In this document: positions 1 to 59,942 of the stretch, piece after piece
Layout of the letters: each line of letters opens with the position of its first letter
How positions within the stretch are numbered: the first letter of the stretch is position 1
NCBI GenBank assembly: GCA_036444215.1
Contig: JAZGAA010000006.1
Location: 1-59,942 of the forward strand
Direction: 5' to 3'
Length of the DNA: 59,942 nt
Source: Minisyncoccota bacterium
GTDB taxonomy: Bacteria > Patescibacteriota > Minisyncoccia > UBA6257 > UBA9933
Program-made: the position numbers and the translations under genes
Notes under the pieces: model-generated
The model's database searches: none
What the model was told of the DNA's origin: nothing
Seen by the model: only the letters and a program-made list of their open reading frames with translations

Positions 1-1
1 A

Positions 2-835
2 GAACCAAAAATAGAACTAAGGATAACTACTAATAAAATTATTGATTCAGCCGGGCATTTGTTGGGTTTTGTAAAATTAGTTCATGACCGGACCCGGGAG
101 ATTGAAATTTTGCGTTCAAAAAGCGAATTTATCACCGTGGCTGCTCATCAATTAAGAACTCCTTCAACCGCTGTTCAATGGGCTTTAGATTCTTTATCTA
201 AAGAATCCCTAACGCCAGACCAAAAAGAATTAGCAGATACCGGTTTGAATGCGGCCACCAATCTTCTAAAGGTAATAAACGACCTACTTGATGTTTCTAA
301 AATCGAAGAAGGCCGTTTTGGTTATCAATTTGAGAATGTTAACATTATAAATTTTCTTGAAGAGGTTCTTGGTGAATTGATGCCGTTGGCAAAACAGGCA
401 GGCATCAAACTTTATTTTCAAAAACCGACTGAGCCATCAATTATCACTTCTATTGATCCCCAAAAATTAAAAATTGTTTTATTTAATCTTGTTGATAACG
501 CCATTAAATATAATGTGCCTAGCGGCGAAATAATCGTTGGGCTTGAGCGGGTTAAGGACCAGCCCTATATTCAAATAAGCGTTAAGGATAGCGGTATTGG
601 AGTGCCGCCTGCTCAGATTAATAAATTATTTACCAAATTTTTCCGGGCTGAAAATGTTGTTAAGGTAGATCCAAGCGGCTTGGGTTTAGGTCTTTATATC
701 GTTAGAAACGTAGTTAAGCGTCACGGTGGTGGAATTTGGGCTGAATCCGAGATTAATCGGGGCACTACTTTTTATTTTACCATTCCCACCGACCCAAAGT
801 TAATTCCGCCAAAAGAGATAGTGTATAGCGAATAG
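2..835 (+). CDS. sensor histidine kinase, C-terminal part (HisKA + HATPase_c); 5' end runs off the window
   Basis: Frame is open from nt 2. H-box AAHQLRTPSTAV, N-box DNAIKYN, G-boxes DSGIGV and GLGLGL. Confidence 0.85.
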   Translation, partial: EPKIELRITTNKIIDSAGHLLGFVKLVHDRTREIEILRSKSEFITVAAHQLRTPSTAVQWALDSLSKESLTPDQKELADTGLNAATNLLKVINDLLDVSKIEEGRFGYQFENVNIINFLEEVLGELMPLAKQAGIKLYFQKPTEPSIITSIDPQKLKIVLFNLVDNAIKYNVPSGEIIVGLERVKDQPYIQISVKDSGIGVPPAQINKLFTKFFRAENVVKVDPSGLGLGLYIVRNVVKRHGGGIWAESEINRGTTFYFTIPTDPKLIPPKEIVYSE

Positions 836-900
836 TAACCTAAAGTTCAAACAATCGTTGACGATTTAAATAAAAAAAATTATAAAACAAAGAAAAATTT

Positions 901-2523
901 ATGAGAAAATATATTTTTATAGTTGGTGGCGTGATGTCCGGGGTTGGTAAGGGCGTGGCAGCGGCTTCCATCGGAAAAATTTTACAGTCACGAGGGTTTG
1001 AGGTAACAGCCATTAAAATTGATCCTTATGTAAATGTTGATGCCGGTACAATGAATCCGACCGAGCACGGCGAGGTTTTTGTTTTGGACGACGGTATGGA
1101 ATGCGACCAAGATATGGGGAATTACGAACGGTTTTTAGACAAAGATCTTTCCGGTACCAATTATATGACCACAGGCAGTATTTATCAGGCAGTAATTGAA
1201 CGGGAAAGGAGTTTAGGCTATGGCGGTCGTTGCGTTGAAGTCGTTCCTCATATCCCTTTGGAGGTTTTAAGCAGAATTGATAAGGCAGTAACCAAAAATA
1301 AATCTCAGATTGTTATTGTTGAAATCGGCGGTACGGTCGGCGAATACCAAAACATTTTATTTTTAGAAGCAATTAGAATATTAAAAATTAAAAAACCTCA
1401 AGACGTTCTTTTGTGTTTGGTAAGTTATTTACCTCTTCAAAGTGAAGGCGAATTAAAAACCAAACCAACTCAATACGCGGTCCGTACTCTGAATTCCGCT
1501 GGTCTTCAGCCAGATATTATTATTGCTCGGGCAAAAGTTCTTTTAGATAAGAAACGCAAAGAAAAAATTGCTTTCAATTGCAATATCGTAGATGAAGGCG
1601 TTATTTCGGCGCCAAATATTGAAAGTATTTATGAAGTACCAATAAATTTTGAGAAAGATAAATTAAGCGAACTTATTTTAAAGAAATTGAAACTTAAACC
1701 ACAGAGCCGCGATTTGCGACGTTGGCAAAAACTGGTCAGAAATATTCGTCTTTCAAAAAAGCCGGTAAAAATCGGCATTGTTGGAAAATATTTCAGCACC
1801 GGAGAATTTGTTCTGGCCGATTCTTATATTTCAGTGATTGAGGCCGTTAAGCAGGCAGCTTATTTTTTTAGCAGAAAACCTTTAATTTCTTGGCTTAATG
1901 CCGAGATTTACGAGAAAAAACCCAGTCGTTTGTCAGAATTAGACGAATACCAAGGTGTTATTGTGCCTGGCGGTTTTGGCGGTCGGGGGACAGAAGGAAA
2001 AATAGCTGCTATTCGTTATTGCCGGGAAAACAAAATTCCTCTTTTAGGGCTTTGTTACGGGATGCAGTTAGCCATAATTGAATTTGCCCGTTCAGTTGCT
2101 AAACTAAAAAAAGCTCATACTACTGAAATTAATCCCGAAACTCCTAATCCTGTTATTGATATTCTACCGGAGCAAAAAAAGAATTTATCAGAACAAAATT
2201 ATGGCGGCACGATGCGCTTAGGCGCTTATCCGGCTATTATCAAGAAAGGAACAATTGCTTACCAGGCCTATAAACAGCACTTGATTTCTGAACGTCACCG
2301 CCACCGCTACGAGGTTAATCCTCAATATATTGAAAGACTGGAAAAGAAGGGATTAATTTTTTCCGGTTTTTCTCCTGATAAAAGATTAATGGAGATTCTT
2401 GAATTACCGCGAGAAGAACACCCATTTTTCGTAGCCGCTCAATTTCATCCAGAGTTTAAATCGAGGCCCCTTAACCCGCATCCATTGTTTAAAGAATTTA
2501 TTAAAGCAGCTGTTAAAAAATGA
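901..2523 (+). CDS. pyrG: CTP synthase
   Basis: 540 aa. N-terminal GGVMSGVGKG, glutamine amidotransferase motifs GLCYGMQ and HRHRYEVN. Confidence 0.95.
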   Translation: MRKYIFIVGGVMSGVGKGVAAASIGKILQSRGFEVTAIKIDPYVNVDAGTMNPTEHGEVFVLDDGMECDQDMGNYERFLDKDLSGTNYMTTGSIYQAVIERERSLGYGGRCVEVVPHIPLEVLSRIDKAVTKNKSQIVIVEIGGTVGEYQNILFLEAIRILKIKKPQDVLLCLVSYLPLQSEGELKTKPTQYAVRTLNSAGLQPDIIIARAKVLLDKKRKEKIAFNCNIVDEGVISAPNIESIYEVPINFEKDKLSELILKKLKLKPQSRDLRRWQKLVRNIRLSKKPVKIGIVGKYFSTGEFVLADSYISVIEAVKQAAYFFSRKPLISWLNAEIYEKKPSRLSELDEYQGVIVPGGFGGRGTEGKIAAIRYCRENKIPLLGLCYGMQLAIIEFARSVAKLKKAHTTEINPETPNPVIDILPEQKKNLSEQNYGGTMRLGAYPAIIKKGTIAYQAYKQHLISERHRHRYEVNPQYIERLEKKGLIFSGFSPDKRLMEILELPREEHPFFVAAQFHPEFKSRPLNPHPLFKEFIKAAVKK

Positions 2524-3386
2524 TTATTTATTTATACGGCGCTGACTCTTATAGGCGGCAAAAGAACATAAAAGAGCTTGTTAATAGTTATCGTGAAAAG
2601 TACTCAATGTTGGATTTGGGACATTTTGATTTATCAGAAAAAAATAGAGAAGAATCAGGCCATCAAAGCGAATTTTTGAAATTAAGAGAATTTATTTCAA
2701 CACCGTCGCTTTTTAGAGATAAAAAAATAGCGATTTTAGAAAATGCTTTTTTTGGGCTCAGTGCTTATTCAGTTGCTCAGCGTAATGAATTAAAAAAATT
2801 CTTTGAAAGTCAGCTTTCTTCGCAGAATTTTATTTTAATTATTTCCGAGAATAATAAACCACCGGTCGGTTTTAGTTTTTTAATTAGCGAAGAAACATCG
2901 CCTTCTGAACTTAAATTTCAAGAATTTGAGAAGTTAGAAGGCAGCCGATTAAAGCATTTCATCAAAAAAGAAGCAGATGAAAAGGGAGTTAATCTATTCC
3001 CAAAGGCAATTGACTTTTTAGCCGAGAGTTTTAACGGTGATAACTGGGGGTTGGTTAATGAACTGGAAACATTGTCTGTAGTTAAAGCGGATATTATTGA
3101 CCTAGCTAGAATTAAAGAAGTTAGTGATTATGTTTTGGCGCCAAACGCCGGGCAAAATGCGTACTACTCTATAATGAATCTTATTAGCAATCAGTCATTC
3201 TCGCAGAAAATAAGAGATTTGGAAATTTTATTTTGTCATCAAGAAGAGCCGGCAAAAATTTTTAATATTTTAGCCAGCCAAACTCAATCAATAAAATTAA
3301 CCCAAAAAATAGCCGACTATGACCCTTTGGTCAAATTCGGAATATTAGATTCCGAAGAAGTATTACTGGATTTAGTGATTAACTAA
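2520..3386 (+). CDS. holA: DNA polymerase III delta subunit-like
   Basis: 288 aa. N-terminus IYLYGADSYRRQK resembles HolA. ATGA overlap with the pyrG stop. Confidence 0.55.
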   Translation: MIIYLYGADSYRRQKNIKELVNSYREKYSMLDLGHFDLSEKNREESGHQSEFLKLREFISTPSLFRDKKIAILENAFFGLSAYSVAQRNELKKFFESQLSSQNFILIISENNKPPVGFSFLISEETSPSELKFQEFEKLEGSRLKHFIKKEADEKGVNLFPKAIDFLAESFNGDNWGLVNELETLSVVKADIIDLARIKEVSDYVLAPNAGQNAYYSIMNLISNQSFSQKIRDLEILFCHQEEPAKIFNILASQTQSIKLTQKIADYDPLVKFGILDSEEVLLDLVIN

Positions 3387-3636
3387 TCTTCAGTTTTTTA
3401 GCCAATCGTGATTTCAGTCGACTGGCTTTGTTTTTTTTGATAAGATTAACCTTGGCGGCTTTATCAAGTTTCTTATAAACTTGAGACAAGTGTTTTTTGG
3501 CTTCTTCCGGGCTGCTTTCTAATAATTTTTTATATTGTTTAATAATCGCCTTAAGGTCGGTTTTTCTTTTAAGATTTTTTTGGCGGCGTCGAATATTTTG
3601 ACGCAACGCTTTTTTAGCTGATTTAGTAATAGGCAT
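3379..3636 (-). CDS. rpsT: 30S ribosomal protein S20
   Basis: 85 aa, very basic, with an S20-type N-terminus PITKSAKKALRQNIRRR. Confidence 0.9.
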   Translation of the reverse strand: MPITKSAKKALRQNIRRRQKNLKRKTDLKAIIKQYKKLLESSPEEAKKHLSQVYKKLDKAAKVNLIKKNKASRLKSRLAKKLKIS

Positions 3637-3898
3637 GCGAATTTTATATAAATTTATGAGCGGAGTGAAAGAAATTTATCTATAAAATTCAGCACCCCGC
3701 ACATATTTTACTAATGACATCTTATCAGAATAAAAAAAGATTGTCCAGCACAAACTAATATTTACTAAATCAATATCGCAAGTAAAATATGTGCTGGGTA
3801 AAGGTTTGGTAAATAAATTTTGTTCGCCTTTGGCTCCAAAATTTATACCAAGCCCTTTATTTGCTCTGTCAACCACAATATCTTAGAATATAATCATT

Positions 3899-4477
3899 AT
3901 GATTCATTCTCTTTCCGGTAAATTAATCACCAAAAAAAGCTATTTTGCGGCTATTGAAGTAAACGGCATCGGTTTTAAAGTTTTTATTTCATCTAAAACT
4001 TTCAGGGCTTTGCCGCGGCCTGGTTTACGAGTGCGGCTTTTTTGTTATTTTTATGTCCGACAGGACGGAGCAGAATTATATGGATTTTTAAAAGAAGAAG
4101 AATTAAATTTTTTTGAACTACTTACTTCAATTACCGGCGTTGGGCCAAAAATGGCTTTAAAGATTTTAAGTGTGGCAAATATTAATAGATTAATAGCCGC
4201 TGTTAATCAGCAACGGACCGACCTTTTGGTTAAGGCCTCGGGAGTTGGTCGAAAAACAGCTAACCGGATTATTTTAGAACTTTCCGACAAGATTAAAAGC
4301 AAAAAAGACGAAGAACTGCTTTCTTTAATGGAATCAGATAGCGATATTGAAGAGGCGCTAAAAGGTCTTGGTTATAAACAGCGTGAAATTCAGGAGGCGC
4401 TTAAAAAAATCCCTTCAAAAATTAAAAAAATTGAAGAAAGATTAAAAATGGCTTTGAAGATGATGTCGAGAAAATAA
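3899..4477 (+). CDS. ruvA: Holliday junction DNA helicase RuvA
   Basis: 192 aa. ELYGF OB-fold segment and two HhH motifs (TGVGPKMALKIL, ASGVGRKTANRIILEL). Confidence 0.9.
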   Translation: MIHSLSGKLITKKSYFAAIEVNGIGFKVFISSKTFRALPRPGLRVRLFCYFYVRQDGAELYGFLKEEELNFFELLTSITGVGPKMALKILSVANINRLIAAVNQQRTDLLVKASGVGRKTANRIILELSDKIKSKKDEELLSLMESDSDIEEALKGLGYKQREIQEALKKIPSKIKKIEERLKMALKMMSRK

Positions 4478-4478
4478 T

Positions 4479-5714
4479 ATGGCAAGTAAAAATCAAATAT
4501 TAAGAATTTTATTATACGGGTTTTTAATTTTATTTATAATTTGTTGCACAGCGTTCGCCGCTACTCCCGAAAAACTCAAGGATTCCATTGAACAAAAAAA
4601 TTTAGAACTCCAGGAAATTAGCAACCAGATTAAAGAAACCCAAAAAGAGCTTGAACAAACTCAAGAAGAGGGCCAGACCCTTAAAAAAGAAATTGGAAGA
4701 ATTAGCAGTCAGGTTAATCAGCTTAATTTAAGTATTCGTTCAAGCGGGGTTATGATTGGTAAATTGGAATTAGAGGTTGAATCGCTCCAATACGACATTG
4801 TTGATACCGAAGAAAGAATTATTATTAACAGAGAAGCCATTGCCGAGGTTTTACGGCAACTTCAACAAAAAGAAGGAGAAACTACCCTAATGGTTTTTCT
4901 TAGAAATAAAAGTTTGGCAGACGGTATTTTTGAAATTCAGGGTCTGGCTGATCTTAATAATGAACTATCAGTTGAAATTGCCAATCTAAGAGATTCAAAA
5001 AATAAATTAGCAGGCGCCTTAGATGAAACAGATTACAAAAAACGGTCAACAGAAATAGAAAGCTTCAATCTTAAAAGCAAAAAAGGAATAGTTGAGGATG
5101 TTAAAGAAGAGAAACAAGTAATTTTAAGCCAAACAAAAAATCAGGAGTATTTATATCAAAAACAATTGGAAGAATTGGAAGAATTACAAAAGGAAATTAG
5201 TGATGATATTGCCGAGCTGGAGCATGAATTGCGTGCGTCCTTTGACCCCACTCTTTTACCCTTAAAACGTCCTGGTGTGCTTGGTTATCCAGTGTATGAT
5301 GTTTATATTACGCAGGAATACGGAGAAACAAGTTTTGCCCGGCGCGCCTATAAAACTAAATTCCATAATGGCGTTGATTTCAGAGCGCCTATTGGAACCC
5401 CAATAGTGGCAGTTGACGACGGAAAAGTGATTGCCGTAGGTAATAATGGCCGGGTTCAATACGGTAAATATATTATTATTGAGCATAATAATAATTTAGC
5501 CACTCTTTACGCGCATCTATCAAGACAAAGCGTTAATAAGGGCTATGAAGTTAAGAAAGGTGAGATTATTGGTTATGCTGGAAATACTGGTTATTCTTTT
5601 GGGTCTCATCTTCACTTTACTGTTTATTGGGCGCCGAGCATAACTTTTAAGTCGTTTTCAGGGGCTGGCTCTGTTCCTATAGGCGTTACTATCAATCCAA
5701 TGGATTATTTGTAA
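4479..5714 (+). CDS. M23 family metallopeptidase with N-terminal signal anchor and coiled coil (EnvC-like)
   Basis: HNGVDFRAPIGTPI and GNTGYSFGSHLHF M23 motifs; long Q/E/L-rich coiled coil. Confidence 0.85.
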   Translation: MASKNQILRILLYGFLILFIICCTAFAATPEKLKDSIEQKNLELQEISNQIKETQKELEQTQEEGQTLKKEIGRISSQVNQLNLSIRSSGVMIGKLELEVESLQYDIVDTEERIIINREAIAEVLRQLQQKEGETTLMVFLRNKSLADGIFEIQGLADLNNELSVEIANLRDSKNKLAGALDETDYKKRSTEIESFNLKSKKGIVEDVKEEKQVILSQTKNQEYLYQKQLEELEELQKEISDDIAELEHELRASFDPTLLPLKRPGVLGYPVYDVYITQEYGETSFARRAYKTKFHNGVDFRAPIGTPIVAVDDGKVIAVGNNGRVQYGKYIIIEHNNNLATLYAHLSRQSVNKGYEVKKGEIIGYAGNTGYSFGSHLHFTVYWAPSITFKSFSGAGSVPIGVTINPMDYL

Positions 5715-5715
5715 T

Positions 5716-6969
5716 ATGGTTAATTTTTTGGATTTAAGTAAAAAAATAATTCCCCGACCAATTTTTAATTTTTTTCAACCGGTTTACCATTGGTTGATGG
5801 CGTTGGCCGGCGCTATTATTTATCGATTCCCATCGTCTAAAATTTTTGTTTTAGGAACTACCGGAACCAAAGGAAAATCAACAACTTTAGAGTTAATAAA
5901 CACAATTCTGGAAGCTGATAAAAAGCGAACCGCTTTACTTTCTTCTATTCGGATAAAAATCGGTGAGAAAAGCAAAAAAAATTATTCCGGCAACACAATG
6001 CCAGGTAGGTTTTTTATTCAGAGGTTTTTACGAAAAGCCGTTAATACCAACTGCCAATATGCTTTGATTGAAGTAACTTCACAAGGGATTCTCCAATATC
6101 GTCATCGGTTTATTAATTGGCAAGCGGCAATTTTCACTAATTTAGCGCCGGAACATATTGAAGCCCACGGCTCTTTTGAAAAATATCGTAAAGCTAAAAC
6201 AGATTTTTTTACATATATTAAAAACAAACTGTTTTTCATTAACAAAGATGACGCTAATGCTAAGTATTTTACCGAGGCTGCCCAAGACGGTAAAATTGTT
6301 TTATATTCAAAAAACTCCCTAAACTCTAAACCCTATACCCTAAACCCTAATTTAATTGGCGATTTTAATAAAGAAAATATCGCTGCTGCAATTGCTTTTA
6401 TCAAATCACAAAATATTAGTGAGACAATTATCAAAAAAGCCATTGAAAATTTTCAAGGCGTTCCCGGTAGAATGGAATTTATTCCCGCCTTCGTTAAAAC
6501 TTCGGCGGGCAAGCAGCAGCCGTTTACCGTAGTAATAGATTATGCTCACACTCCCGATAGCCTTAAAAATGTTTATGAGACTATTAGAAACTCAAAACTA
6601 ATATGCGTTCTTGGTTCAGCCGGCGGAGGACGAGATAAATGGAAACGGCCGGAAATGGGCAAAATTGCCGCGGAATATTGCGATAAAATCATTCTGACCA
6701 ATGAAGATCCTTATGACGAGAAGCCATTGGAAATTTTGAGTCAGATTGAAGTTGGTATTTGTATTAATCCACGCACATTAGCGCGAAGGCCCGCTTTTAT
6801 TTACAAAATATTAAATAGAAAAGAAGCAATTAAAAAAGCGATTTCTTTAGCAAAACCAAACGATACGGTAATTATCACCGGCAAAGGATGTGAGTCATTT
6901 ATTCATATTGCTGGCGGAAAAAAAATACCGTGGAACGAAAGAAAAATAGTTGAAGAAATAATAAAATGA
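5716..6969 (+). CDS. Mur ligase family protein, MurE-like (short, lacks the N-terminal domain)
   Basis: GTTGTKGKSTT P-loop and DYAHTPDSL motif typical of MurE. Carries two in-frame repeat insertions (6313-6351, 6484-6520). Confidence 0.6.
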   Translation: MVNFLDLSKKIIPRPIFNFFQPVYHWLMALAGAIIYRFPSSKIFVLGTTGTKGKSTTLELINTILEADKKRTALLSSIRIKIGEKSKKNYSGNTMPGRFFIQRFLRKAVNTNCQYALIEVTSQGILQYRHRFINWQAAIFTNLAPEHIEAHGSFEKYRKAKTDFFTYIKNKLFFINKDDANAKYFTEAAQDGKIVLYSKNSLNSKPYTLNPNLIGDFNKENIAAAIAFIKSQNISETIIKKAIENFQGVPGRMEFIPAFVKTSAGKQQPFTVVIDYAHTPDSLKNVYETIRNSKLICVLGSAGGGRDKWKRPEMGKIAAEYCDKIILTNEDPYDEKPLEILSQIEVGICINPRTLARRPAFIYKILNRKEAIKKAISLAKPNDTVIITGKGCESFIHIAGGKKIPWNERKIVEEIIK

Positions 6970-7427
6970 AATACGAAATTCTTTCTCATCCAGCCGAGTT
7001 ACGGCTAAGGATTTACGGAAAAACAATTGAAGAATTGTTTATTAACGCTGTTGAGGCGATGGCGCAAATTTTATCAACCAAAACCAAAAACTTAAAACTC
7101 CCGCCTTCGCCGAGGCTTCGGCGGGCAGGTAAAACTAAAAGCCAAAAACTAAAAACTAAAATCAAAATTCAGTCAGTTGATGTCAACGCTCTTTTGGTAG
7201 ATTTTTTGAATGAAATTTTAGCGAAATCGCAAATTAATAAGACGGTGTATTTAGTATCCAGTATTAAGCACCAAGCATTAAACAAGAAAGAATATCAACT
7301 AGAAGCAGAATTAACATCATATCCAATAAAAAGATTTGATGAAGACATAAAAGCCGTAACTTATCAGGATGTTGACATTAAACTAAAAGCTAATAGATGG
7401 CAGACAGAATTAGTATTTGACATTTAA
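6966..7427 (+). CDS. archease (RtcB activator)
   Basis: N-terminus MKYEILSHPAELRLRIYGKTIEELF and C-terminal KAVTYQDV are archease-like. Lies directly upstream of rtcB. Contains a repeat-derived insert (7100-7170). Confidence 0.8.
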   Translation: MKYEILSHPAELRLRIYGKTIEELFINAVEAMAQILSTKTKNLKLPPSPRLRRAGKTKSQKLKTKIKIQSVDVNALLVDFLNEILAKSQINKTVYLVSSIKHQALNKKEYQLEAELTSYPIKRFDEDIKAVTYQDVDIKLKANRWQTELVFDI

Positions 7428-7431
7428 TATT

Positions 7432-8811
7432 ATGGTTCAAAAACAGGATTTAACAAAAATAAACGATTACCTTTGGGAGATTCCGAAATCATTCAGAAAA
7501 GATATGCGAGTTCCGGCCAGAGTTTATGCGAATGAAAAAATGCTGGAATCTGTTTTTAAGGATAAAAGTTTGGAGCAGTTGGTTAATTTAGCTACTTTGC
7601 CGGGAATTGAAAAGTATTCATTGGTAATGCCGGATGTTCACGAGGGTTATGGTTCGCCGATTGGCGGTGTTTTTGCCACTCGAATTTCGGAAAACGGAAT
7701 CATTTCACCCGGAGCGGTCGGGTATGACATCAATTGCGGCGTTCGTTTGTTAAAATCCAATTTGTCAGTTGGCGAAATCAGTTCTAATCTTGATAATTTG
7801 GCAACTGAAATTCAAAGAACTGTTCCGTCCGGTTTAGGCAAAGGACATTTAAAGAAATTGGATATTAGAGAATTGGATAGGATATTAGAAGACGGAGCCC
7901 AAGAAATAGTTAAGCAGGGCTATGGCAAAGAAGAAGATATTGAAAATTGCGAGGCCAACGGCAAATTGGAATTGGCTGACGCTTCAGAAGTTTCTGATAC
8001 TGCCAAAAAACGCGGCAGAGATCAGGTCGGCACATTAGGAAGCGGCAATCATTTTTTGGAAATTCAGAAAGTTGAAGAGATTTTAGATGATGAAGTTGCT
8101 AAAACTTTTGGTTTATATAAAGACCAGGTGGTTATAATGATTCATACTGGTTCGCGCGGATTAGGACACCAAATTGCAACAGATTATATCCGTTTGATGC
8201 TTCAAGTAATGCCGAAATATGGAATTCGTTTGCCTGACAAGGAATTAGCTTGCACACCTTTTAATTCTGACGAAGGGCAAAGATATTTTAAGGCAATGGC
8301 TTGCGGAGCAAATTTTGCCTGGGCAAATAGACAAATGATTACACATTATATTAGAAATGCATGGCAAAAAGTTTTAGGCGGCCAGCAGATAACAGTTTTA
8401 TATGATGTTGCACATAACATTGCCAAACTTGAAGATAATTTAGTAGTTCATCGCAAAGGCGCTACCCGAGCTTTTCCAGGTCAACCGGTTTTAATTCCTG
8501 GTTCAATGGGAACTGCTTCTTATGTTTTAGTTGGAACAGAAAAAGGAGAAGAGGCTTTCTTTTCAACTTGTCACGGAGCTGGCAGGACAATGTCACGGCA
8601 TCAGGCAATAAAGACCTTATCCGGAAAAGAAATTATAAAAGATTTAGAAAGTAAAGGAATTTTAATAAAATGTTATTCTTTGCGAGGTGTTGCTGAAGAA
8701 GCACCAAAGGCGTATAAAGACGTTGATGAAGTAGTGGAAATAGTTCATCGGGCCGGCTTATCAAAAAAGGTGGCAAGATTAAGGCCATTAGCTGTAATTA
8801 AAGGGGAATGA
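7432..8811 (+). CDS. rtcB: RNA 3'-phosphate/2',3'-cyclic phosphate ligase RtcB
   Basis: MPDVHEGYG, GYDINCGVR, GSGNHF, HTGSRGLGH and CHGAGR motifs. ATG at 7432 preferred over TTG at 7417. Confidence 0.93.
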   Translation: MVQKQDLTKINDYLWEIPKSFRKDMRVPARVYANEKMLESVFKDKSLEQLVNLATLPGIEKYSLVMPDVHEGYGSPIGGVFATRISENGIISPGAVGYDINCGVRLLKSNLSVGEISSNLDNLATEIQRTVPSGLGKGHLKKLDIRELDRILEDGAQEIVKQGYGKEEDIENCEANGKLELADASEVSDTAKKRGRDQVGTLGSGNHFLEIQKVEEILDDEVAKTFGLYKDQVVIMIHTGSRGLGHQIATDYIRLMLQVMPKYGIRLPDKELACTPFNSDEGQRYFKAMACGANFAWANRQMITHYIRNAWQKVLGGQQITVLYDVAHNIAKLEDNLVVHRKGATRAFPGQPVLIPGSMGTASYVLVGTEKGEEAFFSTCHGAGRTMSRHQAIKTLSGKEIIKDLESKGILIKCYSLRGVAEEAPKAYKDVDEVVEIVHRAGLSKKVARLRPLAVIKGE

Positions 8812-8813
8812 GG

Positions 8814-8836
8814 AAGGCCTGCTTTGTGGGCAGGCC
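8814..8836. terminator. GC hairpin between convergent rtcB and a small Zn-ribbon gene
   Basis: aggcctgc-tttgtgg-gcaggcct stem-loop followed by T-rich sequence. Confidence 0.5.
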
Positions 8837-8857
8837 TATATTGTATTAGATACGCAA

Positions 8858-9064
8858 CTAACGGAGTTCGCGAGAACGTTTTGCAATCGCATCGCGGATG
8901 AATTTCTGGTTCTGGTTGAGAATTTCAGGGCCCTTCTTTAAAAGTTCTCCGCAGACGCATTTTGTCGCTCCTATGGACGGATTTGGTATGCCACAATACT
9001 TACAAATCTTTCCTCCGATATCATCAAAAGTAAATTTCAGAGGTTTTTCTTTTGTTTTCAGCAT
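8858..9064 (-). CDS. small zinc-ribbon protein (hypothetical)
   Basis: 68 aa with CKYC...CVC cysteine pairs. No overlap with better-supported genes. Confidence 0.45.
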   Translation of the reverse strand: MLKTKEKPLKFTFDDIGGKICKYCGIPNPSIGATKCVCGELLKKGPEILNQNQKFIRDAIAKRSRELR

Positions 9065-9218
9065 TGTATCAATCCCCCTCTATTATTTTATATTTATAGT
9101 TAATATTAATAAAGCTAAAAGCAGTATAGCATACTTTTTTAGCTTTGTAAAGACCTGCTTTCTAAAATTCGTATTCATTAGTATAATTAGTATGAATTAG
9201 CATATTGGCATTACATTT

Positions 9219-10622
9219 ATGAAACTTACTTTTTATGGCGGGACTAAGACAGTTACCGGCGCTAACTACCTATTAGAGGAAAAAGGAAAGGGAAAAGAGG
9301 AATGTAAAATTCTTATTGACTGCGGTTTGTATCAAGGCAGTCGTTTTTGCGAGCGCCTTAATTTTGAACCGTTTCCGTATAATCCAAAAGAAATTGACGC
9401 GGTTTTAATTACTCATGCCCACATTGACCATATTGGCCGGTTGCCAAAACTTTATAAGGACGGGTTTCGCGGAAAGATTTTTTCAACTAAACCAACAAAA
9501 GAATTTGCCGAGCATCTTTTGGTTGATTCAGAAGGTATTTTAAGAAAAGAGGCCAAAAAAGATAAGCGTAAGCCAATTTATAATATTGAAGATATTAATG
9601 GAATGATGAAGTTGTGGGAAGGAATAGGGTATCATCAAAATATAAAGATTGGCGATTTTAATGTTGAGTTTTATGATGCCGGTCATATTCTTGGCTCAAG
9701 TTTTATTGCTGTTTCCAATAAAGCAGGCAAAAAAGTTGTTTTTTCAGGAGATTTAGGCAATGTTGCTACCCCTTTGGTTAAGGACACCGAGAATTTAGCT
9801 GAAGCTGATTACGTTTTAATTGAATCAACTTACGGGAATCGAATACACGAAAATTTAAACGAACGAAAAGACATGCTTGAAGATTTAATTGAAGAAACTT
9901 TTAAGGCAGGCGGCACGTTAATAATCCCAGCTTTTGCCATGGAAAGAACGCAGGATCTTTTATATGAATTAAACAGTTTAGTGGAAAATAAAAGAATACC
10001 AAAAGTTCCAATTTTTATTGACAGCCCCTTGGCAATTAGGTTAACAGAAGTTTATAAAAAATATTCTTCCAATTCGGAGTATTTTGATAAAGAGGCGATT
10101 AATCTGGCAAAATCAGGGGATTTAATATTTAATTTTCCCGGTTTAAAATTTACTTTAAAAACAAAACAATCAAAGGAAATTAAAAATGTGCCGCCGCCAA
10201 AAGTTATTATTGCCGGTTCTGGAATGTCGCAGGGCGGAAGAATTATTCACCATGAACGCCTTTACTTGCCCGATCCTAAAAGCACTATTTTATTTATTGG
10301 CTATCAAGCAATGGGTTCATTGGGAAGAAGGATTTTTGACGGCAATAGGGCTATTAAGCGTGGACTTGCTTCAACTAATTCCGTGAAAATTTTTGGAGAA
10401 GAAGTTTCAGTCAAATGCCGGGTTATGGCGATTGGAGGATATTCAGCTCATGCTGATAAGTTAAAGCTTTTAAGTTGGTTGAAGCCGATGCGCACTAAGC
10501 TTAAAAAAGTGTTTATAGTCCAAGGGGAAGGAGACCAGATGATACCATTGGCTCAAAAGATAAAAGATGAATTTGCCGTAGAAGCCATTATTCCTTCAAT
10601 GAAGGATGAGGTTGTGTTATAA
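9219..10622 (+). CDS. MBL-fold beta-CASP RNA-metabolising hydrolase (RNase J/CPSF-like)
   Basis: THAHIDHIG metallo-beta-lactamase motif, 467 aa, C-terminal GYSAHAD motif typical of beta-CASP nucleases. Confidence 0.75.
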   Translation: MKLTFYGGTKTVTGANYLLEEKGKGKEECKILIDCGLYQGSRFCERLNFEPFPYNPKEIDAVLITHAHIDHIGRLPKLYKDGFRGKIFSTKPTKEFAEHLLVDSEGILRKEAKKDKRKPIYNIEDINGMMKLWEGIGYHQNIKIGDFNVEFYDAGHILGSSFIAVSNKAGKKVVFSGDLGNVATPLVKDTENLAEADYVLIESTYGNRIHENLNERKDMLEDLIEETFKAGGTLIIPAFAMERTQDLLYELNSLVENKRIPKVPIFIDSPLAIRLTEVYKKYSSNSEYFDKEAINLAKSGDLIFNFPGLKFTLKTKQSKEIKNVPPPKVIIAGSGMSQGGRIIHHERLYLPDPKSTILFIGYQAMGSLGRRIFDGNRAIKRGLASTNSVKIFGEEVSVKCRVMAIGGYSAHADKLKLLSWLKPMRTKLKKVFIVQGEGDQMIPLAQKIKDEFAVEAIIPSMKDEVVL

Positions 10623-10629
10623 TTTTGAT

Positions 10630-11211
10630 ATGAATGATATTTGTCATACAACTTTTAAATACAAAATCTGCGTTTCCGGCGCAGCTGAAACCGAGCATTG
10701 CGGTCCGAATGCCAATAAATTGGCTGAAGAATTAGGCAAAGAAATTGTTCGGCATGATGCGGTTTTGGTTGATGGCGCCACAACCGGTTTTCCTCTTTGG
10801 GCAGCCAAGGGTGCTAAAAGCGAAGGAGGTATTGTTATCGGGCTTTCGCCGGCAGCCACAGAAAAAGAACATATTCAGGATTATAAATTGCCGACCGACT
10901 ACCATGATTTAATTATTTATACAGGTTTTAATTATTCAGGAAGAAATCTTCTTTTAACAAGGTCAGCTGATGCGGTAATTGTCGGTTGCGGTCGTTTAGG
11001 AACGTTAAATGAATTCACCATTGCCTTTGAAGACAAAAAGCCAATTGGGGTTTTAGAGGGACCTTGGGAAACTGATGATTTAGTGAAAAAGATAATTGCT
11101 GAATCTTACCGCGGTCCGGGTAAAATAGTATATTCTTCAAACCCAAAGGAATTAGTGAAAAAAGTGATAGAATTAATTAAAAAAGAAAAAAGGTCGAACG
11201 GAAAAATATAA
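10630..11211 (+). CDS. TIGR00725/LOG-like (SLOG) Rossmann-fold nucleotide-binding protein
   Basis: ICVSGAA...DGATTG...GCGRLGTLNEF pattern. ATG at 10630, just after the upstream stop, preferred over 10606. Confidence 0.6.
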   Translation: MNDICHTTFKYKICVSGAAETEHCGPNANKLAEELGKEIVRHDAVLVDGATTGFPLWAAKGAKSEGGIVIGLSPAATEKEHIQDYKLPTDYHDLIIYTGFNYSGRNLLLTRSADAVIVGCGRLGTLNEFTIAFEDKKPIGVLEGPWETDDLVKKIIAESYRGPGKIVYSSNPKELVKKVIELIKKEKRSNGKI

Positions 11212-11215
11212 AATT

Positions 11216-11464
11216 ATGGATACTAAACCAATCGGCGAAGTTACTCACTATTTCGGTAATATCGGAGTAGCTATTGTCAAATTTAAAAAAGAAGTAAAAC
11301 TCGGAGAAACCGTTAATTTTAAGGGCGCCCATACTGATTTTACCCAAACTATTGAATCAATGCAGTACGACCATAAAGAAATTGAGAAGGCTAAAAAGGG
11401 CCAGGAGGTTGGAATTAAGGTAAGCGAGAAAGTACGAGAAGGAGACGAGGTGTTTGTCGCCTAA
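11216..11464 (+). CDS. small EF-Tu domain-2-like beta-barrel protein (translation elongation factor-like)
   Basis: 82 aa. GEVTHYFGNIGVAIVKF...GETVNFKG...GQEVGIKV pattern. Confidence 0.4.
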   Translation: MDTKPIGEVTHYFGNIGVAIVKFKKEVKLGETVNFKGAHTDFTQTIESMQYDHKEIEKAKKGQEVGIKVSEKVREGDEVFVA

Positions 11465-11477
11465 AACTAATTGATAA

Positions 11478-12611
11478 ATGTTTAAGAATATAATTCTGCC
11501 AGCAAGTTTGTTGGCAGGGACAATTATTGGTGCGGGGATTTTTGCTCTGCCTTATATTTTTGAGAAAGCCGGCATTTTAACCGGTTTATTTTATTTAATA
11601 ATTTTCAGCGGAGTTTTTGCTTTAATTCATCTGATGTACGCGGATATTATTGTCCGCACCAAGGAAAACCACCGTTTTCCTGGTTACGCGGGAATTTATT
11701 TAGGGAAAGCGGGCGAAGGATTAGCGATTTTAATAACTATTGCTGGAATGATTTTTGCATTAACAACTTATTTGGTGTTGTCAGTAAGTTTTTTTAATTT
11801 AATTTTTTCAGGCATTATTTTGCTTGATATCTATAAAATTTTAATATTCTGGCTTCTTAGTTCACTGGCTATTTTTATTGGAGTTAATCGGTTGGCGCTT
11901 TCGGAATTTTTAATTGTTGTTGGTATCGCGGCTGTAATTTTTGTGGTTTTATGTTATGGATTAGCAAATTTTGAGCGTGTAATTTCCGCACCGCTTTTGA
12001 ATTTGAGCTATGTTTTTTTGCCGTACGGAGCAATCCTTTTTTCTTTTTCCGGGCGGACTGCTATTCCAACTGTGGTCGGATATTTTAGGAAAAATAATCA
12101 GCCACAAATAAAATCAAAAACCCCAATTATTTTAGGAAGTTTAATACCGGCTTTGATTTATTTAGTTTTTATTTTTGGAATTATCAGTTTATCAGGAACT
12201 GTTTCAGAAGATTCAGTTTCTGGGTTAATTGGCCATCTTCCGCCGTTCGTTTTGTTGCTATTAGGAATTTTAGGAATAATATCTTTATTTAGTTCTCATA
12301 TTATGATCGGTCGGAATGCCAAGAAAAGTTTAGAGCATGACCTTGGATTCCCCCAAATTTTAGCTGGCTTAGTAGTAGTTGTTTTTCCGTTGCTATTATA
12401 TTTATTGGGATTTCAGAATTTTCTAGAATTAGTTGGATTAGTGGGAGGTATTTTCGTTGGTTTAGCCGGAATTTTTATTATTTTAATGTGGCTTAAAGCT
12501 CGTAAAACAGAGGCGGGCCGCGGAGTTATTATTAAGAAAATTAATCCGCTGGTTATTTATGGCCTATTATTGGTCTTTATTGGTGGGGTGATTTATGCGA
12601 TAATACAATAA
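11478..12611 (+). CDS. amino acid permease/transporter (about 11 TM helices)
   Basis: 377 aa, uniformly hydrophobic. N-terminal GTIIGAGIFALP motif typical of amino-acid transporters. Confidence 0.6.
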   Translation: MFKNIILPASLLAGTIIGAGIFALPYIFEKAGILTGLFYLIIFSGVFALIHLMYADIIVRTKENHRFPGYAGIYLGKAGEGLAILITIAGMIFALTTYLVLSVSFFNLIFSGIILLDIYKILIFWLLSSLAIFIGVNRLALSEFLIVVGIAAVIFVVLCYGLANFERVISAPLLNLSYVFLPYGAILFSFSGRTAIPTVVGYFRKNNQPQIKSKTPIILGSLIPALIYLVFIFGIISLSGTVSEDSVSGLIGHLPPFVLLLLGILGIISLFSSHIMIGRNAKKSLEHDLGFPQILAGLVVVVFPLLLYLLGFQNFLELVGLVGGIFVGLAGIFIILMWLKARKTEAGRGVIIKKINPLVIYGLLLVFIGGVIYAIIQ

Positions 12612-12612
12612 T

Positions 12613-13116
12613 ATGAAGAAGTGGGAAAAATATGATATTGAATTACCATTAGAGAAGACAGGAAAACGCGAAATTCCAAAAGGTAAGCTCGGTTTAGTTT
12701 TCTGTAAAGAATGCAATTCTGTTTATTACAAAAAATCCTGGCATCACAATCTTCGGTATTTAAAAAAGCTTCGCGAGAATCTGCCGATTAAATTTGCTAT
12801 TTGCCCGGCTTGTAAGATGCTCAAAAACCGGCAATTTGAGGGGCAGATTGAGATTGCCAATATTCCCCAAAAGATTTCCAAAGAATTAGTTAATTTAATT
12901 AAGTCCTTTTGTCGTCGGGCTTACCAGCGCGACCCAATGGATAGGTTAATCAGCATAAAAAATACAAAAGAAGGGATAATAATTACTACCACCGAGAATC
13001 AATTGGCCGTGCGATTGGCTAAAAAAATCAAACAAACTTTTAAAAAAGTTAAAATGAAAATTTCTTATTCTTCAGCGCCAAGTGATGTGGTGTATGTTAA
13101 GTTGGTATTTGATTGA
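12613..13116 (+). CDS. hypothetical zinc-ribbon protein (possibly NMD3-like/BCAM0308-type)
   Basis: 167 aa. CKEC...CPAC cysteine pairs. The family assignment is from memory only. Confidence 0.35.
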   Translation: MKKWEKYDIELPLEKTGKREIPKGKLGLVFCKECNSVYYKKSWHHNLRYLKKLRENLPIKFAICPACKMLKNRQFEGQIEIANIPQKISKELVNLIKSFCRRAYQRDPMDRLISIKNTKEGIIITTTENQLAVRLAKKIKQTFKKVKMKISYSSAPSDVVYVKLVFD

Positions 13117-13135
13117 TAACCAAAATAAACAACCT

Positions 13136-13891
13136 TTACAATTTCTTTTCATCAAGCTCTTTTACGTCAACCTCGTCTAAAATTCTTATCACATCACGCG
13201 CAATGCTGCGGCTGAAGTCTTTGCCAAAAATAGATAAATCATTTAATTGTTTGATAAGTATAACGACCAGAAATACGGCAGTACCAAAAATAATTTTTAA
13301 CACATCAACCAAGAAGTACTCGGTTTGTAAAAAGTGGAATGACAAAATGACCAAGCCGGCAAAAACGTATATCAAAACCCACTGGAATATAAGCAGTCGT
13401 TCTTGATAAGCGGCAATAATCTTTTTACGGAGTTGTTGAAGTTGTAGAATAGCGTCCCAAATACCATCGTACGGAGAATGGCCGTCTATCTTGTCTGTTT
13501 CTTCTTTCGTAATACTCCCCATTGTTTGGGTTAGACGTGTTATGGTAGTTGACGGATTAAACTCGTTATGCGCCCAATTGTTGCTTTCAAGGATTTTCGT
13601 GTAGTGCGCTTTGATAATTTTTCGCATTTCCGACTGCATCCTTGGGATAAGGCCAAAGACCCTGTACAAATAAGAAAACAAGCCATCTCTTTCAGCAATC
13701 ATATCAATAATGCGGGTATAGCGATCATTCTGCCGGGCAATGAAAAAACCCGAAAACAAAGCAAAAAAGAAAACGCTGGCAACTATCAATTCTGAAGCAA
13801 CATCAAGTTCTATATCTATATCAATAAAAAAAATAAAAAAAGAGTATAGCGCTATAAATCCTATTATCAATAATATGTGGAATGTTCTCAT
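13136..13891 (-). CDS. hypothetical membrane protein (2 N-terminal + 2 C-terminal TM helices; DUF4239-like architecture)
   Basis: 251 aa ORF with hydrophobic ends and a soluble middle. Last gene of a minus-strand block downstream of tRNA-Ser. Confidence 0.5.
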   Translation of the reverse strand: MRTFHILLIIGFIALYSFFIFFIDIDIELDVASELIVASVFFFALFSGFFIARQNDRYTRIIDMIAERDGLFSYLYRVFGLIPRMQSEMRKIIKAHYTKILESNNWAHNEFNPSTTITRLTQTMGSITKEETDKIDGHSPYDGIWDAILQLQQLRKKIIAAYQERLLIFQWVLIYVFAGLVILSFHFLQTEYFLVDVLKIIFGTAVFLVVILIKQLNDLSIFGKDFSRSIARDVIRILDEVDVKELDEKKL

Positions 13892-14007
13892 GGTATTTTA
13901 TGAAAAATTTATTCGGAATACGTGAGTTAAGTGCCTACCGTATATAAGCAGTATAAATATTTTTCGACGCTTTTTCCAGAGGAGAATTTAGGCATGTGGG
14001 TCAGAGG

Positions 14008-14727
14008 CTAAAACTTACCCAACAGGTTAAAACGAACGCCTTTTTCTTTTAGTAGATTCAAAATTAATCCGCTGCGGATCACTATTGCATTTTCAACCGA
14101 TATCTCTCTTCCGGCAAAATTCTTACTCACCCGTGGTTGTGTAACTGATCCTTGCATACCCACCAAGATGCCATTTTTGTCAAAAACTGGACCACCACTC
14201 ATTCCAAATAATCCGACGTCTCGAGCAAGGAAGCCCTCATGTTTTCTAATAACTCCCATGCCGTTGTCGCTATTTGCAAGAACCCTATCTAGCACGAATG
14301 TTGGTTGAAAATATCGTCTTACTCCACCCAGATTTAACCCCCCTTGGTTGTTTTGTGATATTTCTGCCAAGGGATAACCGCTAATACATACAGAGCGGCC
14401 CTCTTCGGGAATGTTTTTTGAAAGATGGAAATATTTTGGACTTTTTGTTTCAACTTTTCCAATCAAGATGTCATAGTCATCATTTCTTGCAATTTCCTGA
14501 ATTTGTAATCTAGGTTTCTGAACCTGTTCTGGTAGCCGGCCGATGAAAAGAAACCGTGTATTGCTATCTGCATTATCAAACACATGTGCAACAGATACAA
14601 AATATCCGTTAGAGTTTATGAAAAATCCAGTTCCTGCTATCCCTACTGTCGCTTGTTTCCCTTGTTGTTGCCAGCGAAATACAGGGAACATTGCCTGTTT
14701 TGAAATTTTTATTGCTTTAATAAACAT
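14008..14727 (-). CDS. trypsin-like (S1/chymotrypsin fold) serine protease, no signal peptide
   Basis: Catalytic triad contexts VSVAHVF, DYDILIGK and GMSGGPVF. No hydrophobic N-terminus. Confidence 0.75.
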   Translation of the reverse strand: MFIKAIKISKQAMFPVFRWQQQGKQATVGIAGTGFFINSNGYFVSVAHVFDNADSNTRFLFIGRLPEQVQKPRLQIQEIARNDDYDILIGKVETKSPKYFHLSKNIPEEGRSVCISGYPLAEISQNNQGGLNLGGVRRYFQPTFVLDRVLANSDNGMGVIRKHEGFLARDVGLFGMSGGPVFDKNGILVGMQGSVTQPRVSKNFAGREISVENAIVIRSGLILNLLKEKGVRFNLLGKF

Positions 14728-14772
14728 ATAGGGTGGTTAAAATGACCACTCGGGTCACCTTCGATAAAACTT

Positions 14773-15015
14773 TTATACGAAATGCTTTTTGATAAAAGCT
14801 CTGCCACTTCCTGATTTGAGGTATTTTTCAAATTCGTATGCTTTGTATTTGTCTTGAAAAACTATATAAGTGATTAATTTTACTGGTAATATATTTGCTG
14901 TTGCTGGGACATATCCCTTATTATGTCTAATTATTCTATCTTCTAAATTATTTGTACAGCCAATATATGGTTTACCGCCGTTGCACATAAGAATATAAAC
15001 ATAGTAATTTTCCAT
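14773..15015 (-). CDS. GIY-YIG nuclease family protein (small stand-alone URI domain)
   Basis: YYVYILMCNGGKPYIGCTNNLEDRIIRHN motif. Start moved to the ATG at 15015 because the longer ORF runs through GC repeats into tRNA-Ser. Confidence 0.75.
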   Translation of the reverse strand: MENYYVYILMCNGGKPYIGCTNNLEDRIIRHNKGYVPATANILPVKLITYIVFQDKYKAYEFEKYLKSGSGRAFIKKHFV

Positions 15016-15115
15016 ATAGAAGGCGGACTGCGTCCGTGCTCCGACGCTGAAGCTTTGGTGCAAGAGTCTGAAACCCGGCGAAGCCCGACTTCGCCAAGGC
15101 TTCGTCGGGTGAAAG

Positions 15116-15201
15116 CGGAGGAGGTGGGATTTGAACCCACGAGCCCCTTTCGAAGCCATGGTTTAGCAAACCATTCCGTTAGACCACTCCGGCACTCCTC
15201 C
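15116..15201 (-). tRNA. tRNA-Ser(GCT)
   Basis: Hand fold: acceptor GGAGGAG/CTCCTCC, anticodon loop TTGCTAA, long variable arm, T-arm GTGGG-TTCAAAT-CCCAC. Confidence 0.85.
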
Positions 15202-15252
15202 ATATAAATAGGATATAGTAGTAAGTATTAAGTATCAAGCACCATTAACAAA

Positions 15253-15288
15253 TAAAAAATCCCGAGCCGGTTATAGACGCGGGATTTT
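15253..15288 (-). terminator. rho-independent terminator after the small acidic Cys peptide gene
   Basis: 9-bp stem aaaatcccg/cgggatttt followed by a T-run on the minus strand. Confidence 0.55.
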
Positions 15289-15296
15289 AAAAAAAT

Positions 15297-15461
15297 TCAG
15301 CAAATACATTCAGTTGTTTCACCTACTCCATCAGTGCTGTTTCCGCTTATGTGTGCTTTTTTCTCTCTACCACAAGTAGTGCAAAAATTTTCATCAGATT
15401 CAATTTTTTCTTCTACTTCTTTTTCTTTTGCTTCTTTTTCGTCCACTTCATCTACCTTCAT
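15297..15461 (-). CDS. 54-aa acidic peptide with C-terminal CxxC...CxC (not in the ORF track)
   Basis: My translation is MKVDEVDEKEAKEKEVEEKIESDENFCTTCGREKKAHISGNSTDGVGETTECIC. Strong SD GGAGGGAAT immediately 5' of the ATG; terminator downstream. Confidence 0.5.
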   Translation of the reverse strand: MKVDEVDEKEAKEKEVEEKIESDENFCTTCGREKKAHISGNSTDGVGETTECIC

Positions 15462-15535
15462 ATTCCCTCCTTAATTTTATTTTAAAATAGCAAAAGGTTG
15501 ATAAAAATCAGTTTCTCTGTTAATTTTAGCAAGTA

Positions 15536-16993
15536 ATGAGCAAAAGTGAAAACGATAAAAAGTTAATAACTCGGTCCCCGATTATTGCAGTAATGGGACA
15601 TGTTGACCATGGCAAGTCCAGTTTGCTTGATTTTATCCGTAAAACCAATGTTGTGGCTAAAGAAGCAGGCGGTATTACTCAATCAATTGGAGCATATGAG
15701 ATTTCTCATAATAATAAGAGAATTACTTTTATTGATACCCCGGGGCACGAGGCGTTTTCAAAAATGCGGGCACGCGGCGCCAAAGTGGCTGATTTGGCAA
15801 TTTTAGTAGTGGCGGCTGATGACGGCGTTAAACCACAAACCAAAGAAGTTATTGATATTCTTAAGGAAATCCAAACACCATTCGTGGTGGCAGTCAGTAA
15901 AATAGATAAGCCCGGCGCTGATGTTGAAAAAGTAAAACAAGAATTGATGCAGGTAGAGGTTTTATTGGAAGGTTACGGCGGTAATATCAGCTGGCAGGCA
16001 ATTTCTTCAAAAAGCGGCCAAGGCATAGATGAATTACTGGATTTAATTTTATTAGCTGCCGAGATGGAGGAATTAACTTATAATCCCGAAGTTGAAGCTA
16101 GCGGGATAATCATTGAATCAAAAATAGACAGCCGGCGCGGCGTAACGGCAACTACCATTATTAAAAATGGCACTTTAAAAATTGGTGATGAAATTTTTAC
16201 TCAAAGCGTTAAAGGAAGAATTAAAATTTTAGAAAATTTCTTAGGTGAAAAAGTTGCTCAATTAACGCCTTCAAGCCCGGCTTTAATTTTGGGTTTTGAA
16301 ACCCTGCCGCAAATCGGAGAGCAGTTCTCCGTTAGTGAAATTTTGGCACAAGAGGATAAATTAATACAAAAACCTAAACCCAAAATTACTGAAGCTGAAT
16401 CCGAACTGCCAACTATTAAACTTATTCTCATGGCTGACGTCTCCGGTTCATTAGAAGCGCTTTTTGAAGTTATTAAAAACTTGCCAACCGATGAAATAAA
16501 AATTGAAATTATTAATAAATCTATCGGCGATATTACTGACGGAAATGTTAAATTAGCTCAATCAACCAAGTCAGTTATCATAGGTTTTAAAGTTAGGGTT
16601 GATAAAGCAGCTGAAAATTTAGCCCGAAGCCAGGAAATAAAAATTATCACTTCGGAAGTTATTTATGAGTTAGTTAAAAGCATTGAGGAAGAGATTGCCG
16701 GTTTGGGATTGCCGAAAATTACCGGCGATTTAGAAATTCTGGCAACTTTCAGCAAAAAAGGTAAAAAACAGCTGATTGGCGGAAAGGTAGTTAGCGGAAT
16801 AATAAAAAATAAATCAAAACTGGAAATAAAGCGGGGCGAGGAAATTATCGGCCAAGGCAAAATTTTAAATCTCCAGCACCAGAAACAAGATGTTGTTCAA
16901 GTTGAAGAAGGCAAGGAATGCGGGGTTATGTTTGAATCAGATATTATAATTGAAAAGGGAGACCACCTTATCTACTATGTTTCATCGTCCTGA
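15536..16993 (+). CDS. infB: translation initiation factor IF-2 (short form lacking the N-terminal region)
   Basis: [17 protein letters not shown] and SKID GTPase motifs; 485 aa. Confidence 0.93.
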
Positions 16994-17312
16994 GCGCGTA
17001 TCCAGTTTAATACAGGAAGAATTAGGTAAGATTATCTCGCGGGAAGTTGAATTTCCGGAATGTTTGGTTACTATTACTTCGGTTGATGTTGATAATAAAT
17101 TAGACCGGGCGGTTGTAAATTTCAGCGTTATTCCTTCAAAAAATTCTGAAGAGGTTCTTAAAATATTAAAAAAGGCAGCCGGACATTTACAGCATCTTTT
17201 ACTAGAAAAACTTAGCATTAAGCCATTGCCCAGAATATTTTTTGAAATTGATTACGGCTCTGAAAAAGCCGCCGAGGTTGAAAAATTACTAATGGAAGAA
17301 GATAATAAATAG
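16977..17312 (+). CDS. rbfA: ribosome-binding factor A
   Basis: [18 protein letters not shown]-terminus. ATG at 16977 overlaps the infB end. Conserved infB-rbfA order. Confidence 0.85.
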   Translation: MFHRPERVSSLIQEELGKIISREVEFPECLVTITSVDVDNKLDRAVVNFSVIPSKNSEEVLKILKKAAGHLQHLLLEKLSIKPLPRIFFEIDYGSEKAAEVEKLLMEEDNK

Positions 17313-17315
17313 AAC

Positions 17316-17387
17316 GGCCTGGTAGCCAAGTAGTAAGGCATCTCTCTGCAAAAGAGATATACGCGAGTGCAATTCTCGCCCAGGCCT
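17316..17387 (+). tRNA. tRNA-Cys(GCA)
   Basis: Acceptor GGCCTGG/CCAGGCC, anticodon loop CTGCAAA. Unusual T-loop TGCAATT and a D-loop without GG. Confidence 0.8.
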
Positions 17388-17403
17388 CGGTTTTGTATTA
17401 TTT

Positions 17404-17489
17404 GCCCGGGTGGCGGAATTGGCAGACGCGCTGGGCTTAAGCCCCAGTGAGAGTAAAATCTCGTGTGGGTTCGACCCCCTCCCCGGGCA
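17404..17489 (+). tRNA. tRNA-Leu(TAA)
   Basis: Acceptor GCCCGGG/CCCGGGC, anticodon loop CTTAAGC, long variable arm. Confidence 0.85.
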
Positions 17490-17497
17490 CTAACAAA

Positions 17498-17534
17498 ATA
17501 AACGGCTCACATACGTCTGAGCCGTTTATTTTAT
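17498..17534 (+). terminator. rho-independent terminator
   Basis: aaacggctca...tgagccgttt stem followed by attttatt. Confidence 0.6.
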
Positions 17535-17570
17535 TGATTTTAGCATTATCAAAAGTTATACTGAAAGCAA

Positions 17571-18074
17571 ATGGATAAAGAAAAAACTAAAGAAATCTCC
17601 TCGGTCATCTCGTGGCGCGCTCCGGAGTTTGAGTATCATCACAAAGACGCTTCCTGGTATTGGCTAAGTATAATAGCGGCAATTATTTTAGTGGCTTTAG
17701 CTCTTTGGCAGAAGAATTTTTTGTTCGTGATTTTTGTAGTAATTGCCGAAATGGTTGTTATTTCTTTAGTCGGAAGATTCCCGCCAATCTGGGAATTTAA
17801 AATCAGTGAAAAAGGCGTTGAAATCGGCCGACCCAACAAAAAGGAAAAGAAATTTTATCCATACAGAGAATTGGAAAGTTTTGATATCCACCCGGCTGGC
17901 GAAGAATACAAAGAACTGGTCTTAAAATCTCAATCCCGGCTTAAACCGTTTTTTAAAATCAATATTCATTCCAAAGACGAGGAAAAGATTAAAAAATTTT
18001 TTTTGAAGTTTTTACCACAGAAGGAAATTCACAGTTCGGCAGTTGATTCGGTATCTAAATTAATAAGGTTTTAA
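17571..18074 (+). CDS. hypothetical membrane protein (2 TM + soluble C-terminal domain)
   Basis: 167 aa ORF with a hydrophobic segment WYWLSIIAAIILVALALW...FVIFVVIAEMVVISLV. Confidence 0.5.
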   Translation: MDKEKTKEISSVISWRAPEFEYHHKDASWYWLSIIAAIILVALALWQKNFLFVIFVVIAEMVVISLVGRFPPIWEFKISEKGVEIGRPNKKEKKFYPYRELESFDIHPAGEEYKELVLKSQSRLKPFFKINIHSKDEEKIKKFFLKFLPQKEIHSSAVDSVSKLIRF

Positions 18075-18080
18075 TAAACT

Positions 18081-18152
18081 GCCCTTGTCGTTCAACGGAT
18101 AGGACACAAGCTTGCGGAGCTTGAGATCGAGGTTCGATTCCTCGTAAGGGCA
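18081..18152 (+). tRNA. tRNA-Arg(GCG)
   Basis: Acceptor GCCCTTG/TAAGGGC, D-arm GTTC-AACGGATA-GGAC, anticodon stem CAAGC/GCTTG with loop TTGCGGA. Confidence 0.7.
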
Positions 18153-18160
18153 CAATAATT

Positions 18161-18955
18161 ATGCTAATTGATACTCATTGTCATCTTGATTTTAAGGATT
18201 TTGATGAAGACAGAGATGATGTAATTAAGCGTGCCTACGACGCCGGAGTTCAAAAAATAATCAACGTTGGCTGCGATTTAGAACGGTCAAAAAGTTCAGT
18301 TGCTTTGGCGGATAAATATAATTATATTTACGCGTCCGTCGGCTTGCATCCACAAGAAGCAAATAATACTGACGAAAAAATCTTCAGCGAAATAGAAGAA
18401 TTAGCTAAACATCCCAAAACAGTGGCAATCGGAGAGTGTGGATTGGAATACAGCGGTCCAGCTAGCCATAATTTAAATAAAGAAAAACAAAAAGAAGTTT
18501 TTTTACGTCATTTGGAATTAAGCCAACAAATCCAAAAACCCGTTATTATTCACTGCCGTTCGGCTTATGAGGATTTGATTGAAATCCTAAAAACAAATAG
18601 CAGTTGTGGAGTTGTTCATTTCTTTAGCGGTAAGTTAGCTCAAGTAAAACAACTTTTAGATTTAAGATTCTTAATATCTTTCACCGGCGTAATTACATTT
18701 AGCCGTGATTATGACAGGGTTATTCAATCTATTCCTTTAGACAGAATTTTGATTGAAACTGACGCGCCTTTTGTTGCGCCTGTTCCGTATCGTGGCACCC
18801 CACTGGAAAGCCCTCGGCTTCCAACGGGACAAGCAAGAAACGAACCAGCTTATGTAATTGAAATAGCCAAAAAAATCGCTGAAATCAAGAATATATCTTT
18901 TGAAAAAATAGCTGAACAAACCGCTAAAAACGCCATTAAACTTTTCTCAATATAG
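18161..18955 (+). CDS. tatD: TatD family metal-dependent hydrolase/DNase
   Basis: IDTHCHLD, GECGLEY, IHCR, ETDAPF and NEPAYV motifs. Has an in-frame GC-rich insert at 18797-18836. Confidence 0.9.
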   Translation: MLIDTHCHLDFKDFDEDRDDVIKRAYDAGVQKIINVGCDLERSKSSVALADKYNYIYASVGLHPQEANNTDEKIFSEIEELAKHPKTVAIGECGLEYSGPASHNLNKEKQKEVFLRHLELSQQIQKPVIIHCRSAYEDLIEILKTNSSCGVVHFFSGKLAQVKQLLDLRFLISFTGVITFSRDYDRVIQSIPLDRILIETDAPFVAPVPYRGTPLESPRLPTGQARNEPAYVIEIAKKIAEIKNISFEKIAEQTAKNAIKLFSI

Positions 18956-18971
18956 TTGTATAATTATATTA

Positions 18972-19313
18972 ATGGCTACTGCTTTTATTTATTTATTCAA
19001 CCGTTTTGTTTATCGAATTACCGAGTTTTTTCGGCACTGGTATATTAAAAGCTTTTTTATTTATAGCCATTTTGTTGTTTCTCAATTAGAAAAACTTGAC
19101 CGAATTCTCGCCTTTAAGATTACTTTACGGTATCTTTTCAGGCCCCTTTATCAGGACTACAGCTTTCTCGGCTATGTTTTGGGTTTTATTTTCAGGGTCG
19201 CTAGATTAATTTTTGGCGGAATTATTTACGCTGTTGTTTTTGTGATAGCAGTGGCTATCTATTTAATATGGCTATTAGTTCCGGTTTATGTTGTTTATAA
19301 AATAGTTATATAA
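18972..19313 (+). CDS. hypothetical small membrane protein
   Basis: 113 aa with C-terminal TM helices. Confidence 0.4.
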   Translation: MATAFIYLFNRFVYRITEFFRHWYIKSFFIYSHFVVSQLEKLDRILAFKITLRYLFRPLYQDYSFLGYVLGFIFRVARLIFGGIIYAVVFVIAVAIYLIWLLVPVYVVYKIVI

Positions 19314-19365
19314 AGCAATCAGGAACTAGTAAAGTTACTATTTACTGATTACTATTTACTAATAA

Positions 19366-21927
19366 ATGGATTACAATTTTTATTTTAAAGAACCAAGATT
19401 AGAAATGGCAGCTCCCACCCGTTTTTTAGTGCGTCTGATTTCTTACTGTTTTTATGCGATTTTGGCAGCAGCAGCAGCAACTTTTTTACTGTCCGATATT
19501 AAATTGCTTTTTTGGCTGGGTATTTTATTGTTTTTGTTTTTAATTGACCGGTTAATTCATTTTAGTCAGGCCGAAAGGTCATTGGTTGGTTTGTTGCGTC
19601 GTTTGCCGCGGCCCTCGCGCCGGGATTTGGGAAAAGCAAAAAAGGCGCCGCAATCAACCCATATTAACATAGCCGGTTATTTAACGCCAAGCAGTTTAAG
19701 TATTTTAGAAAGAGCTTTTAGTAAAAGTTTAATACTTGACGGCGATTTTCATCTTTATTTACTAAGGTTTTTATTTGAGCGCAAGGAAATTCAGGAAGGG
19801 CTTTTGCGAATGGATATTTCATTAAAAGAATTTAAACAAAGAATTGAAGAGCAGATAAATAAATCTTCGGGCACGGTTGTTAAAAATAAATCAGAAACGC
19901 TTGGAATGGTTGAATCTTTAGTAAGGAAATCTTTTGAACTCGCTTTAGCCAATAAAAGTCGTTTTATTGAACCGCCGGAGATATTTTCGGCCTTAGCTCT
20001 TGTTAATGACGAGAAAATCAACCGACTTTTTAATTTATTTTCTATTAACCCGGGCGATTTGGAAAAGGCCTTAATTTTTAGCCGTTTTCAGAGGCGTTTT
20101 GCCGGATTAAGACGTCTGCCAATAACTTTGGGCGGGTTTATTGCCAAGCCTTACAGTCGAGTCAGACATCGGGTAATGAATCGGGCTTGGACAGCCAGGC
20201 CTACACCGCTCCTTGATGATTTTAGTATTGATTTTACTGATTTAGCCAGAAGAGAAAAAATTGGTTTTTTAATTGGCCATCAGCAGGGATATGACCGTTT
20301 GGTTAATATTCTGGCGCGGTTGACCAAACCCAACGCTTTATTAATCGGAGAGCCGGGCAGCGGAAAAGAAACTATAGTAACTCACTTGGCTTTTAATTTA
20401 ATCAAAGATGAAGTGCCGGACAGGCTTTTTGACAAGAGATTAGTGGCTTTGCGTATAGGCGATTTAGTTTCCGGCGCTTCTCCTGAAGAGGTGTCAAAAC
20501 GGCTTAATAGGATGGTTGAAGAAATTACGGCCGCCGGCAATATAATTCTTTATATTCCAGACATTCATAATTTAGTAAAAACTTCCGGTGAGGGATATTT
20601 AAGCGCGGCTGATATTTTGATGCCGATAATCAGAAACGATATTTTTCCTGTTATCGGCGATACTTTTCCCAGGGAACATAAACAACTTATTGAAACCCAA
20701 AGCGACTTTGCCCACGCTTTTGAACTTATTAGAGTTGAAGAGGTTAGCGAAGATGAAGCTATCAGAATTCTTACTTACAGCAGCATTATTTTAGAGAAAC
20801 AATATAAACTTATTGTCAGTTTTGGAGCTGTCAAACAATCGGTAATTTTGGCTCATAAATATTTCCGTCATAAACTTTTACCTTCCAGCGCCGAAGATTT
20901 ACTTAAAGAGGCCCTGGCCGACGCCAACCAGAAAAAGGAGAAAGTTTTAAGCGCCGATATGGTCATAACAATTGCCGAACGCAAGACAAATATTCCTATT
21001 CATCGGGCTGGCAAAGAAGAAGCGGAGAAGTTGTTGAATCTTGAAGAAATTATTCACCAGCGATTAATTAACCAGAACGAAGCGGTTAAAGCAGTTTCCC
21101 GGGCACTCAGAGAATATCGCAGCGGCTTAAGCCGAAAAGGCGGACCGATTTCCACTTTTTTATTTGTCGGTCCGACCGGTGTTGGTAAAACCGAATTATC
21201 AAAAATTTTATCCAGTATTCAGTTTGGCTCAGAAGATTTAATGGTCAGGTTTGATATGTCAGAGTATCAGACCAAGCAGAGTATTTTTAGGTTTATCGGT
21301 TCAGCGGACGGGAAAATCGCCGGTACTTTAACCGAAGCCATTATCCAGAAACCATACAGTTTGATTTTATTGGATGAATTTGAAAAAGCCCACCCGAACA
21401 TTTTGAATTTATTCTTGCAGGTTTTTGATGACGGCCGGTTAACTGACAGCTTGGGTAGAACCGTTGATTTTCAGAATACGATTATTATCGCCACTTCCAA
21501 TGCTCATTCTGATTTTATTAAGACGCAAATTGAAGCTGGCGAAAATATTGAGGAAATTGCCAAAGAATTAAAGAAAAAATTAACCGATTATTTCCGTCCG
21601 GAACTGCTCAACCGTTTTTCTTCGGTAATTGTTTTTAAAAATCTTTCTAGGGATGATATTAAGGCAATTGCCCAGCTTAAGCTTAAGGGCTTGGCAAGAA
21701 CCGTTGAAGAAACTCAGGGAATTAGTTTGGTTTTTGATGTGGCAGCAGTTAATAGAATCGCAGAGCTTGGCTATGACCCGGTTTTCGGAGCCAGGCCCTT
21801 GCGAGGCGTTATTTCTGATAAATTGCGCAGTGTTTTAGCGGAAAAAATATTAAAAGGAGAGATAACAAAGGGTAGTACTATTAAGATAGCATTCGAGGAT
21901 AGCGAGATAAAATTTATTATCGCATGA
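19366..21927 (+). CDS. membrane-anchored Clp/Hsp100-like AAA+ protein (ClpC/ClpB-related) with a degenerate first ATPase module
   Basis: Two N-terminal TM helices and Clp_N-like repeats. D1 reads GEPGSGKE / ILYIPDIH where Walker A/B are expected. D2 is canonical: GPTGVGKTE, LLDEFEKAH, ATSNA. Confidence 0.8.
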   Translation: MDYNFYFKEPRLEMAAPTRFLVRLISYCFYAILAAAAATFLLSDIKLLFWLGILLFLFLIDRLIHFSQAERSLVGLLRRLPRPSRRDLGKAKKAPQSTHINIAGYLTPSSLSILERAFSKSLILDGDFHLYLLRFLFERKEIQEGLLRMDISLKEFKQRIEEQINKSSGTVVKNKSETLGMVESLVRKSFELALANKSRFIEPPEIFSALALVNDEKINRLFNLFSINPGDLEKALIFSRFQRRFAGLRRLPITLGGFIAKPYSRVRHRVMNRAWTARPTPLLDDFSIDFTDLARREKIGFLIGHQQGYDRLVNILARLTKPNALLIGEPGSGKETIVTHLAFNLIKDEVPDRLFDKRLVALRIGDLVSGASPEEVSKRLNRMVEEITAAGNIILYIPDIHNLVKTSGEGYLSAADILMPIIRNDIFPVIGDTFPREHKQLIETQSDFAHAFELIRVEEVSEDEAIRILTYSSIILEKQYKLIVSFGAVKQSVILAHKYFRHKLLPSSAEDLLKEALADANQKKEKVLSADMVITIAERKTNIPIHRAGKEEAEKLLNLEEIIHQRLINQNEAVKAVSRALREYRSGLSRKGGPISTFLFVGPTGVGKTELSKILSSIQFGSEDLMVRFDMSEYQTKQSIFRFIGSADGKIAGTLTEAIIQKPYSLILLDEFEKAHPNILNLFLQVFDDGRLTDSLGRTVDFQNTIIIATSNAHSDFIKTQIEAGENIEEIAKELKKKLTDYFRPELLNRFSSVIVFKNLSRDDIKAIAQLKLKGLARTVEETQGISLVFDVAAVNRIAELGYDPVFGARPLRGVISDKLRSVLAEKILKGEITKGSTIKIAFEDSEIKFIIA

Positions 21928-23660
21928 TTAATCAGGAAATCGCTAAAATTTTTTATGAAATTGCCCAATATTTGGAAATGGATGAAGTTGCTTTTAAGCC
22001 GCAGGCGTATGAAAAAGCAGCGCTGAATTTGGAAACTCTATCAGATGATGTTGAAGAAATTTATAAAAAAGGCGGTGTTGCAGCGTTGGAAAAAATTTCC
22101 GGTATAGGCAAGGCATTAGCAAAAAAAATCGTTGAGTATATAAAAACAGGGAAAATCAAAACACTCAAAAAACTCAAAAAGAAAACACCTGTAAATATTG
22201 AAGAATTAACAGCAGTTGAAGGATTAGGGGTTAAAAGAATCAAAATTTTATATAAAAAACTTGGAATAAAAAATTTAAAGGACTTAGAAAAAGCGGCAAA
22301 TAAAAATAAAATTTCTCCTTTAGCCGGTTTTGGCGAGAAAACAGAAAATAATATTTTAGATGGCATAAAATTTTTAAAAAGAAACAAAGGAAGATTTCTT
22401 TTGGGCGAAATTTTGCCTAACGTTTACAAGATTATTAATGAATTAAAAAAAGTAAAAGAAGTTAAAAAAATCTCTGAAGCCGGTTCAGTGAGGCGCAGAA
22501 AAGAAACTATTGGCGATGTTGATATTTTAATTGCCAGTCATAAACCTAAAAAAGTAATTAATTATTTTGTGTCTATGCCAGGCGTTGTTAGGGTTTGGAG
22601 TAAAGGGCCAACTAAGGCGTCTGTGCGTTTGAAAAAAGGATTTGACGCTGATTTAAGGGTTTTACCCGAGAAACAATTCGGTTCAGCTTTGCAATATTTT
22701 ACCGGCTCAAAAGAGCATAATATTGTTTTGAGAAAAATCGCCATTAATAAAGGTTTTAAACTTAATGAATATGGTTTGTTTAAAGGAAAAAAAATGATTG
22801 CTGGAAAAACCGAAGAAGAAATTTATAAAAAATTAGGAATGTCTTATATAGAGCCGGAATTACGCGAAAATCAAGGCGAAATTGAACTTGCCCTGAGTTC
22901 GCCGAAGGGGTTGCCAAAACTAATTAAACTAAATAATATTAAAGGCGACTTTCATTGTCATTCGCACTGGGGCGCTGGCAAAGGTAAACAAGGAATTGAA
23001 AATTTAGTTAAAACAGCTTTTGAGATTGGCTATAAATATATTGGTATAGCTGACCACACCAAGTTTTTGGCAATTGAACACGGTTTAAACGAAAAACAAT
23101 TAGCCCAACAGAGGAAATATATTAATAAATTAAATTCTAGATTCCAGATTCTAAATTCTAGATTCTCTATATTACAAGGTTGTGAGGCCAATATAATGGC
23201 GGACGGCTCAATAGACATAAAAGACGAAGTATTGGCTAAATTAGATTTTGTTATTGCCGGAGTTCATTCTCAGCTTAAAATGCCTAAAGAAAAAATGACT
23301 GAAAGAATTATTAAGGCAATGAGAAATCCTAATGTTGATATAATTTCTCATCTTACAGGAAGGGTTATTCAGCATCGTGATGAATGCGAAATTGATTTTG
23401 ATAAAATATTAAAAGTCGCCAAAGAAACAGGCACGATTTTAGAAATTAACGCTTATCCTGTGCGTCTTGATTTAAAAGACATAAATATCAGAAAAGCCAA
23501 AGAAATGGGCGTAAAGATGATTATTAACACGGACGCTCATCAGTCAGAACAGATGTATTTTATGGATTACGGAGTCAGTCAAGCCCGCCGCGGCTGGGCA
23601 GAGAAAAAGGATATTGTTAATTGTTTGCCAGTGGAAAAATTATTAAAAATGTTAAAATAG
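21924..23660 (+). CDS. polX: DNA polymerase X family protein with C-terminal PHP domain
   Basis: HhH motifs (ISGIGKALAKKI, VEGLGVKRI), GSVRRRKETIGDVDIL nucleotidyltransferase motif, PHP motifs GDFHCHS and NTDAH. Confidence 0.88.
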   Translation: MINQEIAKIFYEIAQYLEMDEVAFKPQAYEKAALNLETLSDDVEEIYKKGGVAALEKISGIGKALAKKIVEYIKTGKIKTLKKLKKKTPVNIEELTAVEGLGVKRIKILYKKLGIKNLKDLEKAANKNKISPLAGFGEKTENNILDGIKFLKRNKGRFLLGEILPNVYKIINELKKVKEVKKISEAGSVRRRKETIGDVDILIASHKPKKVINYFVSMPGVVRVWSKGPTKASVRLKKGFDADLRVLPEKQFGSALQYFTGSKEHNIVLRKIAINKGFKLNEYGLFKGKKMIAGKTEEEIYKKLGMSYIEPELRENQGEIELALSSPKGLPKLIKLNNIKGDFHCHSHWGAGKGKQGIENLVKTAFEIGYKYIGIADHTKFLAIEHGLNEKQLAQQRKYINKLNSRFQILNSRFSILQGCEANIMADGSIDIKDEVLAKLDFVIAGVHSQLKMPKEKMTERIIKAMRNPNVDIISHLTGRVIQHRDECEIDFDKILKVAKETGTILEINAYPVRLDLKDINIRKAKEMGVKMIINTDAHQSEQMYFMDYGVSQARRGWAEKKDIVNCLPVEKLLKMLK

Positions 23661-23664
23661 ATTT

Positions 23665-24105
23665 ATGCGTGAGATTTCAGCTGGAATAATTATATACAGG
23701 AGGACTAACGAATGCCCTAAATTTTTACTCGTTTATCATGGCGGGGGATATTGGAATTTTCCCAAAGGTAAAATTGAGTCCGAGGAAAAAAGCTGGCAGA
23801 CAGCTGTTCGGGAAATAAGAGAAGAAGTTGGACTAAAATTAAAAGACCTTAAATTTAAGAAAAACTTTAAAGCGCACGAACGTTTTGTTTTTCAGCGCAA
23901 AGGAAAGAAAGTATTTAAGATAGTAATTTTTTACTTAGCTGAGACCCGCCAGGCGCAGATAAGACTTGATTATAAGCACAATGGTTATTGTTGGATTACT
24001 TATAAAGAAGCAATGAAGGTTTTGGGTAAATATAAAGACAGTCAAAAAGTTTTATCTCAAGCAAATGACTTTCTTCGCCAAAAAAGTATTAAAAGTAGTC
24101 GCTAA
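23665..24105 (+). CDS. NUDIX hydrolase (Ap4A hydrolase-like)
   Basis: Nudix box GKIESEEKSWQTAVREIREEVGL. Confidence 0.85.
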   Translation: MREISAGIIIYRRTNECPKFLLVYHGGGYWNFPKGKIESEEKSWQTAVREIREEVGLKLKDLKFKKNFKAHERFVFQRKGKKVFKIVIFYLAETRQAQIRLDYKHNGYCWITYKEAMKVLGKYKDSQKVLSQANDFLRQKSIKSSR

Positions 24106-24316
24106 AATTCCCCGAGGAAAAACTCTTAGTTATAAAGAGGTAGCTCGTCGTGCTGGTAGGCCTACGGCTTGGAGAGCGGTGGGGAATATTTTGAATAAAA
24201 ATCAAAATCCTAAAATCTCTTGCCACAGGGTAATTAAATCAAGCGGTGAAGTTGGAGGATACAATAAAGGAAATAAAGAAAAATTAAAACGCCTTCAGAA
24301 AGAAGGCGTTTTTTAG
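24065..24316 (+). CDS. MGMT-family DNA-binding domain protein (methylated-DNA-protein-cysteine methyltransferase C-terminal domain)
   Basis: IPRGKTLSYKEVA...SCHRVIKSSGEVGGY, a variant of the PCHRV active-site motif. 83 aa. Confidence 0.75.
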   Translation: MTFFAKKVLKVVAKIPRGKTLSYKEVARRAGRPTAWRAVGNILNKNQNPKISCHRVIKSSGEVGGYNKGNKEKLKRLQKEGVF

Positions 24317-24320
24317 GAAT

Positions 24321-24665
24321 TTACTTCACTTTTTCAACAATCTTTTCAAACACTTTTGGTTCATTTTTTGCCAAGTCAGCGAGAACTTTTCTATCAAGAA
24401 TAATGTTTTGTTTTTTTAGTCCGAAAATAAATTTACTATATGACAATCCTTTTTCTCTTACAGCGGCGTTTAACTGGGTTTGCCAAAGCCGACGAAAATT
24501 CCGCTTTTTTTCTTTCCGTCCTCGAAAAGCATGAGTCCAGGCATGAAGTAGGGCTTCTTTAGCTGCTCTTTCTTTTGATTTCCTGCCCCACTTATAACCT
24601 TTGGTATATTTTAATATTTTTTCACGCTTTTTATGCGCTATTTTTCCTCTTTTTACTCTACTCAT
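24321..24665 (-). CDS. rplT: 50S ribosomal protein L20
   Basis: MSRVKRGKIAHKKREKILK...GRK N-terminus. Part of the infC-rpmI-rplT operon. Confidence 0.95.
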   Translation of the reverse strand: MSRVKRGKIAHKKREKILKYTKGYKWGRKSKERAAKEALLHAWTHAFRGRKEKKRNFRRLWQTQLNAAVREKGLSYSKFIFGLKKQNIILDRKVLADLAKNEPKVFEKIVEKVK

Positions 24666-24832
24666 AGATATTTTTTAATAAGTTTTTTACTGGCATCAAG
24701 ACCGCGATTCCCCTTTTTTCGTTTGAGCTGGACACTTCTTTTTTTGGCGCGAAAATGGCACTGGCCCATTGTTCGCCTTATAATTTTTCCTGTTTTTGTG
24801 ATTTTGATTCGATTTGAAATACTTTTTTTCAT
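24662..24832 (-). CDS. rpmI: 50S ribosomal protein L35 (not in the ORF track, 56 aa)
   Basis: My translation is MKKSISNRIKITKTGKIIRRTMGQCHFRAKKRSVQLKRKKGNRGLDASKKLIKKYL. ATGA overlap with rplT. Confidence 0.85.
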   Translation of the reverse strand: MKKSISNRIKITKTGKIIRRTMGQCHFRAKKRSVQLKRKKGNRGLDASKKLIKKYL

Positions 24833-24856
24833 AATTCATTATTCTTGATTCATTAT

Positions 24857-25411
24857 TCATTTTTTAGCTATCTGCACTACCAACCCTCTGCCAATAAACT
24901 TCGGCTCCATAATAATTTTGTATTCAACTGTTATAATCTTTAAGAATTCATCCAGTTTTTGGCGAGCCCAGCTTCTATTATATTTTTCTCTGCCTCTTAA
25001 CCAGAGCATTATCTCAACTTTATGCCCTTCATCCAAGAATTTTTCCAATTTTTTTACTTTTGTTTGTAAATCATTCAGGGCGGCCCTTGCGCTGATGCGG
25101 ATTTGTTTTAATTCACCTACTTTTTGAGCTGTTTTCTGCTTTTTTAACTCTTTTTCTTTCTGGTATCTGAATTTATCAAAACTTATTATTTTGGCAACAG
25201 GCGGTTTGGCAGTCGGAGCGATTTCTATTAAGTCCAACCCTTTTTCTTGAGCCAATTTTAATGCCGCCTCTCGCGGCATTATATCCAGATTATTTCCGAT
25301 TTCATCAATAACTCTTAATTCTTGGGCAATTATTTGGTCATTAACACGATTCTTTGGTTTGCTGAATCGGTCGTTTTTCTTAAATCTGCCCCTAATTCGT
25401 TTTTTTATCAT
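24857..25411 (-). CDS. infC: translation initiation factor IF-3
   Basis: INDQIIAQELRVIDEIGNNL plus conserved C-terminal domain. Operon position upstream of rpmI-rplT. Confidence 0.92.
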   Translation of the reverse strand: MIKKRIRGRFKKNDRFSKPKNRVNDQIIAQELRVIDEIGNNLDIMPREAALKLAQEKGLDLIEIAPTAKPPVAKIISFDKFRYQKEKELKKQKTAQKVGELKQIRISARAALNDLQTKVKKLEKFLDEGHKVEIMLWLRGREKYNRSWARQKLDEFLKIITVEYKIIMEPKFIGRGLVVQIAKK

Positions 25412-25430
25412 TTATTGTTATTTAAGTTAG

Positions 25431-25775
25431 TGGAGATGGGGGTATTGAAACCCCGTCCAAAGATTGTCCAAAAAAATTTCTACAAGCTTAGCCTAATTAG
25501 AATTAAGAATTAAGAAGTATGAATTAAGCAAAACCCTCTTAATCCTTTGCCGAAAGTGTTCTCACTAAAATTGGCAATTTAAGCGAGTAAGCTCAAAATA
25601 TTACACCCAGTTCTTCAACTTGAGCAATTAAAGGTGGATGCTGCTTTAAGCAAAAGCTAAAGCAGGTGCTAATCTGTTTTTTGCAGATATAGTTTAACTC
25701 GGTGATTTGCGAGGTAACGAGTCATCCTCGGCTTGCAATTTTTTTAAAAGATCTCCGTCGAAGCCTTACATCCCC
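25431..25775 (-). ncRNA. ssrA: tmRNA (SsrA), one-piece
   Basis: 5' GGGGATGTAAGGCTTCGACGG pairs with 3' ...GGACGGGGTTTCAATACCCCCATCTCCA, including a G3:U pair. Tag ORF GCAAAAAACAGATTAGCACCTGCTTTAGCTTTTGCTTAA encodes AKNRLAPALAFA* (25646-25684). Lies directly downstream of smpB. Confidence 0.88.
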
Positions 25776-25854
25776 GCGAATTTTTCCTACGAGTAAAGCG
25801 AGTAGTTGAAAAATTCAGCGCCTCGCCGAATCCGCCTACGGCGGAGAAGGCGGG

Positions 25855-26292
25855 CTACTTAATTATTTTTCTAATCTCTCGTTCTACTTCTCGTTTTTTT
25901 ATCAATTCTCGCTTATCTCTCTTTTTTCGGCTCTTTGCCAATCCAATTTCTATCTTAATTCTGCGATTCTTAGTATAAACCTTTAGAGGCACCAAAGTCA
26001 ATCCTTTTTCCTGGGTCCTGCCGATTAGATTTTTAATCTCAGATGTTTGAAGCAGCAGCCGGCGGGTCCTTTTGGAATCATAATCTTCGGGCATATTCTT
26101 TGGTTGATAAGGAGGTATGTCTGCATTAAGAAGCCAGGCCTGATTATCCCGGATAACAGCATAAGACCCGGCAAGATTTATTCTGCCGGTTTTTATGGAC
26201 TTAACTTCAAATCCTTTTAATTCAATCCCTGCCTCAAGCGTTTCTAAAATTTGATAGTCAAAATATGCGCGTTTATTGGTAGTAATAGCCAT
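25855..26292 (-). CDS. smpB: SsrA-binding protein SmpB
   Basis: NKRAYFDYQILETLEAGIELKGFEVKS and basic C-terminal tail. Confidence 0.95.
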   Translation of the reverse strand: MAITTNKRAYFDYQILETLEAGIELKGFEVKSIKTGRINLAGSYAVIRDNQAWLLNADIPPYQPKNMPEDYDSKRTRRLLLQTSEIKNLIGRTQEKGLTLVPLKVYTKNRRIKIEIGLAKSRKKRDKRELIKKREVEREIRKIIK

Positions 26293-26305
26293 TGTTTTTA
26301 GTATA

Positions 26306-27973
26306 ATGAATACAATGGTTAAAGTAAAAATTATTAATTATCTTAAAGAAGTTGTTAAAGAACCTGTGTCAATTGAAGTTTTCGTGCCGGATAATGAAAA
26401 ATTCGGGCATTATTCCACAAATGTCGCTTTGAAATTGGCAAAATTACGCAAGCAGAATTCGATGACTGTTGCTGAAGAGATTAAAAGCGTACTATCACGC
26501 GTAGTAGTAAAAGATTTTTTTAAAAAAATTGAGATTGCTCCTCCGGGATTTATAAATTTCTGGCTGTCAGAAAAAACTCTACAAGATAAAATAAAAGAAA
26601 TTTTGAAGAAAGAAAAGAAATACGGCCAACAACTAAAAGCTAAAAGCTCAAAGCTAAAAGCTATTAGCATTGAATTTATTTCCGCTAATCCTACTGGACC
26701 TTTGACTATTGGCAATGGCAGGGGAGGTTTTTTGGGTGATGCATTGGCAAATATTTTGAAATTTCAAGGAAATAAAGTAGTAAAGGAATATTATATTAAT
26801 GACGCTAAAGCAAGCACTCAGATTAGAGAATTAGGGAAAACGGCGGTTGGAATCGGTAAAAGCTACAAAACAAAAGATTTAGAATTAAAAATCAAAAAAT
26901 TAGGGCCAAAGAAAGCCAAAAATTACAGCGACGCTGGATATTTGCTTGCGAAAATAATCCAAGAAGATAACAAGAAGTTTATTGAAAATAAATTAAAAAT
27001 AAAATTTGACAAATGGTTCAGCGAAGAAAACCTGTATAAAAGTGGAGCTGTTGAAAAGTTGCTGGGAGAATTAAAAAAGAAAAATTTAATTTACAAAAAA
27101 GACGACGCTATATGGTTTAAATCAAAACAATTTGGCGATAACGAAGACAGGGTTTTGGTACGGCAACCCCGCGTAGCGGGGCAAGCAGGAGAACCGACAT
27201 ATTTTTTGCCGGATCTTGCTTATCATTTAAATAAATTCAAAATTCGTAAATTTAACAAAGTTATAGATATTTGGGGAGCTGACCACCATGGTTACAGTCC
27301 TCGGCTTAAAGCCGGTCTTAAAGCTTTTGGTATAGCTGATGAAAAACTCAAAATTATCATTAGCCAATTAGTCCGTTTAATTAAAAAAGGCAAAGAAACG
27401 AAAATGTCAAAAAGAAAAGGAGAGTATGTGAGCTTGGAGGAATTAATAGATGAGGTTGGTTTGGACGCGGCGCGATTTTTCTTTTTAATGTATTCGCCGA
27501 ATACTCATATGGATTTTGATTTGGATTTGGCAAAAGAGAAATCATTAGAGAACCCGGTTTATTATGTGCAATACGCTGCCGTAAGATGCGATAGCATACT
27601 CAAAAAACCCAAATTCCAAAGCCCAAATTCCAAACAAATTCCAAAGCCCAAATTCCAAAACCTAAAATTATTAAACACAAAAGAGGATTTAAATTTAATA
27701 CGGATGTTGGTGAGGTTTCCGGAAATTATTGAAGAAGCAGCGCAAAATTACAGCCCGCAAATTTTAGTGCGATATTCTTTGGATTTAGCGCGGCAATTCC
27801 ATAATTTTTACGAAAAAGAACACATCATCGCGGACCTGCGCGGACTTAACGCGGACCAATACAGACAAAGTATGGATTTTATGTTTGCGCGTTTGGCTTT
27901 AATTCAGGCAACATTAGTAATTTTTAAAAATACATTCAACCTTTTGGGCATCACATTGCCGAAGAAAATGTAG
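26306..27973 (+). CDS. argS: arginyl-tRNA synthetase
   Basis: SANPTGPLTIGNGRG (HIGH region), DHHGY, MSKRKG (KMSK). ATG at 26306 or 26315 preferred over the 26276 start that overlaps smpB. Carries four in-frame repeat insertions. Confidence 0.9.
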   Translation: MNTMVKVKIINYLKEVVKEPVSIEVFVPDNEKFGHYSTNVALKLAKLRKQNSMTVAEEIKSVLSRVVVKDFFKKIEIAPPGFINFWLSEKTLQDKIKEILKKEKKYGQQLKAKSSKLKAISIEFISANPTGPLTIGNGRGGFLGDALANILKFQGNKVVKEYYINDAKASTQIRELGKTAVGIGKSYKTKDLELKIKKLGPKKAKNYSDAGYLLAKIIQEDNKKFIENKLKIKFDKWFSEENLYKSGAVEKLLGELKKKNLIYKKDDAIWFKSKQFGDNEDRVLVRQPRVAGQAGEPTYFLPDLAYHLNKFKIRKFNKVIDIWGADHHGYSPRLKAGLKAFGIADEKLKIIISQLVRLIKKGKETKMSKRKGEYVSLEELIDEVGLDAARFFFLMYSPNTHMDFDLDLAKEKSLENPVYYVQYAAVRCDSILKKPKFQSPNSKQIPKPKFQNLKLLNTKEDLNLIRMLVRFPEIIEEAAQNYSPQILVRYSLDLARQFHNFYEKEHIIADLRGLNADQYRQSMDFMFARLALIQATLVIFKNTFNLLGITLPKKM

Positions 27974-28002
27974 ATTTTTTAGATTTTTGTTAAGTTAAAT
28001 TT

Positions 28003-31000
28003 ATGGAAGAAAAAATTTTAAAATTTTGGCAGGAAAATCAAATCTTTGAGAAATCCGTTGAGAAAGATGCGCCTCGCGGTGATTTTGTTTTTTATGACGG
28101 TCCGCCTTTTGCCACAGGAAGTCCTCATTACGGCCATATTTTGGCAAGCATTATAAAAGATGTCATTCCAAGATACCAAACAATGAAAGGTAAAAGAGTT
28201 CCGCGTAAATGGGGTTGGGATTGTCATGGTTTGCCAATTGAGAATTTAATTGAGAAAAATCTAAATCTTCAGAGCAAAAAAGACATTGAAGAATACGGAA
28301 TTGAAAAATTCAATAAAGCAGCTCAAGAAAGCGTTCTTCAATACGCTGATGAATGGAAAAAAATTATTTCAAGAATAGGAAGGTGGGTTGATATGGAAAG
28401 AGATTATAGAACAATGGATTGGAAATATACTGAATCGGTTTGGTGGGTTTTTAAAAAACTTTACGATAAAGGGCTTATTTACGAGGGATATAAATCAATG
28501 CATATTTGTCCGCGCTGCGAAACTACTTTATCTAACTTTGAGATTACACAGAATTATCAGGACATTAAAGATATATCAGCTACGGTTAAGTTTGAGCTGG
28601 AAGACGAGCCGGGTACTTTCATTCTGGCTTGGACAACTACGCCATGGACTCTGCTGGGGAACGTCGCTTTAGCTGTTAATCCTGATATAGAGTATAGAAA
28701 AGTTAAATCAGGAGAAAGTTTTTTTATCGTTGCCGAAAAACGATTAGCGGCATTATTTCCATTTAAAGGAGAAACTGTGCTACATAAATTTTTTAAAGGC
28801 AAAGAACTTGTTGGCAAAAAATACAAACCACTTTTTGATTATTACACAAAAGATAAAGATTTAGAGAATCGTGAGAACGGCTGGAAAATTTACAGCGCGG
28901 ATTTCGTAACAATTGAAGAAGGAACTGGCGTTGTTCATATTGCTCCTGCTTTTGGTGAAGATGATATGAATTTGGGGCAAAAAGAAAAATTGCCTTTTAT
29001 TCAGCATGTTGCAATGGATGGAAAATTTAAGAAGGAGGTTAGGGAATTCGTTGGCCTTTCAGTAAAGCCAAAATCTGAACATCAATCAACTGACGTAGAA
29101 ATTATTAAATACCTTGCTAAAAATAATAAACTTTTCTCTAAAGAATCAATAACTCATTCCTACCCGTTTTGCTGGCGGTGTGACACTCCGTTGTTAAATT
29201 ACGCAGCAAACTCATGGTTTGTAGAAGTAGATAAGATTAAAAAGAAACTAATAAAGAATAATAAGAAGATAAATTGGGTGCCATCGCATTTAAAATACGG
29301 TCGTTTTGGTAAATGGCTTGAAAACGCCCGCGACTGGGCTATTTCTCGTTCAAGGTATTGGGGCGCTCCTTTGTCTATTTGGAAATGTGAAGAATGTAAA
29401 AAAATAAAAACAATCGGCTCAATTAACGATTTAAAAAAAGAATCCAAAAAATCCAAAAACAGATATTTTGTAATACGTCATGGAGAATCAGAAAGTAATG
29501 CTCAAAATATTGTTAGTTCAAAATTAGAAACCAGCTCTAAACATCCGCTTACGGAAAAAGGAAAAAAAGAAGTCAAAGAAACAGCTAAAAAATTAAAAAG
29601 CGAAAATATTGATTTGATTTTTTCTTCTGATTTTACTCGTACTAAAGAAACTGCTGAAATTGCGGCAGATAATTTGGGTATTAGTAAGGATAAAATAATT
29701 TTTGATAAACGCCTTCGCGAAGTAAATACCGGCATTTTTGACGGCAAAAAACCTGAAGAATATAAAGCTTATTTTTCCTCTCTTGAAGAAAAATTTTTCA
29801 AAACTCCTCCTGAAGGCGAGAATTTAATGGAACTCAAGAATAGGGTGAGCGAATTTTTGTACGTTCTTGAGAGTAAATATTCAGATAAGAATATTTTAAT
29901 TATTAGCCATGAGTATCCGATTTGGCTTTTATTTGCCGGTGCTAACGGGTTCAATAGCAAAGAGTCAGTTGAAATCAGAAAAGACAAACCCGATTTTGTT
30001 AAAACAGGTGAAATAAGAAAATTAGATTTTGTTCCTTTACCGCATGATAAGAATTATGTTTTAGATTTACACAGGCCGCATATTGATAATATTGAGTTTC
30101 AATGTTCTTGCGGCGGAGCTATGAACCGCGTACCAGAAGTTTTTGACTGCTGGTTTGAGTCCGGTTCAATGCCTTACGGACAGGCGCATTATCCTTTTGA
30201 AAACAAAAAAGAATTTGAGAAAAATTTCCCGGCGGAATTTATTGCAGAAGGAATTGATCAAACAAGGGGTTGGTTTTATACATTACTTGTTCTTTCAACT
30301 GCTTTATTTAATAAACCAGCTTATAAAAACGTAATTGCGAATGGAATTATTTTGGCGGAAGATGGTCAAAAAATGAGTAAGCGTTTAAATAATTATCCGG
30401 ATCCAACAGAAATTATTAATAAATATGGAGCTGATGCGCTTCGTTATTATCTTCTTTCTTCACCGGCAGTGCGTGGCGAGAGTTTGAATTTTTCCGAAAA
30501 AGGAGTTGATGAAATTAATAAAAAAGTGGTTTCAAAATTAAGAAATGTTTTATCTTTTTATAAGATGTATGGTTTGGGACTAAAAACCGAAAACCAAAAA
30601 CTAAAAGCTAATAATGTTTTAGATAAATGGATTTTAGCGAAATTTAATATTTTAACAAAAGACGTTTCAGAAACACTTGATAATTATGAGTTAGACAGGG
30701 CAGTTAGGCCGATAGGGAATTTTGTTGATGATTTGTCTAATTGGTATGTGAGGCGGTCGCGAGAAAGGTTTAAGAGCGAAAGCCAAGATAAAGATAACGC
30801 TTCTGCGACGTTGAGTTATATTTTAATTGGGTTTTCTAAAATAATCGCGCCATTTATGCCGTTTGTTGCGGAGGAAATATACCAGGAATTTACAATAGAG
30901 AAAGGGAGCGTGCATTTAGAAGAGTGGCCTCAAGGCAAAGAAACATTAAAAGAAGACAAAAAGATTTTAGATGAAATGAAAGAGGCAAGAGAAAATATCG

Positions 31001-31449
31001 TATCTATTGCTATGGAGCAAAGGCAAAAAGCGGACATTGGAGTGAGGCAAGTGCTAAGCGTTTTTAATACAACATCTTCTATTACAAATACTGATATTCT
31101 CGAAACTGTTTTAAAAGAAATTAACGTAAAAGAAATAAAAACTAACCAAAAAGAAAATAAATTAGACATAATTATTACCCCTGAATTAAAAAATGAAGGC
31201 GTTGTTCGCGAATTTGTCCGCAAAGTTCAGGATTTGCGCAAAAAAGCCGGCTATCAACCAAAAGACAAAATTTATTTATGGATTGAAACCTTAAGCGAGA
31301 CAGAAAGCATATTAAACAAGAACATTGATAAATTCAAAAAAGATATTGGCGCTAAATCTATTGAGTTTAGGCGAACTGAAAAATTTGACGCAGAATTAGA
31401 AAGTAAAATTAACAGCGAAAAAATCTGGCTCGGAATTAAGAAAATATAA
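28003..31449 (+). CDS. ileS: isoleucyl-tRNA synthetase (type 2/eukaryote-like) with an inserted histidine-phosphatase domain
   Basis: PPFATGSPHYGH (HIGH), editing-domain WTTTPWTL, GIDQTRGWFYTL, KMSKRL. Residues ~485-685 carry RHGES...SSDFTRTKETA...ISHE histidine-phosphatase motifs. Confidence 0.92.
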   Translation: MEEKILKFWQENQIFEKSVEKDAPRGDFVFYDGPPFATGSPHYGHILASIIKDVIPRYQTMKGKRVPRKWGWDCHGLPIENLIEKNLNLQSKKDIEEYGIEKFNKAAQESVLQYADEWKKIISRIGRWVDMERDYRTMDWKYTESVWWVFKKLYDKGLIYEGYKSMHICPRCETTLSNFEITQNYQDIKDISATVKFELEDEPGTFILAWTTTPWTLLGNVALAVNPDIEYRKVKSGESFFIVAEKRLAALFPFKGETVLHKFFKGKELVGKKYKPLFDYYTKDKDLENRENGWKIYSADFVTIEEGTGVVHIAPAFGEDDMNLGQKEKLPFIQHVAMDGKFKKEVREFVGLSVKPKSEHQSTDVEIIKYLAKNNKLFSKESITHSYPFCWRCDTPLLNYAANSWFVEVDKIKKKLIKNNKKINWVPSHLKYGRFGKWLENARDWAISRSRYWGAPLSIWKCEECKKIKTIGSINDLKKESKKSKNRYFVIRHGESESNAQNIVSSKLETSSKHPLTEKGKKEVKETAKKLKSENIDLIFSSDFTRTKETAEIAADNLGISKDKIIFDKRLREVNTGIFDGKKPEEYKAYFSSLEEKFFKTPPEGENLMELKNRVSEFLYVLESKYSDKNILIISHEYPIWLLFAGANGFNSKESVEIRKDKPDFVKTGEIRKLDFVPLPHDKNYVLDLHRPHIDNIEFQCSCGGAMNRVPEVFDCWFESGSMPYGQAHYPFENKKEFEKNFPAEFIAEGIDQTRGWFYTLLVLSTALFNKPAYKNVIANGIILAEDGQKMSKRLNNYPDPTEIINKYGADALRYYLLSSPAVRGESLNFSEKGVDEINKKVVSKLRNVLSFYKMYGLGLKTENQKLKANNVLDKWILAKFNILTKDVSETLDNYELDRAVRPIGNFVDDLSNWYVRRSRERFKSESQDKDNASATLSYILIGFSKIIAPFMPFVAEEIYQEFTIEKGSVHLEEWPQGKETLKEDKKILDEMKEARENIVSIAMEQRQKADIGVRQVLSVFNTTSSITNTDILETVLKEINVKEIKTNQKENKLDIIITPELKNEGVVREFVRKVQDLRKKAGYQPKDKIYLWIETLSETESILNKNIDKFKKDIGAKSIEFRRTEKFDAELESKINSEKIWLGIKKI

Positions 31450-31454
31450 AATTT

Positions 31455-32369
31455 ATGGCTACATTATTAATTTCTCTTCCGGTATTTTTAATTATTTTAA
31501 GCGGGTGGTTGATGCGAAAGCTAAAAATAGTTGATGATGACTGGATTCATATTTTAAACAGCTTTGCTTATTATGTTTCTTTGCCGGCTTTGATTATAGT
31601 AAGTTTTTGGGAGATTAATTTCTTAAGCGCGGAATCTCGGCATTTTATTTTTTCAAGCATATTTACGATTATTTTATTTTCTTTTGTTGTTTTGCTTTTT
31701 CTTAGCTTTCTTAGAATCAGTAAAAATAAAAAAACAGCCATTTTTCTGTCAGCAACGGTTGGCAATACTATTTATATGGGCCTTCCGTTAATTGAGCTGG
31801 GTTTTGGCAAGGATTATCTATCCAGCGGAGCTTTAGTAGGAGTAATTTATTTGATTATCCCGCTTTTGATTTCAATTTTCGTGATTAGATATTGGCATGA
31901 TAAAGAGCATAAAGTTTTGCGGCATTTATTTAAATTTGCAAAAAATCCTTTAGTAATTTCTGTTTTTATCGGAGTGATTTTAAGTTTCGTCAGAATAGAA
32001 TTTTCTTTAATAGAAGGAATAAGAAAAGCATTAGTTATGTTTGGTTCTACTGCTTCGCCGATTGCGCTGTTTGCTTTAGGCGGATTTATTTACGGAAGAT
32101 TCTTGAAAAAGAATTTAAAACAAGTCCTTTTAATTTCTTTCTTAAAGATGGTTGTGGCCCCTTTAATTATATTTTTAATAGTTGCATATTTTTATAAAAC
32201 GAGCGATTTAAGGATTTTAGTCCTGCTCTCGTCTATGCCGGTTGCAATAACAACTTTTATAATTGCCGAGAAATTTAATTTAGATAAGGACTTAGTAGGA
32301 AATTCCATTATTGTTTCAACGATTATTTCATTTATAATTGCGCCGATTATAATTTTTATTTTTTCATAA
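31455..32369 (+). CDS. AEC (auxin efflux carrier) family transporter
   Basis: 304 aa, ~10 TM. N-terminal LISLPVFLIILSGW and C-terminal MPVAITTFIIAEKF patterns are typical of the AEC family. Confidence 0.7.
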   Translation: MATLLISLPVFLIILSGWLMRKLKIVDDDWIHILNSFAYYVSLPALIIVSFWEINFLSAESRHFIFSSIFTIILFSFVVLLFLSFLRISKNKKTAIFLSATVGNTIYMGLPLIELGFGKDYLSSGALVGVIYLIIPLLISIFVIRYWHDKEHKVLRHLFKFAKNPLVISVFIGVILSFVRIEFSLIEGIRKALVMFGSTASPIALFALGGFIYGRFLKKNLKQVLLISFLKMVVAPLIIFLIVAYFYKTSDLRILVLLSSMPVAITTFIIAEKFNLDKDLVGNSIIVSTIISFIIAPIIIFIFS

Positions 32370-32373
32370 AAAT

Positions 32374-33693
32374 ATGCACATAATTAACAAAAAAGAACTA
32401 TCAAGAACTCCTTTACGAGAAAAGGCGCTTTTGATTGCTGAAGCGGGTTATGACGCGATTGATATTGAGAAAGCAGTTAGTCAAAAAATAAAATTTCAGA
32501 ACAATAAGTTGTCTATCGCCAAGGGTATTACCGGAGAATATTTAGAATTTGATTTAAGTGATTATAAAAAAGTTTTTCTTATTGGTATTGGCAAAGGGTC
32601 TTCACTTGCCGTAATGACATTGGCAGGGATTTTAGCGCCTTTAGGTTCACGGTTTTCAGGCGGTATAGCCCTGGATATTAAAATCCCAAATAAATCCCAA
32701 AGCTCAAATTCCAAAATAGAATTTTTAACAGGCACGCATCCTATTCCGTCAAAACAAAATATTGAAGCCACTCAAAAAATTATTAAATTAGTAAAAAGCT
32801 TAGATGAAAACGATTTACTCATTGCTTTTATTTGCGGAGGCGGTTCAGCTTTGTTTTGCTGTTCAGAACAGGAATCAGAAGAATCAGCTTTGGCTATAAA
32901 ATTTTTAACAAAAGCCGGAGCTGATATTTTTGAATTAAATACAATTCGCAAGCATTTATCAGAGTGTAAGGGCGGCGGATTGGCAAAAACCGCTTATCCG
33001 GCAACTGTAATTTCTTTAATTGCGTCAGATGTTTGCGGCAATGATTTATCCATAATAGCTTCCGGTCCTACGGTTTTTGACGAAACTACTAAAAAGGATG
33101 CTGAAAAAGTTTTACAAAAATATGAATTAGATTTAAATCAATTTCATTTATCCGAGACCCCTAAAGACAAAAAATATTTTGAGAAAGTTAAAAACATTCT
33201 TTTTGTTTGTAATCAGGATGCGATTTCAGCAATGGTTGAAAAGGCGAAAGAAATCGGCTTTGAGCCGAGAATTTATTCTTTGGAATTGCGAGGTGAGGCG
33301 AAAGATGTGTTAATACCGATGATTAAAGAAGTGAAGTCCGGCGAGGCGATTTTGGCTGGCGGAGAAACAACGATTACCTTAGGCAGCGGACCAACAGGCA
33401 AAGGCGGACGAAATATGGAATCTGTTTTAGGCGCAATAACTAATTTTCAAGAGGTACTACCCCACGGGGTAGTAGCGCTTTCAATGGCAAGCGATGGCCG
33501 TGATAACACCGAGGCCGCTGGCGCGATTGTTGATGCTTCAACCCAAGAAAAAACAAAAGAATTGGGTTTGAGTCCAGAAGAATTTTTAGAAAACCATAGT
33601 TCGTTTAATTTTTTTGAAAAAACCGGAGATTTAATTTTTACCGACCAAAAGAGTTTCAACATAGCGGATTTGATGGTAATATTAAAGATATGA
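32374..33693 (+). CDS. glycerate 2-kinase (DUF4147/MOFRL family)
   Basis: GIGKGS, GGGSAL, KHLSECKGGGLA and GGETTITL...GKGGRNMES motifs. Confidence 0.75.
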   Translation: MHIINKKELSRTPLREKALLIAEAGYDAIDIEKAVSQKIKFQNNKLSIAKGITGEYLEFDLSDYKKVFLIGIGKGSSLAVMTLAGILAPLGSRFSGGIALDIKIPNKSQSSNSKIEFLTGTHPIPSKQNIEATQKIIKLVKSLDENDLLIAFICGGGSALFCCSEQESEESALAIKFLTKAGADIFELNTIRKHLSECKGGGLAKTAYPATVISLIASDVCGNDLSIIASGPTVFDETTKKDAEKVLQKYELDLNQFHLSETPKDKKYFEKVKNILFVCNQDAISAMVEKAKEIGFEPRIYSLELRGEAKDVLIPMIKEVKSGEAILAGGETTITLGSGPTGKGGRNMESVLGAITNFQEVLPHGVVALSMASDGRDNTEAAGAIVDASTQEKTKELGLSPEEFLENHSSFNFFEKTGDLIFTDQKSFNIADLMVILKI

Positions 33694-36095
33694 AGCCTTT
33701 TATCAAAAAATTTGAAGAAGTGAGTATGAAGAATGTTTCCGAGGTGGGCGGGAAGAACGCTTCGCTTGGCGAAATGATTCAGAATTTAGTTCCTAAAGGA
33801 ATTAATATTCCAAGCGGTTATGTTATTACGGCCAGCGCTTATCGTTATTTTCTTCAGAAAACCGATTTAAAAAAATTTATTAAGAAAACTATACAAGGAT
33901 TAGATACAAGAAATCTTCACGATTTGGCTAGGTGTGGAAAACTTATCCGCGAAGCAATTAAACAATCCGAATTTCCAAAGGATTTAACAAGAGCGATTAT
34001 TACTGCTCATCGCAGGGCTGAAAAGAAATACGGCAAGAATGCTGATTTTGCGGTTCGTTCCAGCGCCACGGCCGAGGATATGCCTGGAGCCAGTTTTGCT
34101 GGGCAGATGGAAACTTATCTAAACGTTCGCGGCGAGGAAAATATCTTAAAAGCCGTGCGAGCAGCCATGGCTTCTCTTTTTACTAATCGTGCTATTTCTT
34201 ATAGAAAGGATAAAGGATTTGACCACTTTAAGGTGGCGCTTTCAGTTGGCGTTCAGAAAATGGTGCGTTCGGATTTAAGCTGTTCAGGTGTTTTGTTTAC
34301 TTTAGATACAGAATCCGGTTTTCCTGATTTGGTTTTAATTAACGGTTCTTGGGGATTGGGCGAGATGATTGTTCAGGGCGAAGTAACTCCGGACGAATTT
34401 TTGGTTTTTAAAAAGACAGGCGCGATTATCGGCAAAGAGCTTGGAATGAAAAGGAGAAAGATGATTTACGGCAAAGGGAATAAGCCAACCAAAGTTATTT
34501 CTACCTCACAAAAAGAAAGAGAATCATTTATTTTATCTGATAATGAAATTTCGCAACTGGCCAAATGGGGAATGTTGGTTGAAGAGCATTATTCAAAGAG
34601 AAATAAAGGCAAGTGGACTCCGATGGATTTAGAATGGGCAAAAGACGGAAAAACCAAAGAGATGTTTGTTGTTCAGGCTCGCCCAGAGACAGTCCATGCT
34701 TTGCGGGATTTTTCAAAAATTAAGGAGTATAAGTTGGTAAGCACTAAACCTAATACCATAAACCCTAAACCCATCGTCATCGGCGCCTCTGTTGGCAGTA
34801 AAATTGCCGTTGGTAAGGCAAGGGTTATTTTAGATACAAAGAAGATTAAAGAATTTAAAGCAGGAGAAGTTTTAGTTACCGGTATGACAGATCCTGATTG
34901 GGAGCCGATAATGAAAATTGCTTCAGCAATTGTAACGGATAAAGGAGGTCGGACAAGTCACGCCGCAATAGTAAGTCGTGAACTCGGCATTCCCTGTATT
35001 GTTGGTTCGGAAACCGCCACTAAAAAAATTAAAACTGGCCAGACAATTACCGTTGATACTACCGGCAGTGATGGGTTTGTTTATGATGGCGCTTTGAAAT
35101 TTAAAATAACAGAACACAATGTTAAAAAAATACCAAAACCAAAGACAAAAATAATGATGAATATTGCCACACCAGAAACAGCTTTTGAAAAATCATTTTT
35201 ACCCAATGAAGGCGTAGGGTTGGCAAGAGAGGAATTTATTATTGCCAGCGATATTGGTATTCACCCAATGGCAATTATTGAATACCAAAAACTTAAAAAT
35301 TCAAAGCTAAAAGCACAAATAAATAAAAAAACTATTGGATGGAAAGATAAAAAGCAATTTTACATTGATAAACTCGCTTTTGGGATTGCGAAAATCGCAG
35401 CAGCTTTTTATCCTAAGCAGGTAATTGTTCGCTTTTCTGATTTTAAGACAAACGAATATCGTTCGCTGGTTGGTGGTGAAATTTACGAGCCAGTTGAAGA
35501 AAATCCAATGCTTGGTTGGAGAGGAGCTTCCAGATATTATCACCCTAATTTTGCGCCGGCATTTGTCTTAGAGGTTAAAGCAATTAAAAAAGTCCGTGAA
35601 AATATGGGATTAGATAATGTGGAAGTAATGATTCCATTTTGTAGGACAGTTGAAGAAGGTAAAAAGGTTTTGCAAATAATGGCAAAAAACGGACTAAAAA
35701 CTAAAAGCTCAAAGCTAAAAACTTACGTGATGTGCGAGATTCCTTCTAATGTGGTTTTAGCTGACGAATTTTTGAAAGTTTTTGATGGAATGAGTATTGG
35801 CTCAAACGATTTAACGCAATTAACCGTAGGAATTGACCGCGATGGCAATGAGCAAATCCGCAGTATTACTAATGAGAAAGACGAATCAGTTAAAAAACTA
35901 ATTGCAGAAGTTATTAAAAAATGCCTCGCTAAAAAGAAATATATCGGAATTTGCGGTCAGGCTCCATCCGACTTTCCGGAATTCGCTGAATTTTTGGTTG
36001 AGCACGGAATTGAAAGCATTTCCTTGAATCCAGACACAGTAGTTAAAACAACTCAAAAGATTTACCAAAAAGAGAAGAAATTACGAAAGAAATAG
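33690..36095 (+). CDS. ppsA: phosphoenolpyruvate synthase (pyruvate, water dikinase)
   Basis: VGGKNASLGEM, RSSATAEDMPGASFAGQ, phosphohistidine GGRTSHAAIVSRELGIP, C-terminal PEP-utilising IGSNDLTQ. Confidence 0.93.
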   Translation: MKPFIKKFEEVSMKNVSEVGGKNASLGEMIQNLVPKGINIPSGYVITASAYRYFLQKTDLKKFIKKTIQGLDTRNLHDLARCGKLIREAIKQSEFPKDLTRAIITAHRRAEKKYGKNADFAVRSSATAEDMPGASFAGQMETYLNVRGEENILKAVRAAMASLFTNRAISYRKDKGFDHFKVALSVGVQKMVRSDLSCSGVLFTLDTESGFPDLVLINGSWGLGEMIVQGEVTPDEFLVFKKTGAIIGKELGMKRRKMIYGKGNKPTKVISTSQKERESFILSDNEISQLAKWGMLVEEHYSKRNKGKWTPMDLEWAKDGKTKEMFVVQARPETVHALRDFSKIKEYKLVSTKPNTINPKPIVIGASVGSKIAVGKARVILDTKKIKEFKAGEVLVTGMTDPDWEPIMKIASAIVTDKGGRTSHAAIVSRELGIPCIVGSETATKKIKTGQTITVDTTGSDGFVYDGALKFKITEHNVKKIPKPKTKIMMNIATPETAFEKSFLPNEGVGLAREEFIIASDIGIHPMAIIEYQKLKNSKLKAQINKKTIGWKDKKQFYIDKLAFGIAKIAAAFYPKQVIVRFSDFKTNEYRSLVGGEIYEPVEENPMLGWRGASRYYHPNFAPAFVLEVKAIKKVRENMGLDNVEVMIPFCRTVEEGKKVLQIMAKNGLKTKSSKLKTYVMCEIPSNVVLADEFLKVFDGMSIGSNDLTQLTVGIDRDGNEQIRSITNEKDESVKKLIAEVIKKCLAKKKYIGICGQAPSDFPEFAEFLVEHGIESISLNPDTVVKTTQKIYQKEKKLRKK

Positions 36096-36134
36096 TTTAA
36101 ATTAACTGTTCTTTAATTTTTTTATAAAGGAGGC

Positions 36135-36485
36135 ATGTATATGGAGTATACGAGAATTAAACAGAAGAATATCAGAGCCAGAGGGATTAAATTTTTTATT
36201 AAAAATGGAAGGAAAGAAATTGCCAGGGCATATCTCTACATTTTACAGAACGACCTTCGCGAAGAACCGTTCGGATTAATGGAAGACGTATTTGTCAATA
36301 AGAGCTTCAGAGAAAGAGGAATAGGAACTAAACTTATTCAAAAAGTGATTAAAGCAGCAAAGAAAAACGGTTGTTATAAATTAATTTCCACCAGCAGGCA
36401 TTCGAGGCCGGAGGTTCATAAATTATACAAAAGATTAGGGTTTAAAAATCATGGAATTGAGTTCAGAATGGATTTAAGTGATTAA
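36135..36485 (+). CDS. GNAT family N-acetyltransferase
   Basis: FRERGIGTKLIQKVIKAAKKNGCYKL acetyl-CoA binding motif. Confidence 0.7.
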   Translation: MYMEYTRIKQKNIRARGIKFFIKNGRKEIARAYLYILQNDLREEPFGLMEDVFVNKSFRERGIGTKLIQKVIKAAKKNGCYKLISTSRHSRPEVHKLYKRLGFKNHGIEFRMDLSD

Positions 36486-36559
36486 ATTAAAAGGAAATGG
36501 GTCAAAAGATTGACCCATTTTTTATAAAATTCTTGAAATTATGTTATTATAAAAAGGAA

Positions 36560-37798
36560 ATGAAAATTACAGACGTTAATATTAAAATCATTTCAGATTC
36601 TCGCGGCAAAGAAACATTGGAAGCGGAATTAAAAACCGCGGATATTTCTGTATCCGCAAGCGTGCCAGCCGGCAAAAGCACTGGAACGCATGAGGCGTTT
36701 GTTTTAGAGCCAAAAAACGCTCTAAAAAAATTTGAAGAAATAAAAAGCAAAGTTTTAGGACAGGATTTTAACAAACAGGAAGATTTTGATAATTTTTTAA
36801 TTTCTTTAGATGGCACTTCTAATAAACAAAATCTTGGAGGTAATTTGATTTTAGCTTTGTCTTTGTCTTGGGCAAGATTGAAAGCAAAAAATGAAGGGAA
36901 AGAATTATTTCAATATATAAATAAGGAACTAGGAACTAGTAATCAGGAAATAGGAACGCCGAGGCCGGTTTTTAACGTTATTAACGGTGGAGTGCACGCT
37001 ACCCATCCAAAGTCAAAGTTAGAATTTCAGGAATTCCAAGTAATACCAAGCGTAGAAGATTTTGGCATTGCTTTAAGTGTTGGCAGGGAATTTTACCGCA
37101 AACTTCAAACATTGTTGGAAAATAAATTTGGCAAGGAAAATATTTCTTTGGGTGATGAAGCCGGCTTTTCAGCTCCATTCAAAAATAATGAAGAAGCAAT
37201 TGAAGTTTTGGCTGAATTAATAGATAAGCATAGTTATCCTTTAAGGATTGGATTGGATATAGCAGCTTCACAATTTTACAAATCAGGCGGATTTCTTAGA
37301 GAATCAGGGTATGTTGTTGACGGCAAGAAACACTCAGTAGAAGAACTAAAAGATTTATATTTAAAATTGATTGAAACGTATAATATTTTATCAATTGAAG
37401 ACCCTTTTTATGAGGAATCATTTGATTCATTCGCTTCGCTCACCGCGGACTCACGCGGACTGGACGCGGATAGACGCGGACTATTAGTGATAACGGACGA
37501 TTTAACAACCACTAATCCAGAACGTTTAAAAACAGCAATTAATAAAAAATCCGGCAACGCAATTTTAATAAAATTAAATCAGATAGGAACATTAACAGAA
37601 ACTCTAAAAGTTGTTAAACTGGCTTATGAGAATAACTGGCAGGCAATAGTTTCGCACAGGAGCGGCGAAACAATGGATGATTTTATTGCTGATTTGGCTG
37701 TTGGTATTAACGCATGGGGCATTAAAGCCGGCGCGCCGGCAAAACCGGAAAGATTAATAAAATACGAACGAGTTTTGGAGATAGTTGATAAAAAATAA
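36560..37798 (+). CDS. eno: enolase (divergent)
   Basis: IISDSRGKETLE, SVPAGKSTGTHEA, NVINGG, GDEAGF, SIEDPF, DDLTTTNP, IKLNQIGTLTE, SHRSGET. Start at the ATG preceded by aaaaagga. Confidence 0.9.
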   Translation: MKITDVNIKIISDSRGKETLEAELKTADISVSASVPAGKSTGTHEAFVLEPKNALKKFEEIKSKVLGQDFNKQEDFDNFLISLDGTSNKQNLGGNLILALSLSWARLKAKNEGKELFQYINKELGTSNQEIGTPRPVFNVINGGVHATHPKSKLEFQEFQVIPSVEDFGIALSVGREFYRKLQTLLENKFGKENISLGDEAGFSAPFKNNEEAIEVLAELIDKHSYPLRIGLDIAASQFYKSGGFLRESGYVVDGKKHSVEELKDLYLKLIETYNILSIEDPFYEESFDSFASLTADSRGLDADRRGLLVITDDLTTTNPERLKTAINKKSGNAILIKLNQIGTLTETLKVVKLAYENNWQAIVSHRSGETMDDFIADLAVGINAWGIKAGAPAKPERLIKYERVLEIVDKK

Positions 37799-37826
37799 AG
37801 GGGCATTTGGATTGCCCCTTTTGTTA

Positions 37827-38186
37827 CTACACCTCGATTTTTAAAAAACTGGTACTTTTCGGAGAGAATTTTTTTATAGTTTCAATAATTTCATTTTTCT
37901 GCTGCATATCTAATTTTTGCGGGTTCATTGTATCTACTCCATACTTTTCTATTAAAATTCTTAATTCCGGTGTTTCTCTTAAGCTACATTTTTGGTCTGA
38001 AGAACAACAGGCATAGCCTTTAGGCACTAATAATTTCCAGTTTGGAATATCACATTCTTCAAACTCTTGGCCTTTTACAATAATGCATTTTTCGAGATGT
38101 ATTCTAAGATCACACTCTTCATCATCTCTACATCCCTCACTAGCTGTTCCGCAGATATTATAAAAACGGCAAAATTTATCAGACAT
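37827..38186 (-). CDS. hypothetical cysteine-rich protein
   Basis: 119 aa with 9 Cys in the first 66 residues. Strong SD (aaggagga) upstream of the ATG. Confidence 0.5.
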   Translation of the reverse strand: MSDKFCRFYNICGTASEGCRDDEECDLRIHLEKCIIVKGQEFEECDIPNWKLLVPKGYACCSSDQKCSLRETPELRILIEKYGVDTMNPQKLDMQQKNEIIETIKKFSPKSTSFLKIEV

Positions 38187-38269
38187 TTTATTCCTCCTTA
38201 TATATAAATTTTAATTTATTACTTAATATATTGTAAGTAAATTTTTTAGAATAGTCAAATACTTGATTG

Positions 38270-38341
38270 AGCGGATAACGGGAGTCGAACCCGTGTCTTC
38301 AGGTTGGAAACCTGACATAATAACCACTATACGATACCCGC
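38270..38341 (-). tRNA. tRNA-Gly(TCC)
   Basis: Acceptor GCGGGTA/TATCCGC, anticodon loop TTTCCAA, T-arm ACGGG-TTCGACT-CCCGT. Confidence 0.85.
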
Positions 38342-38462
38342 GTTCGCAATAATCCTATCTTACTGCCTTTTCTTGATTTTTTCAATATTTATGTTAGATT
38401 AAAATTGTCCGTATTCGATAATCATTCGATTTAATTCGTTTTTAATTAGAGCGAAAAACGCT

Positions 38463-39074
38463 ATGATAAGCAATTTTTATTTCAAAATTCCACGTCGATT
38501 AAGAATTTTTATTATTTTTATCTTAGTGGTTTTAGCTGCTTATTTAATTGCTCGAATTTTTTTTGTTGAGTTCAAAACCGTTCCCAATGATTTTTTAAGA
38601 GCCCGCCAAGAAGCATCTTTGATTGCTAAGGATATTGTTGGGCTTTCTAATGAGTCGGCCGGGAATCTTGATAAGATTTATGAATTTGATAAAGATGGTA
38701 ATTATACTGAAGCATTAAATTTATTAGCCAGCGAACTTGAACGTAATCGCCAAGCGCGAGAAAAAGCCATTAAGCTTTCGGCTCAACTTGAAAAAATGGC
38801 AAGAGCGGTGCCGGAAATTTCTCCAGCCTCAGCCAGCCAGTCAGCAATTCAGGCAATAAGTTCGGAAACCGCTTTAATTAGCCATTTGATTGCTTATAAT
38901 GATTATCTTTTCCAACTTTTAGAAGTTCTGCGTTCAAAATTTCTTGGGAAAACAAAAAATTCCAGCGAGCGCATTTCAGAATTAATAAATAAAATTAATG
39001 AAGAGGTACAGGCAATAAACGAATTGGATAGGAAATTTAACGAAATAATGGAAGGGTTTGATGAACAGTTTTAG
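38463..39074 (+). CDS. hypothetical membrane-anchored protein
   Basis: 203 aa with an N-terminal TM helix and a helical remainder. Confidence 0.45.
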   Translation: MISNFYFKIPRRLRIFIIFILVVLAAYLIARIFFVEFKTVPNDFLRARQEASLIAKDIVGLSNESAGNLDKIYEFDKDGNYTEALNLLASELERNRQAREKAIKLSAQLEKMARAVPEISPASASQSAIQAISSETALISHLIAYNDYLFQLLEVLRSKFLGKTKNSSERISELINKINEEVQAINELDRKFNEIMEGFDEQF

Positions 39075-39119
39075 CTTTGTCGGGCTTTTGCCCGACGAAG
39101 CGGGCTTCGTCCAGCGAAG

Positions 39120-39192
39120 TCGGGGCACCCGGACTCGAACCGGGAATCGTCCGCTCCCAAAGCGGAAATGTTAGCCATTACACCATGCCCCG
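39120..39192 (-). tRNA. tRNA-Pro(TGG)
   Basis: Acceptor CGGGGCA/TGCCCCG, anticodon loop TTTGGGA, T-arm CCCGG-TTCGAGT-CCGGG. Confidence 0.85.
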
Positions 39193-39242
39193 TACTATTT
39201 CTTATTTATTATCTTTATTATTGAATTTTTATCAAGGGCTTT

Positions 39243-39314
39243 GTCCCTGTAGTTCAACGGATAGAACGGCTCCCTTCTAAGGAGCAAATGAGGGTTCGAT
39301 TCCTTCCGGGGATA
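39243..39314 (+). tRNA. tRNA-Arg(TCT)
   Basis: D-arm GTTC-AACGGATA-GAAC, anticodon stem GCTCC/GGAGC with loop CTTCTAA, T-loop TTCGATT. Confidence 0.8.
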
Positions 39315-39351
39315 CAAAAAGAGGCGAATAATTATAGATAGAAAAACATAA

Positions 39352-39711
39352 ATGAAAAAGACCTGGGGTAAACATTTAATTATTGACGTTTATGGAATTA
39401 AGAAAGAAAAATTGGAAGACAGGAAAGCTATTAAAAAATTACTCTTGGGGTTGCCGATGGAGTTTAAAATGAGGCCGCTTCGCCAGCCAGTTGTGGCTAA
39501 AGTGTCTTCTGATAAATATCATGATTGGGGCGTATCCGGTTTTGTTATGCTTTACGAAAGCCATATTTCTTTGCATACTTGGCCAAGTGATGGTTATTTA
39601 GCAATGGATATTTATTCTTGCAAGGATTTTAATGATAAGGAAATAGTTAAGTATTTGAAAAAATATTGGAGTTGTGAAAAGATTAAAGTGAAAACAATTA
39701 CAAGAGGATAA
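39352..39711 (+). CDS. speD: S-adenosylmethionine decarboxylase proenzyme (small pyruvoyl type)
   Basis: GKHLIIDVYG and self-cleavage/active-site motif YESHISLHTWP. Confidence 0.85.
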   Translation: MKKTWGKHLIIDVYGIKKEKLEDRKAIKKLLLGLPMEFKMRPLRQPVVAKVSSDKYHDWGVSGFVMLYESHISLHTWPSDGYLAMDIYSCKDFNDKEIVKYLKKYWSCEKIKVKTITRG

Positions 39712-39730
39712 AGAATTGGAAAATTAATAA

Positions 39731-39802
39731 GCCGCGGTAGCTCAGTGGTGGAGCGGAAGCTTGAAGAGCTTCGCGTCGGGTGTTCGATTCACCCCCGCGG
39801 CA
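39731..39802 (+). tRNA. tRNA-Phe(GAA)
   Basis: Acceptor GCCGCGG/CCGCGGC, D-arm GCTC-AGTGGTG-GAGC, anticodon loop TTGAAGA. Confidence 0.88.
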
Positions 39803-39811
39803 CAAGTTTAT

Positions 39812-39886
39812 GGAGGTATTAGTGTAACAGTAGCACTGCAATCTGTGGCATTGCCAGTGGGAGTGCAAGTCTCCTATACCTCCCCA
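39812..39886 (+). tRNA. tRNA-His(GTG) with encoded G-1 and CCA
   Basis: G-1 plus acceptor GAGGTAT/ATACCTC, discriminator C, anticodon loop CTGTGGC, encoded CCA. Unusual T-loop TGCAAGT and a D-loop without GG. Confidence 0.7.
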
Positions 39887-39890
39887 AAAT

Positions 39891-39918
39891 CGCCGGTTCA
39901 AATCCGGTCGTCCACCCA
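39891..39918 (+). other. tRNA 3'-half-like fragment (T-arm + acceptor 3' strand, no matching 5' half)
   Basis: CGCCGGTTCAAATCCGGTCGTCCACCCA: a canonical T-stem-loop followed by 7 nt + C + CCA. No complementary 5' acceptor strand is present nearby. Confidence 0.4.
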
Positions 39919-39932
39919 AATCAATTTCTGCT

Positions 39933-40490
39933 ATGAATAAAAAAGTAGAAATAATCGCAGAAGTAAAAACACACTCTCCATTTGGATGGTCTTCCGATAA
40001 AACTTGGGATGAATTATTCAAGGTTGCTAATGAAATAGGCGATATTATTTCAGTCCATACCGACAGCAGATGGAATGGTTCATTTGAATTATTGCAAAAA
40101 GCGCGAAAACTTACTCAAAAGCCGATTTTGGCAAAGGGCATCCATGAGAATGACGAATTGATTCAGCGAGCTATTAATGCGGGCGCAGATTGGGCATTGG
40201 TTGTCGGTCGTATTCCAAAAATACATCTTGATAAATGCATGATTGAGCCATTAACACTTCAAGAATTAAAATCTACACCAAATAATTTACGAGTTGTGTG
40301 GAATAGTAGGGATCTTTCTACCGGTGGAATAAAAAAAGAAACATTTATTGAAGCGAGAGCTTTACGTAAAGGGTGGTTGTGCCAGGCGAGTAATATAAAA
40401 ACCGTTGATGATATAGAGATTGGAGCAGACGCTGTTTTAGTGGGAACTCACTTATTAGATTTCGCTAAATCTCTTACAAGATTTACTTAA
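39933..40490 (+). CDS. indole-3-glycerol-phosphate synthase-like TIM-barrel protein (short)
   Basis: IIAEVKTHSP, ISVHTD, PILAKG, GADWALVV, NSRDL and VLVGTH align by eye with TrpC motifs. Lacks the N-terminal extension. Confidence 0.55.
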   Translation: MNKKVEIIAEVKTHSPFGWSSDKTWDELFKVANEIGDIISVHTDSRWNGSFELLQKARKLTQKPILAKGIHENDELIQRAINAGADWALVVGRIPKIHLDKCMIEPLTLQELKSTPNNLRVVWNSRDLSTGGIKKETFIEARALRKGWLCQASNIKTVDDIEIGADAVLVGTHLLDFAKSLTRFT

Positions 40491-40495
40491 TAGTT

Positions 40496-40963
40496 ATGAA
40501 AGACGAAACAAATAAACAACACCTCCTCAATTATTTAAAATCTCAAAAATTGATGTCATTGGCTACGCAAGGCGAGGAAATTGCGGCTTGCGTTGTTTAT
40601 TACGCGGTTGACGATGATTTTAATTTTTATTTTATTAGCCCGTCTGACACTCAGCATTGTATAAATATTACAAAAAATAAAAATGTTGCATGTAGTATAG
40701 CTGATTCGCATCAAAAAGTAAGCGACAAAAAAATCGGAGCGCAAGTTCAGGGAGAAGCAAGCGAAATAACAGGCAAAGATAAGATAATCGCTGTATTGAA
40801 AATGTGGCATCAAACGAATCCCGGAGCTGAAAGCTTGATTAACTTTGATAACATCAAAAATAAAATAATTGAGTCCAGAGTATATAAAATAAAACCCTTC
40901 CGCATTAAATTTTTCAACGAAGAATTCTACGGCGACGAGGAAGACGAGGTGTTTGAATTTTAG
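40496..40963 (+). CDS. pyridoxamine 5'-phosphate oxidase-like FMN-binding split-barrel protein
   Basis: 155 aa. N-terminal LMSLATQGEE...VYYAVDDDFNFYFIS pattern is typical of PNPOx-like/general stress protein 26 families. Confidence 0.5.
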   Translation: MKDETNKQHLLNYLKSQKLMSLATQGEEIAACVVYYAVDDDFNFYFISPSDTQHCINITKNKNVACSIADSHQKVSDKKIGAQVQGEASEITGKDKIIAVLKMWHQTNPGAESLINFDNIKNKIIESRVYKIKPFRIKFFNEEFYGDEEDEVFEF

Positions 40964-41023
40964 ATCCCTGTTTAAATCCCTGTTTTAATCCTTGAATTAA
41001 ATACGTATTTTAATACGTATTTC

Positions 41024-41044
41024 TGCTACCACAAGTGGTAGCAG
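41024..41044. repeat. 21-bp palindromic repeat tgctaccacaagtggtagcag (left copy)
   Basis: Identical 21-mer recurs at 41762-41782. The core gctaccac-aa-gtggtagc is self-complementary. Confidence 0.9.
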
Positions 41045-41141
41045 GATTTTATACTTTAAAAAGTTGACAAAACAGCAAGAATTTTGTTATTTTTGGTTTA
41101 GGCACCTTAAAAATGACAATGATATAAATAAGGAGGAAATT

Positions 41142-41381
41142 ATGGGAAAAAGAAGAAGGGCAAAAAGAGAAATTATAAAAGATAAAATCCTGAAATTTTT
41201 AGGTAATTATCCCGAGAGATTACATACTCTTGGTAAAGTAGATAGGGCGGTAGGAGATTCTATTTCTCTTGAATTTCTTGAATCTTTAGAGAGGGAGGGT
41301 TTAATTGAAATTAGACCTTTTCCACAAGGAAAAGAAATATTTATAGGATTACCTGAACAACTTTTACAGAAAGGAGCTTAA
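41142..41381 (+). CDS. small winged-helix-like DNA-binding protein (hypothetical)
   Basis: 79 aa starting at the ATG behind SD aaggagga. Basic N-terminus, then KILKFLGNYPERLHTLGKVDRAVG...LESLEREGLIEI, a wHTH-like pattern. Confidence 0.5.
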   Translation: MGKRRRAKREIIKDKILKFLGNYPERLHTLGKVDRAVGDSISLEFLESLEREGLIEIRPFPQGKEIFIGLPEQLLQKGA

Positions 41382-41382
41382 A

Positions 41383-41661
41383 ATGGAAAAAACTGCATTT
41401 GAAAATCTATCAGTATTGGTTTTTTTGAATGAGAAGCACTTAGTGCCAATAAAAATTCAATTCGGGGAACATGGAATTGGAATTTTAGCCGCACCCGGTA
41501 AAGGCGAGATGGGAGAAAAAGAATCTATTGAGTTAATGGAGGCTCTTCATAAAGAATTAGATAAGCTTGAGGTAAGCCATACGGATTTTTGCAGAAAGAT
41601 GGCAGACGGTACTCGTCGTACTGATTTTGTAGTTATTCCTATAATTAAGAAAGAGAAGTAA
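41383..41661 (+). CDS. hypothetical protein
   Basis: 92 aa, SD aaaggag. Translationally coupled to the upstream gene (1-nt gap). Confidence 0.5.
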   Translation: MEKTAFENLSVLVFLNEKHLVPIKIQFGEHGIGILAAPGKGEMGEKESIELMEALHKELDKLEVSHTDFCRKMADGTRRTDFVVIPIIKKEK

Positions 41662-41687
41662 ATACTCTACTCAAAACCAAAATTATC

Positions 41688-41720
41688 ATCGGCTCAGATA
41701 TATCTGAGCCGATTTTTTTA
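41688..41720 (+). terminator. rho-independent terminator
   Basis: atcggctcagata/tatctgagccgat perfect palindrome followed by ttttttt. Confidence 0.7.
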
Positions 41721-41744
41721 TTAAAATTTAATAGGAGAATTAAT

Positions 41745-41782
41745 ACTACCACTTGTGGTAGTGCTACCACAAGTGGTAGCAG
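41745..41782. repeat. two abutting copies of the ctaccac-NN-gtggtag palindrome (right copies)
   Basis: actaccacttgtggtagt followed by tgctaccacaagtggtagcag. Overlaps the -35 region of a TATAAT (41798-41803) upstream of the acylphosphatase gene. Confidence 0.9.
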
Positions 41783-41843
41783 CTATCTTATATGACTTAT
41801 AATCATTTACAGTTTCCGAAATCTTAAAGTATAATAAGTACCA

Positions 41844-42125
41844 ATGTCTTGCTATCAAATAAAAATTTCAGGGCTGGTTCAAGGAGTTTTCCTTAGATAT
41901 TCAGCCAAACAAAAAGCTGAAAAACTTGGTTTGGTTGGGTACGCGAAAAATTTAGAAAATGGTTCAGTTGAAATTGTTGTTTGTCCCGCTCAGCGGGATT
42001 GTGGTGATACCGCTATCAAGGAATTTATAAATTGGTGCCGTATTGGCCCTGATTTAGCAAGAGTAGATAATATAAAAGTAGATGAAATATCTTTTCGAGA
42101 ATATAATAATTTCCAGGTTTTATAA
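41844..42125 (+). CDS. acylphosphatase
   Basis: ISGLVQGVFLRY and GYAKNLENGSVEIV motifs; 93 aa. Confidence 0.8.
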   Translation: MSCYQIKISGLVQGVFLRYSAKQKAEKLGLVGYAKNLENGSVEIVVCPAQRDCGDTAIKEFINWCRIGPDLARVDNIKVDEISFREYNNFQVL

Positions 42126-42141
42126 GGATAAATTGCAGGGG

Positions 42142-42169
42142 TTGACTTTTTTGGATAATTTGTTATAAT
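42142..42169 (+). promoter_or_regulatory. near-consensus sigma70-type promoter
   Basis: TTGACT, 16-nt spacer, TATAAT, with TGT (extended -10) immediately upstream of the -10. Confidence 0.6.
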
Positions 42170-42214
42170 TATGGCATAATCCTGAACATTTACAATTATA
42201 TAAATTACTTGCGA

Positions 42215-42266
42215 ATCATTGCAGCTTTTAGGTCAGCCGGCTGGCCGAGCTAAAAGCTGCAATGAT
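42215..42266 (+). promoter_or_regulatory. perfect 17-bp-stem hairpin in the leader of the 42301 gene
   Basis: atcattgcagcttttag ... ctaaaagctgcaatgat. The 18-nt loop is itself GC-rich and nearly self-complementary (ggtcagcc/ggctggcc). Confidence 0.8.
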
Positions 42267-42300
42267 GCGGCAAATCAAATATAAAAGGAGGAATTACGTT

Positions 42301-42909
42301 ATGAAAGACGTAACCCTAGCACAAGGGAATCAGGTATTAAATCTGATCCTGCAGAAGAAGATTCCTACAGAGCAGCTACAAAAGTTGCTGGCGTCAGGAC
42401 TCGTCTCGGATCTTCTAGATGCGAATCTTGAGAATGGTGTTGACCGCAACGTATTCCGTAGGCTCATCGGCCTCATGCCGCTCAATACTTTTATCGTGAC
42501 AGTAAACTATGATCTGTCGGTGGAAGAAGCGGTGAAGGCTGGAAAGTACGACTCGTCAAACAATAACATCATGACCAAAAACTTTTCATCTAATCGTAGG
42601 GGGAAGACAGAAGCGGAAATCACCCTTATTCACTTTGATAGTTGTATGGAATCAGAGGATGTAATCCGCGAAATAGACAAACAGGGTTTTCGCTTAGCTG
42701 AACTCTTAGAACTCCTTGCTTTTGGGGCTAAATATCCTGATGTGCAACGAGATTTTCCGATAGTTGCTCTTGGTTCTGCGTGGCAGATTCCGGATGGCGT
42801 TCGCCGTATGCCGTGTCTCGGCAGGGTTGCTGGTGAGCGTGTTCTGGACCTGGGTTGGTTTGGCAGCGGTTGGCGCTCGGACGTTCGTTTTGCCGTTCTC
42901 CGTAAGTAA
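42301..42909 (+). CDS. hypothetical protein, visibly higher GC than its surroundings
   Basis: ATG at 42301 preceded by SD aaaaggagg. 202 aa with no family recognised. Codon usage is G/C-rich at third positions, unlike neighbours. Confidence 0.6.
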   Translation: MKDVTLAQGNQVLNLILQKKIPTEQLQKLLASGLVSDLLDANLENGVDRNVFRRLIGLMPLNTFIVTVNYDLSVEEAVKAGKYDSSNNNIMTKNFSSNRRGKTEAEITLIHFDSCMESEDVIREIDKQGFRLAELLELLAFGAKYPDVQRDFPIVALGSAWQIPDGVRRMPCLGRVAGERVLDLGWFGSGWRSDVRFAVLRK

Positions 42910-42969
42910 TTTTGTACTTAGGGCTTTGGGCAACTTAAACTTTTTTGACCCTTTAGCCCTTAGTCTTCG

Positions 42970-43008
42970 GCCCGTGCACATTACTTCGGTTTTGTGCGCG
43001 GGCTTTTT
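42970..43008 (+). terminator. rho-independent terminator
   Basis: gcccgtgcaca...tgtgcgcgggc stem followed by ttttt. Confidence 0.6.
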
Positions 43009-43053
43009 CATTTCCGCATAATATGGCAATACGAATTCGGATATTTTTAGCTC

Positions 43054-43081
43054 TTGACAAGGTTTCTACTATATATATACT
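43054..43081 (+). promoter_or_regulatory. candidate promoter (TTGACA, 16-nt spacer, TATACT)
   Basis: Hexamers read directly from the sequence. Followed by a 10-codon mini-ORF and a terminator hairpin at 43161-43182. Confidence 0.45.
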
Positions 43082-43917
43082 TAATAATACAGATATGAAA
43101 ATGTTGATGAAAATATCCGGCGGCTGAAAAACGGCGAATTTTCTATGTTCGCAATTTCAGTCCGCTAAACAGCGGATTTTTTGTTTTCTGAATGGATAGT
43201 TTTTTGACAAATACGTGAATCGCTCGAATTTCAAACAAATGATAACGAATTTCAAACGAATATTTTTATTCGTTTTACATTCATTTTAATTCGTTAATTA
43301 TTTGGGCGAAAGACGCGTTATAAAACAATTATTCGAGTCCTCGAATCCTAAATATGGATTTAAGAGACAAAATTTTTTTAAGGGCGTATGGTGGATGCCT
43401 TGACATCAAATGACGATGAAGGACGTGGCGTGGCTGCGATAAGCTTCGGGGAGGTGCTTAGCAACTTTTGATCCGGAGATTTCCGAATGGGGAAACCTAA
43501 TTACGTAAACCGTAATTGGCTCTATTTTTAAAAATAGAGCAGTATATCCGCTGAAGTGAAACATCTCAGTAAGCGGAAGAAAAGAGAAAAATTTTTATTC
43601 CCTAAGTAGCGGCGAGTGAAAAGGGAGGAGCCCAAACCGAGCACATAATTTTTTATATGCTCGGGGTTGTAAGAATTTCACGCTACTTTATTAATCACAG
43701 AGTTCCACCTTTAAGGGATTCTGTGATTTATGAAGAAAGGAAAGGTTATAAAATTATTTGTTAGCTGAACCTGCTGGAAAGCAGGACCAGAGGAGGTGAT
43801 AGTCCTGTAGGCGAAAACGAATAATCCTTTTAGTGGATTATCTTGAGTACCTCGATGACAGAATACTTCGAGGGAATCATCCGGCACTATCCGGAAAGGC
43901 TAAATACATTTGATGAT

Positions 43918-43956
<39 letters not shown>

Positions 43957-44126
43957 GGCCGGCGAGGCCGTTGAAATAGAACCTGAAACCATATGCTTAC
44001 AAGGAGACGGAGCCCGCAAGGGTGACGTCGTGCCTATTGAAGAATGAGCCAACGAGTTTATGTATATCGCTAGTTTAAATCCTACGGGATGAAAGCGTAG
44101 GGAAACCGAGTGTTAAAAGCGCGTAT

Positions 44127-44295
44127 GCCAGTGCTTCGCACTGGAAATTCCAAATTCCAAATCTCAAATCACAAATAAATCTCAAATCCCAATTTTCAAA
44201 ATTCCAAACACGTTTTGGTCATTTGAATTTTGGTTATTGATGCTTGTTTGTTATTTGGTGCTTGTTATTTGGTGCTTCCAATGCGCAGTATTGGT
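44127..44295 (+). repeat. 169-nt hairpin insertion at the 23S helix-25 position (IVS-like), copy A
   Basis: Interrupts ...GAGTGTTAAAAGCGCGTAT | TGGCGGTATGTGTAAGACCCGAA. Terminal mini-hairpins gccagtgcttcgcactgg and ccaatgcgcagtattgg. A/C-rich arm faces a G/T-rich arm. Confidence 0.85.
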
Positions 44296-44810
44296 TGGCG
44301 GTATGTGTAAGACCCGAAGCCAAGCGAGCTTGCCCTGGCCAGGATGAACTTCGACGAAAGTCTAAGGGAGGTCCGCACCAGTAGATCGTTCAAAATCTTT
44401 GGATGAGCTGGGGTAAGAAGTGAAAAGCTAATCGAGCTTGGTAATAGCTGGTTCTCTCCGAAATAGTTTTAGGACTAGCGTTTAGAAAAAACCTTTATGG
44501 GGTAGAGCTACTGGTTGAGAAGTAAAGGGGGAAACCTCGGCTTTTCAGTCAAACTCCGAATACATAAAGGATTGTCTAAGCAGTTAGACCATGGGGGCTA
44601 AGCTCCATTGGTCAAAAGGGAAACAGCCCTGATCGTCGTCTAAGGTCCCTAAATATTTGCTAAGTGTTAAAAAGGTAGTAATTCGCCATAGACAGATAGG
44701 AGGTTGGCTTAGAGGTAGCCATCCTTTAAAAAGTGTGTAACAACTTACTATTCGATGGCGGGTTGCGCCGAAAATTTAGCGGGGCTAAGCAAATTACCGA
44801 AGACACGAAT

Positions 44811-44979
44811 GCCAGTGCTTCGCACTGGAAATTCCAAATTCCAAATCTCAAATCACAAATAAATCTCAAATCCCAATTTTCAAAATTCCAAACACGTTTT
44901 GGTCATTTGAATTTTGGTCATTGGTGCTTATTTGTTATTTGGTGCTTGTGATTTGGTGCTTCCAATGCGCAGCATTGGT
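44811..44979 (+). repeat. 169-nt hairpin insertion at the 23S helix-45 position (IVS-like), copy B
   Basis: Interrupts ...GGGGCTAAGCAAATTACCGAAGACACGAAT | GTGGTAGGAGAGC. Differs from copy A at about five positions, all in the 3' arm. Confidence 0.85.
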
Positions 44980-45731
44980 GTGGTAGGAGAGCATTTCAAT
45001 CGCGCTGAAGTGCGACCCGCGAGGGCGCATGGAGCGTTTGGAAGAGAAAATGTTGGTATGAGTAACCGCAAAGCCGACGAGAAGTCGGCTCCCCGAAAAT
45101 CCAAGGTTTCCTCCGCAACGGAAATCGACGGAGGGTTAGGCGATCCTAAGGCAATGGCGAAAGCCGGAGCCGATGGACAGCTGGTTAATATTCCAGCCCG
45201 CCGGGCATAGTTCGATGGAGTGACGGAGAAAAAAAGATTAAGCATCTTAATGGTTTGGTGTTATTGGTTATTAGAATTGCTGTTTAGGTAAATCCGGACA
45301 GCTGCTTTAAATGGCGGGATTCGCAAACCGATAAAACTTCAGTTCGCTGAAGAATTTAATTGAAGAGTCTTCCGAGAAAAACTTCTAAGATTTCCTATGT
45401 TCGGCTTCGTACCGGAAACCGACACAGGTGGATGAGGCGAGGAGCCTCAGGGGAACGAGTGAGTCCTCGTTAAGGAACTCGGCAAAAAAGCGGGTGTAAC
45501 TTCGGGATAAACCCTGCCGCCTAAGTTTTTGTTTTACAAAAATTTTGGCGGCCGCAGCGAAAGTATCCCTGGCGACTGTTTACCAAAAACACAGCTCCCT
45601 GCGAACTCGTAAGAGGATGTATAGGGGGTGACGCCTGACCGATGCGAGAAGGTTAACGGCGGCGGTTTTTTTAAAAGCAATTTTGAGAAAGCTGACTGCC
45701 CGAAGCCCTCGTCAATGTCAGCGATAACTAT

Positions 45732-45997
45732 AAGTAACGATTGTAGTTGTAAAATTTGGCTATATGCTGGAAAGCCCTTAGGGCTGATAAAACCAAAACA
45801 GTAATCTGAAAAGATAAGCTGACGGTTTAAAAATTTATCAGATTGGGTAATCAGCAGGAAAGACTCCTAAGGTAAATCTAAGGAGAATCCTCAGAGACTA
45901 TACGCCAAATCTTATTAAAAATAAGAATGATATAGTCCGAACTCTATGGCGACATAGAGAGTTGTCTAAATTAAACTAGACAGAATAACACATAATG
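45732..45997 (+). mobile_element. group I intron in 23S at E. coli-equivalent position L1917 (H69 loop), ORF-less
   Basis: Exon junction ...GATAACTAT | AATCGTTCTAAGGTAGCG restores the H69 context. 5' exon ends in T and the intron ends in G. Core motifs TATATGCTGGAAA, AATCAGCAGGAAA, CCTCAGAGACTATACG, GATATAGTCCGAAC. Confidence 0.8.
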
Positions 45998-46336
45998 AAT
46001 CGTTCTAAGGTAGCGCATTTCCTTTCCAGGTAAGTTCTGGAGCGCACGAAAGGCGTAACGACTGGGGAACTGTCTCAACGAGGAGCTCGGTGAAAATGCA
46101 ATTCCCGTGAAGATGCGGGATACCTGCAGCAAGACGAAAAGACCCCGGGAGCTTTACTGTAGCTTGATATTGGTTTTAGGGTTTTAATGCGTAGCGTAGT
46201 GGGGAGGCTTTGAAACTTTACTTTCGGGTAGAGTGGAGCCGCCAATGAAACACCCATCTTTAAAATTTTAAAATCTAATCTGAACGGCAAAAACGTTCGG
46301 AGACAGTGTCTGGCGGGCAGTTTATATGGGGCGTAT

Positions 46337-46662
46337 TCCTTAATGTAATTTGCACCTCCGTGCAATTACGAGGGGGACCTATTGCCGTGAGGCGATACGG
46401 AAAAACTATCTATATGCTGGAACATCCGCGAGTATCTTGGAGTACTTGTTCTAAATATTATTAAAGGACAGTAAAAATCTTTCAAGTGATGCGGACAATC
46501 AGCAGGAAACCAAATTCAATATATTGAGAGTGGGATCCTCAGAGACTACACGATAGCAACTTTTTATAAAAAAGAGTTGATAATATAGTCCGAACTGCGT
46601 AGCGATGCGCAGAGGATTGCATTATTAGTAATGTAATCTACCTAATAAAAATATAAATTAGG
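46337..46662 (+). mobile_element. group I intron in 23S just 3' of the H80 P-loop hairpin, ORF-less; paralog of the L1917 intron
   Basis: Interrupts ATATGGGGCGTAT | ...GCCTAAAAAGTAACGGAGGAG. Same core motifs as the L1917 intron (TATATGCTGGAAC, AATCAGCAGGAAA, CCTCAGAGACTACACG, AATATAGTCCGAAC). Boundaries +/-10 nt. Confidence 0.7.
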
Positions 46663-46861
46663 TTAACATTTTGCCTAAAAAGTAACGGAGGAGTTTATTA
46701 AGGTTGGCTTAGCCCGGATGGAAATCGGGCTGGACGCGTAAAGGCAAAAGCCAGCTTAACGGCAAGGCTGACAAGCCGCGCCGGTGCGAAAGCAGAACTT
46801 AGTGACCCGACGGTTCTTTATAGAAAGGCCGGAGACAACGGATAAAAGCTACCCCGGGGAT

Positions 46862-47141
46862 GAAGCCTGAAATAAGGCTTTGTTGTCCTCCTCGCAGTAA
46901 TGCGAGGTAATAAATGCGACTTATAACGGTGGAATCAAAACTGGTCTTTCCCAGAAATGGGTTTTAGAGTTTTGACAATACCGTGGGAAGTCGCTCGTCC
47001 AAAAAAATGGGCGAGTTGACCCTGTAACGACTTAATCCAAGAGGATTGGATGGTAGTTTTTAAACTATCATAATACGTCGCGCCCACTGAGATTTTATTT
47101 TAGTGGGAAAAGATATAGTCTAATACATTAAAAATGTATCG
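46862..47141 (+). mobile_element. group I intron in 23S at L2449, ORF-less, different subtype
   Basis: Exons ...CCCCGGGGAT | AACAGGCTGG are exactly contiguous in E. coli (GGGGAU|AACAGG). Intron ends in G. P7-like AGATATAGTC. Confidence 0.8.
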
Positions 47142-47253
47142 AACAGGCTGGTGAAGTCCGAGAGTTCACATCGACGACTTCGCTCGGCACCTCGATGTCG
47201 GCTCACCACATCCCGGGGGTGGAGAAGCTCCCAAGGGTTTGGCTGTTCGCCAA

Positions 47254-47297
<44 letters not shown>

Positions 47298-47626
47298 TGG
47301 TCTCTATCTGCTGTAGGCGTTGACGCTTGAGGGAAGTTGACCCTTGTACGAGAGGATCAGGTTGAACGAACCTCTGGTCTACCGGCTTTGCCACCAGGTG
47401 AAGTGCCGGGTAGCTATGTTCGGAAGGGATAAGCACTGAAAGCATCTAAGTACGAAGCCCCTCCCAAGATTAAGCGTCTTAGATTCCTGGAAGACTACCA
47501 GGTAAATAGGCTTTAGGTGTAAGCGCAGTAATGCGTTTAGCCGAGAAGTACTAATAAATCGTATTTTTTTATCTCTAAATTCATTTTAGGGTTCGAGGAG
47601 TCGAATAATTGTGTTAAATTTATTTT

Positions 47627-47732
47627 TGCCGGTGTTTTACTCAAATATGAACCACCTCTTTCCATTCCGAACAGAGAAGTGAAAATATTTGAGCCCGATG
47701 ATACTTTAAAGGGAAAGTAGGGTACGCCGGCA
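47627..47732 (+). rRNA. rrf: 5S rRNA
   Basis: GCCGGTG...CCATTCCGAACAGAGAAGTGAAA...GTAGGGTACGCCGGC; terminal helix pairs. Confidence 0.88.
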
Positions 47733-47776
47733 TTTTTTATTTGTGAATAACTGAAGTTTTGCTATAATAAAATTTA

Positions 47777-48805
47777 ATGGAACGCAGAAAAATAAAACAA
47801 ATACTTTACGGCGCTGGCTATCTGGCAGTGATTTTTTTGATTGTTGCCGGAGTTTATCTTATTTGGCTTAAACCTGCGCCAACATGTTTTGACGGGCGTA
47901 AAAATCAAGGCGAGATTGAGGTGGATTGCGGAGAACCTTGCGCTCCTTGTGAAATAAAAACCTTACAACCATTAGAAATGTCTTGGGTAAGAGATTTTTC
48001 TGTTGGCGATAAAACAGTTATTGCAGCTGAGATAAAAAACTTAAATTCTGATTACGGAGCTGATAGTTTTTCTTATACTTTTGATGTTTATAATTTTATA
48101 GGAGAGAAGATTTATACTTTAACGGATAATTCTTTTATTTACGCTAGTGAAATCAAATATCTATTTGAAGCTGATATTGATAAAAAAGATATTGATAAAA
48201 TCGAACTTTCTTTTTCTAATGTTAATTGGAAATCCCAAGAGGAATTTCCTAAACCCGAGATTCAAACTCGGGAGATTAAAACCGAATCAGCCAAATCCAT
48301 AAATGTCAGTGGTTTAGTAATCAATAATAATGCTTTTGAATTGTCAAAAGTTAATATTATTAGCTTCTTATTTAATAGAAATGGTCTCCGGATAGGAGCT
48401 TCTAAAACTGAATTAGACAATCTTCAGGCCTTTGAAGAAAAATTTTTCCGAATTATTTTCCCGAAGTACATTATTTTAATTACCGAGACACCGGCGTCAA
48501 CTGCTTATAATTTCATTAATAATTTAACTATCGGCTCAAAAGGTGAAGACGTTAGGTCTTTGCAGAAATTTCTTAAAGATGCTGGATTTTTCAACCGTGA
48601 AACCACGGATTATTTTGGGCTAATAACTAAGAACGCCTTAATTCAATATCAAAAACAAGAAGGCATATCACCAACTTCAGGTTATTTTGGTCCTAAGACC
48701 CGGGCCCATATTAATTCTTTGGCACCTCCTTTGCCTATGCCCAAATTCAATCTTAATGAAGCTGACCCGAATTTAACCAAGGTTTATGTTGAAGCAATTC
48801 GATAA
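47777..48805 (+). CDS. membrane-anchored protein with C-terminal peptidoglycan-binding (PG_binding_1) domain
   Basis: N-terminal TM helix, Cys cluster CFDG...CGEPCAPCE, C-terminal GSKGEDVRSLQKFLKDAGFF...YFGLITKNALIQYQK. Confidence 0.6.
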   Translation: MERRKIKQILYGAGYLAVIFLIVAGVYLIWLKPAPTCFDGRKNQGEIEVDCGEPCAPCEIKTLQPLEMSWVRDFSVGDKTVIAAEIKNLNSDYGADSFSYTFDVYNFIGEKIYTLTDNSFIYASEIKYLFEADIDKKDIDKIELSFSNVNWKSQEEFPKPEIQTREIKTESAKSINVSGLVINNNAFELSKVNIISFLFNRNGLRIGASKTELDNLQAFEEKFFRIIFPKYIILITETPASTAYNFINNLTIGSKGEDVRSLQKFLKDAGFFNRETTDYFGLITKNALIQYQKQEGISPTSGYFGPKTRAHINSLAPPLPMPKFNLNEADPNLTKVYVEAIR

Positions 48806-50900
48806 GCCCTACAACTCAAAAGAAATTGAAAAAAAAATTTATCGGCTTTGGGAGAAGTCGGGCTTTTTTAACCCGGATAAACTGCCGGCAAGACATAAGA
48901 AACCTTTTACTATAATAATGCCTCCTCCTAACGCCAATGGCTCGCTTCATATTGGCCATGCAGTTTTTGTGACTTTGCAGGATATTATGATTCGTTATCA
49001 CCGAATGAAAGGCGATAAAACTCTTTGGCTCCCAGGCGCTGACCACGCTGGTTTTGAAACCCAGGTGGTCTATGACAAAAAGTTAGAAAAAGAAGGCCGC
49101 AGCCGTTTTAAAATTCCTCGCGATAAACTTTGGAAAGAAATGTGGGACTTTACACAAAAAAATAAGGAAATAATGGAGAATCAACTTCGGCAATTAGGCG
49201 CTTCTTGCGATTGGTCGCGGGAAAAATTTACTCTTGATAAAGATATTATTGATATTGTTTATAAAACTTTTGAGAAATTAAAAAAAGACAATTTACTTTA
49301 TAGAGGCAAGCGCATTGTTAATTGGTGTATTAAACATCAAACTTCGCTTTCGGATGTGGAGTTAAAATACGAAGAAAGAAAAAATTGTTTTTATTATGTT
49401 AAATATAAAGTACCGGAATTAAATTCTTCAATTACGGTTGCCACTACCAGGCCGGAAACAATTCCCGCTGATGTCGCATTAGCCGTTAATCCAAAAGATA
49501 AGCGTTATAAGAAATTTATAGGAAGACACGCTGTTAATCCTTTAAATGGCGAAAGATTGCTTATTATTACTGATTCCGCAGTTGACATAAAATTCGGAAC
49601 AGGAGTTTTAAAAATTACGCCGGATCATGACAGGTTGGACGAAGAAATTTATAATCGACATTCGGAAATTAATAAAGATTCGCATAGGATAATTAATCCA
49701 TTCGGCAAATTAGAAGGAAAAAATATTCCAAAAGAACTTTTGGGTTTAAAAGTTAAAGAAGCGCGAGATGTATCTATTAAAATTCTTGAAAATAGCAATA
49801 ATTTAGATGAAAAATTCGCGTTATCCGGCATTGATTCCAATTATTTAAATACAGTTGCTTTGTGTTATAAGTGCGGTTCGCAAGTCGAGCCATTAAGTTT
49901 GGACAACCAATGGTTTGTTAAAATGACGGAAAAACCGAAATCAGGAAATAAATCATTAAGGGACATAGCGGTGGAAGCGGTGAAATCCGGAAAAGTAGAA
50001 TTTATTCCTAAGAGATTTGAGAAGGTATTTTTTCACTGGATGAAGAATATAAGAGATTGGAATATTTCCCGCCAGATAGTTTGGGGTATTAAAATTCCTG
50101 ATAAGAGCACCGAAGATGTTTTCGATACCTGGTTTTCATCGGGCCAGTGGCCATTCGCTACTTTAATGACATCCGGCAAAAATGATTTTAAAAATTTTTA
50201 TCCAACTGATGTAATGGAAACTGCATGGGATATTCTTTTCTTCTGGGTAGCGCGAATGATTATGTTCGGACTTTATATTACTGGTAAGCCGCCTTTTAAA
50301 TATGTGTATCTTCACGGTTTGGTTCGTGATAAAGAACGGCAAAAAATGAGTAAATCAAAGGGCAATGTAATAGATCCTTTAGGGGTAATAGATATCTACG
50401 GCGCCGATGCTCTGCGAATGGCGCTTATTGTCGGGAACACTCCTGGAAATGACCCAATAATTTATGAAGAGAAAATTCGCGGCTATCGTAATTTTGCCAA
50501 TAAAATTTGGCAGGCCTCAAGGTTTGTTTTAATGAATTGCGGGGATCTTAATTTAAAAACAAAACCAAAACTTACTGCTTCCGACAGAAAAAAAATAAAG
50601 GAATTAGAGAAATTCAAAAAAGAGATTACCAAATTTATAGGGTCGTTTAAATTCCATACGGCCGCCGAACGTCTTTACCATTATTTTTGGCATACTTTTG
50701 CTGATAAAATAATTGAATCAACCAAACCGCGACTTAAAGGAGATAACAAAAAAGATCGTCAATCAGCTCAATATCTTTTATTGGAAATTCTTAAAACCAA
50801 CCTCAAACTCCTTCATCCTTTTATGCCGTTTATTACGGAGGAAATATGGCAATATTTACCTATTAAAGAGAAAAAGTTGCTGATGGTTGAGAAGTGGTAG
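48786..50900 (+). CDS. valS: valyl-tRNA synthetase (short, lacks the C-terminal coiled coil)
   Basis: PPPNANGSLHIGH (HIGH), TTRPETIPADVA editing region, KMSKSKGN. Confidence 0.92.
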   Translation: MLKQFDKPYNSKEIEKKIYRLWEKSGFFNPDKLPARHKKPFTIIMPPPNANGSLHIGHAVFVTLQDIMIRYHRMKGDKTLWLPGADHAGFETQVVYDKKLEKEGRSRFKIPRDKLWKEMWDFTQKNKEIMENQLRQLGASCDWSREKFTLDKDIIDIVYKTFEKLKKDNLLYRGKRIVNWCIKHQTSLSDVELKYEERKNCFYYVKYKVPELNSSITVATTRPETIPADVALAVNPKDKRYKKFIGRHAVNPLNGERLLIITDSAVDIKFGTGVLKITPDHDRLDEEIYNRHSEINKDSHRIINPFGKLEGKNIPKELLGLKVKEARDVSIKILENSNNLDEKFALSGIDSNYLNTVALCYKCGSQVEPLSLDNQWFVKMTEKPKSGNKSLRDIAVEAVKSGKVEFIPKRFEKVFFHWMKNIRDWNISRQIVWGIKIPDKSTEDVFDTWFSSGQWPFATLMTSGKNDFKNFYPTDVMETAWDILFFWVARMIMFGLYITGKPPFKYVYLHGLVRDKERQKMSKSKGNVIDPLGVIDIYGADALRMALIVGNTPGNDPIIYEEKIRGYRNFANKIWQASRFVLMNCGDLNLKTKPKLTASDRKKIKELEKFKKEITKFIGSFKFHTAAERLYHYFWHTFADKIIESTKPRLKGDNKKDRQSAQYLLLEILKTNLKLLHPFMPFITEEIWQYLPIKEKKLLMVEKW

Positions 50901-51001
50901 TTGTAATAAGAGTAATCAGTAATCAGGAATTAGGGAATAGGAATTTTCTGTTTCCTTGTTTACTAGTTCCTAGTTACTCAATGTGATTTTTTACAAATAA
51001 T

Positions 51002-51652
51002 ATGGAATTCTTAATCATTCTTTTAGGTTTATTGCCCGGTTTTGCCTGGCTAATTTTCTTTCTTAAAGAAGACGTTCATCCGGAGCCGAAAAGAATGATT
51101 GCCAAGGTTTTTTTTGTTGGCGCTATTTTCACTTTTATCGCTCTGGGTTTTGAGGCAATTTTTCAGGATTTTGCCAGAAATTTAAACATCAAAGATACCA
51201 GTATTTTTTCTTTTTTTGGCTTATCTGTGATTGAAGAAGTTTTTAAATTTCTGGCTGCTTATTTAGTGGTAAGAAAGAGCCGCTTTTTTGACGAGCCAAT
51301 TGACGCAATGATTTATATGATTGTGGCGGCTTTGGGTTTTTCTACTGTAGAAAATCTTGCTGTAGTGTTTAATATTGTTTCCGATGCCGGCGGAGTTATT
51401 AATATAATGATTCTTCGTTTTGTCGGCGCTACATTACTTCACGCTTTGGTTTCCGGAGTTGTCGGATTCTATTGGGCTCGCAAAAAAATACTAAAAGGGC
51501 TGGCCATTGCCGCTATCTTGCATACTGTTTTTAATTATCTTATACTAATATTTAGCGAGGCAGTGATTTACCCGAGCGTATTCTTGATAATTATCGCGTT
51601 TTTCGTATTTTATGATTTCGAACGCCTAAAGGCGCGGACTAATACGGACTAA
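51002..51652 (+). CDS. PrsW family intramembrane glutamic/metallo-protease
   Basis: Multi-TM; IEEVFKFLA (EExxK) and HALVSG motifs. The last residues (ARTNTD) are encoded by a CGCGGAC-word repeat. Confidence 0.7.
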   Translation: MEFLIILLGLLPGFAWLIFFLKEDVHPEPKRMIAKVFFVGAIFTFIALGFEAIFQDFARNLNIKDTSIFSFFGLSVIEEVFKFLAAYLVVRKSRFFDEPIDAMIYMIVAALGFSTVENLAVVFNIVSDAGGVINIMILRFVGATLLHALVSGVVGFYWARKKILKGLAIAAILHTVFNYLILIFSEAVIYPSVFLIIIAFFVFYDFERLKARTNTD

Positions 51653-51697
51653 ACACAGACTCATGCGGAATTTCCGTATAAGTCAGTGTTAATTAGT

Positions 51698-52201
51698 ATG
51701 GATAACGACAACAAAAACTTTTTCGAAAAATTAGCCGGTTTTAATTCCGGCGATGACGAGTTTGAGCCTAAATTAGCAAAGGCTGACGTTTCAAGCTCTA
51801 AAAATAATAAAAATATGAAAAAGAATTCAAAAGAAGAAGAATTAGACACTATTGAAGGGTTTGAGGATTTTGAAGGGCAGCTGACAATTGATATTTATCA
51901 GACGCCGAATAATATAATAGTGGAATCAACAATTGCCGGCGTTAATCCGGATGATTTGGATATTTCTATTACTCCTGATTCTGTAACAATTAGAGGCGAG
52001 CGTCAAAAAGAAGAAAAAATTAAAAAAGAGGACTATCTCTATCAAGAGTGTTTTTGGGGAAGGTTTTCCCGTTCAGTTATTTTACCCCAGGAAGTTGACC
52101 CTGACAGAGCTCAGGCATCGGTTAAAAATGGCGTCTTAAAAATTATCCTTCCTAAACTTGACCGCCAAAAATCTAAGAAGTTAAGAGTAAAATTTGATTA
52201 A
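51698..52201 (+). CDS. Hsp20/alpha-crystallin family small heat-shock protein
   Basis: VDIYQT...AGVNPDDLDISI...ITIRGER...GRFSRSVILP...A..KNGVLKIILPK. ATG at 51698 preferred over GTG at 51686. Confidence 0.85.
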   Translation: MDNDNKNFFEKLAGFNSGDDEFEPKLAKADVSSSKNNKNMKKNSKEEELDTIEGFEDFEGQLTIDIYQTPNNIIVESTIAGVNPDDLDISITPDSVTIRGERQKEEKIKKEDYLYQECFWGRFSRSVILPQEVDPDRAQASVKNGVLKIILPKLDRQKSKKLRVKFD

Positions 52202-52202
52202 T

Positions 52203-53495
52203 ATGAAGTTTATTGCTGACCTTCACATCCATTCAAAATATTCCCGAGCCACCAGTAAGAATATGGTTTTGGAAGAAATTGACCGCTGGGCTGATGATAA
52301 GGGGATTCTGGTGATGGGGACAGGAGATTTCACTCATCCGGGTTGGTTTAAGGAAATAAAAGAGAAACTGAGCCCTGCTGAGCCGGGGCTTTTTAAATTA
52401 AAGCCCCAATACAAAAAAAAGACATTAAAAGGTAATTTATCAGAAACGCGATTTATATTAACTACAGAAATTTCAGGAATTTATTCGCGTTTTTCGTCAA
52501 AGCTTGGAGTAAAGAAAACGCATAGAGTGCATAATCTACTATTTGCTCCTGACATCAAAACCGTTGAAAGTATTAATACTCAGCTTTCCTGGATTGGTAA
52601 TTTAGCTTCGGATGGTCGGCCGATTTTAGGTTTGGATTCCGAGGAGCTGGCAAAGATTGTTTTTAACACTAATCCGGAAGCAGTAGTTATTCCGGCTCAT
52701 GCCTGGACTCCTTGGTTTTCTGTTTTTGGTTCAATGTCGGGATTTGATTCTTTAGAAGAATGTTTCGGCAAACAGGCAAAACATATTTTTGCGATTGAAA
52801 CTGGTTTGTCCAGCGATCCGGCAATGAATTGGCGACTTTCCAAGCTTGATAATATATCGCTAATTTCCAATTCCGATTGCCATAGTTTGCAGAAGATTGG
52901 CAGAGAAGTGAATATTTTTGATACTGAATTATCTTATCAGGGCATTATTGAAGCCATAAAATCCCGTAATCCTAAACAATTTCTGGAGACAATTGAATTT
53001 TTTCCGGAAGAAGGAAAATATCATTATGATGGCCATCGTAATTGCGATATTGTTTTTTCTCCGGAAGAAACAAAAAAGCATAATAATATTTGTCCTAAGT
53101 GCGGGAAAAAACTTACTATCGGAGTAATGAACAGAGTTGACGAGTTGGCAGACAGAGATGTTGATTATAAAGATGATAAAAGAGTTTCTTATCGCAGTTT
53201 AATCCCATTAGATGAAATTATTGCCGAGGCCTTTAATATGGGAACAAATACCAAAAAAGTGGCGGAAGAATACAAGAATTTAATCAAATCCCTTGGCAAT
53301 GAATTGAAAATTCTTTTGGAAACAAGCGAAGGAGAAATAAAATCAGTAGCTGACATTCGGGTGGCTGAAGGCATTAAACGAGTCAGAAACGGACAAGTAA
53401 AAATTCACCCTGGCTATGACGGCGAATACGGAAAAATAGAAATTTTTAGAGAAGATGAACGAGAGGAACTGGAATCCCAAAAAGCTTTGTTTTAA
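52203..53495 (+). CDS. endonuclease Q-like PHP-domain protein
   Basis: ADLHIHSKYSRATS N-terminus, PAHAWTPW, zinc finger CPKCGKKLTIGVMNRV. Family assignment from memory. Confidence 0.6.
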   Translation: MKFIADLHIHSKYSRATSKNMVLEEIDRWADDKGILVMGTGDFTHPGWFKEIKEKLSPAEPGLFKLKPQYKKKTLKGNLSETRFILTTEISGIYSRFSSKLGVKKTHRVHNLLFAPDIKTVESINTQLSWIGNLASDGRPILGLDSEELAKIVFNTNPEAVVIPAHAWTPWFSVFGSMSGFDSLEECFGKQAKHIFAIETGLSSDPAMNWRLSKLDNISLISNSDCHSLQKIGREVNIFDTELSYQGIIEAIKSRNPKQFLETIEFFPEEGKYHYDGHRNCDIVFSPEETKKHNNICPKCGKKLTIGVMNRVDELADRDVDYKDDKRVSYRSLIPLDEIIAEAFNMGTNTKKVAEEYKNLIKSLGNELKILLETSEGEIKSVADIRVAEGIKRVRNGQVKIHPGYDGEYGKIEIFREDEREELESQKALF

Positions 53496-53548
53496 GAATC
53501 AGAAAATCTTTTTCACTCTGATTATTATTCGGTTTAATTAGTGTATTT

Positions 53549-53584
53549 AAACGGCTCACACGCCGTGTGAGCCGTTTATTTACT
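53549..53584 (+). terminator. rho-independent terminator
   Basis: aaacggctcaca-cgccg-tgtgagccgttt followed by atttac. Shares the aaacggctca core with the terminator at 17498. Confidence 0.6.
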
Positions 53585-53669
53585 CCAAACTTTAAACACC
53601 GTTTCAATTAGAAAAATTTATTATATCCCTCCTTGACTTTATTTTATGGCAGTTTAATATTGTTAATAT

Positions 53670-53867
53670 ATGAGTACAACCACTATTACCAAAAAAGAAT
53701 TAAAAACCGCTGTTAAAGAATCTGTTAGGGAAGTTTTAATATCTGAAATAATGAAACTCAGGGCGCTTATAATGCCAGATGTTTCTTTAAAAGAGCAGAA
53801 AGAAATAGAAAAATTATATAAAAAACCCTTAAGAGAAGCCAAAAAGACAATAGCGGTTAATATATGA
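53670..53867 (+). CDS. putative antitoxin of a type II TA pair
   Basis: 65 aa with a 4-nt overlap onto the RelE-like gene. Promoter-like TTGACT, 17-nt spacer, AATATT upstream. Confidence 0.5.
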   Translation: MSTTTITKKELKTAVKESVREVLISEIMKLRALIMPDVSLKEQKEIEKLYKKPLREAKKTIAVNI

Positions 53868-54136
53868 ACTGGAAAATCTCTTTTAGTAGAGATGCCTTAA
53901 AATTTATTGAAAAGGAGAAAATCGCCGAAACAGAGATAATTGATATTATCAGAAAGGCGATTTTTGTATTTCAAGGAGAGGATTTTAATATAGATATTAA
54001 AAAACTTAAAGGCCGCTGGCTCGGCTTTTATAGAATTAGAATTGGCAAAATAAGAATTTTAACGGAATTTGATTTTGATAACCTTTCTGTGTTTATAGAA
54101 AGAATAGACTGGCGAGGCAGAGCCTATAATAGATAA
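53864..54136 (+). CDS. RelE/ParE-family type II toxin
   Basis: 90 aa. KKLKG....FYRIRIGKIRIL pattern typical of RelE/StbE toxins. Confidence 0.7.
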   Translation: MNWKISFSRDALKFIEKEKIAETEIIDIIRKAIFVFQGEDFNIDIKKLKGRWLGFYRIRIGKIRILTEFDFDNLSVFIERIDWRGRAYNR

Positions 54137-54174
54137 AAAAACGGGGAGTCGCGATGACTCCCCTTTGTATTTTT

Positions 54175-54495
54175 CTATACCTTTATTTCTTCTATTTTAG
54201 AAGCGACTTCAATTCCCTCCCATTCATATTTGCAATTTCTACATCTTATTTTATAAGAATCATCTGGCTCTCGGAGTGGATAATAGAAATTAACGCCGCC
54301 AAGTAATTGATCGCTGTTGCAGCGGGGACATTTTATTCCATTTTCTGCTAGTTTTTTCCCGTCATCAAAATAGACCGTTTTATTAAGCAGATAATTCATC
54401 GCTGCAATCATAGAGAGCATTATAGCAGCACAAACAATAACAAAAATTAAAGCATTTTTTAAAAACCAGATATCCACAATGTTGATATAATTCAT
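54175..54495 (-). CDS. hypothetical membrane-anchored zinc-ribbon protein
   Basis: 106 aa. N-terminal TM helix plus CPRC...CRNC. Confidence 0.45.
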   Translation of the reverse strand: MNYINIVDIWFLKNALIFVIVCAAIMLSMIAAMNYLLNKTVYFDDGKKLAENGIKCPRCNSDQLLGGVNFYYPLREPDDSYKIRCRNCKYEWEGIEVASKIEEIKV

Positions 54496-54596
54496 TTCAA
54501 CCTCCTATAAATTGTTTTTTAAAGTTTCTAATTATTAATAATAATCCAATTCCAAGAAAATTACAACCAAAAACCTCCGCTTGAGCGGAGGTTTTT

Positions 54597-55106
54597 TTAT
54601 AATACTTCAATTCTGCTTAATTGTTTGCCGAATGTTTTTGCGGTTGATTTTTCAGCAAACCAGACATCAACTCGGTCATTGAATCTGGGATGCATTCGGT
54701 CTTCAATAATGAAAATCTGGTCTCCGAAAACATCAGGCAATTTAATCTTAGTGCCGATTGGCAAAAAGTTAGCTGCTGCCACTCCTTGTCTTACAAAAGT
54801 TCCAGCTGCCGTAATAAATGGAGTGTCATCGGTTTCTTCCGGAGAGCTGGAGTAAGCAGTGATTACGATTTTGATGTTTTGGGATATTGGCTCAATTTTG
54901 TTTTGAGCCAAAAGCGAATCCTGGGAAATAATGGTTATCTCGTTTATTTCTTCGCTTTTTACAGCATCACCAGCGCCTTCAGCGCTTATTGTTTCCGTTT
55001 CAACTTCCCCATTGGATACGGTTAGCGGCCCGGCAATGCTTAAAAAAACAAGTAATAAAGCCGCTAATTTCCCATATCCGGGGATCCTATTAAGAGTATC
55101 TATCAT
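54597..55106 (-). CDS. 3D-domain (MltA/YabE-like) cell-wall protein with signal anchor
   Basis: ITAYSSSPEETDDTP...AA...PIGTKIKL...IIEDRM....DRVDVWF. Confidence 0.65.
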   Translation of the reverse strand: MIDTLNRIPGYGKLAALLLVFLSIAGPLTVSNGEVETETISAEGAGDAVKSEEINEITIISQDSLLAQNKIEPISQNIKIVITAYSSSPEETDDTPFITAAGTFVRQGVAAANFLPIGTKIKLPDVFGDQIFIIEDRMHPRFNDRVDVWFAEKSTAKTFGKQLSRIEVL

Positions 55107-55207
55107 ATTTTTATTTCAATATAAAAACCCCTTTATCAGGGTTCTCTACAATTATATGGTTTTTTTTACGATTGTCAACAATTTGTGGATAAGTATAATA
55201 TATACTA

Positions 55208-55318
55208 AAGCACCAAATTCCAAGCACCAAATAACAAATAAGTACCAAATTCTAAATTCAAAACGTGTTTCGATCATTGGATATTATTTGTAATTTGGAA
55301 TTTGTGATTTGGGATTTT
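55208..55318. repeat. third, inverted and more diverged copy of the 23S IVS-type hairpin element
   Basis: gcaccaaattccaagcaccaaataacaaataagtaccaa... is the reverse complement of the G/T-rich IVS arm (ttggtgcttatttgttatttggtgcttg...). The right arm matches the complement of the A/C-rich arm. Confidence 0.75.
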
Positions 55319-55325
55319 TATTATT

Positions 55326-55868
55326 ATGACTGAATACTTCACCGAAGCCGTCGTGCTTGATAAAAAAGAAAGCGGCGACTTTGACACTTTGATTTCCTTA
55401 TATACTAAAGATTTAGGCAAGGTAGTTGCCAAAGCCAAAAGTATCCGCAAAATTACTTCTAAATTAGCCGGCCATTTGGAGCCGCTGAATTTTGTCCGGG
55501 TAAGGTTGATAGAAAAAAACGGTTTTCAGGTGGTTGACGCTTTGGCACCAAGACAAAGGAAAAAATCCAGGGCCTCAATTGAAAATTTTTCCAAGTTATT
55601 GACTTTACTTCAATTTATCAAAGAAACAACTTTTGAGCTTCAGCCGGACCCTTATTTTTGGCTGGAAATTAGAAAGATTTTAATTTCTGATTTTGAGGGA
55701 AAAACCGTTTACCGTAATTTGTTAAAAATTTTGGGCTTTGATCCCGAATTTGCCAGTTGTCATCGTTGCAGCAGCAAAATAGTAAATTATTTTTATAAAA
55801 CCGACCAAGTATTTTTTTGCAAAAAATGCAGTGGAAAAATTCCGAAAGATGAGGTAATATTAATATAA
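55326..55868 (+). CDS. recO: DNA repair protein RecO (short)
   Basis: N-terminal OB-fold pattern EAVVLDKKESGDFDTLISLYTKDLGKV..KAKS.RK and C-terminal CHRC...CKKC zinc motif. Confidence 0.75.
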   Translation: MTEYFTEAVVLDKKESGDFDTLISLYTKDLGKVVAKAKSIRKITSKLAGHLEPLNFVRVRLIEKNGFQVVDALAPRQRKKSRASIENFSKLLTLLQFIKETTFELQPDPYFWLEIRKILISDFEGKTVYRNLLKILGFDPEFASCHRCSSKIVNYFYKTDQVFFCKKCSGKIPKDEVILI

Positions 55869-55869
55869 T

Positions 55870-57768
55870 ATGGCGCTTGAAGAATTAGAAAAAAAACTTT
55901 ATCAGCAATCACCAAAAAAGAAAGTTGCTTTTAAAAAAGAAAAGCAGATTAAAAAAACCCCGCCTCCAACCGTAAAAAAAGAGTGGACTAAAGAAGAGCC
56001 GGAAGAACAAAGTAGTAAACAATCTGTAATTATTTCTAAATTTAGTAGATACGGACGGCTTTTGTTTTGGATTTTATTGGTGGTGCTTTTAATAGTTGGC
56101 GGAATAGCCGGTTTTTATATTTACAAATATTTTACTGCTCAAGATATAAACCTTTCTTTAGAAGCGCCTCAAGAGGTTTTAATGGGCGTACCTTTTGATT
56201 TGACGATTAATCTTGACAATGATTCCAATAACATTCTTCAAAATTCAAAATTATCCATAAATCTGCCGGCTCATTCAACTTTAACCGGCAATGATTTTAG
56301 TAAACGGGTTATTACTAAAGATTTAGGCGATTTAGGCATCGGCACCAGCATTCAGGAAAAATTTTCAATCATTGTTTTAGGTGATGAACAGACAATAAAA
56401 CGCTTTGATGTAGCTTTGTCTTATTCTTTAAAATCAACCTTAAGGACGCGTTTTGAGAAAACTAAGGCCATTGAAGTAAATATTCGGGAGCCGGGGATTA
56501 AGTTGGATTTGGTAGCGCCTCAAAAAGTTTTAAATAATGAAGAATTTGAGACGGAAATTCATTTTCAGAATATTTCAGAGATAGATTTTTCCGAGCTTGA
56601 ATTAGAGCTGACCTATCCGTCAAATTTCACTTTTAAAAAATCAAGCATTCAACCAACGGTCGGCAATCGAATTTGGAATTTAGGTGATTTAACCAAGAAT
56701 TCCGAAGGAAGTTTTACTGTTAATGGCAGTATTATTGGGTTGGAGTTATCATTTTTTGAAATCAAAAGTTCTTTAAGCGTGGCTTTTTTGGGTCAAAAGT
56801 ATTTAGTCAGTGAAAAATCCGCCAGTTTGAACATTGCCTCTTCACCCCTTTCATTGGCGATTAACGTTAATGACCAAACCGACTATTTGGCTTCACCTGG
56901 TGATTCTTTAAGATATTTTATTAATTATCGTAACAATACTAATGTTGGATTAAGTGATGTTATTGTCAAAGCGCAATTAATCGGCGAGATGTTTGATTTC
57001 TCAACTTTGGAAACTCAGGCCTTCTTCAGTTCTTTGGATAATACTCTTACCTGGAATACTGCTAATACTCCGGAGTTGCGGATTTTGGAAGCCGGCGCCA
57101 GCAACCCTCTGGAATTTCAAATAAAATTACAATCAGGTTATCCAATAAAAAGATTGTCCGATAAAAATTTCGTTTTAAAAATTCAGGCCGAGATTAATTC
57201 ACCGACCGTTCCTTATTATGTGGCTGCTGAAAGAACAGTTGGTTTGGCGAATTTTGAAACCAAGGTGGTTGGAGAGATTACTGTTGATGCTCAGGCCTTT
57301 TTCCGGGAGCCGAGTTGGGGAATCTCCAATAAAGGAAGTTGGTCTCCGAAAGTGAATAAACCGACTAATTTCACGGTTCATTTGGTAATTACTAATTACG
57401 CTACCGATGTTCGTGAAATTGAAGTTAAGGCATTTTTACAATCAGGCGTAAGTTGGACAGGAGAAGTAAAAAGCAATATTGAGACCAAACCGGAGTATAA
57501 TGAAAGAACCCAGGAAGTAGTTTGGAAAATTGATAAAATTCCGGCAAATAAAGGAGTAATTGGCAAACCAATTGAGGCTGTTTTTCAGATTGAAGCCACG
57601 CCTGACATTACTCAGATTGATTATTATATGCCTTTAGTGAGTCAGGCGTCTATTAAGGCCTTTGATGAATTTGTGAATGTAGAATTAAAAAGCTTTGATG
57701 GGGCTTTATCCACGCAATTAGTTGATGATTTAACGGTTGATCCCAGTAAAGGAACAGTCGTCCAGTAA
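55870..57768 (+). CDS. large membrane-anchored hypothetical protein with repeated beta-rich (DUF11/CARDB-like) modules
   Basis: 632 aa. A TM helix near residue 60 is followed by repeated ~110-aa segments. Confidence 0.5.
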   Translation: MALEELEKKLYQQSPKKKVAFKKEKQIKKTPPPTVKKEWTKEEPEEQSSKQSVIISKFSRYGRLLFWILLVVLLIVGGIAGFYIYKYFTAQDINLSLEAPQEVLMGVPFDLTINLDNDSNNILQNSKLSINLPAHSTLTGNDFSKRVITKDLGDLGIGTSIQEKFSIIVLGDEQTIKRFDVALSYSLKSTLRTRFEKTKAIEVNIREPGIKLDLVAPQKVLNNEEFETEIHFQNISEIDFSELELELTYPSNFTFKKSSIQPTVGNRIWNLGDLTKNSEGSFTVNGSIIGLELSFFEIKSSLSVAFLGQKYLVSEKSASLNIASSPLSLAINVNDQTDYLASPGDSLRYFINYRNNTNVGLSDVIVKAQLIGEMFDFSTLETQAFFSSLDNTLTWNTANTPELRILEAGASNPLEFQIKLQSGYPIKRLSDKNFVLKIQAEINSPTVPYYVAAERTVGLANFETKVVGEITVDAQAFFREPSWGISNKGSWSPKVNKPTNFTVHLVITNYATDVREIEVKAFLQSGVSWTGEVKSNIETKPEYNERTQEVVWKIDKIPANKGVIGKPIEAVFQIEATPDITQIDYYMPLVSQASIKAFDEFVNVELKSFDGALSTQLVDDLTVDPSKGTVVQ

Positions 57769-57801
57769 ATTTCTAATATTTAATTTTTAACTATCTATGC
57801 T

Positions 57802-59142
57802 ATGGCAACAAATAATTTAATGGACAAAATAGTTAGTTTAGCAAAAAGGCGGGGTTTTATTTATCCTGGTTCGGAAATTTATGGCGGATTAAAAGGGACT
57901 TGGGATTATGGCCCGCTCGGCGCTGAGCTTAAATTTAATATTAAACAAGAATGGTGGAAAGCAATGGTTAATAACAGGGAGGATGTTGTTGGAATGAGCA
58001 CTTCCATATTAATGAACCCAAAAGTTTGGGAGGCGTCCGGCCATATTGCCGGATTCAACGATCCGCTTATAGAATGTAAAACTTGTCACCAAAGATTTAA
58101 AGCAGACCAAGAAGATGTTATTACGGAACATGAAAGATGGCACAAGGAGAGAAAAGAAAAGATAGATTGGACCGAAGAAAAGAAATTTAACCTGCTGGTT
58201 GAGGCAAAATTAGGCGTGATTGAAGGAGAAAAAGATTCGGTATATTTAAGGGGTGAAATAACACAAGGAGTTTATGTAAATTTTAAAAATGTCCTAAATA
58301 GCTCTCGCCTTAAAATTCCTTTTGGCGTAGCTCAAATTGGAAAAGCGTTCCGAAATGAAATCACGCCAGGTAATTTTACTTACAGGTCAATTGAATTTGA
58401 ACAGATGGAGCTTCAGTATTATGTTAAGCCGGACGAAAAAGAATCAATGAAGCATTATGAGTTCTGGAAAAACTTCAGAATGGATTGGTATAAATCGTTA
58501 GGAATGAATCCTGATAATTTAAGATTTAGGGAGCATAAAAAAAATGAATTAGCCCATTATGCGAAAGCAGCTTGGGACATTGAATACAACACGCCGTTTG
58601 GCTGGAAAGAATTAGAGGGCATACATCATCGTGGCGATTGGGATATCTCGCAGCACCAGAAATTTTCCGGCCAGGATATGTCTTATTTTGACGAAGAAGC
58701 CAAAGAGAAATATATTCCATTGGTGATTGAAACATCAGGCGGGGTTGATAGGGCAGCATTATTCTTTTTAATAGACGCTTATTCAGAAGAAAAAGACCCC
58801 GCAAAAAACGGGACAAGCAGGATAGTTCTGAAATTAAATCCAAAACTCGCGCCTTATAAAGTGGCTGTGTTCCCGCTTTTAGCCAATAAACCGGAATTAG
58901 TTAAATTGGCAAGGAAGATTTATGATGATTTGCGCAAAGATTTTATGGTTGCGTGGGACGACCGTGGAAACATCGGCAAACGCTATTATTCACAGGATGA
59001 AATCGGCACGCCTTATTGTATTACTGTTGATTTTGACAGTTTGGAAAATAACGACGTCACCGTCCGCAACCGCGACACAATGAAACAAGAAAGAATAAAG
59101 GTCAAAGAATTAATTAATTATCTAAAAGAAAAACTATGTTAA
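57802..59142 (+). CDS. glyQS: glycyl-tRNA synthetase (homodimeric class II)
   Basis: RRGFIYPGSEIYGG, GAELKFNIKQEWW, FRNEITPGNF, EGIHHRGDWD, C-terminal anticodon-binding domain. Confidence 0.93.
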   Translation: MATNNLMDKIVSLAKRRGFIYPGSEIYGGLKGTWDYGPLGAELKFNIKQEWWKAMVNNREDVVGMSTSILMNPKVWEASGHIAGFNDPLIECKTCHQRFKADQEDVITEHERWHKERKEKIDWTEEKKFNLLVEAKLGVIEGEKDSVYLRGEITQGVYVNFKNVLNSSRLKIPFGVAQIGKAFRNEITPGNFTYRSIEFEQMELQYYVKPDEKESMKHYEFWKNFRMDWYKSLGMNPDNLRFREHKKNELAHYAKAAWDIEYNTPFGWKELEGIHHRGDWDISQHQKFSGQDMSYFDEEAKEKYIPLVIETSGGVDRAALFFLIDAYSEEKDPAKNGTSRIVLKLNPKLAPYKVAVFPLLANKPELVKLARKIYDDLRKDFMVAWDDRGNIGKRYYSQDEIGTPYCITVDFDSLENNDVTVRNRDTMKQERIKVKELINYLKEKLC

Positions 59143-59942
59143 AACTTAATTTAAAACAATTAGTTAAAGTAGCGGTCATTGGCGAAGTCGCCAGCCCAAT
59201 CTTGCGGCGTGGCTATCAAGTAAGCCATGAAGGTAAGCCACTTAATTTGCCCAGCGTTGGCGGGATTACCTATAATATTAAGCTTGGCGATTCAGTAAGA
59301 GGTTGGATAGGCGATCATATTGAACCAGGAGTGAGTACTTATAATAAAGAAAGTAAAGGCGAGGACGCTAGATATTCTAATGAAAATTCCGGATACAACG
59401 CGCTTTCTTCTATTGGTAATGTTGCCACTGTTATTACTGGCCGAGCAAAGAATAAAAAAGGCATAGTCACTGGAATGCATGGCGGGATTGAGCATGTTTT
59501 AATAGATTTTCCGGATGATATTTTGAAAAAACTTGTTTACGGAGATAAGGTTCAGGTTGTGGCTTTTGGTTTAGGTTTGTCAATTCTTGATTGTCCGGAT
59601 ATTAAAATTTTTAATTTAGATCCCGGTCTTTTGTCAAAAATTAACCCAAAATTAAATCGCAAAAAAGAACTTGAATTCCCAGTGGTAGTAAAAGTTCCTG
59701 CTTATTTAATGGGTTCAGGGTTGGGCGGCGGTTCAGTTGTAAGCGGCGATTGCGACATTACAATGGCTGATGAAAAAATTACCAAAAAATTAGGATTAGA
59801 TAAATTAAGATTCGGGGATATTGTGGCTATTGAAGATACGGATAACACTTTTGGTAGAACTTTCAGGCCAGGGGCTGTTACTATTGGCGTGGTTGTCCAT
59901 TCGGATTGCGTTCTAGCTGGCCATGGCCCTGGCGTTACCACA
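59136..59942 (+). CDS. DUF4438-like protein, 3' end runs off the window (not in the ORF track)
   Basis: Open frame from the ATG at 59136, which overlaps the glyQS stop, to the window end. My translation is MLKLNLKQLVKVAVIGEVASPILRRGYQVSHEGKP...GHGPGVTT. Family name from memory. Confidence 0.5.
   Translation, partial: MLKLNLKQLVKVAVIGEVASPILRRGYQVSHEGKPLNLPSVGGITYNIKLGDSVRGWIGDHIEPGVSTYNKESKGEDARYSNENSGYNALSSIGNVATVITGRAKNKKGIVTGMHGGIEHVLIDFPDDILKKLVYGDKVQVVAFGLGLSILDCPDIKIFNLDPGLLSKINPKLNRKKELEFPVVVKVPAYLMGSGLGGGSVVSGDCDITMADEKITKKLGLDKLRFGDIVAIEDTDNTFGRTFRPGAVTIGVVVHSDCVLAGHGPGVTT

Follow-up and report, generated by a model that had tools for sequence, protein, structure and literature searches.

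The ORF at 28003-31449 of the window, by which we mean the whole 59,942-nucleotide stretch analysed (contig JAZGAA010000006.1), encodes an isoleucyl-tRNA synthetase (IleRS) with an apparently active histidine phosphatase inserted in its catalytic core. What is new here is that the same phosphatase occurs as a separate gene beside an insert-less ileS in sister lineages. On balance, and with no great confidence, we believe that the protein is best explained overall as a bifunctional IleRS, in which a competent phosphatase, formerly an operon partner, occupies the tip of the CP3 zinc knuckle. The host is a small-genome, Wolfebacteria-like bacterium of the Patescibacteria.

Few enzymes are as conserved as the aminoacyl-tRNA synthetases (aaRSs), and in bacteria they seldom gain unrelated catalytic domains within their core. 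The fused and operon forms together amount to a natural experiment in the conversion of an operon neighbour into an internal domain, and they make the phosphatase a strong candidate for an unrecognised IleRS-associated activity, reduced genomes keeping few dispensable genes. The fused architecture has been present in public databases since 2012-2015, and a search of the searchable literature, including work on aaRSs of the CPR, found no description of it. Database labels read plainly IleRS, or in many NCBI entries just 'class I tRNA ligase family protein', and leave the phosphatase unflagged, which is of consequence for the annotation of these enzymes.

The synthetase and its inserted domain

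The features discussed below are the following, with amino acid (aa) positions referring to the ileS product.

26276-27973, + strand: argS, separated from ileS by a 29-nt gap
28003-31449, + strand: ileS, type-2 IleRS with internal phosphatase domain, a single ORF of 1148 aa
28126-28137, + strand: HIGH signature, H42-Y-G-H45 (HYGH), H45 being invariant
28630-28965, + strand: CP1 editing-site motifs, WTTTPWT (aa 210-216, 28630-28650) and GTGVVHIAPAFGEDD (aa 307-321)
29386-29397, + strand: first half of the CP3 zinc knuckle, C462-E-E-C465, from alignment and motif
29422-29457, + strand: N-terminal linker INDLKKESKKSK, aa 474-485, from alignment
29458-30024, + strand: histidine-phosphatase domain (His_Phos_1, PGAM-like), aa 486-674, from Pfam, conservation, AF2 and Foldseek
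29476-29481, 29638-29640, 29719-29721 and 29908-29910, + strand: predicted phosphatase catalytic residues R492 and H493, R546, E573 and H636, respectively, to which N499 is added
30025-30060, + strand: fusion-specific C-terminal linker DFVPLPHDKNYV, aa 675-686, found in all fused groups
30064-30111, + strand: resumption of IleRS, DLHRPHID and the second zinc-knuckle half C701-S-C703, from alignment
30370-30384, + strand: KMSKS signature, here KMSKR, aa 790-794, by motif match
30622-31446, + strand: anticodon-binding domain and C-terminal DUF5915 tRNA-binding region, from Pfam

An earlier note on this DNA, made from the letters alone, had described a PGAM-like domain inside the IleRS core in a continuous frame, and both points held. 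Translation of 28003-31449 gave one unbroken frame up to the TAA stop at 31447-31449, and the motifs that the note had quoted were all found at their positions (RHG, R546, E573, ISHE, HYGH, KMSKR and WTTTPWT). Pfam matched the synthetase body with tRNA-synt_1 in two pieces (aa 4-486 and onward), Anticodon_1 and DUF5915, and the TIGR00392 ileS model scored 901.5 bits (cut-off 621.4) in two stretches broken at the insert. Assignment to type 2 was based on phmmer against PDB sequences, with E values of ~1e-231 to IleRS2 and eukaryotic enzymes versus ~1e-93 to type 1 (1ffy, 8c9e), on a Foldseek ranking that likewise placed type-2 IleRS over type 1, and on the DUF5915 region at the C-terminus. The HIGH and KMSKS signatures and the editing domain had been called intact, as is borne out by motif positions and by conservation in relatives: the CP1 editing residues T211-213, H312 and D321 are kept in all groups compared, and HIGH positions 42 and 44 are swapped (GxHH) in most other fused relatives. 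Judged by its sequence, then, the ORF 28003-31449 is a full type-2 IleRS, whose predicted synthetic, CP1 editing and anticodon-binding sites are intact. The AF2 model of the full-length protein had a mean pLDDT of 91.1 and a pTM of 0.84, with both linkers above 90, and its best PDB fold matches in Foldseek, which concern the IleRS body only, were IleRS2 8c8v and yeast 8wnd. An Rfam scan detected neither a T-box nor any other leader near ileS.

The phosphatase is set into subdomain CP3, where it separates the CxxC half of the zinc knuckle from the CxC half; the CP3 assignment and the zinc motif of T. thermophilus IleRS were taken from PMC7191050. In phmmer alignments with human IARS1, query residues 2-480 correspond to 16-491 and query residues from 686 onward to 496 onward, and the break against P. 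megaterium IleRS2 (8c8v) runs from 478 to 485, so that ~205 extra residues stand where these two enzymes have a very short linker. The ordinary linker, which had been put at 15-25 residues, is shorter than that, the stretch from IGS to DLHRP being ~10-12 residues in the nearest insert-less relatives. As the note had supposed, type-2 IleRSs do not in general have an equivalent segment, for the solved enzymes are without it at the tip of the knuckle. The GC content of the insert is like that of the remainder of ileS. The C-terminal linker follows the pattern aromatic-x-x-hydrophobic-P-x-N/D and is missing from 51 of 52 standalone phosphatases, which end in ...TGExRxL. The four-cysteine knuckle would clamp the base of the insertion and could thereby leave the Rossmann fold undisturbed.

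Identity of the insert was examined at the levels of family, motif and fold. PF00300 (His_Phos_1) matched aa 489-654 of the full ORF with an E value of 3.2e-32 and 112 bits (gathering cut-off 21.7), and the segment 29455-30060 on its own with 1e-33, the score being 112-117 bits over both runs. The branch-1 set is complete, with the RHG motif (R492-H493-G494, 29476-29484) carrying the nucleophilic His, the second Arg, the second His (H636, within ISHE) and the acidic proton donor E573. AF2 gave the domain a pLDDT of 92.4 when modelled alone and 93-98 inside the full-length model, and Foldseek matched it with a probability of 1.00 and TM scores of 0.71-0.77 to 4ij5 (PspA), 1h2e (PhoE) and 6nru (CobC). 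Sequence and model together indicate a complete branch-1 histidine phosphatase, apparently active, which would hydrolyse phosphomonoesters via a phospho-H493 intermediate. The insert is most like small-molecule phosphatases (PspA, PhoE, TIGAR), but the specific phosphatase cut-offs of NCBIfam were missed (PspA 77 versus 350 bits, CobC 80 versus 163, GpmB 71 versus 261, SixA 36.9 versus 74.5). Since every equivalog cut-off was widely missed, no substrate can be transferred to the insert from these models; judging from related enzymes, it most probably acts on a small molecule, not on RNA or protein. The family matched in PHROG has no assigned function.

The best NCBIfam match by E value was dPGM_arch, and glycerate kinase, PPS/PPDK (PEP synthase) and enolase are encoded at 32374-37798, downstream of ileS, with no further PGM gene seen within the 60-kb window. 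The insert could on these grounds be the dPGM of the organism, completing a lower-glycolysis cluster. That reading is scarcely credible to us, however, and we rejected it. With dPGM_arch the score was 92 bits (cut-off 225), and no other dPGM model reached 50 bits, their cut-offs being above 300. dPGMs have the substrate-binding motif ERHYG and HGN after the second His, both of which are missing from the insert, which reads REVNTG and SHEYP instead. In addition, the domain is ~190 aa long as in the phosphatase branch, phosphatase fold matches outrank dPGMs, and the glycolysis neighbours are confined to the lineage of the window (0-1 of 53 loci).

Fused and operon arrangements in Patescibacteria

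The fused enzyme might have been taken for an isolated oddity, but it proved to be clade-wide. All 120 best full-length database matches to the IleRS carry PF00300, ~95 of the 150 best-matching cluster representatives (50% identity) span the insert, and 29 of 80 GTDB species loci have the fused architecture. Catalytic residues of the phosphatase are 97-100% conserved among 121 close fused homologs; R492, H493, R546 and H636 are 100% conserved in 30 more distant fused and 52 standalone sequences, with E or D at position 573. In evolutionary rate the insert stands between the anticodon-binding domain and the C-terminal domain (pairwise identities 0.52, 0.57 and 0.45, respectively). Judged from the practically invariant catalytic residues of the 121 and 30 fused homologs and from this intermediate rate, the fused IleRS is a clade-wide protein under purifying selection, and the claim that it is a two-enzyme protein rather than a pseudogene appears sound.

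The reading as an artefact, whether a chimeric assembly or a pseudogene in decay, is for practical purposes refuted. It might be suggested by a related contig (L001), in which ileS is split into three ORFs, but that contig has many more split genes, as is typical of frameshift-rich long-read assemblies, and a near-identical protein (P0001) reads as one frame across the phosphatase region and both junctions. A mis-join is excluded by the recurrence of the same junctions in independent contigs, well above 100 in number, that come from many different samples and databases. There are more than 100 independent intact ORFs, and both enzymes retain their catalytic residues.

In sister lineages of Patescibacteria, the same phosphatase family is also encoded as a separate gene of ~190 aa. 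In 37 of the 80 GTDB species loci it immediately precedes an ileS that lacks the insert, mostly with gaps of -4 to +21 nt, and in 10 further loci it is 0.6-2.1 kb from ileS. The two forms differ in their junction with argS, which abuts ileS in 16 of 22 fused loci, while the phosphatase occupies the gap between argS and ileS in 40 of 46 operon loci. No locus had two phosphatase copies within ±10 kb, and within that range the fused and operon arrangements are mutually exclusive.

Neighbour-joining trees were built for IleRS (200 bootstraps) and for the phosphatase. Fused IleRSs were monophyletic in none of the 200 bootstraps. The fused group of the window joined operon forms of Staskawiczbacteria in 195 of 200, and operon-type IleRSs were nested within a large fused clade in 200 of 200. 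The insertion is found in two IleRS subtypes, HYGH/KMSKR and GIHH/KMSKS, and between some inserts and standalone proteins identity is 62-67%, compared with ~45% among inserts. Because the fused IleRSs are polyphyletic in these trees, the operon and inserted arrangements are, on sequence grounds, taken to have interconverted more than once. The phosphatase-domain tree, computed from 180 columns, is star-like and does not separate single from multiple origins. The C-terminal linker motif common to both fused subtypes is a hint that the module arose once, which is in tension with the polyphyletic IleRS body.

The insertion would stem from relocation of the upstream operon partner. A possible route is a tandem duplication of phosphatase and ileS followed by two in-frame deletions, which would leave ileS(N)-phosphatase-ileS(C). 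The free phosphatase would already work beside IleRS, probably docked near CP3, and given such prior cooperation covalent insertion would merely fix a 1:1 partnership.

Gene order and the role of the phosphatase

The partnership between the phosphatase and ileS is close but not absolute. In the sample seeded with IleRS, the phosphatase was upstream in 5 of 6 loci, the other (L090) having no phosphatase nearby, and among the 80 GTDB loci only three informative phosphatase loci (L047, L066 and L082) lack a nearby ileS. As a control for synteny, the block smpB-argS-(phosphatase)-ileS-recO was examined, and argS was retained in 47 of 50 loci, smpB in 45 of 50 and recO in 43 of 53. Adjacency of phosphatase and ileS is barely more conserved than other neighbour pairs, and alone it is therefore no proof of coupling; we rejected it as sufficient evidence of function.

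The phosphatase could be a passenger, that is, a housekeeping small-molecule phosphatase independent of isoleucylation, which rigid synteny in streamlined Patescibacteria genomes brought next to ileS and one tolerant IleRS loop captured. We regard this as a serious possibility, if one we lean away from. Conservation of argS, smpB, IF3 and recO that nearly equals that of the phosphatase-ileS pair would fit it, as would the exceptional loci just named and the toxin-antitoxin module, HD_3, NUDIX and DUF5674 genes that are tolerated between phosphatase and ileS. The nearest relatives of the insert are all metabolite phosphatases, and its third-best NCBIfam match is a 'bifunctional RNase H/acid phosphatase' model. 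The two activities of such an enzyme in M. tuberculosis, Rv2228c, are reportedly independent. It is harder to reconcile a passenger with an in-frame insertion in the core of an essential enzyme that is maintained over the ~95 clusters, and that was apparently gained or exchanged repeatedly with an identical loop in two IleRS subtypes. The short operon gaps suggest translational coupling, and at one locus (L088) the phosphatase-ileS pair is retained despite relocation of argS.

The bifunctional enzyme that we favour could also be one in which the phosphatase is mechanistically part of isoleucylation, dephosphorylating from its seat on CP3 something that IleRS handles; this stronger statement we consider unlikely. 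Candidate targets are a blocked 3′ end of tRNA-Ile, a phosphosite on IleRS itself, and a phosphorylated compound tied to the Ile-AMP reaction (by-product, inhibitor or precursor). If it were true, this would be an aaRS with a third catalytic site, for dephosphorylation besides synthesis and editing, which sister lineages would supply in trans through a partner protein coupled to it by translation. It would also represent a new aaRS accessory activity, with a natural Rosetta-stone pair for uncovering it.

The first of these targets is close to one of the roles that the earlier note had proposed, namely action on tRNA 3′ ends, and the note had linked this to RtcB and archease, which are indeed encoded in the window. 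Toxins can block aminoacylation by (pyro)phosphorylating the tRNA 3′ end, and the insert might heal such ends (3′-phosphate, 2′,3′-cyclic phosphate or toxin-type 3′-pyrophosphate) so that tRNA-Ile becomes chargeable. Its placement in the catalytic part of an enzyme that binds tRNA and the presence of a beta-CASP RNase in the window along with RtcB and archease are in line with the proposal. We nevertheless find it quite improbable. The distance to RtcB and archease is 20 kb, and RtcB requires the very 3′-phosphate that such an enzyme would strip. Contact between CP3 and tRNA is not described in the IleRS structure papers compared, sequence and fold matches pointed to small-molecule phosphatases and included no RNA-end histidine phosphatase, and PADLOC defence-family matches were absent. 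Why IleRS alone should carry the domain is left unexplained as well.

The second target would make the insert a protein phosphatase acting in cis on phosphorylated IleRS, for example on S792 of the KMSKS loop, as a built-in reset or anti-toxin. HipA-type kinases target class I synthetases, and the histidine-phosphatase superfamily includes the protein phosphatases SixA, Sts-1 and PGAM5. This would account for both the strict specificity for IleRS and the tether to the catalytic domain, and S792 is conserved in 25 of 26 fused forms. It is very improbable all the same. Operon-type IleRSs of clade B read EMHKS, with no serine at this site, and still have the phosphatase as partner; the SixA model was matched far below its cut-off, as given above, and no kinase is found in the conserved neighbourhood. 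PADLOC defence models gave no match for the insert or for one standalone protein (P0044), and for another (P0058) only a chance-level match to a Type I specificity subunit (E 0.0045, 13.8 bits). With no meaningful PADLOC match, and with the clade-B partner kept beside an IleRS without the KMSKS serine, the idea of a defence or anti-toxin role was rejected.

If the two activities of the fused IleRS are coupled, they would define a new type of aaRS accessory function, and if they are uncoupled, the protein would be a clean case of domain capture at a permissive site and a marker architecture for these lineages.

Comparison with known systems

The synthetase body resembles type-2 IleRSs such as those of P. 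megaterium (8c8v), T. thermophilus (1ile), yeast and the human cytosol (phmmer ~1e-231, Foldseek target TM 0.79-0.87), with which it shares HIGH, KMSKS, CP1 editing, CP2, CP3, the anticodon-binding domain and the long DUF5915 C-terminus. In the solved enzymes the tip of the CP3 knuckle is bare, whereas here it bears an enzyme domain of ~200 residues. Its CP3 zinc motif is that of T. thermophilus IleRS (PMC7191050).

The insert shares its fold (TM 0.7-0.77), its length of ~190-210 aa and its R-H...R...E...H set with PspA (4ij5), PhoE/YhfR (1h2e/1ebb), the alpha-ribazole phosphatase CobC (6nru/6e4b), GpgP (Rv2419c, 4qih), the riboflavin-pathway HFP (9mmh) and TIGAR (3dcy). Unlike these small branch-1 phosphatases, to which identity is only 21-27%, it reads SHE(Y)P where SHG commonly follows the second His, and its family is embedded in ileS or linked to it in an operon.

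Two families join comparable partners. The RNase H/acid phosphatases of the Rv2228c type (NF005567) likewise attach His_Phos_1 to a nucleic-acid enzyme (E 1.5e-22), but the insert is not a member (80 bits versus a cut-off of 326), and the fusion there is end to end, with RNase H at the N-terminus and the phosphatase at the C-terminus, rather than in the core. By its name, the family of N-acetyltransferase domain-containing IleRS (NF040702) is a precedent for a second catalytic domain in IleRS; the added domain there is a GNAT, and the protein of the window scored 323 bits versus a cut-off of 1999.

The Rossmann fold of class Ia synthetases accepts large insertions, as their connective peptides show. 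In this respect the phosphatase is like the CP1 editing domain and the leucine-specific domain of LeuRS, which are catalytic or regulatory modules set in Rossmann-fold loops. Those modules are ancient and universal and act on aminoacyl-tRNA or the adenylate, whereas the module described here is a predicted phosphoryl-transfer enzyme that would have been recruited in one phylum from a neighbouring gene.

A phosphatase domain within the catalytic core of IleRS

The earlier note placed a histidine-phosphatase domain inside the core of the isoleucyl-tRNA synthetase (IleRS) encoded in the window, and this was confirmed by a Pfam match together with split IleRS alignments. The motifs quoted there were all found in place, and their nucleotide coordinates were verified.

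28003-31449, + strand: ileS, 1148 aa, ATG to TAA
28126-28137: canonical HYGH motif of the window IleRS
29455-30060: histidine-phosphatase segment

Pfam split the class I synthetase catalytic domain of this ORF into two matches and also identified Anticodon_1 and DUF5915. His_Phos_1 (PF00300) covered residues 489-654 (E 3.2e-32; 112 bits, gathering cut-off 21.7), and segment 29455-30060 by itself matched PF00300 with an E-value of 1e-33. The NCBIfam ileS equivalog TIGR00392 scored 901 bits against a cut-off of 621, in two stretches with a break at residue ~488. In alignments to solved structures, residues 16-491 of human IARS1 corresponded to residues 2-480 of the window IleRS and IARS1 from 496 onward to 686 onward, while the alignment to P. 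megaterium IleRS2 (8c8v) broke at 478 to 485. About 205 residues of the window IleRS occupy the place of a handful in the solved enzymes, and the nearest insert-less relatives have a linker of ~10-12 residues rather than the 15-25 proposed earlier. The base composition of the insert was unremarkable.

The insert is flanked by ...W-K-C462-E-E-C465...IGS on its N-side and DLHRPHID...C701-S-C703 on its C-side, and all four cysteines are kept in every fused and insert-less relative examined. Since these cysteines fall in the segment defined as the CP3 subdomain (Candida IleRS residues 473-534, the connection from CP2 to the Rossmann fold's second half; PMC7191050), the phosphatase interrupts the CP3 zinc knuckle at its tip, with the CxxC half on one side and the CxC half on the other. 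The metal site would clamp the base of the insertion, and would thereby shield the catalytic fold. An AlphaFold2 model of the window IleRS, built from a 119-sequence alignment, had a mean pLDDT of 91.1 and a pTM of 0.84, with pLDDT above 90 for the insert and both linkers, and its IleRS body superposed on IleRS2 and yeast IleRS with a target TM of 0.79-0.87. A fold search with this model found no equivalent insertion in any PDB entry.

Phosphatase residues R492, H493, N499, R546, E573 and H636 were 97-100% conserved among 121 close homologs. In a more divergent GTDB set of 30 fused and 52 standalone sequences, R492, H493, R546 and H636 were invariant (100%) and residue 573 was E or D. Mean pairwise identity within the same proteins was 0.52 for the insert, 0.57 for the anticodon-binding domain and 0.45 for the C-terminal domain. 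The synthetase part likewise kept HIGH and KMSKS, the Thr-rich peptide of the editing site, H312 and D321. Judged by this conservation, both enzymes look alive. The ORF encodes a full IleRS carrying on CP3 a structurally independent, catalytically equipped histidine phosphatase.

A search with the insert only returned two fused fragments amid many standalone proteins of ~190 aa, which at first suggested that the fusion is rare; a full-length homolog search overturned this. All 120 best full-length matches (57-74% identity, 1119-1352 aa) combined IleRS domains with PF00300, under the source names Wolfebacteria, Niyogibacteria, Yonathbacteria, Lloydbacteria, Parcubacteria and Minisyncoccota, and in an exhaustive search against 50%-identity cluster representatives, ~95 of the top 150 matched unbroken through the insert. 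The closest syntenic contig (L001; ENA ERZ1286166 contig_258) has ileS split into three ORFs and many other genes broken in two (SIS, DUF4147, MOFRL, PPDK_N, IF3), a pattern more suggestive of a long-read assembly rich in frameshifts than of real pseudogenes. A near-identical protein (P0001) stays in a single frame across both junctions of the insertion and the phosphatase between them. The fusion is neither an artefact nor unique to the window. Fused accessions have been public since 2012-2015 (EKD23672.1, KKR88577.1 / UniRef100_A0A0G0XLL8, KKR12178.1), whose annotation says isoleucine-tRNA ligase or 'class I tRNA ligase family protein' and nothing more. Additional large insertions occur in some relatives: P0125 (1352 aa) is ~180 residues longer around query position 235-240, within the CP1 editing region, and P0358 (1859 aa), P0271 (1468 aa), P0260 (1419 aa) and P0340 (1379 aa) gave multi-stretch matches.

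The standalone phosphatase and the ileS locus

The nearest non-fused relatives of the insert are Patescibacteria proteins of ~190 aa with 40-50% identity. In the first two contexts inspected, an insert-less ileS followed the standalone gene on the same strand at a distance of 1.2-1.6 kb, and in one of them the order was argS-phosphatase-...-ileS, mirroring argS-ileS in the window. Among 80 GTDB species-representative loci, a sample retrieved via the phosphatase family, 29 were fused, 37 had the standalone gene directly upstream of ileS (gaps of -98 to +70 nt, mostly -4 to +21), 10 had it 0.6-2.1 kb upstream, and 4 had no ileS in the flank, one of these at a contig end; no locus had two phosphatase copies. 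In fused loci argS abuts ileS (within 150 nt in 16 of 22), and in operon loci the phosphatase fills the argS-ileS slot, with a median argS-phosphatase distance of 20 nt (40/46 within 150 nt). The inserted phosphatase derives from, and alternates with, this translationally linked upstream gene.

A second sample, seeded on insert-less IleRS and unbiased as to the phosphatase, had the phosphatase upstream of ileS in 5 of 6 loci, one of the five without argS in the block and two with small genes between phosphatase and ileS. Within 3.5 kb of the sixth ileS no phosphatase gene was found; in this Staskawiczbacteria-type locus (GCA_964479955.1, CAYZNK010000001.1; L090) argS directly abuts an insert-less ileS of 992 aa. 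Small cargo inserted at this position in some genomes was an RHH/ParE-type toxin-antitoxin pair with an HD_3 protein (L002, 8652-9819), DUF5674 with two unknown genes (L087, 1925-3495) and a NUDIX hydrolase (L089, 3049-3495).

As a synteny control, the block smpB-argS-(phosphatase)-ileS-recO was examined, and argS was retained in 47/50, smpB in 45/50, IF3 in 42/50 and recO in 43/53 loci. The block as a whole is syntenic, and therefore adjacency of phosphatase and ileS alone cannot be read as functional coupling. This bears on the main rival to a functional partnership, in which an unrelated housekeeping phosphatase was captured as a passenger at the one loop that permits it, in a streamlined genome of rigid synteny; we regard it as credible, though less probable than a partnership.

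Three IleRS subtypes occur at this locus: the eukaryote-like PHYGH/KMSK(R/K)-LKNYPDP, comprising the window enzyme and operon forms, e.g. of Staskawiczbacteria; PGIHH/KMSKSKGNVVDP, to which the large fused clade belongs, along with some operon forms that fall inside it; and PMGVHH/EMHKS, in operon form only. The first two subtypes carry the insertion at exactly the same site. When a neighbour-joining tree was built with bootstraps on 889 columns of the IleRS body from 68 taxa, the fused enzymes were monophyletic in 0/200 replicates, the window group joined the Staskawiczbacteria operon forms in 195/200, and operon forms were nested in the large fused clade in 200/200. The phosphatase tree was star-like, and some inserts had a standalone protein as nearest neighbour at 62-67% identity, versus ~45% among inserts. 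The IleRS-body tree and these standalone neighbours indicate that operon and inserted states have been repeatedly interconverted or exchanged. Pulling against this, every fused form has a C-terminal linker of 10-12 residues with a common motif (aromatic-x-x-hydrophobic-P-x-N/D; in the window, DFVPLPHDKNYV) that standalone proteins lack, 51 of 52 of which end in ...TGExRxL; the shared linker points either to a common module origin or to strong structural constraint. A plausible route to insertion would start from a tandem duplicate of phosphatase-ileS, in which two in-frame deletions would then yield ileS(N)-phosphatase-ileS(C).

Most other fused relatives, and all enzymes of clade B (operon-type IleRS with EMHKS replacing KMSKS), have a swapped GxHH (PGIHH or PMGVHH; L056, L072, L028, L059 and others). 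Because the title of PDB entry 8c8w describes an IleRS2 HIGH-motif mutant hyper-resistant to mupirocin, natural HYGH/GxHH variation may by analogy bear on antibiotic sensitivity. Clade-B ileS products, all from Patescibacteria (L006, L007, L027, L033, L037), are ~37% identical to the window enzyme with EEMHKSKGN at the KMSKS position, and the first Lys and the Ser of KMSKS are replaced in 20/20 clade-B sequences.

Other genes of the window

6966-7427: archease, overlapping RtcB
7417-8811: RtcB
9219-10622: beta-CASP/RMMBL RNase
31455-37798: downstream of ileS, Mem_trans transporter, glycerate kinase (DUF4147/MOFRL), PEP synthase/PPDK, enolase
43366-47733: 23S rRNA gene, spanning 4210 nt, with two group I introns
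45659-45959 and 46348-46612: the group I introns
48786-50900: second class Ia synthetase, 704 aa, tRNA-synt_1 and Anticodon_1

The stretch from 43 to 48 kb is poor in ORFs because the intron-containing 23S rRNA gene lies there; a 5S rRNA follows it, and no 16S rRNA gene was seen in the window. The second synthetase is 25-29% identical to the window IleRS and short for ValRS or LeuRS. The gene arrangement downstream of ileS recurs in L001 but in hardly any of the other 53 loci. A SLOG/LDcluster4 protein lies in the same cluster as archease, RtcB and the RNase.

Kind of phosphatase and possible role

The best solved relatives of the insert by sequence were PspA phosphoserine phosphatase, PhoE, TIGAR, a riboflavin-pathway histidine phosphatase and CobC, and the fold search gave the same list, with dPGMs placed lower. 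The insert missed all NCBIfam phosphatase and mutase equivalogs by a wide margin (bits/cut-off: dPGM_arch 92/225, CobC 80/163, PspA 77/350, SixA 37/74.5). Motifs specific to dPGM are ERHYG and HGN, and the insert has REVNTG and SHEYP in their places. Given these relatives, the missed cut-offs and the replaced motifs, the insert is by sequence and fold a member of the small-phosphatase branch without an assignable substrate, and not a mutase. A glycolytic mutase is less likely, as the insert misses the dPGM cut-offs and motifs; the downstream glycerate kinase, PEP synthase and enolase, which might have suggested it, are lineage-specific (0-1 of 53 loci), and this removes the contextual case for a glycolytic role. 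A phage family of unknown function, phrog_12933, matches the insert (E 1e-23) and the standalone phosphatase (E 1e-21), so relatives of the phosphatase are also carried by phages.

Action on tRNA 3' ends, suggested in the earlier note, fared less well. The genes at 6966-10622 resemble an RNA-repair cluster and lie 20 kb away from ileS; no link between them and the phosphatase was found. The matches include no related RNA-end phosphatase, the IleRS structure papers searched describe no contact between CP3 and tRNA, and healing of tRNA 3' ends would leave the specificity for IleRS without a reason, making this reading less likely. A protein phosphatase acting in cis on the KMSKS serine would account for a place within the synthetase, but is also less likely, weakened by the EMHKS clade, which retains its phosphatase partner. 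On balance we favour an active phosphomonoesterase working through phospho-H493, probably on a small molecule, as a constitutive partner of IleRS; insertion would merely fix that partnership covalently.

Full-text literature open without subscription, including a paper on CPR synthetases, gave no description of an IleRS-phosphatase fusion, an absence that within this coverage is not proof. The standalone and fused pair renders the question experimentally tractable. To an aaRS specialist it would be a surprise that an entire bacterial radiation has another enzyme domain, unrelated to the synthetase, within the core of IleRS. The fusion, its insertion site and the alternation of operon and inserted forms appear undescribed, while both parent families are well known.

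Follow-up and report, generated by a model that had tools for sequence, protein, structure and literature searches.

Phased CGCGGAC word arrays in housekeeping genes of an ultrasmall Wolfebacteria genome are probably nuclease-less derivatives of a small nuclease-bearing element

The window analyzed here is a 59,942-nt stretch of contig JAZGAA010000006.1 and belongs to an ultrasmall Wolfebacteria/CPR bacterium (G000), whose 487-kb assembly is 84% complete. Arrays of CGCGGAC-like words, hereafter called arms, occur in it as two solo arms, one in the enolase gene and one in the arginyl-tRNA synthetase (ArgRS) gene, and as a two-arm hairpin at the 3' end of prsW. The features are as follows.

26276..27973, + strand: arginyl-tRNA synthetase gene, host of an arm; orthologues in G002 and G017
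27828..27868, + strand: solo arm in ArgRS; three CGCGGAC words plus ATACAGAC, spaced 10/11/10 nt; peptide IADLRGLNADQYRQ
36497..37798, + strand: enolase gene, host of an arm; match to PDB enolases at E = 8.9e-84
37442..37481, + strand: solo arm in enolase; CGCGGAC at 37444, 37454 and 37475, CGCGGAT at 37465, spaced 10/11/10 nt; peptide TADSRGLDADRRGL
51002..51652, + strand: prsW, a PrsW-family intramembrane protease (PF13367, E = 1.5e-26) with its C-terminus rewritten by the element
51632..51670, + strand: left arm of the hairpin at the prsW end; words GCGCGGACTA ATACGGACTAA ACACAGACTC ATGCGGAA; nhmmer E = 6.3e-9
51671..51697, - strand: hairpin loop (TTT) and degenerate, shortened right arm; weak minus-strand arm match
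51698..52201, + strand: hsp20 (PF00011, E = 4.1e-19); its ATG is abutted by the element, which is in frame with hsp20

The arm unit consists of four 8-nt words (A-Y-R-C-R-G-A-Y) spaced 10, 11 and 10 nt apart, with a total length of 39 nt or 13 codons. An earlier note on this DNA had pointed to CGCGGAC words at the three sites, and all of them read as it described. In enolase, its four tandem CGCGGA(C/T) words were confirmed; the insert peptide TADSRGLDADRRGL forms residues 316-329, and the DDLTTTNP motif, just before which the note had placed the insert, begins four residues later. The true start of this enolase is likely M22. The three CGCGGAC copies reported for ArgRS were found at 27829, 27839 and 27850, together with a degenerate fourth word, ATACAGAC. 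At the prsW end, the sequence GCG CGG ACT AAT ACG GAC TAA is read as ...KARTNTD*, so that the left arm gives the codons ARTNTD and the TAA stop (51650-51652), just as had been claimed. The loop and the right arm occupy the prsW-hsp20 spacer as far as the hsp20 ATG at 51698, a start that was set by the G002 alignment (MEDSTKNFFEKL vs MDNDNKNFFEKL). The hairpin gcggaatttccgt, which the note had given for this spacer, is present, but it is merely the tip of a two-arm hairpin of ~65 nt with an RNA folding energy of -27.2 kcal/mol (z = -4.7). The solo arms of enolase and ArgRS showed no significant folding alone, and no Rfam family was found at the enolase, ArgRS or prsW sites.

An arm HMM trained on the genome copies was used in nhmmer searches, and it matched enolase (E = 1.3e-9), ArgRS (E = 3.6e-9) and the prsW end (E = 6.3e-9). 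Since all three sites are matched, they form one DNA-level family, which is read inside a coding sequence, as a replaced C-terminus together with its stop, and as spacer DNA; this agrees with the single repeat family proposed before. The AF2 model of the enolase was built with a 55-sequence alignment and had a pLDDT of 87.9, compared with 36 in a single-sequence run. In this model, the insert forms the end of helix 309-319 and a loop with pLDDT < 50, directly before strand 330-332.

The exact word CGCGGAC occurs 8 times in the window, compared with 2.05 expected, and a count of at least 8 was reached in 0 of 100 shuffles. In the whole genome there are 45 copies, against ~12 expected from base composition, and a degenerate three-word pattern gave 26 matches, while its reversed control gave 0. 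This census excludes a generic k-mer, which the earlier note had named as the result that would overturn its view. With the arm model, nhmmer detected 27 arms at E < 0.01, which make up 7 hairpins and 13 solo arms at ~20 loci, and the 10/11/10 spacing was near-universal among the copies. About 18 of the 20 loci lie in frame within Pfam-verified housekeeping genes, the hosts being the PBP transpeptidase, RsmH, DUF4015, GatA, GatB, GatC, LeuRS, ThrRS, PheT, TpiA, L23, DnaE, SecA, and CobA-like, ComF-like and RluD-like proteins. Arm copies were also found in non-coding spacers, both in the window (prsW-hsp20) and in Harrisonbacteria. The phased four-word arm, its ~20 loci and the link to a nuclease in relatives, which is described below, were absent from the earlier note.

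The arm DNA is read as ADLRGLDAD, as TRTNADSTRT or, antisense, as SPRKSASSPRESA. Because one arm DNA gives several unrelated peptides, the family is defined at the DNA level. A design that keeps the arm free of stops in six frames was considered and rejected, as the number of open frames was 3.27 in real arms, 3.03 in random genomic 39-mers and 3.65 in shuffled arms. The solo arms are made entirely of ACGCGGAC words with the linkers TY/TGG/TT, while the hairpin arms have alternating AC../AT.. words. The solo arms are a little-decayed subfamily, separate from the hairpin arms. The hairpins are ~80 nt long, and old arm copies have decayed towards AT. A hint of a functional RNA from strand G.U asymmetry was also rejected: the antisense strand folded better in 13 of 19 hairpins, and the difference in wobbles (58 vs 42) was not significant.

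The distribution of the arms among related genomes was then compared. The degenerate pattern gave 26 arms in G000, 2 in G001, 71 in G002, 22 in G131 and 33 in G061, and 0-1 in the controls. The PheT arm is present in all three congeners, the RsmH, LeuRS and GatA arms are common to G000 and G002 only, and the arms of ArgRS, DnaE, GatB, the CobA-like and ComF-like genes and the prsW end are specific to G000. Orthologue alignment spoke against the ancestral origin of the insert residues that the earlier note had allowed for. The ArgRS of G002 and G017 lacks the arm-encoded residues; the PrsW of G002, G001, G004 and G017 ends in ...KLKKIR* and is followed by a 9-nt spacer with no element; and the enolase insert is missing from PDB enolases and from most Wolfebacteria enolases. 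The same arm was present at the same enolase spot in a few more distant Wolfebacteria (P0010, P0012) and not in the congener G002, so the enolase copy is either old or recurrent. Such a distribution would call for recurrent insertion, or else for loss or replacement. At 6 filled-versus-empty comparisons, neither a target-site duplication nor a target motif was visible, in flanks so diverged that one could have been missed.

In G002 and G061, arms flank ORFs that lie in frame in RecG and LepA (TIGR04256, E = 1.6e-34; PF13366, ~1e-33). The full-length element consists of a four-word arm, an ORF of ~116 codons for a GxxExxY/PDDEXK_3 nuclease of the PD-(D/E)XK type, and an inverted arm. We surveyed the homologues of this nuclease with a 4-sequence nuclease clade alignment as the query. 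The closest 39, which came from many CPR classes, were embedded in open frames in 38 cases (LepA 18, RecG 15), and the arm HMM built from G000 found a match on the correct side and in the correct orientation in 30 of the 39. LepA and RecG each have a fixed insertion site, recurrent across CPR classes, and ValRS, LeuRS and other hosts carry full-length copies as well. Distant homologues in other phyla stand alone and have inverted phased ACACGGAT/ACACGGAA words on their flanks. In G000, both the RecG and the LepA site are empty, and this 84% complete assembly has arms only, with no GxxExxY nuclease gene; classical enzymes (Y1_Tnp (PF01797), TnpB, rve and RVT_1) were all absent from it as well. 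When the ends of the G002 RecG element were joined, they were colinear with the G000 hairpins at 65-76% identity (shuffle maximum 59%), and with the prsW hairpin at 65% (shuffle maximum 57%). A hairpin equals the full element minus its ORF, down to the junction ...TE|GLYKSV.... PDDEXK_3/GxxExxY is a widespread family with its function listed as 'Unknown' (PMC3424549). We found no paper on this word, on in-frame repeats of CPR or on GxxExxY as a mobile-element enzyme, and no published description of the arm-nuclease element.

We consider it probable that the CGCGGAC arrays derive from a small element and lack its nuclease; in full length, this element has a nuclease gene enclosed by two arms. 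The hairpins would be the full-length element without the nuclease ORF, and the solo arms would be single 39-nt arms. Most insertions would be expected to land in genes, because ~85% of G000 is open frame. The copies that persist would be those that keep the frame, bring no stop and encode a hydrophilic, flexible peptide in a surface loop, a domain linker or a protein end. The inserts may be translated as surface loops, and the nuclease of LepA and RecG is apparently produced as part of the host protein, as a domain within it. As the words are ~10.5 bp apart, they fall on one face of the helix, and they are putative binding or cleavage sites of the nuclease. Movement is suggested by the presence or absence of copies in different species. 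Spread may be driven by the nuclease, through homing-like break-and-copy or cut-and-paste, and hairpins and solo arms could have arisen from in-place loss of the element's interior, from trans-mobilisation, or from a combination of the two. Several observations weigh against this reading: G000 has no nuclease gene in its 84% complete assembly, no target-site duplication or motif could be made out, the solo arms form their own subfamily, and the enolase arm skips the congener G002. Nor is it obvious how a 116-residue PD-(D/E)XK domain could perform transposition alone.

The main alternative, somewhat unlikely in our view, is that the hairpins and solo arms were never mobile and that each is the in-place decayed remnant of a nuclease-bearing insertion, as in the invasion, degeneration and loss of the homing-endonuclease cycle. 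The identity of the hairpins with the full element minus its ORF fits this alternative, as do the full-length copies known in ValRS, LeuRS and other hosts and the finding that 18 of 18 coding hairpins have a single orientation and frame, matching the arms of the full-length element; the hairpin frame and colinearity also suit the preferred reading. However, G000 and G002 have hairpins at ~25 sites, while only two sites of G002, and no site of G000, have a full-length element. The distinct, little-decayed solo arms, which occur in three frames and both orientations, also count against it. Furthermore, the single frame of the hairpins may be due to protein-level filtering instead, for the hairpin consensus is open in just 3 of 6 frames and only one of those is hydrophilic.

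It is quite unlikely that the arrays are useful to the host as protein-bound DNA sites, kept by selection and read by a GxxExxY host factor, in the manner of the NTS/Ssn pair of Neisseria. The 10/11-nt alternation does place the words on one helix face, and across phyla this nuclease clade is found with the same type of word; there is also the precedent of a small nuclease with cognate dispersed repeats which modulates transformation (PMC11893778). On the other hand, the copies are scattered over unrelated positions in the loops of essential proteins, with several frames and orientations represented, their number varies from 2 to 71 among congeners, and old copies are decaying towards AT. In addition, G000 has 26 arms but no detectable nuclease.

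Selection at the protein level for functional peptide modules (heptad-like DADLRGL/TRTNTDY) appears very improbable. The 21-nt double unit equals 7 codons and hydrophilic peptides recur in many proteins, but unrelated peptides are read from the same DNA, in 4 or more combinations of frame and orientation, and copies lie in the non-coding spacers of the window and of Harrisonbacteria. The enolase insert came out as a low-confidence loop in the model, none of the inserts is covered by a Pfam family, and the pattern observed is the opposite of amino-acid conservation with synonymous word drift. Finally, chance k-mer excess, local replication slippage or an assembly artefact has next to no probability: exact CGCGGAC triplets do occur in unrelated contexts of high-GC genomes and in one viral contig, but this reading is already refuted by the shuffles and reversed-pattern controls (~0), and the same four-word arm stands at 20 unlinked loci, with diverged orthologous copies across independently assembled genomes. 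The viral match (contig L149) was an unrelated high-GC tandem repeat, and many contig matches in Actinomycetota and Gemmatimonadota were likewise compositional.

The preferred reading, a nuclease-linked element with nuclease-less derivatives, was compared with known systems. Rickettsia palindromic elements (RPEs) are palindromic, ~100-150 bp long and in frame in many unrelated housekeeping genes, according to the account of Ogata et al. (2000) relayed in PMC10969869. As far as that account goes, the resemblance lies in in-frame palindromic repeats in many housekeeping genes of a reduced genome with no transposase in the same genome, and in a tolerance apparently due to surface-compatible positions. 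The same account restricts RPEs of ~100-150 bp to Rickettsia and knows no enzyme for them, whereas the present arms are 39 nt (solo) or form ~80-nt hairpins, have phased words, occur in many CPR classes and are nuclease-linked in relatives. Since lengths, host phylum and word architecture differ from the RPE descriptions, we treat the arm family as an analogue of the Rickettsia families RPE-1 to RPE-10 and not as one of them. Ssn belongs to the GIY-YIG fold and cleaves single-stranded DNA where a short hairpin motif occurs (Chenal et al., 2025, PMC11893778). The Ssn/NTS (SRM) system likewise has a small nuclease gene with a short sequence around it whose copies are spread genome-wide (PMC11893778), but the linked enzyme here is a predicted nuclease of the PD-(D/E)XK fold (PF13366), its repeats form arrays of phased words rather than an NTS motif, and gene and repeats lie in frame inside essential genes.

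REP/REPIN sequences are extragenic repeats in which each REP is a small palindrome, and their RAYT is a Y1/HUH transposase (PMC3116915). The singlet and inverted-doublet forms, and the many gene-less copies beside a rare repeat-flanked enzyme gene, are shared with the arms (PMC3116915). However, the RAYT Y1 domain PF01797 is absent from the 84% complete G000 assembly, the arm-adjacent enzyme in relatives is PF13366, and the arms are singly non-palindromic and mostly intragenic. Like inteins and homing endonuclease genes, the nuclease-bearing element comes back at the same conserved sites of conserved genes (LepA, RecG) in distant lineages, with empty sites in close relatives and nuclease-less minis. 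By contrast, the junction peptides showed no evident splicing motifs, the insert seems to be retained in the host protein, and to our knowledge homing elements have no repeat-array arms. MITEs and multi-site or foldback transposons (Mu, Tn7, Drosophila FB) have inverted ends of several short sites and enzyme-less short derivatives. The element shares with them inverted ends of repeated short sites and derivatives without the enzyme gene, and differs in that no target-site duplication was visible between the diverged flanks, that DDE, rve and TnpB were not found in G000, and that the enzyme is a 116-residue nuclease domain.

A bolder proposal, which we regard as rather doubtful, is that the nuclease and its phased arms are a distinct class of mobile element. 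Such an element would home to conserved sites in essential genes (lepA, recG), be expressed as an unspliced domain within the host protein, use the words, phased at 10.5 bp, as its own recognition sites and seed CPR proteomes with translated relics of hairpins and solo arms, here in enolase, ArgRS and PrsW.

For annotation and phylogenomics, the inserts should be masked, as they rewrite gene ends (prsW) and produce false similarity between unrelated proteins, which was seen in the ArgRS orthologue search. Part of the odd lineage-specific loop insertions in housekeeping proteins of CPR/Patescibacteria would be explained as translated relics of one DNA element family and not as adaptive novelties. 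PDDEXK_3/GxxExxY gains a concrete candidate function, as a nuclease associated with one particular phased DNA word. Should this nuclease read its arms, it would represent a new sequence-specific enzyme whose target is easy to predict, and also a case of a selfish gene that relies on an essential host protein for its expression, with no splicing involved.

The earlier note had grouped CGCGGAC words at the enolase gene, the ArgRS gene and the end of prsW as one repeat family. All three sites read as described, and the grouping was correct: the feature is real.

CGCGGAC sites in the window
36497-37798, enolase: CGCGGAC at 37444, 37454 and 37475, CGCGGAT at 37465; as claimed, just before DDLTTTNP, the peptide TADSRGLDADRRGL ending four residues ahead of the motif
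26276-27973, ArgRS: three exact CGCGGAC words and ATACAGAC; peptide IADLRGLNADQYRQ
51632 onward, prsW end: the repeat supplies the last codons and the stop (ARTNTD and TAA), as claimed, and runs on past TAA as far as the hsp20 ATG at 51698

The window holds 8 exact CGCGGAC words against 2.05 expected, a number reached by 0 of 100 shuffles. In the whole assembly, G000 (487 kb, 57 contigs, GC 0.37), 45 were observed against about 12 expected. Elsewhere in the window, a tmRNA lies at 25428-25775, and the 23S rRNA gene (43366-47575) is split by two group I introns, 45659-45959 and 46348-46612, with Rfam scores of 81 and 77 bits.

The 8-nt unit built around the CGCGGAC core is A-Y-R-C-R-G-A-Y, and a linker of 2 or 3 nt comes after it. 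Units are spaced by 10, 11 and 10 nt, giving an arm of four words, 39 nt and 13 codons. On average the words are 10.5 nt apart, which is one helical turn of B-DNA, and those of an arm would thus sit on the same face of the helix. A profile made from 16 arms detected 27 arms at about 20 loci in G000 (E < 0.01), among them 7 two-arm hairpins (75-85 nt) and 13 solo arms. The hairpins are polar, with linkers TA/TAT/YA in one arm and TY/TGG/TT in the other, and both arms show an AC../AT.. word alternation. The words of solo arms are nearly all ACGCGGAC, so these arms form a separate subfamily. The RNA fold of the prsW hairpin reached -27.2 kcal/mol (z = -4.7); the solo arms of enolase and ArgRS showed no significant folding, and an Rfam search of the three sites returned no family. 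Neither a strand-specific RNA structure of the hairpins nor a six-frame stop-free design of the arms was supported.

About 18 of the 20 G000 loci were within long open frames. Besides enolase and ArgRS, the hosts identified by Pfam were a PBP transpeptidase, RsmH, a DUF4015 hydrolase, GatA, GatB, GatC, LeuRS, ThrRS, PheT, TpiA, ribosomal protein L23, DnaE, SecA, and CobA-like, ComF-like and RluD-like proteins. Because about 85% of G000 is open frame (ORFs of at least 120 codons), the elements neither seek nor avoid genes. The same arm DNA yields several peptides in G000 (ADLRGLDAD, TRTNADSTRT and antisense SPRKSASSPRESA), and in other CPR genomes arms occur in every sense and antisense frame; the family is thus defined by DNA and not by peptide. 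A 375-residue low-complexity protein on G000 contig C26 (5327-6451; no Pfam match) contains three arm fragments and its orthologue in the congener G002 four arms, an unusually large amount of element-derived sequence.

The relatives of G000 are Candidatus Wolfebacteria, and orthologues were compared in two congeners (G001 and G002) and other family members. The arms in ArgRS, DnaE, GatB, the CobA-like and ComF-like proteins and the prsW end were present in G000 only, with clean gaps of 10-14 residues in relatives. Those in RsmH, LeuRS and GatA were common to G000 and G002 only, and that in PheT to all three congeners. The ArgRS and prsW-end copies are therefore not ancestral, the point on which the earlier note had proposed an orthologue check. 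In four relatives PrsW ends in ...KLKKIR*, followed by a 9-nt spacer and hsp20; in G000 a hairpin of about 65 nt takes the place of the last codons. It is read in the usual hairpin frame and has TAA where all other hairpins have a TAT (Tyr) codon. The frame is continuous over 51632-51700 from prsW through TAA to the hsp20 ATG, and one substitution, TAA to TAT, would be enough to fuse PrsW with Hsp20. A degenerate pattern counted 2 arms in G001, 26 in G000, 71 in G002, 22 in G131 and 33 in G061 (reversed-pattern controls, 0-1). Where G000 has its C5 arm, the orthologous DUF4015 gene of G002 has another tandem repeat, of 21 nt (AGTAATCAGGAACTA..., encoding TNSNQELGTSNQEL).

Comparison with the enolase of M. 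jannaschii shows 8 extra residues at the insert, which separates a helix from the strand ending in the DDL motif. In an AlphaFold model (55 homologues; pLDDT 87.9, pTM 0.88), residues 316-329 comprised the end of helix 309-319 and a loop (322-326, pLDDT < 50) before strand 330-332, which places the insert in an alpha-to-beta loop. In TIM barrels such loops are on the face opposite the catalytic one, so the modelled insert is not in the active-site lid, which the earlier note had raised. Among Wolfebacteria this loop is a dumping ground whose content varies by genome and is sometimes empty. Enolases P0010 and P0012 carry the same arm as G000, P0090 a full hairpin peptide, and others arms of the sister word subfamilies ACGCAGAT and ACGCTGAT, antisense for ACGCTGAT in G009 and G017. 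G002 has unrelated hairpins there, including, opposite window 37441-37490, the perfect GGAGTACTTCCA-TGCG-TGGAAGTACCT (peptide GVLPCVEVPE). The loop is a repeated target of different element families. The listed ORF also begins with a 21-residue extension (36497-36559; MGQKIDPFFIKFLKLCYYKKE; pLDDT about 50-60) without counterpart in homologues, and the true start is probably M22.

A search for arm pairs enclosing other sequence revealed a nuclease. In G061, arm pairs surround an ORF of about 116 residues, in frame within LepA and RecG. This ORF encodes a GxxExxY protein over its full length (TIGR04256, E = 1.6e-34; PF13366 PDDEXK_3, about 1e-33). G002 carries both insertions at the G061 sites, between MAPVRMVY and YILNLIDTPGH in LepA and between DEQHRFG.SQRA.L and PHFLSMSATPIPRT in RecG. 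The G000 sites are empty, with linkers of 10 and 6 residues, and no GxxExxY gene was detectable in this 84%-complete assembly. The invariant residues D62 and K74 are retained, as is the conserved acidic position of (D/E)-x-K, which is E (D in one of nine copies). The 39 nearest homologues came from public genomes of many CPR classes, and 38 of them had an open frame on both sides; LepA was the host of 18 and RecG of 15, at the two sites given above, and other hosts included ValRS and LeuRS. In 30 of the 39, the profile built from G000 arms alone gave matches with the expected side and orientation. With its ends joined, the G002 RecG element aligns colinearly with hairpins of G000 (65-76% identical; shuffle maximum 59%), and the hairpin peptide junction ...TE|GLYKSV... 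corresponds to the full-length element minus the nuclease. This correspondence also explains the single orientation and frame of all 18 coding hairpins in G000, G002 and G001. In G061 LepA the downstream arm has grown to four exact 21-nt units (SPQLSAS x4), which shows that slippage can amplify the 10+11-nt double unit.

More distant GxxExxY genes that stand alone (Planctomycetia, Bacteroidales, Halomonas, Omnitrophota, Chitinophaga and Lachnospiraceae) have inverted, phased ACACGGAT/ACACGGAA/CACAGAT words on either side. Still more distant stand-alone paralogues in G002 and G061 (L223, L228, L230, L231 and L232; 31-42% identical to the LepA/RecG clade) each lie between inverted arrays of their own word, such as TTGCGAG, TCTCTAAT or GCGAAT. 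A different word beside each paralogue suggests that nuclease and word co-vary.

A three-word pattern matched 15 of 201 genomes from the order, with a patchy spread over families and zero control matches. Exact triple words occurred in Harrison-, Lipton-, Vogel-, Jorgensen-, Wolfe-, Terry-, Moran- and Berkelbacteria and Saccharibacteria; matches in high-GC genomes and one viral contig were due to composition. Harrisonbacteria hairpins are in spacers immediately upstream of start codons. Two of them (MHJJ01000002.1, at 415 and 4289) are extended by the same 20 nt (GTGAGCGATAGCGAACA and ATG) up to the start codon of the gene downstream, where the repeat may supply a 5' UTR or start region.

The arms and hairpins behave like the palindromic elements of Rickettsia, selfish palindromes that lie in frame (PMC10969869), and a small nuclease paired with dispersed repeats is a feature shared with REP/RAYT and Ssn/NTS (PMC11893778). 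The present element differs from all three in nuclease fold, in phased-word architecture and in that the nuclease itself resides in frame in essential genes, at fixed sites. The function of PDDEXK_3 is given as unknown (PMC3424549), and our literature search found no paper describing this nuclease-plus-arms element. Classical transposases as the enzyme and target-site duplications were not supported. We propose that the words are cis sites of the nuclease, which would drive the spread; hairpins and solo arms may have arisen by internal deletion in place, mobilisation in trans, or both. The three window sites are best read as orphan arms, nuclease-less derivatives of a GxxExxY-nuclease-plus-arms element, which would be translated within their host proteins as loops.

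What the first reader, a model, noticed from the sequence alone, without database searches (positions are those of the whole stretch)
44127..44979. Two near-identical 169-nt hairpin elements inserted at the helix-25 and helix-45 positions of 23S rRNA
By hand alignment to E. coli 23S, the inserts at 44127-44295 and 44811-44979 replace the tips of helix 25 (about position 545) and helix 45 (about position 1170). In Salmonella, Yersinia, Campylobacter, Leptospira and Coxiella these are the classic sites of intervening sequences. RNase III excises those sequences without religation, which fragments the 23S rRNA.

What is unusual here:
- Both sites carry the same element, with about five substitutions, all in the 3' arm.
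- The element has terminal inverted mini-hairpins (gccagtgcttcgcactgg ... ccaatgcgcagYattgg), like MITE TIRs.
- Its arms are built from the same AAATTCCAAA words found in protein-coding inserts and in an inverted intergenic copy at 55208-55318.

This implies recent transposition or gene conversion of a mobile hairpin into two rRNA helices.
Basis: partly seen in the sequence, partly recalled or inferred. Interest (0 to 1): 0.65.

Follow-up and report, generated by a model that had tools for sequence, protein, structure and literature searches.

The report
Conserved hairpin inserts in CPR stable RNAs
The two near-identical 169-nt hairpins in this 23S rRNA gene are real and belong to a seemingly undescribed family, with almost invariant ends, that sits in the 23S, 16S and RNase P RNA genes of many ultra-small (CPR/Patescibacteria) bacteria, is copied between sites within a genome, and is probably cut out of the RNA.

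Summary
Windows 44127-44295 and 44811-44979 are 169-nt hairpins with 5 differences, all in the 3' arm.

One location is wrong. Copy 2 replaces helix 45. Copy 1 is not in helix 25, which is intact at 44006-44029. It lies in the junction just 3' of the intact helix-31 hairpin (E. coli ~652).

The 5' end (GCCAGTGCTTCGCACTGGAAAT) occurs exactly in 12 GTDB genomes and 28 metagenome contigs. Eleven of the 12 genomes carry CPR or unclassified labels. Each hit is a full hairpin in sense orientation inside 23S (at least 8 sites), 16S h6 or RNase P RNA (P9, P12, P13/14), and never elsewhere.

Arms are 84-97% identical between sites of one genome, but about 55% identical at the same site between genomes. 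A closer relative (L043) has the orthologous H45 element and an unrelated insert at the other site, so copy 1 is a recent paralogue of the H45 copy.

Sense RNA folds better than antisense in 34 of 37 elements. The terminal mini-hairpins covary, and solo-hairpin footprints exist.

Excision by RNase III, which would fragment the RNAs, is the best-supported mechanism, but it is inferred and not shown. The "coding insert" link is not supported.

The parts
43366..47575 (+). 23S rRNA gene (4210 nt) that hosts both elements. It also carries two Rfam-called group I introns and a third structured insert. 5S follows at 47627-47733. No 16S in the window.
   Evidence: Rfam LSU_rRNA_bacteria, 2170 bits, model 1-2925
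44127..44295 (+). Element copy 1 (169 nt), in the junction 3' of helix 31 (E. coli ~652). This is the derived, secondary copy.
44128..44144 (+). Copy 1, 5' terminal palindrome CCAGTGC-TTC-GCACTGG. It is preceded by G44127, which pairs with U44295.
44145..44277 (+). Copy 1 arms. The 5' arm is A/C-rich and built of heptamer-like words, the loop lies near 44208-44214, and the 3' arm is G/U-rich.
44278..44294 (+). Copy 1, 3' terminal palindrome CCAATGC-GCA-GTATTGG (G.U in the RNA).
44811..44979 (+). Element copy 2 (169 nt), replacing helix 45 (E. coli 1164-1184). This is the ancestral location, orthologous to the L043 H45 element.
44812..44828 (+). Copy 2, 5' terminal palindrome.
44962..44978 (+). 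Copy 2, 3' terminal palindrome CCAATGC-GCA-GCATTGG.
44006..44029 (+). Helix 25: an intact short hairpin GACGGAGCCC-GCAA-GGGUGACGUC. This is an EMPTY site in this genome; it is occupied by family members in L011, L023, L032, L040 and L015.
44108..44123 (+). Helix 31 hairpin, intact, immediately upstream of copy 1.
43321..43352 (+). 5' strand of the 23S processing stem. It pairs with 47585-47616 (32 nt, 91% complementary), a typical RNase III substrate.
   Evidence: I4
47585..47616 (+). 3' strand of the 23S processing stem.
   Evidence: I4
55208..55318 (+). Core-only relative of the element. It is inverted, has no terminal palindromes, and is inserted in the recO 5' leader downstream of a conserved promoter-like site. 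Present in L043, absent in L046.

Best explanation
The two inserts are members of a widespread, ORF-less, palindromic insertion-element family of CPR/Patescibacteria that lives specifically in genes for stable structured RNAs: 23S, 16S and RNase P RNA.

Anatomy. An element has a G, then a 17-nt self-complementary 5' terminus (CCAGUGC-UUC-GCACUGG) followed by AAAU. Next come an A/C-rich arm of heptamer-like words, a small loop and a complementary G/U-rich arm. It ends with CUU, a 17-nt self-complementary 3' terminus (CCARYGC-GNA-GCRYUGG) and a closing pyrimidine. It sits at the tip of, or beside, surface helices, always in the sense orientation.

History in this window (shown). The helix-45 copy is ancestral and orthologous in relative L043. 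The copy in the junction 3' of helix 31 was made from it recently, by a DNA-level copy or conversion event. It displaced whatever occupied that hot-spot site. The five later substitutions are silent or nearly so for the RNA fold.

Mechanism (inferred). The element is transcribed as part of the precursor. It folds either into one rod, whose base is a ~20-bp near-perfect duplex of the two termini, or into an AU-rich rod flanked by two GC-rich mini-hairpins. The rod is removed by a double-strand-specific endonuclease, most likely RNase III, which CPR genomes retain, without religation. This would leave the 23S in pieces of about 0.76, 0.52 and 1.7 kb. The mini-hairpins may remain as exonuclease-resistant caps on the new ends.

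Within a genome the arms are kept alike by repeated copying or gene conversion. Loss occurs by deletion between the two similar termini and leaves a solo mini-hairpin.
For: Family and host range:
- The exact 22-mer occurs in 12 GTDB genomes (Saccharibacteria, Kaiserbacteria, Terrybacteria, Nealsonbacteria, Patescibacteria and others) and 28 metagenome contigs.
- Every hit is a complete hairpin with the conserved 3' end.
- Hosts verified by Rfam are LSU, SSU and RNaseP_bact_a. Sites are H45, H25, H63, H98, H68, Ec277, Ec652, the 23S leader, 16S h6, and RNase P P9, P12 and P13/14.
- All are in sense orientation. CM scores are ~20 bits higher on the sense strand.

RNA-level constraint:
- The sense fold is more stable than the antisense fold in 34/37 elements, mean -6.45 kcal/mol, Wilcoxon p = 2e-6.
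- Terminal hairpins are 99.4% paired, with 28 compensatory cells against 10.3 expected, 0/500 shuffles.
- The inter-terminal duplex is 93% paired. It includes the G1-Y closing pair and one compensatory UUC/GGA to UAC/GUA change.
- The two conformers differ by only 5-7 kcal/mol.
- The five differences between the window copies: A-U/G.U, G.U/A-U and G.U/G-C keep a pair, one lies in an internal loop, and one is G.U against an unpaired U-U, which L043 polarises as a pair lost in copy 1.

Mobility and turnover:
- Arm identity is 0.84-0.97 between different sites of one contig in 7 of 8 pairs, including 16S against 23S. It averages 0.55 at the same site in different contigs (n = 67).
- Among relatives the junction site holds three or four unrelated occupants.
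- L014 has the full element and L017 a solo palindrome, with identical flanks.
- Empty sites show normal short hairpins.

Excision plausibility:
- The 23S is flanked by a 32-bp processing stem.
- CPR genomes retain rnc, RNase J and PNPase (PMC12641178).
- Brown et al., as cited in PMC11270868, report that CPR rRNA insertions are removed from transcripts.
- Short ORF-less CPR insertions were presumed to be RNase III IVSs (PMC11270868).
Against: - No RNA data were available. Excision, the cleaving enzyme, the cut sites and the fate of the mini-hairpins are all inferred.
- RNase III normally needs little sequence specificity. It does not by itself explain why the termini are nearly invariant across deeply divergent phyla.
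- The 5' end looks invariant partly because the search required an exact 22-mer.
- The elements are not independent samples, so the p-values for the sense/antisense and covariation tests are optimistic.
- No target-site duplication, transposase or other mobility factor was found, so the copying mechanism is unknown.
- One exact-match host MAG (L006) is labelled Gammaproteobacteria, so restriction to CPR is not strictly shown.
- Fragmented RNase P RNA has, to my knowledge, no natural bacterial precedent.
Confidence: 0.6

Rival explanations
1. Retained expansion segments. The rods are not excised. They stay in the mature ribosome and RNase P as long protruding helices, like eukaryotic expansion segments, with a structural or binding role. 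The genome-specific arms would match a genome-specific partner.
For: - From my own knowledge, most of the 23S sites coincide with regions that carry eukaryotic expansion segments (H25, H31, H45, H63, H98, Ec~270).
- Arms are homogenised within genomes even between elements with different termini (L049). This could reflect a common trans-acting partner.
- Lui et al. describe 'large extensions of helices' in CPR RNase P RNAs without invoking cleavage (PMC8172020).
Against: - Arms evolve very fast in sequence and length (96-188 nt) and are replaced wholesale between close relatives. That is unlike functional rRNA.
- A solo-hairpin derivative and empty sites are tolerated.
- The conserved part is exactly the base of the rod, as expected for a processing signal.
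- CPR insertions are reported to be removed from transcripts (cited in PMC11270868).
Confidence: 0.2
2. Ordinary DNA-level MITE. A non-autonomous transposon with TIRs is mobilised in trans by a transposase. It has no RNA-level role, and it is seen in stable-RNA genes only because insertions elsewhere are purged.
For: - 17-nt terminal inverted repeats.
- Multiple near-identical copies per genome.
- Presence/absence polymorphism.
- A core-only relative sits in an mRNA leader.
Against: - No target-site duplication.
- All 40 exact-match hits, plus the secondary copies, lie in stable-RNA genes, which make up well under 1% of a CPR genome. None lie in intergenic DNA.
- Orientation is 100% sense, and sense-specific G.U pairing is seen.
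- The palindromes covary, which indicates a folded strand rather than a fixed protein-binding sequence.
- No transposase with matching ends was seen, and there is no copy in IMG/VR.
Confidence: 0.12
3. Assembly artefact. The second copy is a repeat-induced misassembly or duplicated read pile-up.
For: Family members often lie near contig ends, so the repeats do disturb assemblies. L018 shows an odd break at the copy-1 site.
Against: - The copies differ at 5 positions and have different, correctly continuous rRNA flanks on both sides.
- The same architecture recurs in independent assemblies from many projects.
- L043 independently has the H45 element.
Confidence: 0.02
4. RNA-level mobility. The hairpin integrates into exposed RNA loops, for example by reverse cleavage/ligation, and is fixed in DNA by reverse transcription and recombination.
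For: Exclusive residence at exposed loops and junctions of abundant structured RNAs, in sense orientation.
Against: No ribozyme core matches: there are no Rfam hits beyond generic hairpin models far below threshold. No reverse transcriptase is associated, and the model has no precedent. The core-only copy in the recO leader is inverted relative to its transcript.
Confidence: 0.04

Closest known systems
RNase III-excised intervening sequences (IVS) of 23S rRNA (Salmonella, Yersinia, Campylobacter, Leptospira, Coxiella; helices 25 and 45)
   Same: An extra self-complementary stem-loop replaces a helix tip in 23S. H45 (window copy 2) and H25 (other family members) are used. Distribution is sporadic and suggests horizontal spread. 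The bacteria are mostly reduced-genome organisms with a single rRNA copy. The presumed outcome is fragmented rRNA without religation.
   Different: - This family has nearly invariant, self-palindromic termini across phyla.
- It occupies many more sites: H31 junction, H63, H68, H98, Ec277 and the 23S leader.
- It also occurs in 16S rRNA and in RNase P RNA.
- Its arms are heptamer-repeat rods homogenised within a genome.
- Excision has not been shown.
Short uncharacterised 'insertion sequences' in CPR rRNA genes (Brown et al. 2015; Tsurumaki et al. 2024, PMC11270868)
   Same: These are almost certainly the same objects. They are <200-250 bp, ORF-less and not introns, and are concentrated at 23IS2/23IS4 (H25/H45). 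They make up 64 of 66 insertions in Saccharibacteria.
   Different: [quoted passage not shown] I found no description of the conserved termini, the family relationship across sites, the RNase P RNA hosts, the concerted evolution within genomes or the solo-hairpin footprints. The motif string occurs in no searchable paper.
Correia/NEMIS elements of Neisseria (MITEs whose transcribed TIR hairpins are cut by RNase III)
   Same: Small, ORF-less elements with inverted-repeat ends that fold into a long hairpin when transcribed and become an RNase III substrate (from my own knowledge).
   Different: Correia elements make a TA target duplication, are mostly intergenic or in mRNA, and occur in both orientations. 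None of this is seen here.
REP/REPIN elements mobilised by RAYT (IS200/IS605-like Y1 transposases)
   Same: Short palindromic units pair up in inverted orientation to form a longer hairpin. Hairpin structure is conserved by covariation. There is no target duplication.
   Different: REPs are extragenic and high-copy and carry a 5' GTAG. No such motif, extragenic copies or RAYT gene were seen here.
Rickettsia palindromic elements (RPE)
   Same: Palindromic selfish elements in reduced genomes that can sit inside functional genes, including RNA genes.
   Different: RPEs are known mainly for in-frame insertion into protein genes. The supposed coding inserts here are not insertions.

Membership tests
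Classical RNase III-type 23S IVS | Located at the tip of helix 25 or helix 45 of 23S rRNA | tested here: inconclusive
   Copy 2: met (H45). Copy 1: not met, because it lies in the junction 3' of H31. Other family members occupy H25 and many non-classical sites.
Classical RNase III-type 23S IVS | Ends of the insert pair to form an extended double-stranded stem | tested here: met
   The MFE structure is a rod with a ~20-bp basal duplex. 93% of cells are paired across 34 elements.
Classical RNase III-type 23S IVS | Absent from mature rRNA, so the 23S is fragmented and not religated | not testable with these tools
   No RNA-seq or gel data. Predicted pieces are 761, 515 and ~1717 nt.
Classical RNase III-type 23S IVS | Cleavage depends on RNase III | not testable with these tools
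   Indirect evidence only. CPR genomes keep rnc (PMC12641178), and a 32-bp processing stem flanks this 23S.
MITE (non-autonomous DNA transposon) | Terminal inverted repeats | tested here: met
   The 17-nt termini match in inverted orientation at 14/17.
MITE (non-autonomous DNA transposon) | Target-site duplication flanking the element | tested here: not met
   37 unique elements share no flank duplication. Only a G...Y closing pair is present.
MITE (non-autonomous DNA transposon) | Copies dispersed through the genome in both orientations, mostly intergenic | tested here: not met
   All 40 exact-match hits and all secondary copies are in stable-RNA genes or the leader, in sense orientation. Complete genomes were not available.
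MITE (non-autonomous DNA transposon) | A parent autonomous element with the same ends | not tested
   None was seen in the loci. No whole-genome search was possible.
Group I / group II intron | Ribozyme core recognisable by covariance model | tested here: not met
   The only Rfam hits on the element are generic miRNA-precursor hairpin models far below threshold. The true group I introns of this gene are elsewhere.
REP/REPIN-RAYT | Conserved 5' GTAG next to the palindrome, with extragenic location | tested here: not met
   The termini start G-CCAGTGC and the elements are intragenic in RNA genes.
CPR conserved-termini hairpin family (defined here) | 5' G+CCAGTGC-NNN-GCACTGG+AAAT, A/C-rich arm, loop, G/T-rich arm, then CTT+CCARYGC-GNA-GCRYTGG+Y; sense orientation in a stable-RNA gene | tested here: met
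   Both window copies match all parts with 0 mismatches in the 5' end and 0-1 in the 3' end.

The most novel reading that the evidence does not exclude
The elements could be a previously unrecognised class of mobile hairpin specific to stable RNAs.
- A dedicated mechanism that targets structure would place them at exposed loops and junctions of rRNA and RNase P RNA.
- Their rods would be excised from the precursors.
- Their covarying GC-rich terminal mini-hairpins would stay behind as caps that protect the new RNA ends.

If so, many CPR bacteria routinely run translation and tRNA processing on programmed, multi-fragment 23S, 16S and RNase P RNAs. The genome-specific arm sequences would be maintained by a copying process or by a trans-acting partner.
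Probability: 0.3. Interest if true: 0.85.

Novelty: new variant of a known kind. Interest (0 to 1): 0.72.

Why it matters
CPR/Patescibacteria are a large fraction of bacterial diversity, and their rRNA genes are riddled with insertions. The intron-type insertions have been studied. The short ORF-less ones, which are the majority in Saccharibacteria, have been left as 'uncharacterised, probably IVS'.

This analysis shows that many of them are one family with a recognisable signature. The family spans 23S, 16S and RNase P RNA, and it turns over quickly and homogenises within genomes. That has several uses:
- It gives a concrete sequence handle for annotation. It explains why RNase P RNA and rRNA models score poorly in CPR genomes, and why assemblies break at these repeats.
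- It predicts fragment sizes for rRNA and a possibly fragmented RNase P RNA. Both can be tested in cultivated Saccharibacteria.
- It raises a well-posed question about how a hairpin element is targeted to, or retained only in, stable structured RNAs.

Tried and rejected
- Orienting elements by arm composition failed. The reverse complement of an AC-arm/GT-arm hairpin has the same layout. I used the asymmetric terminal loops instead.
- A covariance model of the termini, with the arms skipped as a local end (R1), found short-armed members at 51-61 bits. It could not span long arms such as the window copies. It found no convincing extra copy in the window: the best other hit was 18799-18828, E = 0.03, inside an ORF.
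- An Rfam E-value search on the element gave only generic long-hairpin (plant miRNA precursor) models far below their gathering scores.
- IMG/VR viral contigs contain no exact match, so there is no evidence for a phage vector.
- 'In-frame coding inserts' built from the same words are rejected. ArgRS is +6 aa in a variable linker, and the glycerate-kinase-like protein has no insertion.
- L018 as a split 23S gene: there is no leader/trailer processing stem, and Rfam forces a global alignment. This is unresolved and could be a chimeric contig.
- I looked for a target-site duplication and for a conserved target motif upstream of the elements. Neither was found.
- Literature searches for the motif string, for CPR RNase P insertions and for Saccharibacteria rRNA fragmentation found no description. 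Brown et al. 2015 is not held in the library.
Full report
**1. What is in the window**

Rfam calls a bacterial 23S rRNA at 43366-47575. It is 4210 nt against a 2925-position model. A 5S rRNA follows at 47627-47733, and there is no 16S in the window. The gene carries two group I introns (45659-45959 and 46348-46612) and several other insertions.

They differ at five positions, all in the 3' half (positions). Each folds into one long imperfect rod (-67 and -64.9 kcal/mol, z = -6.1 and -5.3).

The 'terminal mini-hairpins' are 17-nt palindromes, CCAGTGC-TTC-GCACTGG and CCAATGC-GCA-GYATTGG. They are also inverted repeats of one another, matching at 14 of 17 positions. In the minimum-energy fold they pair with each other to form the base of the rod.

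**2. Where the inserts sit**

The Rfam alignment and a MAFFT alignment to E. coli rrlH agree that copy 2 replaces helix 45, E. coli 1164-1184.

Copy 1 is not in helix 25. Helix 25 (E. coli 533-560) is an intact short hairpin at 44006-44029. Copy 1 lies about 100 nt further on, at E. coli ~652.

The local CM alignment formally opens the helix-31 loop. However, the helix-31 hairpin is intact at 44108-44123, with a compensatory C-G to G-C change relative to E. coli. Three other CPR 23S genes (L009, L043, L049) have insertions at exactly the same point, after ...GCGCGU(AU). So the insert is in the junction just 3' of helix 31.

If both elements were excised and the three intron-like inserts spliced, the pieces would be 761, 515 and about 1717 nt.

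**3. The element is one member of a large family**

The first 22 nt of the element (GCCAGTGCTTCGCACTGGAAAT) occur exactly in two collections:
- 12 contigs of the one-genome-per-species GTDB collection. The labels include Saccharibacteria, Kaiserbacteria, Terrybacteria, Nealsonbacteria, 'Patescibacteria group' and unclassified bacteria. One MAG (L006) is labelled Gammaproteobacteria.
- 28 JGI metagenome contigs.

There are none in IMG/VR.

Every hit has the same anatomy:
- the conserved 5' end;
- an A/C-rich arm of heptamer-like words, of very variable length (whole elements are 96-188 nt);
- a small loop;
- a complementary G/T-rich arm;
- a conserved 3' end, CTT-CCARYGC-GNA-GCRYTGG, followed by C or T.

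Rfam and the flanking sequences show that all of them lie inside stable-RNA genes and in the sense orientation:
- 23S rRNA: helices 45 (8 unique elements), 25 (6), 63 (3), 98 (2), the E. coli ~277 hairpin (2), 68 (1), the junction after helix 31 (the window), and the 5' leader (1).
- 16S rRNA: helix 6 (2).
- RNase P RNA: the P13/14 arm (6), P12 (3) and P9 (2).

Where a site is empty, a normal short hairpin is present. Where it is occupied, the element sits in place of the loop or tip, and its first G pairs with its last pyrimidine (GC 15, GU 15 of 34). There is no target-site duplication.

Other loci carry related elements with different terminal mini-hairpins, such as CCGTGC...GCACGG, CCGTTGC...GCAACGG and CCACTTC...GAAGTGG. 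The exact-match set is therefore one subfamily of a broader group.

**4. Evidence that the transcript matters**

- The sense-strand RNA folds more stably than the antisense RNA in 34 of 37 unique elements (mean difference -6.45 kcal/mol, Wilcoxon p = 2e-6). This is expected if G.U pairs are tolerated on the transcribed strand only. The elements are related by descent, so this p-value is optimistic.
- The 3' terminal palindrome shows real compensatory change. A-U/U-A switches to G-C/C-G at two adjacent pairs, plus rarer variants. That gives 28 double-change cells against 10.3 expected, with 0 of 500 shuffles reaching the observed value.
- The alternative structure, in which the two termini pair with each other, is also 93% paired. 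It includes one compensatory change in the 'loop' triplets, UUC/GGA to UAC/GUA.
- For the window copies the two conformers differ by only 5-7 kcal/mol.
- None of the five differences between the window copies leaves the rod badly disrupted in either copy. Three switch between Watson-Crick and wobble pairs, one lies in an internal loop, and one is G.U in copy 2 against an unpaired U-U in copy 1. Polarised by L043 (section 6), that last one is a pair lost in copy 1.

**5. Evidence for DNA-level dynamics**

With the termini removed, arms were compared within and between contigs:

| Comparison | Arm identity |
|---|---|
| Different sites of one contig | 0.84-0.97 in 7 of 8 pairs |
| Same site, different contigs (n = 67) | mean 0.55 |
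| Different site, different contigs (n = 590) | mean 0.53 |

The within-contig pairs are the window (0.97), L040 16S h6 against 23S H25 (0.92), and L023 H25/H63/H68 (0.84-0.92).

Two closely related RNase P RNAs differ by presence and absence. At the P13/14 site L014 has a full 188-nt element. With identical flanks, L017 has only a single 17-nt palindrome. This is the product expected from deletion between the two similar termini. Another solo palindrome sits elsewhere in the L006 RNase P RNA.

**6. History of the two window copies**

I used the gene just downstream of the 5S as a synteny handle. This retrieved closer relatives with the same gene order.
- L043 has an orthologous element of the same length in helix 45. 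Its arm identity is 0.94 to copy 2 and 0.92 to copy 1.
- At the junction after helix 31, L043 has an unrelated 267-nt hairpin insert. L049 has a third type there.

Both window copies share about five substitutions relative to L043. At four of the five positions where the window copies differ, L043 agrees with copy 2.

So helix 45 is the ancestral location. Copy 1 was generated from the window lineage's own helix-45 element after the split from L043. It landed in a hot-spot site whose occupant turns over.

**7. The other claims**

- The word AAATTCCAAA is enriched in the window, 14 occurrences against 1.6 expected.
- The hairpin at 55208-55318 is a true relative. The loop and one arm are about 90% identical over 36 nt. 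It is inverted and lacks both terminal palindromes. It lies between a conserved promoter-like site and the recO start codon. It is present at the same place in L043 and absent in L046. It is therefore an insertion in an mRNA leader.
- The 'protein-coding inserts' are not supported. The ArgRS segment is 6 aa longer than a solved homologue, in a variable linker. The glycerate-kinase-like segment is not an insertion at all.

**8. Mechanism**

Shown:
- the anatomy, the host range and the sense orientation;
- RNA-compatible substitution patterns;
- homogenisation within genomes;
- gain, loss and replacement among relatives.

Inferred:
- The rod is removed from the precursor by a double-strand-specific nuclease, most plausibly RNase III.

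Support for the inference is indirect:
- This 23S has a 32-bp flanking processing stem.
- CPR genomes keep rnc, RNase J and PNPase while losing many other biogenesis factors (PMC12641178).
- Brown et al., as cited by Tsurumaki et al., report that CPR rRNA insertions are removed from transcripts.
- Tsurumaki et al. presumed the short ORF-less insertions to be RNase III IVSs.

A speculative extension concerns the ends. The covarying GC-rich mini-hairpins may remain on the new 3' and 5' ends as caps against PNPase and RNase J. That would explain why both the local hairpins and the inter-terminal duplex show signs of selection.

How the element is copied, and why it is found only in stable-RNA genes, is unknown. 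No transposase, target duplication or viral copy was found.

**9. Comparison with what is known**

The closest known objects are:
- the classical RNase III-excised IVSs of proteobacterial and spirochaete 23S rRNA;
- the 'short uncharacterised insertion sequences' noted in CPR rRNA genes (PMC11270868);
- as functional analogues, MITEs whose transcripts are cut by RNase III (Correia/NEMIS) and REPIN-type hairpins.

Lui et al. noted 'large extensions of helices' in CPR RNase P RNAs (PMC8172020) but did not connect them with rRNA insertions. The terminal motif occurs in no paper of the searchable library.

I therefore rate this as a new variant of a known kind. It is an IVS-like palindromic element family with four distinctive traits:
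- a conserved signature;
- a host range that includes 16S and RNase P RNA;
- concerted evolution within genomes;
- solo-hairpin footprints.

The main caveat is that the literature search is limited to open-access text. Brown et al. 2015 could not be read.

**10. Verdict**

One of the two site assignments and the coding-insert link are wrong. The interpretation as a recently copied, IVS-like mobile hairpin is supported. The finding opens onto a CPR-wide phenomenon that appears to be undescribed and is directly testable with RNA data from cultivated Saccharibacteria.

Noticed in passing
L018:1-4687 (sense strand = minus); break at L018 plus-strand ~4454: L018 is the closest 23S relative among the motif hits (85% identity). 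Its 23S sequence starts abruptly at AGACCCGAA (E. coli ~668), exactly at the site of window copy 1. It is preceded by an AT-rich spacer and a divergent ORF instead of the 5' third of 23S. This could be a split 23S gene or a chimeric contig. No leader/trailer stem was found.
   Followed up: partly
L014:2089-2276 versus L017:52-70 (RNase P RNA, P13/14 site): These are closely related RNase P RNAs. One has a full 188-nt element. The other has only a solitary 17-nt terminal palindrome with identical flanks, which looks like a deletion footprint. L006 has another solo CCAGUGC-UUA-GCACUGG hairpin at 4283-4305.
   Followed up: partly
L049:875-3246: One 23S gene carries hairpin elements at five sites (Ec277, H25, H31 junction, H45, H63) with at least three different kinds of terminal mini-hairpin. 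Four of them nevertheless share the same genome-specific arm words (TTAGAAA / AATTTTT). So the arms are homogenised independently of the termini.
   Followed up: partly
window 55208-55318; L043:~17090-17250; L046:~11200-11310: A core-only hairpin related to the rRNA element is inserted between a conserved promoter-like TTGTCAA...TGTGGATAAGTATAAT and the recO start codon. It is present in the window and in L043 (where it has a nested extra insert) and absent in L046.
   Followed up: yes
window 28003-31449 (+); L046:4174-6924: The isoleucyl-tRNA-synthetase-like ORF (1148 aa) has a complete histidine-phosphatase (His_Phos_1) domain at aa 489-654, inserted inside the class I catalytic domain. A class I synthetase in relative L046 also carries His_Phos_1.
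   Followed up: no
window 46862-47141: A 280-nt strongly structured insertion (z = -7.5) lies at E. coli position ~2449 of the 23S. Rfam does not call it as an intron. It is probably a third, divergent group I intron.
   Followed up: partly
window 43642-43746: About 105 nt of extra sequence relative to E. coli lies after position ~277 of the 23S (domain I). It is not a member of the hairpin family. The adjacent Ec277 hairpin is a family site in L035, L038 and L049.
   Followed up: no
L043:5120-8498 versus window 45659-47141: The relative's 23S introns encode three LAGLIDADG homing endonucleases (one LAGLIDADG_1 and two LAGLIDADG_2). The window's 23S has no ORF of 80 aa or more called in that region on the sense strand, so its intron-like inserts appear to be ORF-less.
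   Followed up: no
L018:3104-3236 and 3875-4015: A second hairpin-insert family, with termini CGTGCCTCGCTGC...GAGGCACG, occurs twice in the same 23S gene. Similar ends are seen in the L009/L021 H45 inserts.
   Followed up: no
window 7134-7164, 26618-26662, 30579-30609, 35285-35315, 35693-35723: A second A-rich repeat family (ACTAAAAGCTAAAAGCT-like) recurs inside several ORFs, including ArgRS, IleRS and PEP-utilising enzyme. It is probably lysine-rich low-complexity linkers.
   Followed up: no
window 25428-25775; 38270-39883: The tmRNA is of normal length with no hairpin insert. A cluster of tRNA genes lies upstream of the unlinked 23S-5S pair. The 16S is not adjacent, consistent with the reports of non-operonic rRNA genes in CPR (PMC8172020).
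   Followed up: no
L006 (CAZHUO010000010.1): A MAG labelled 'uncultured Gammaproteobacteria' carries an exact-match element in the P12 of its RNase P RNA. Either the bin or label is wrong, or the family reaches outside CPR.
   Followed up: no
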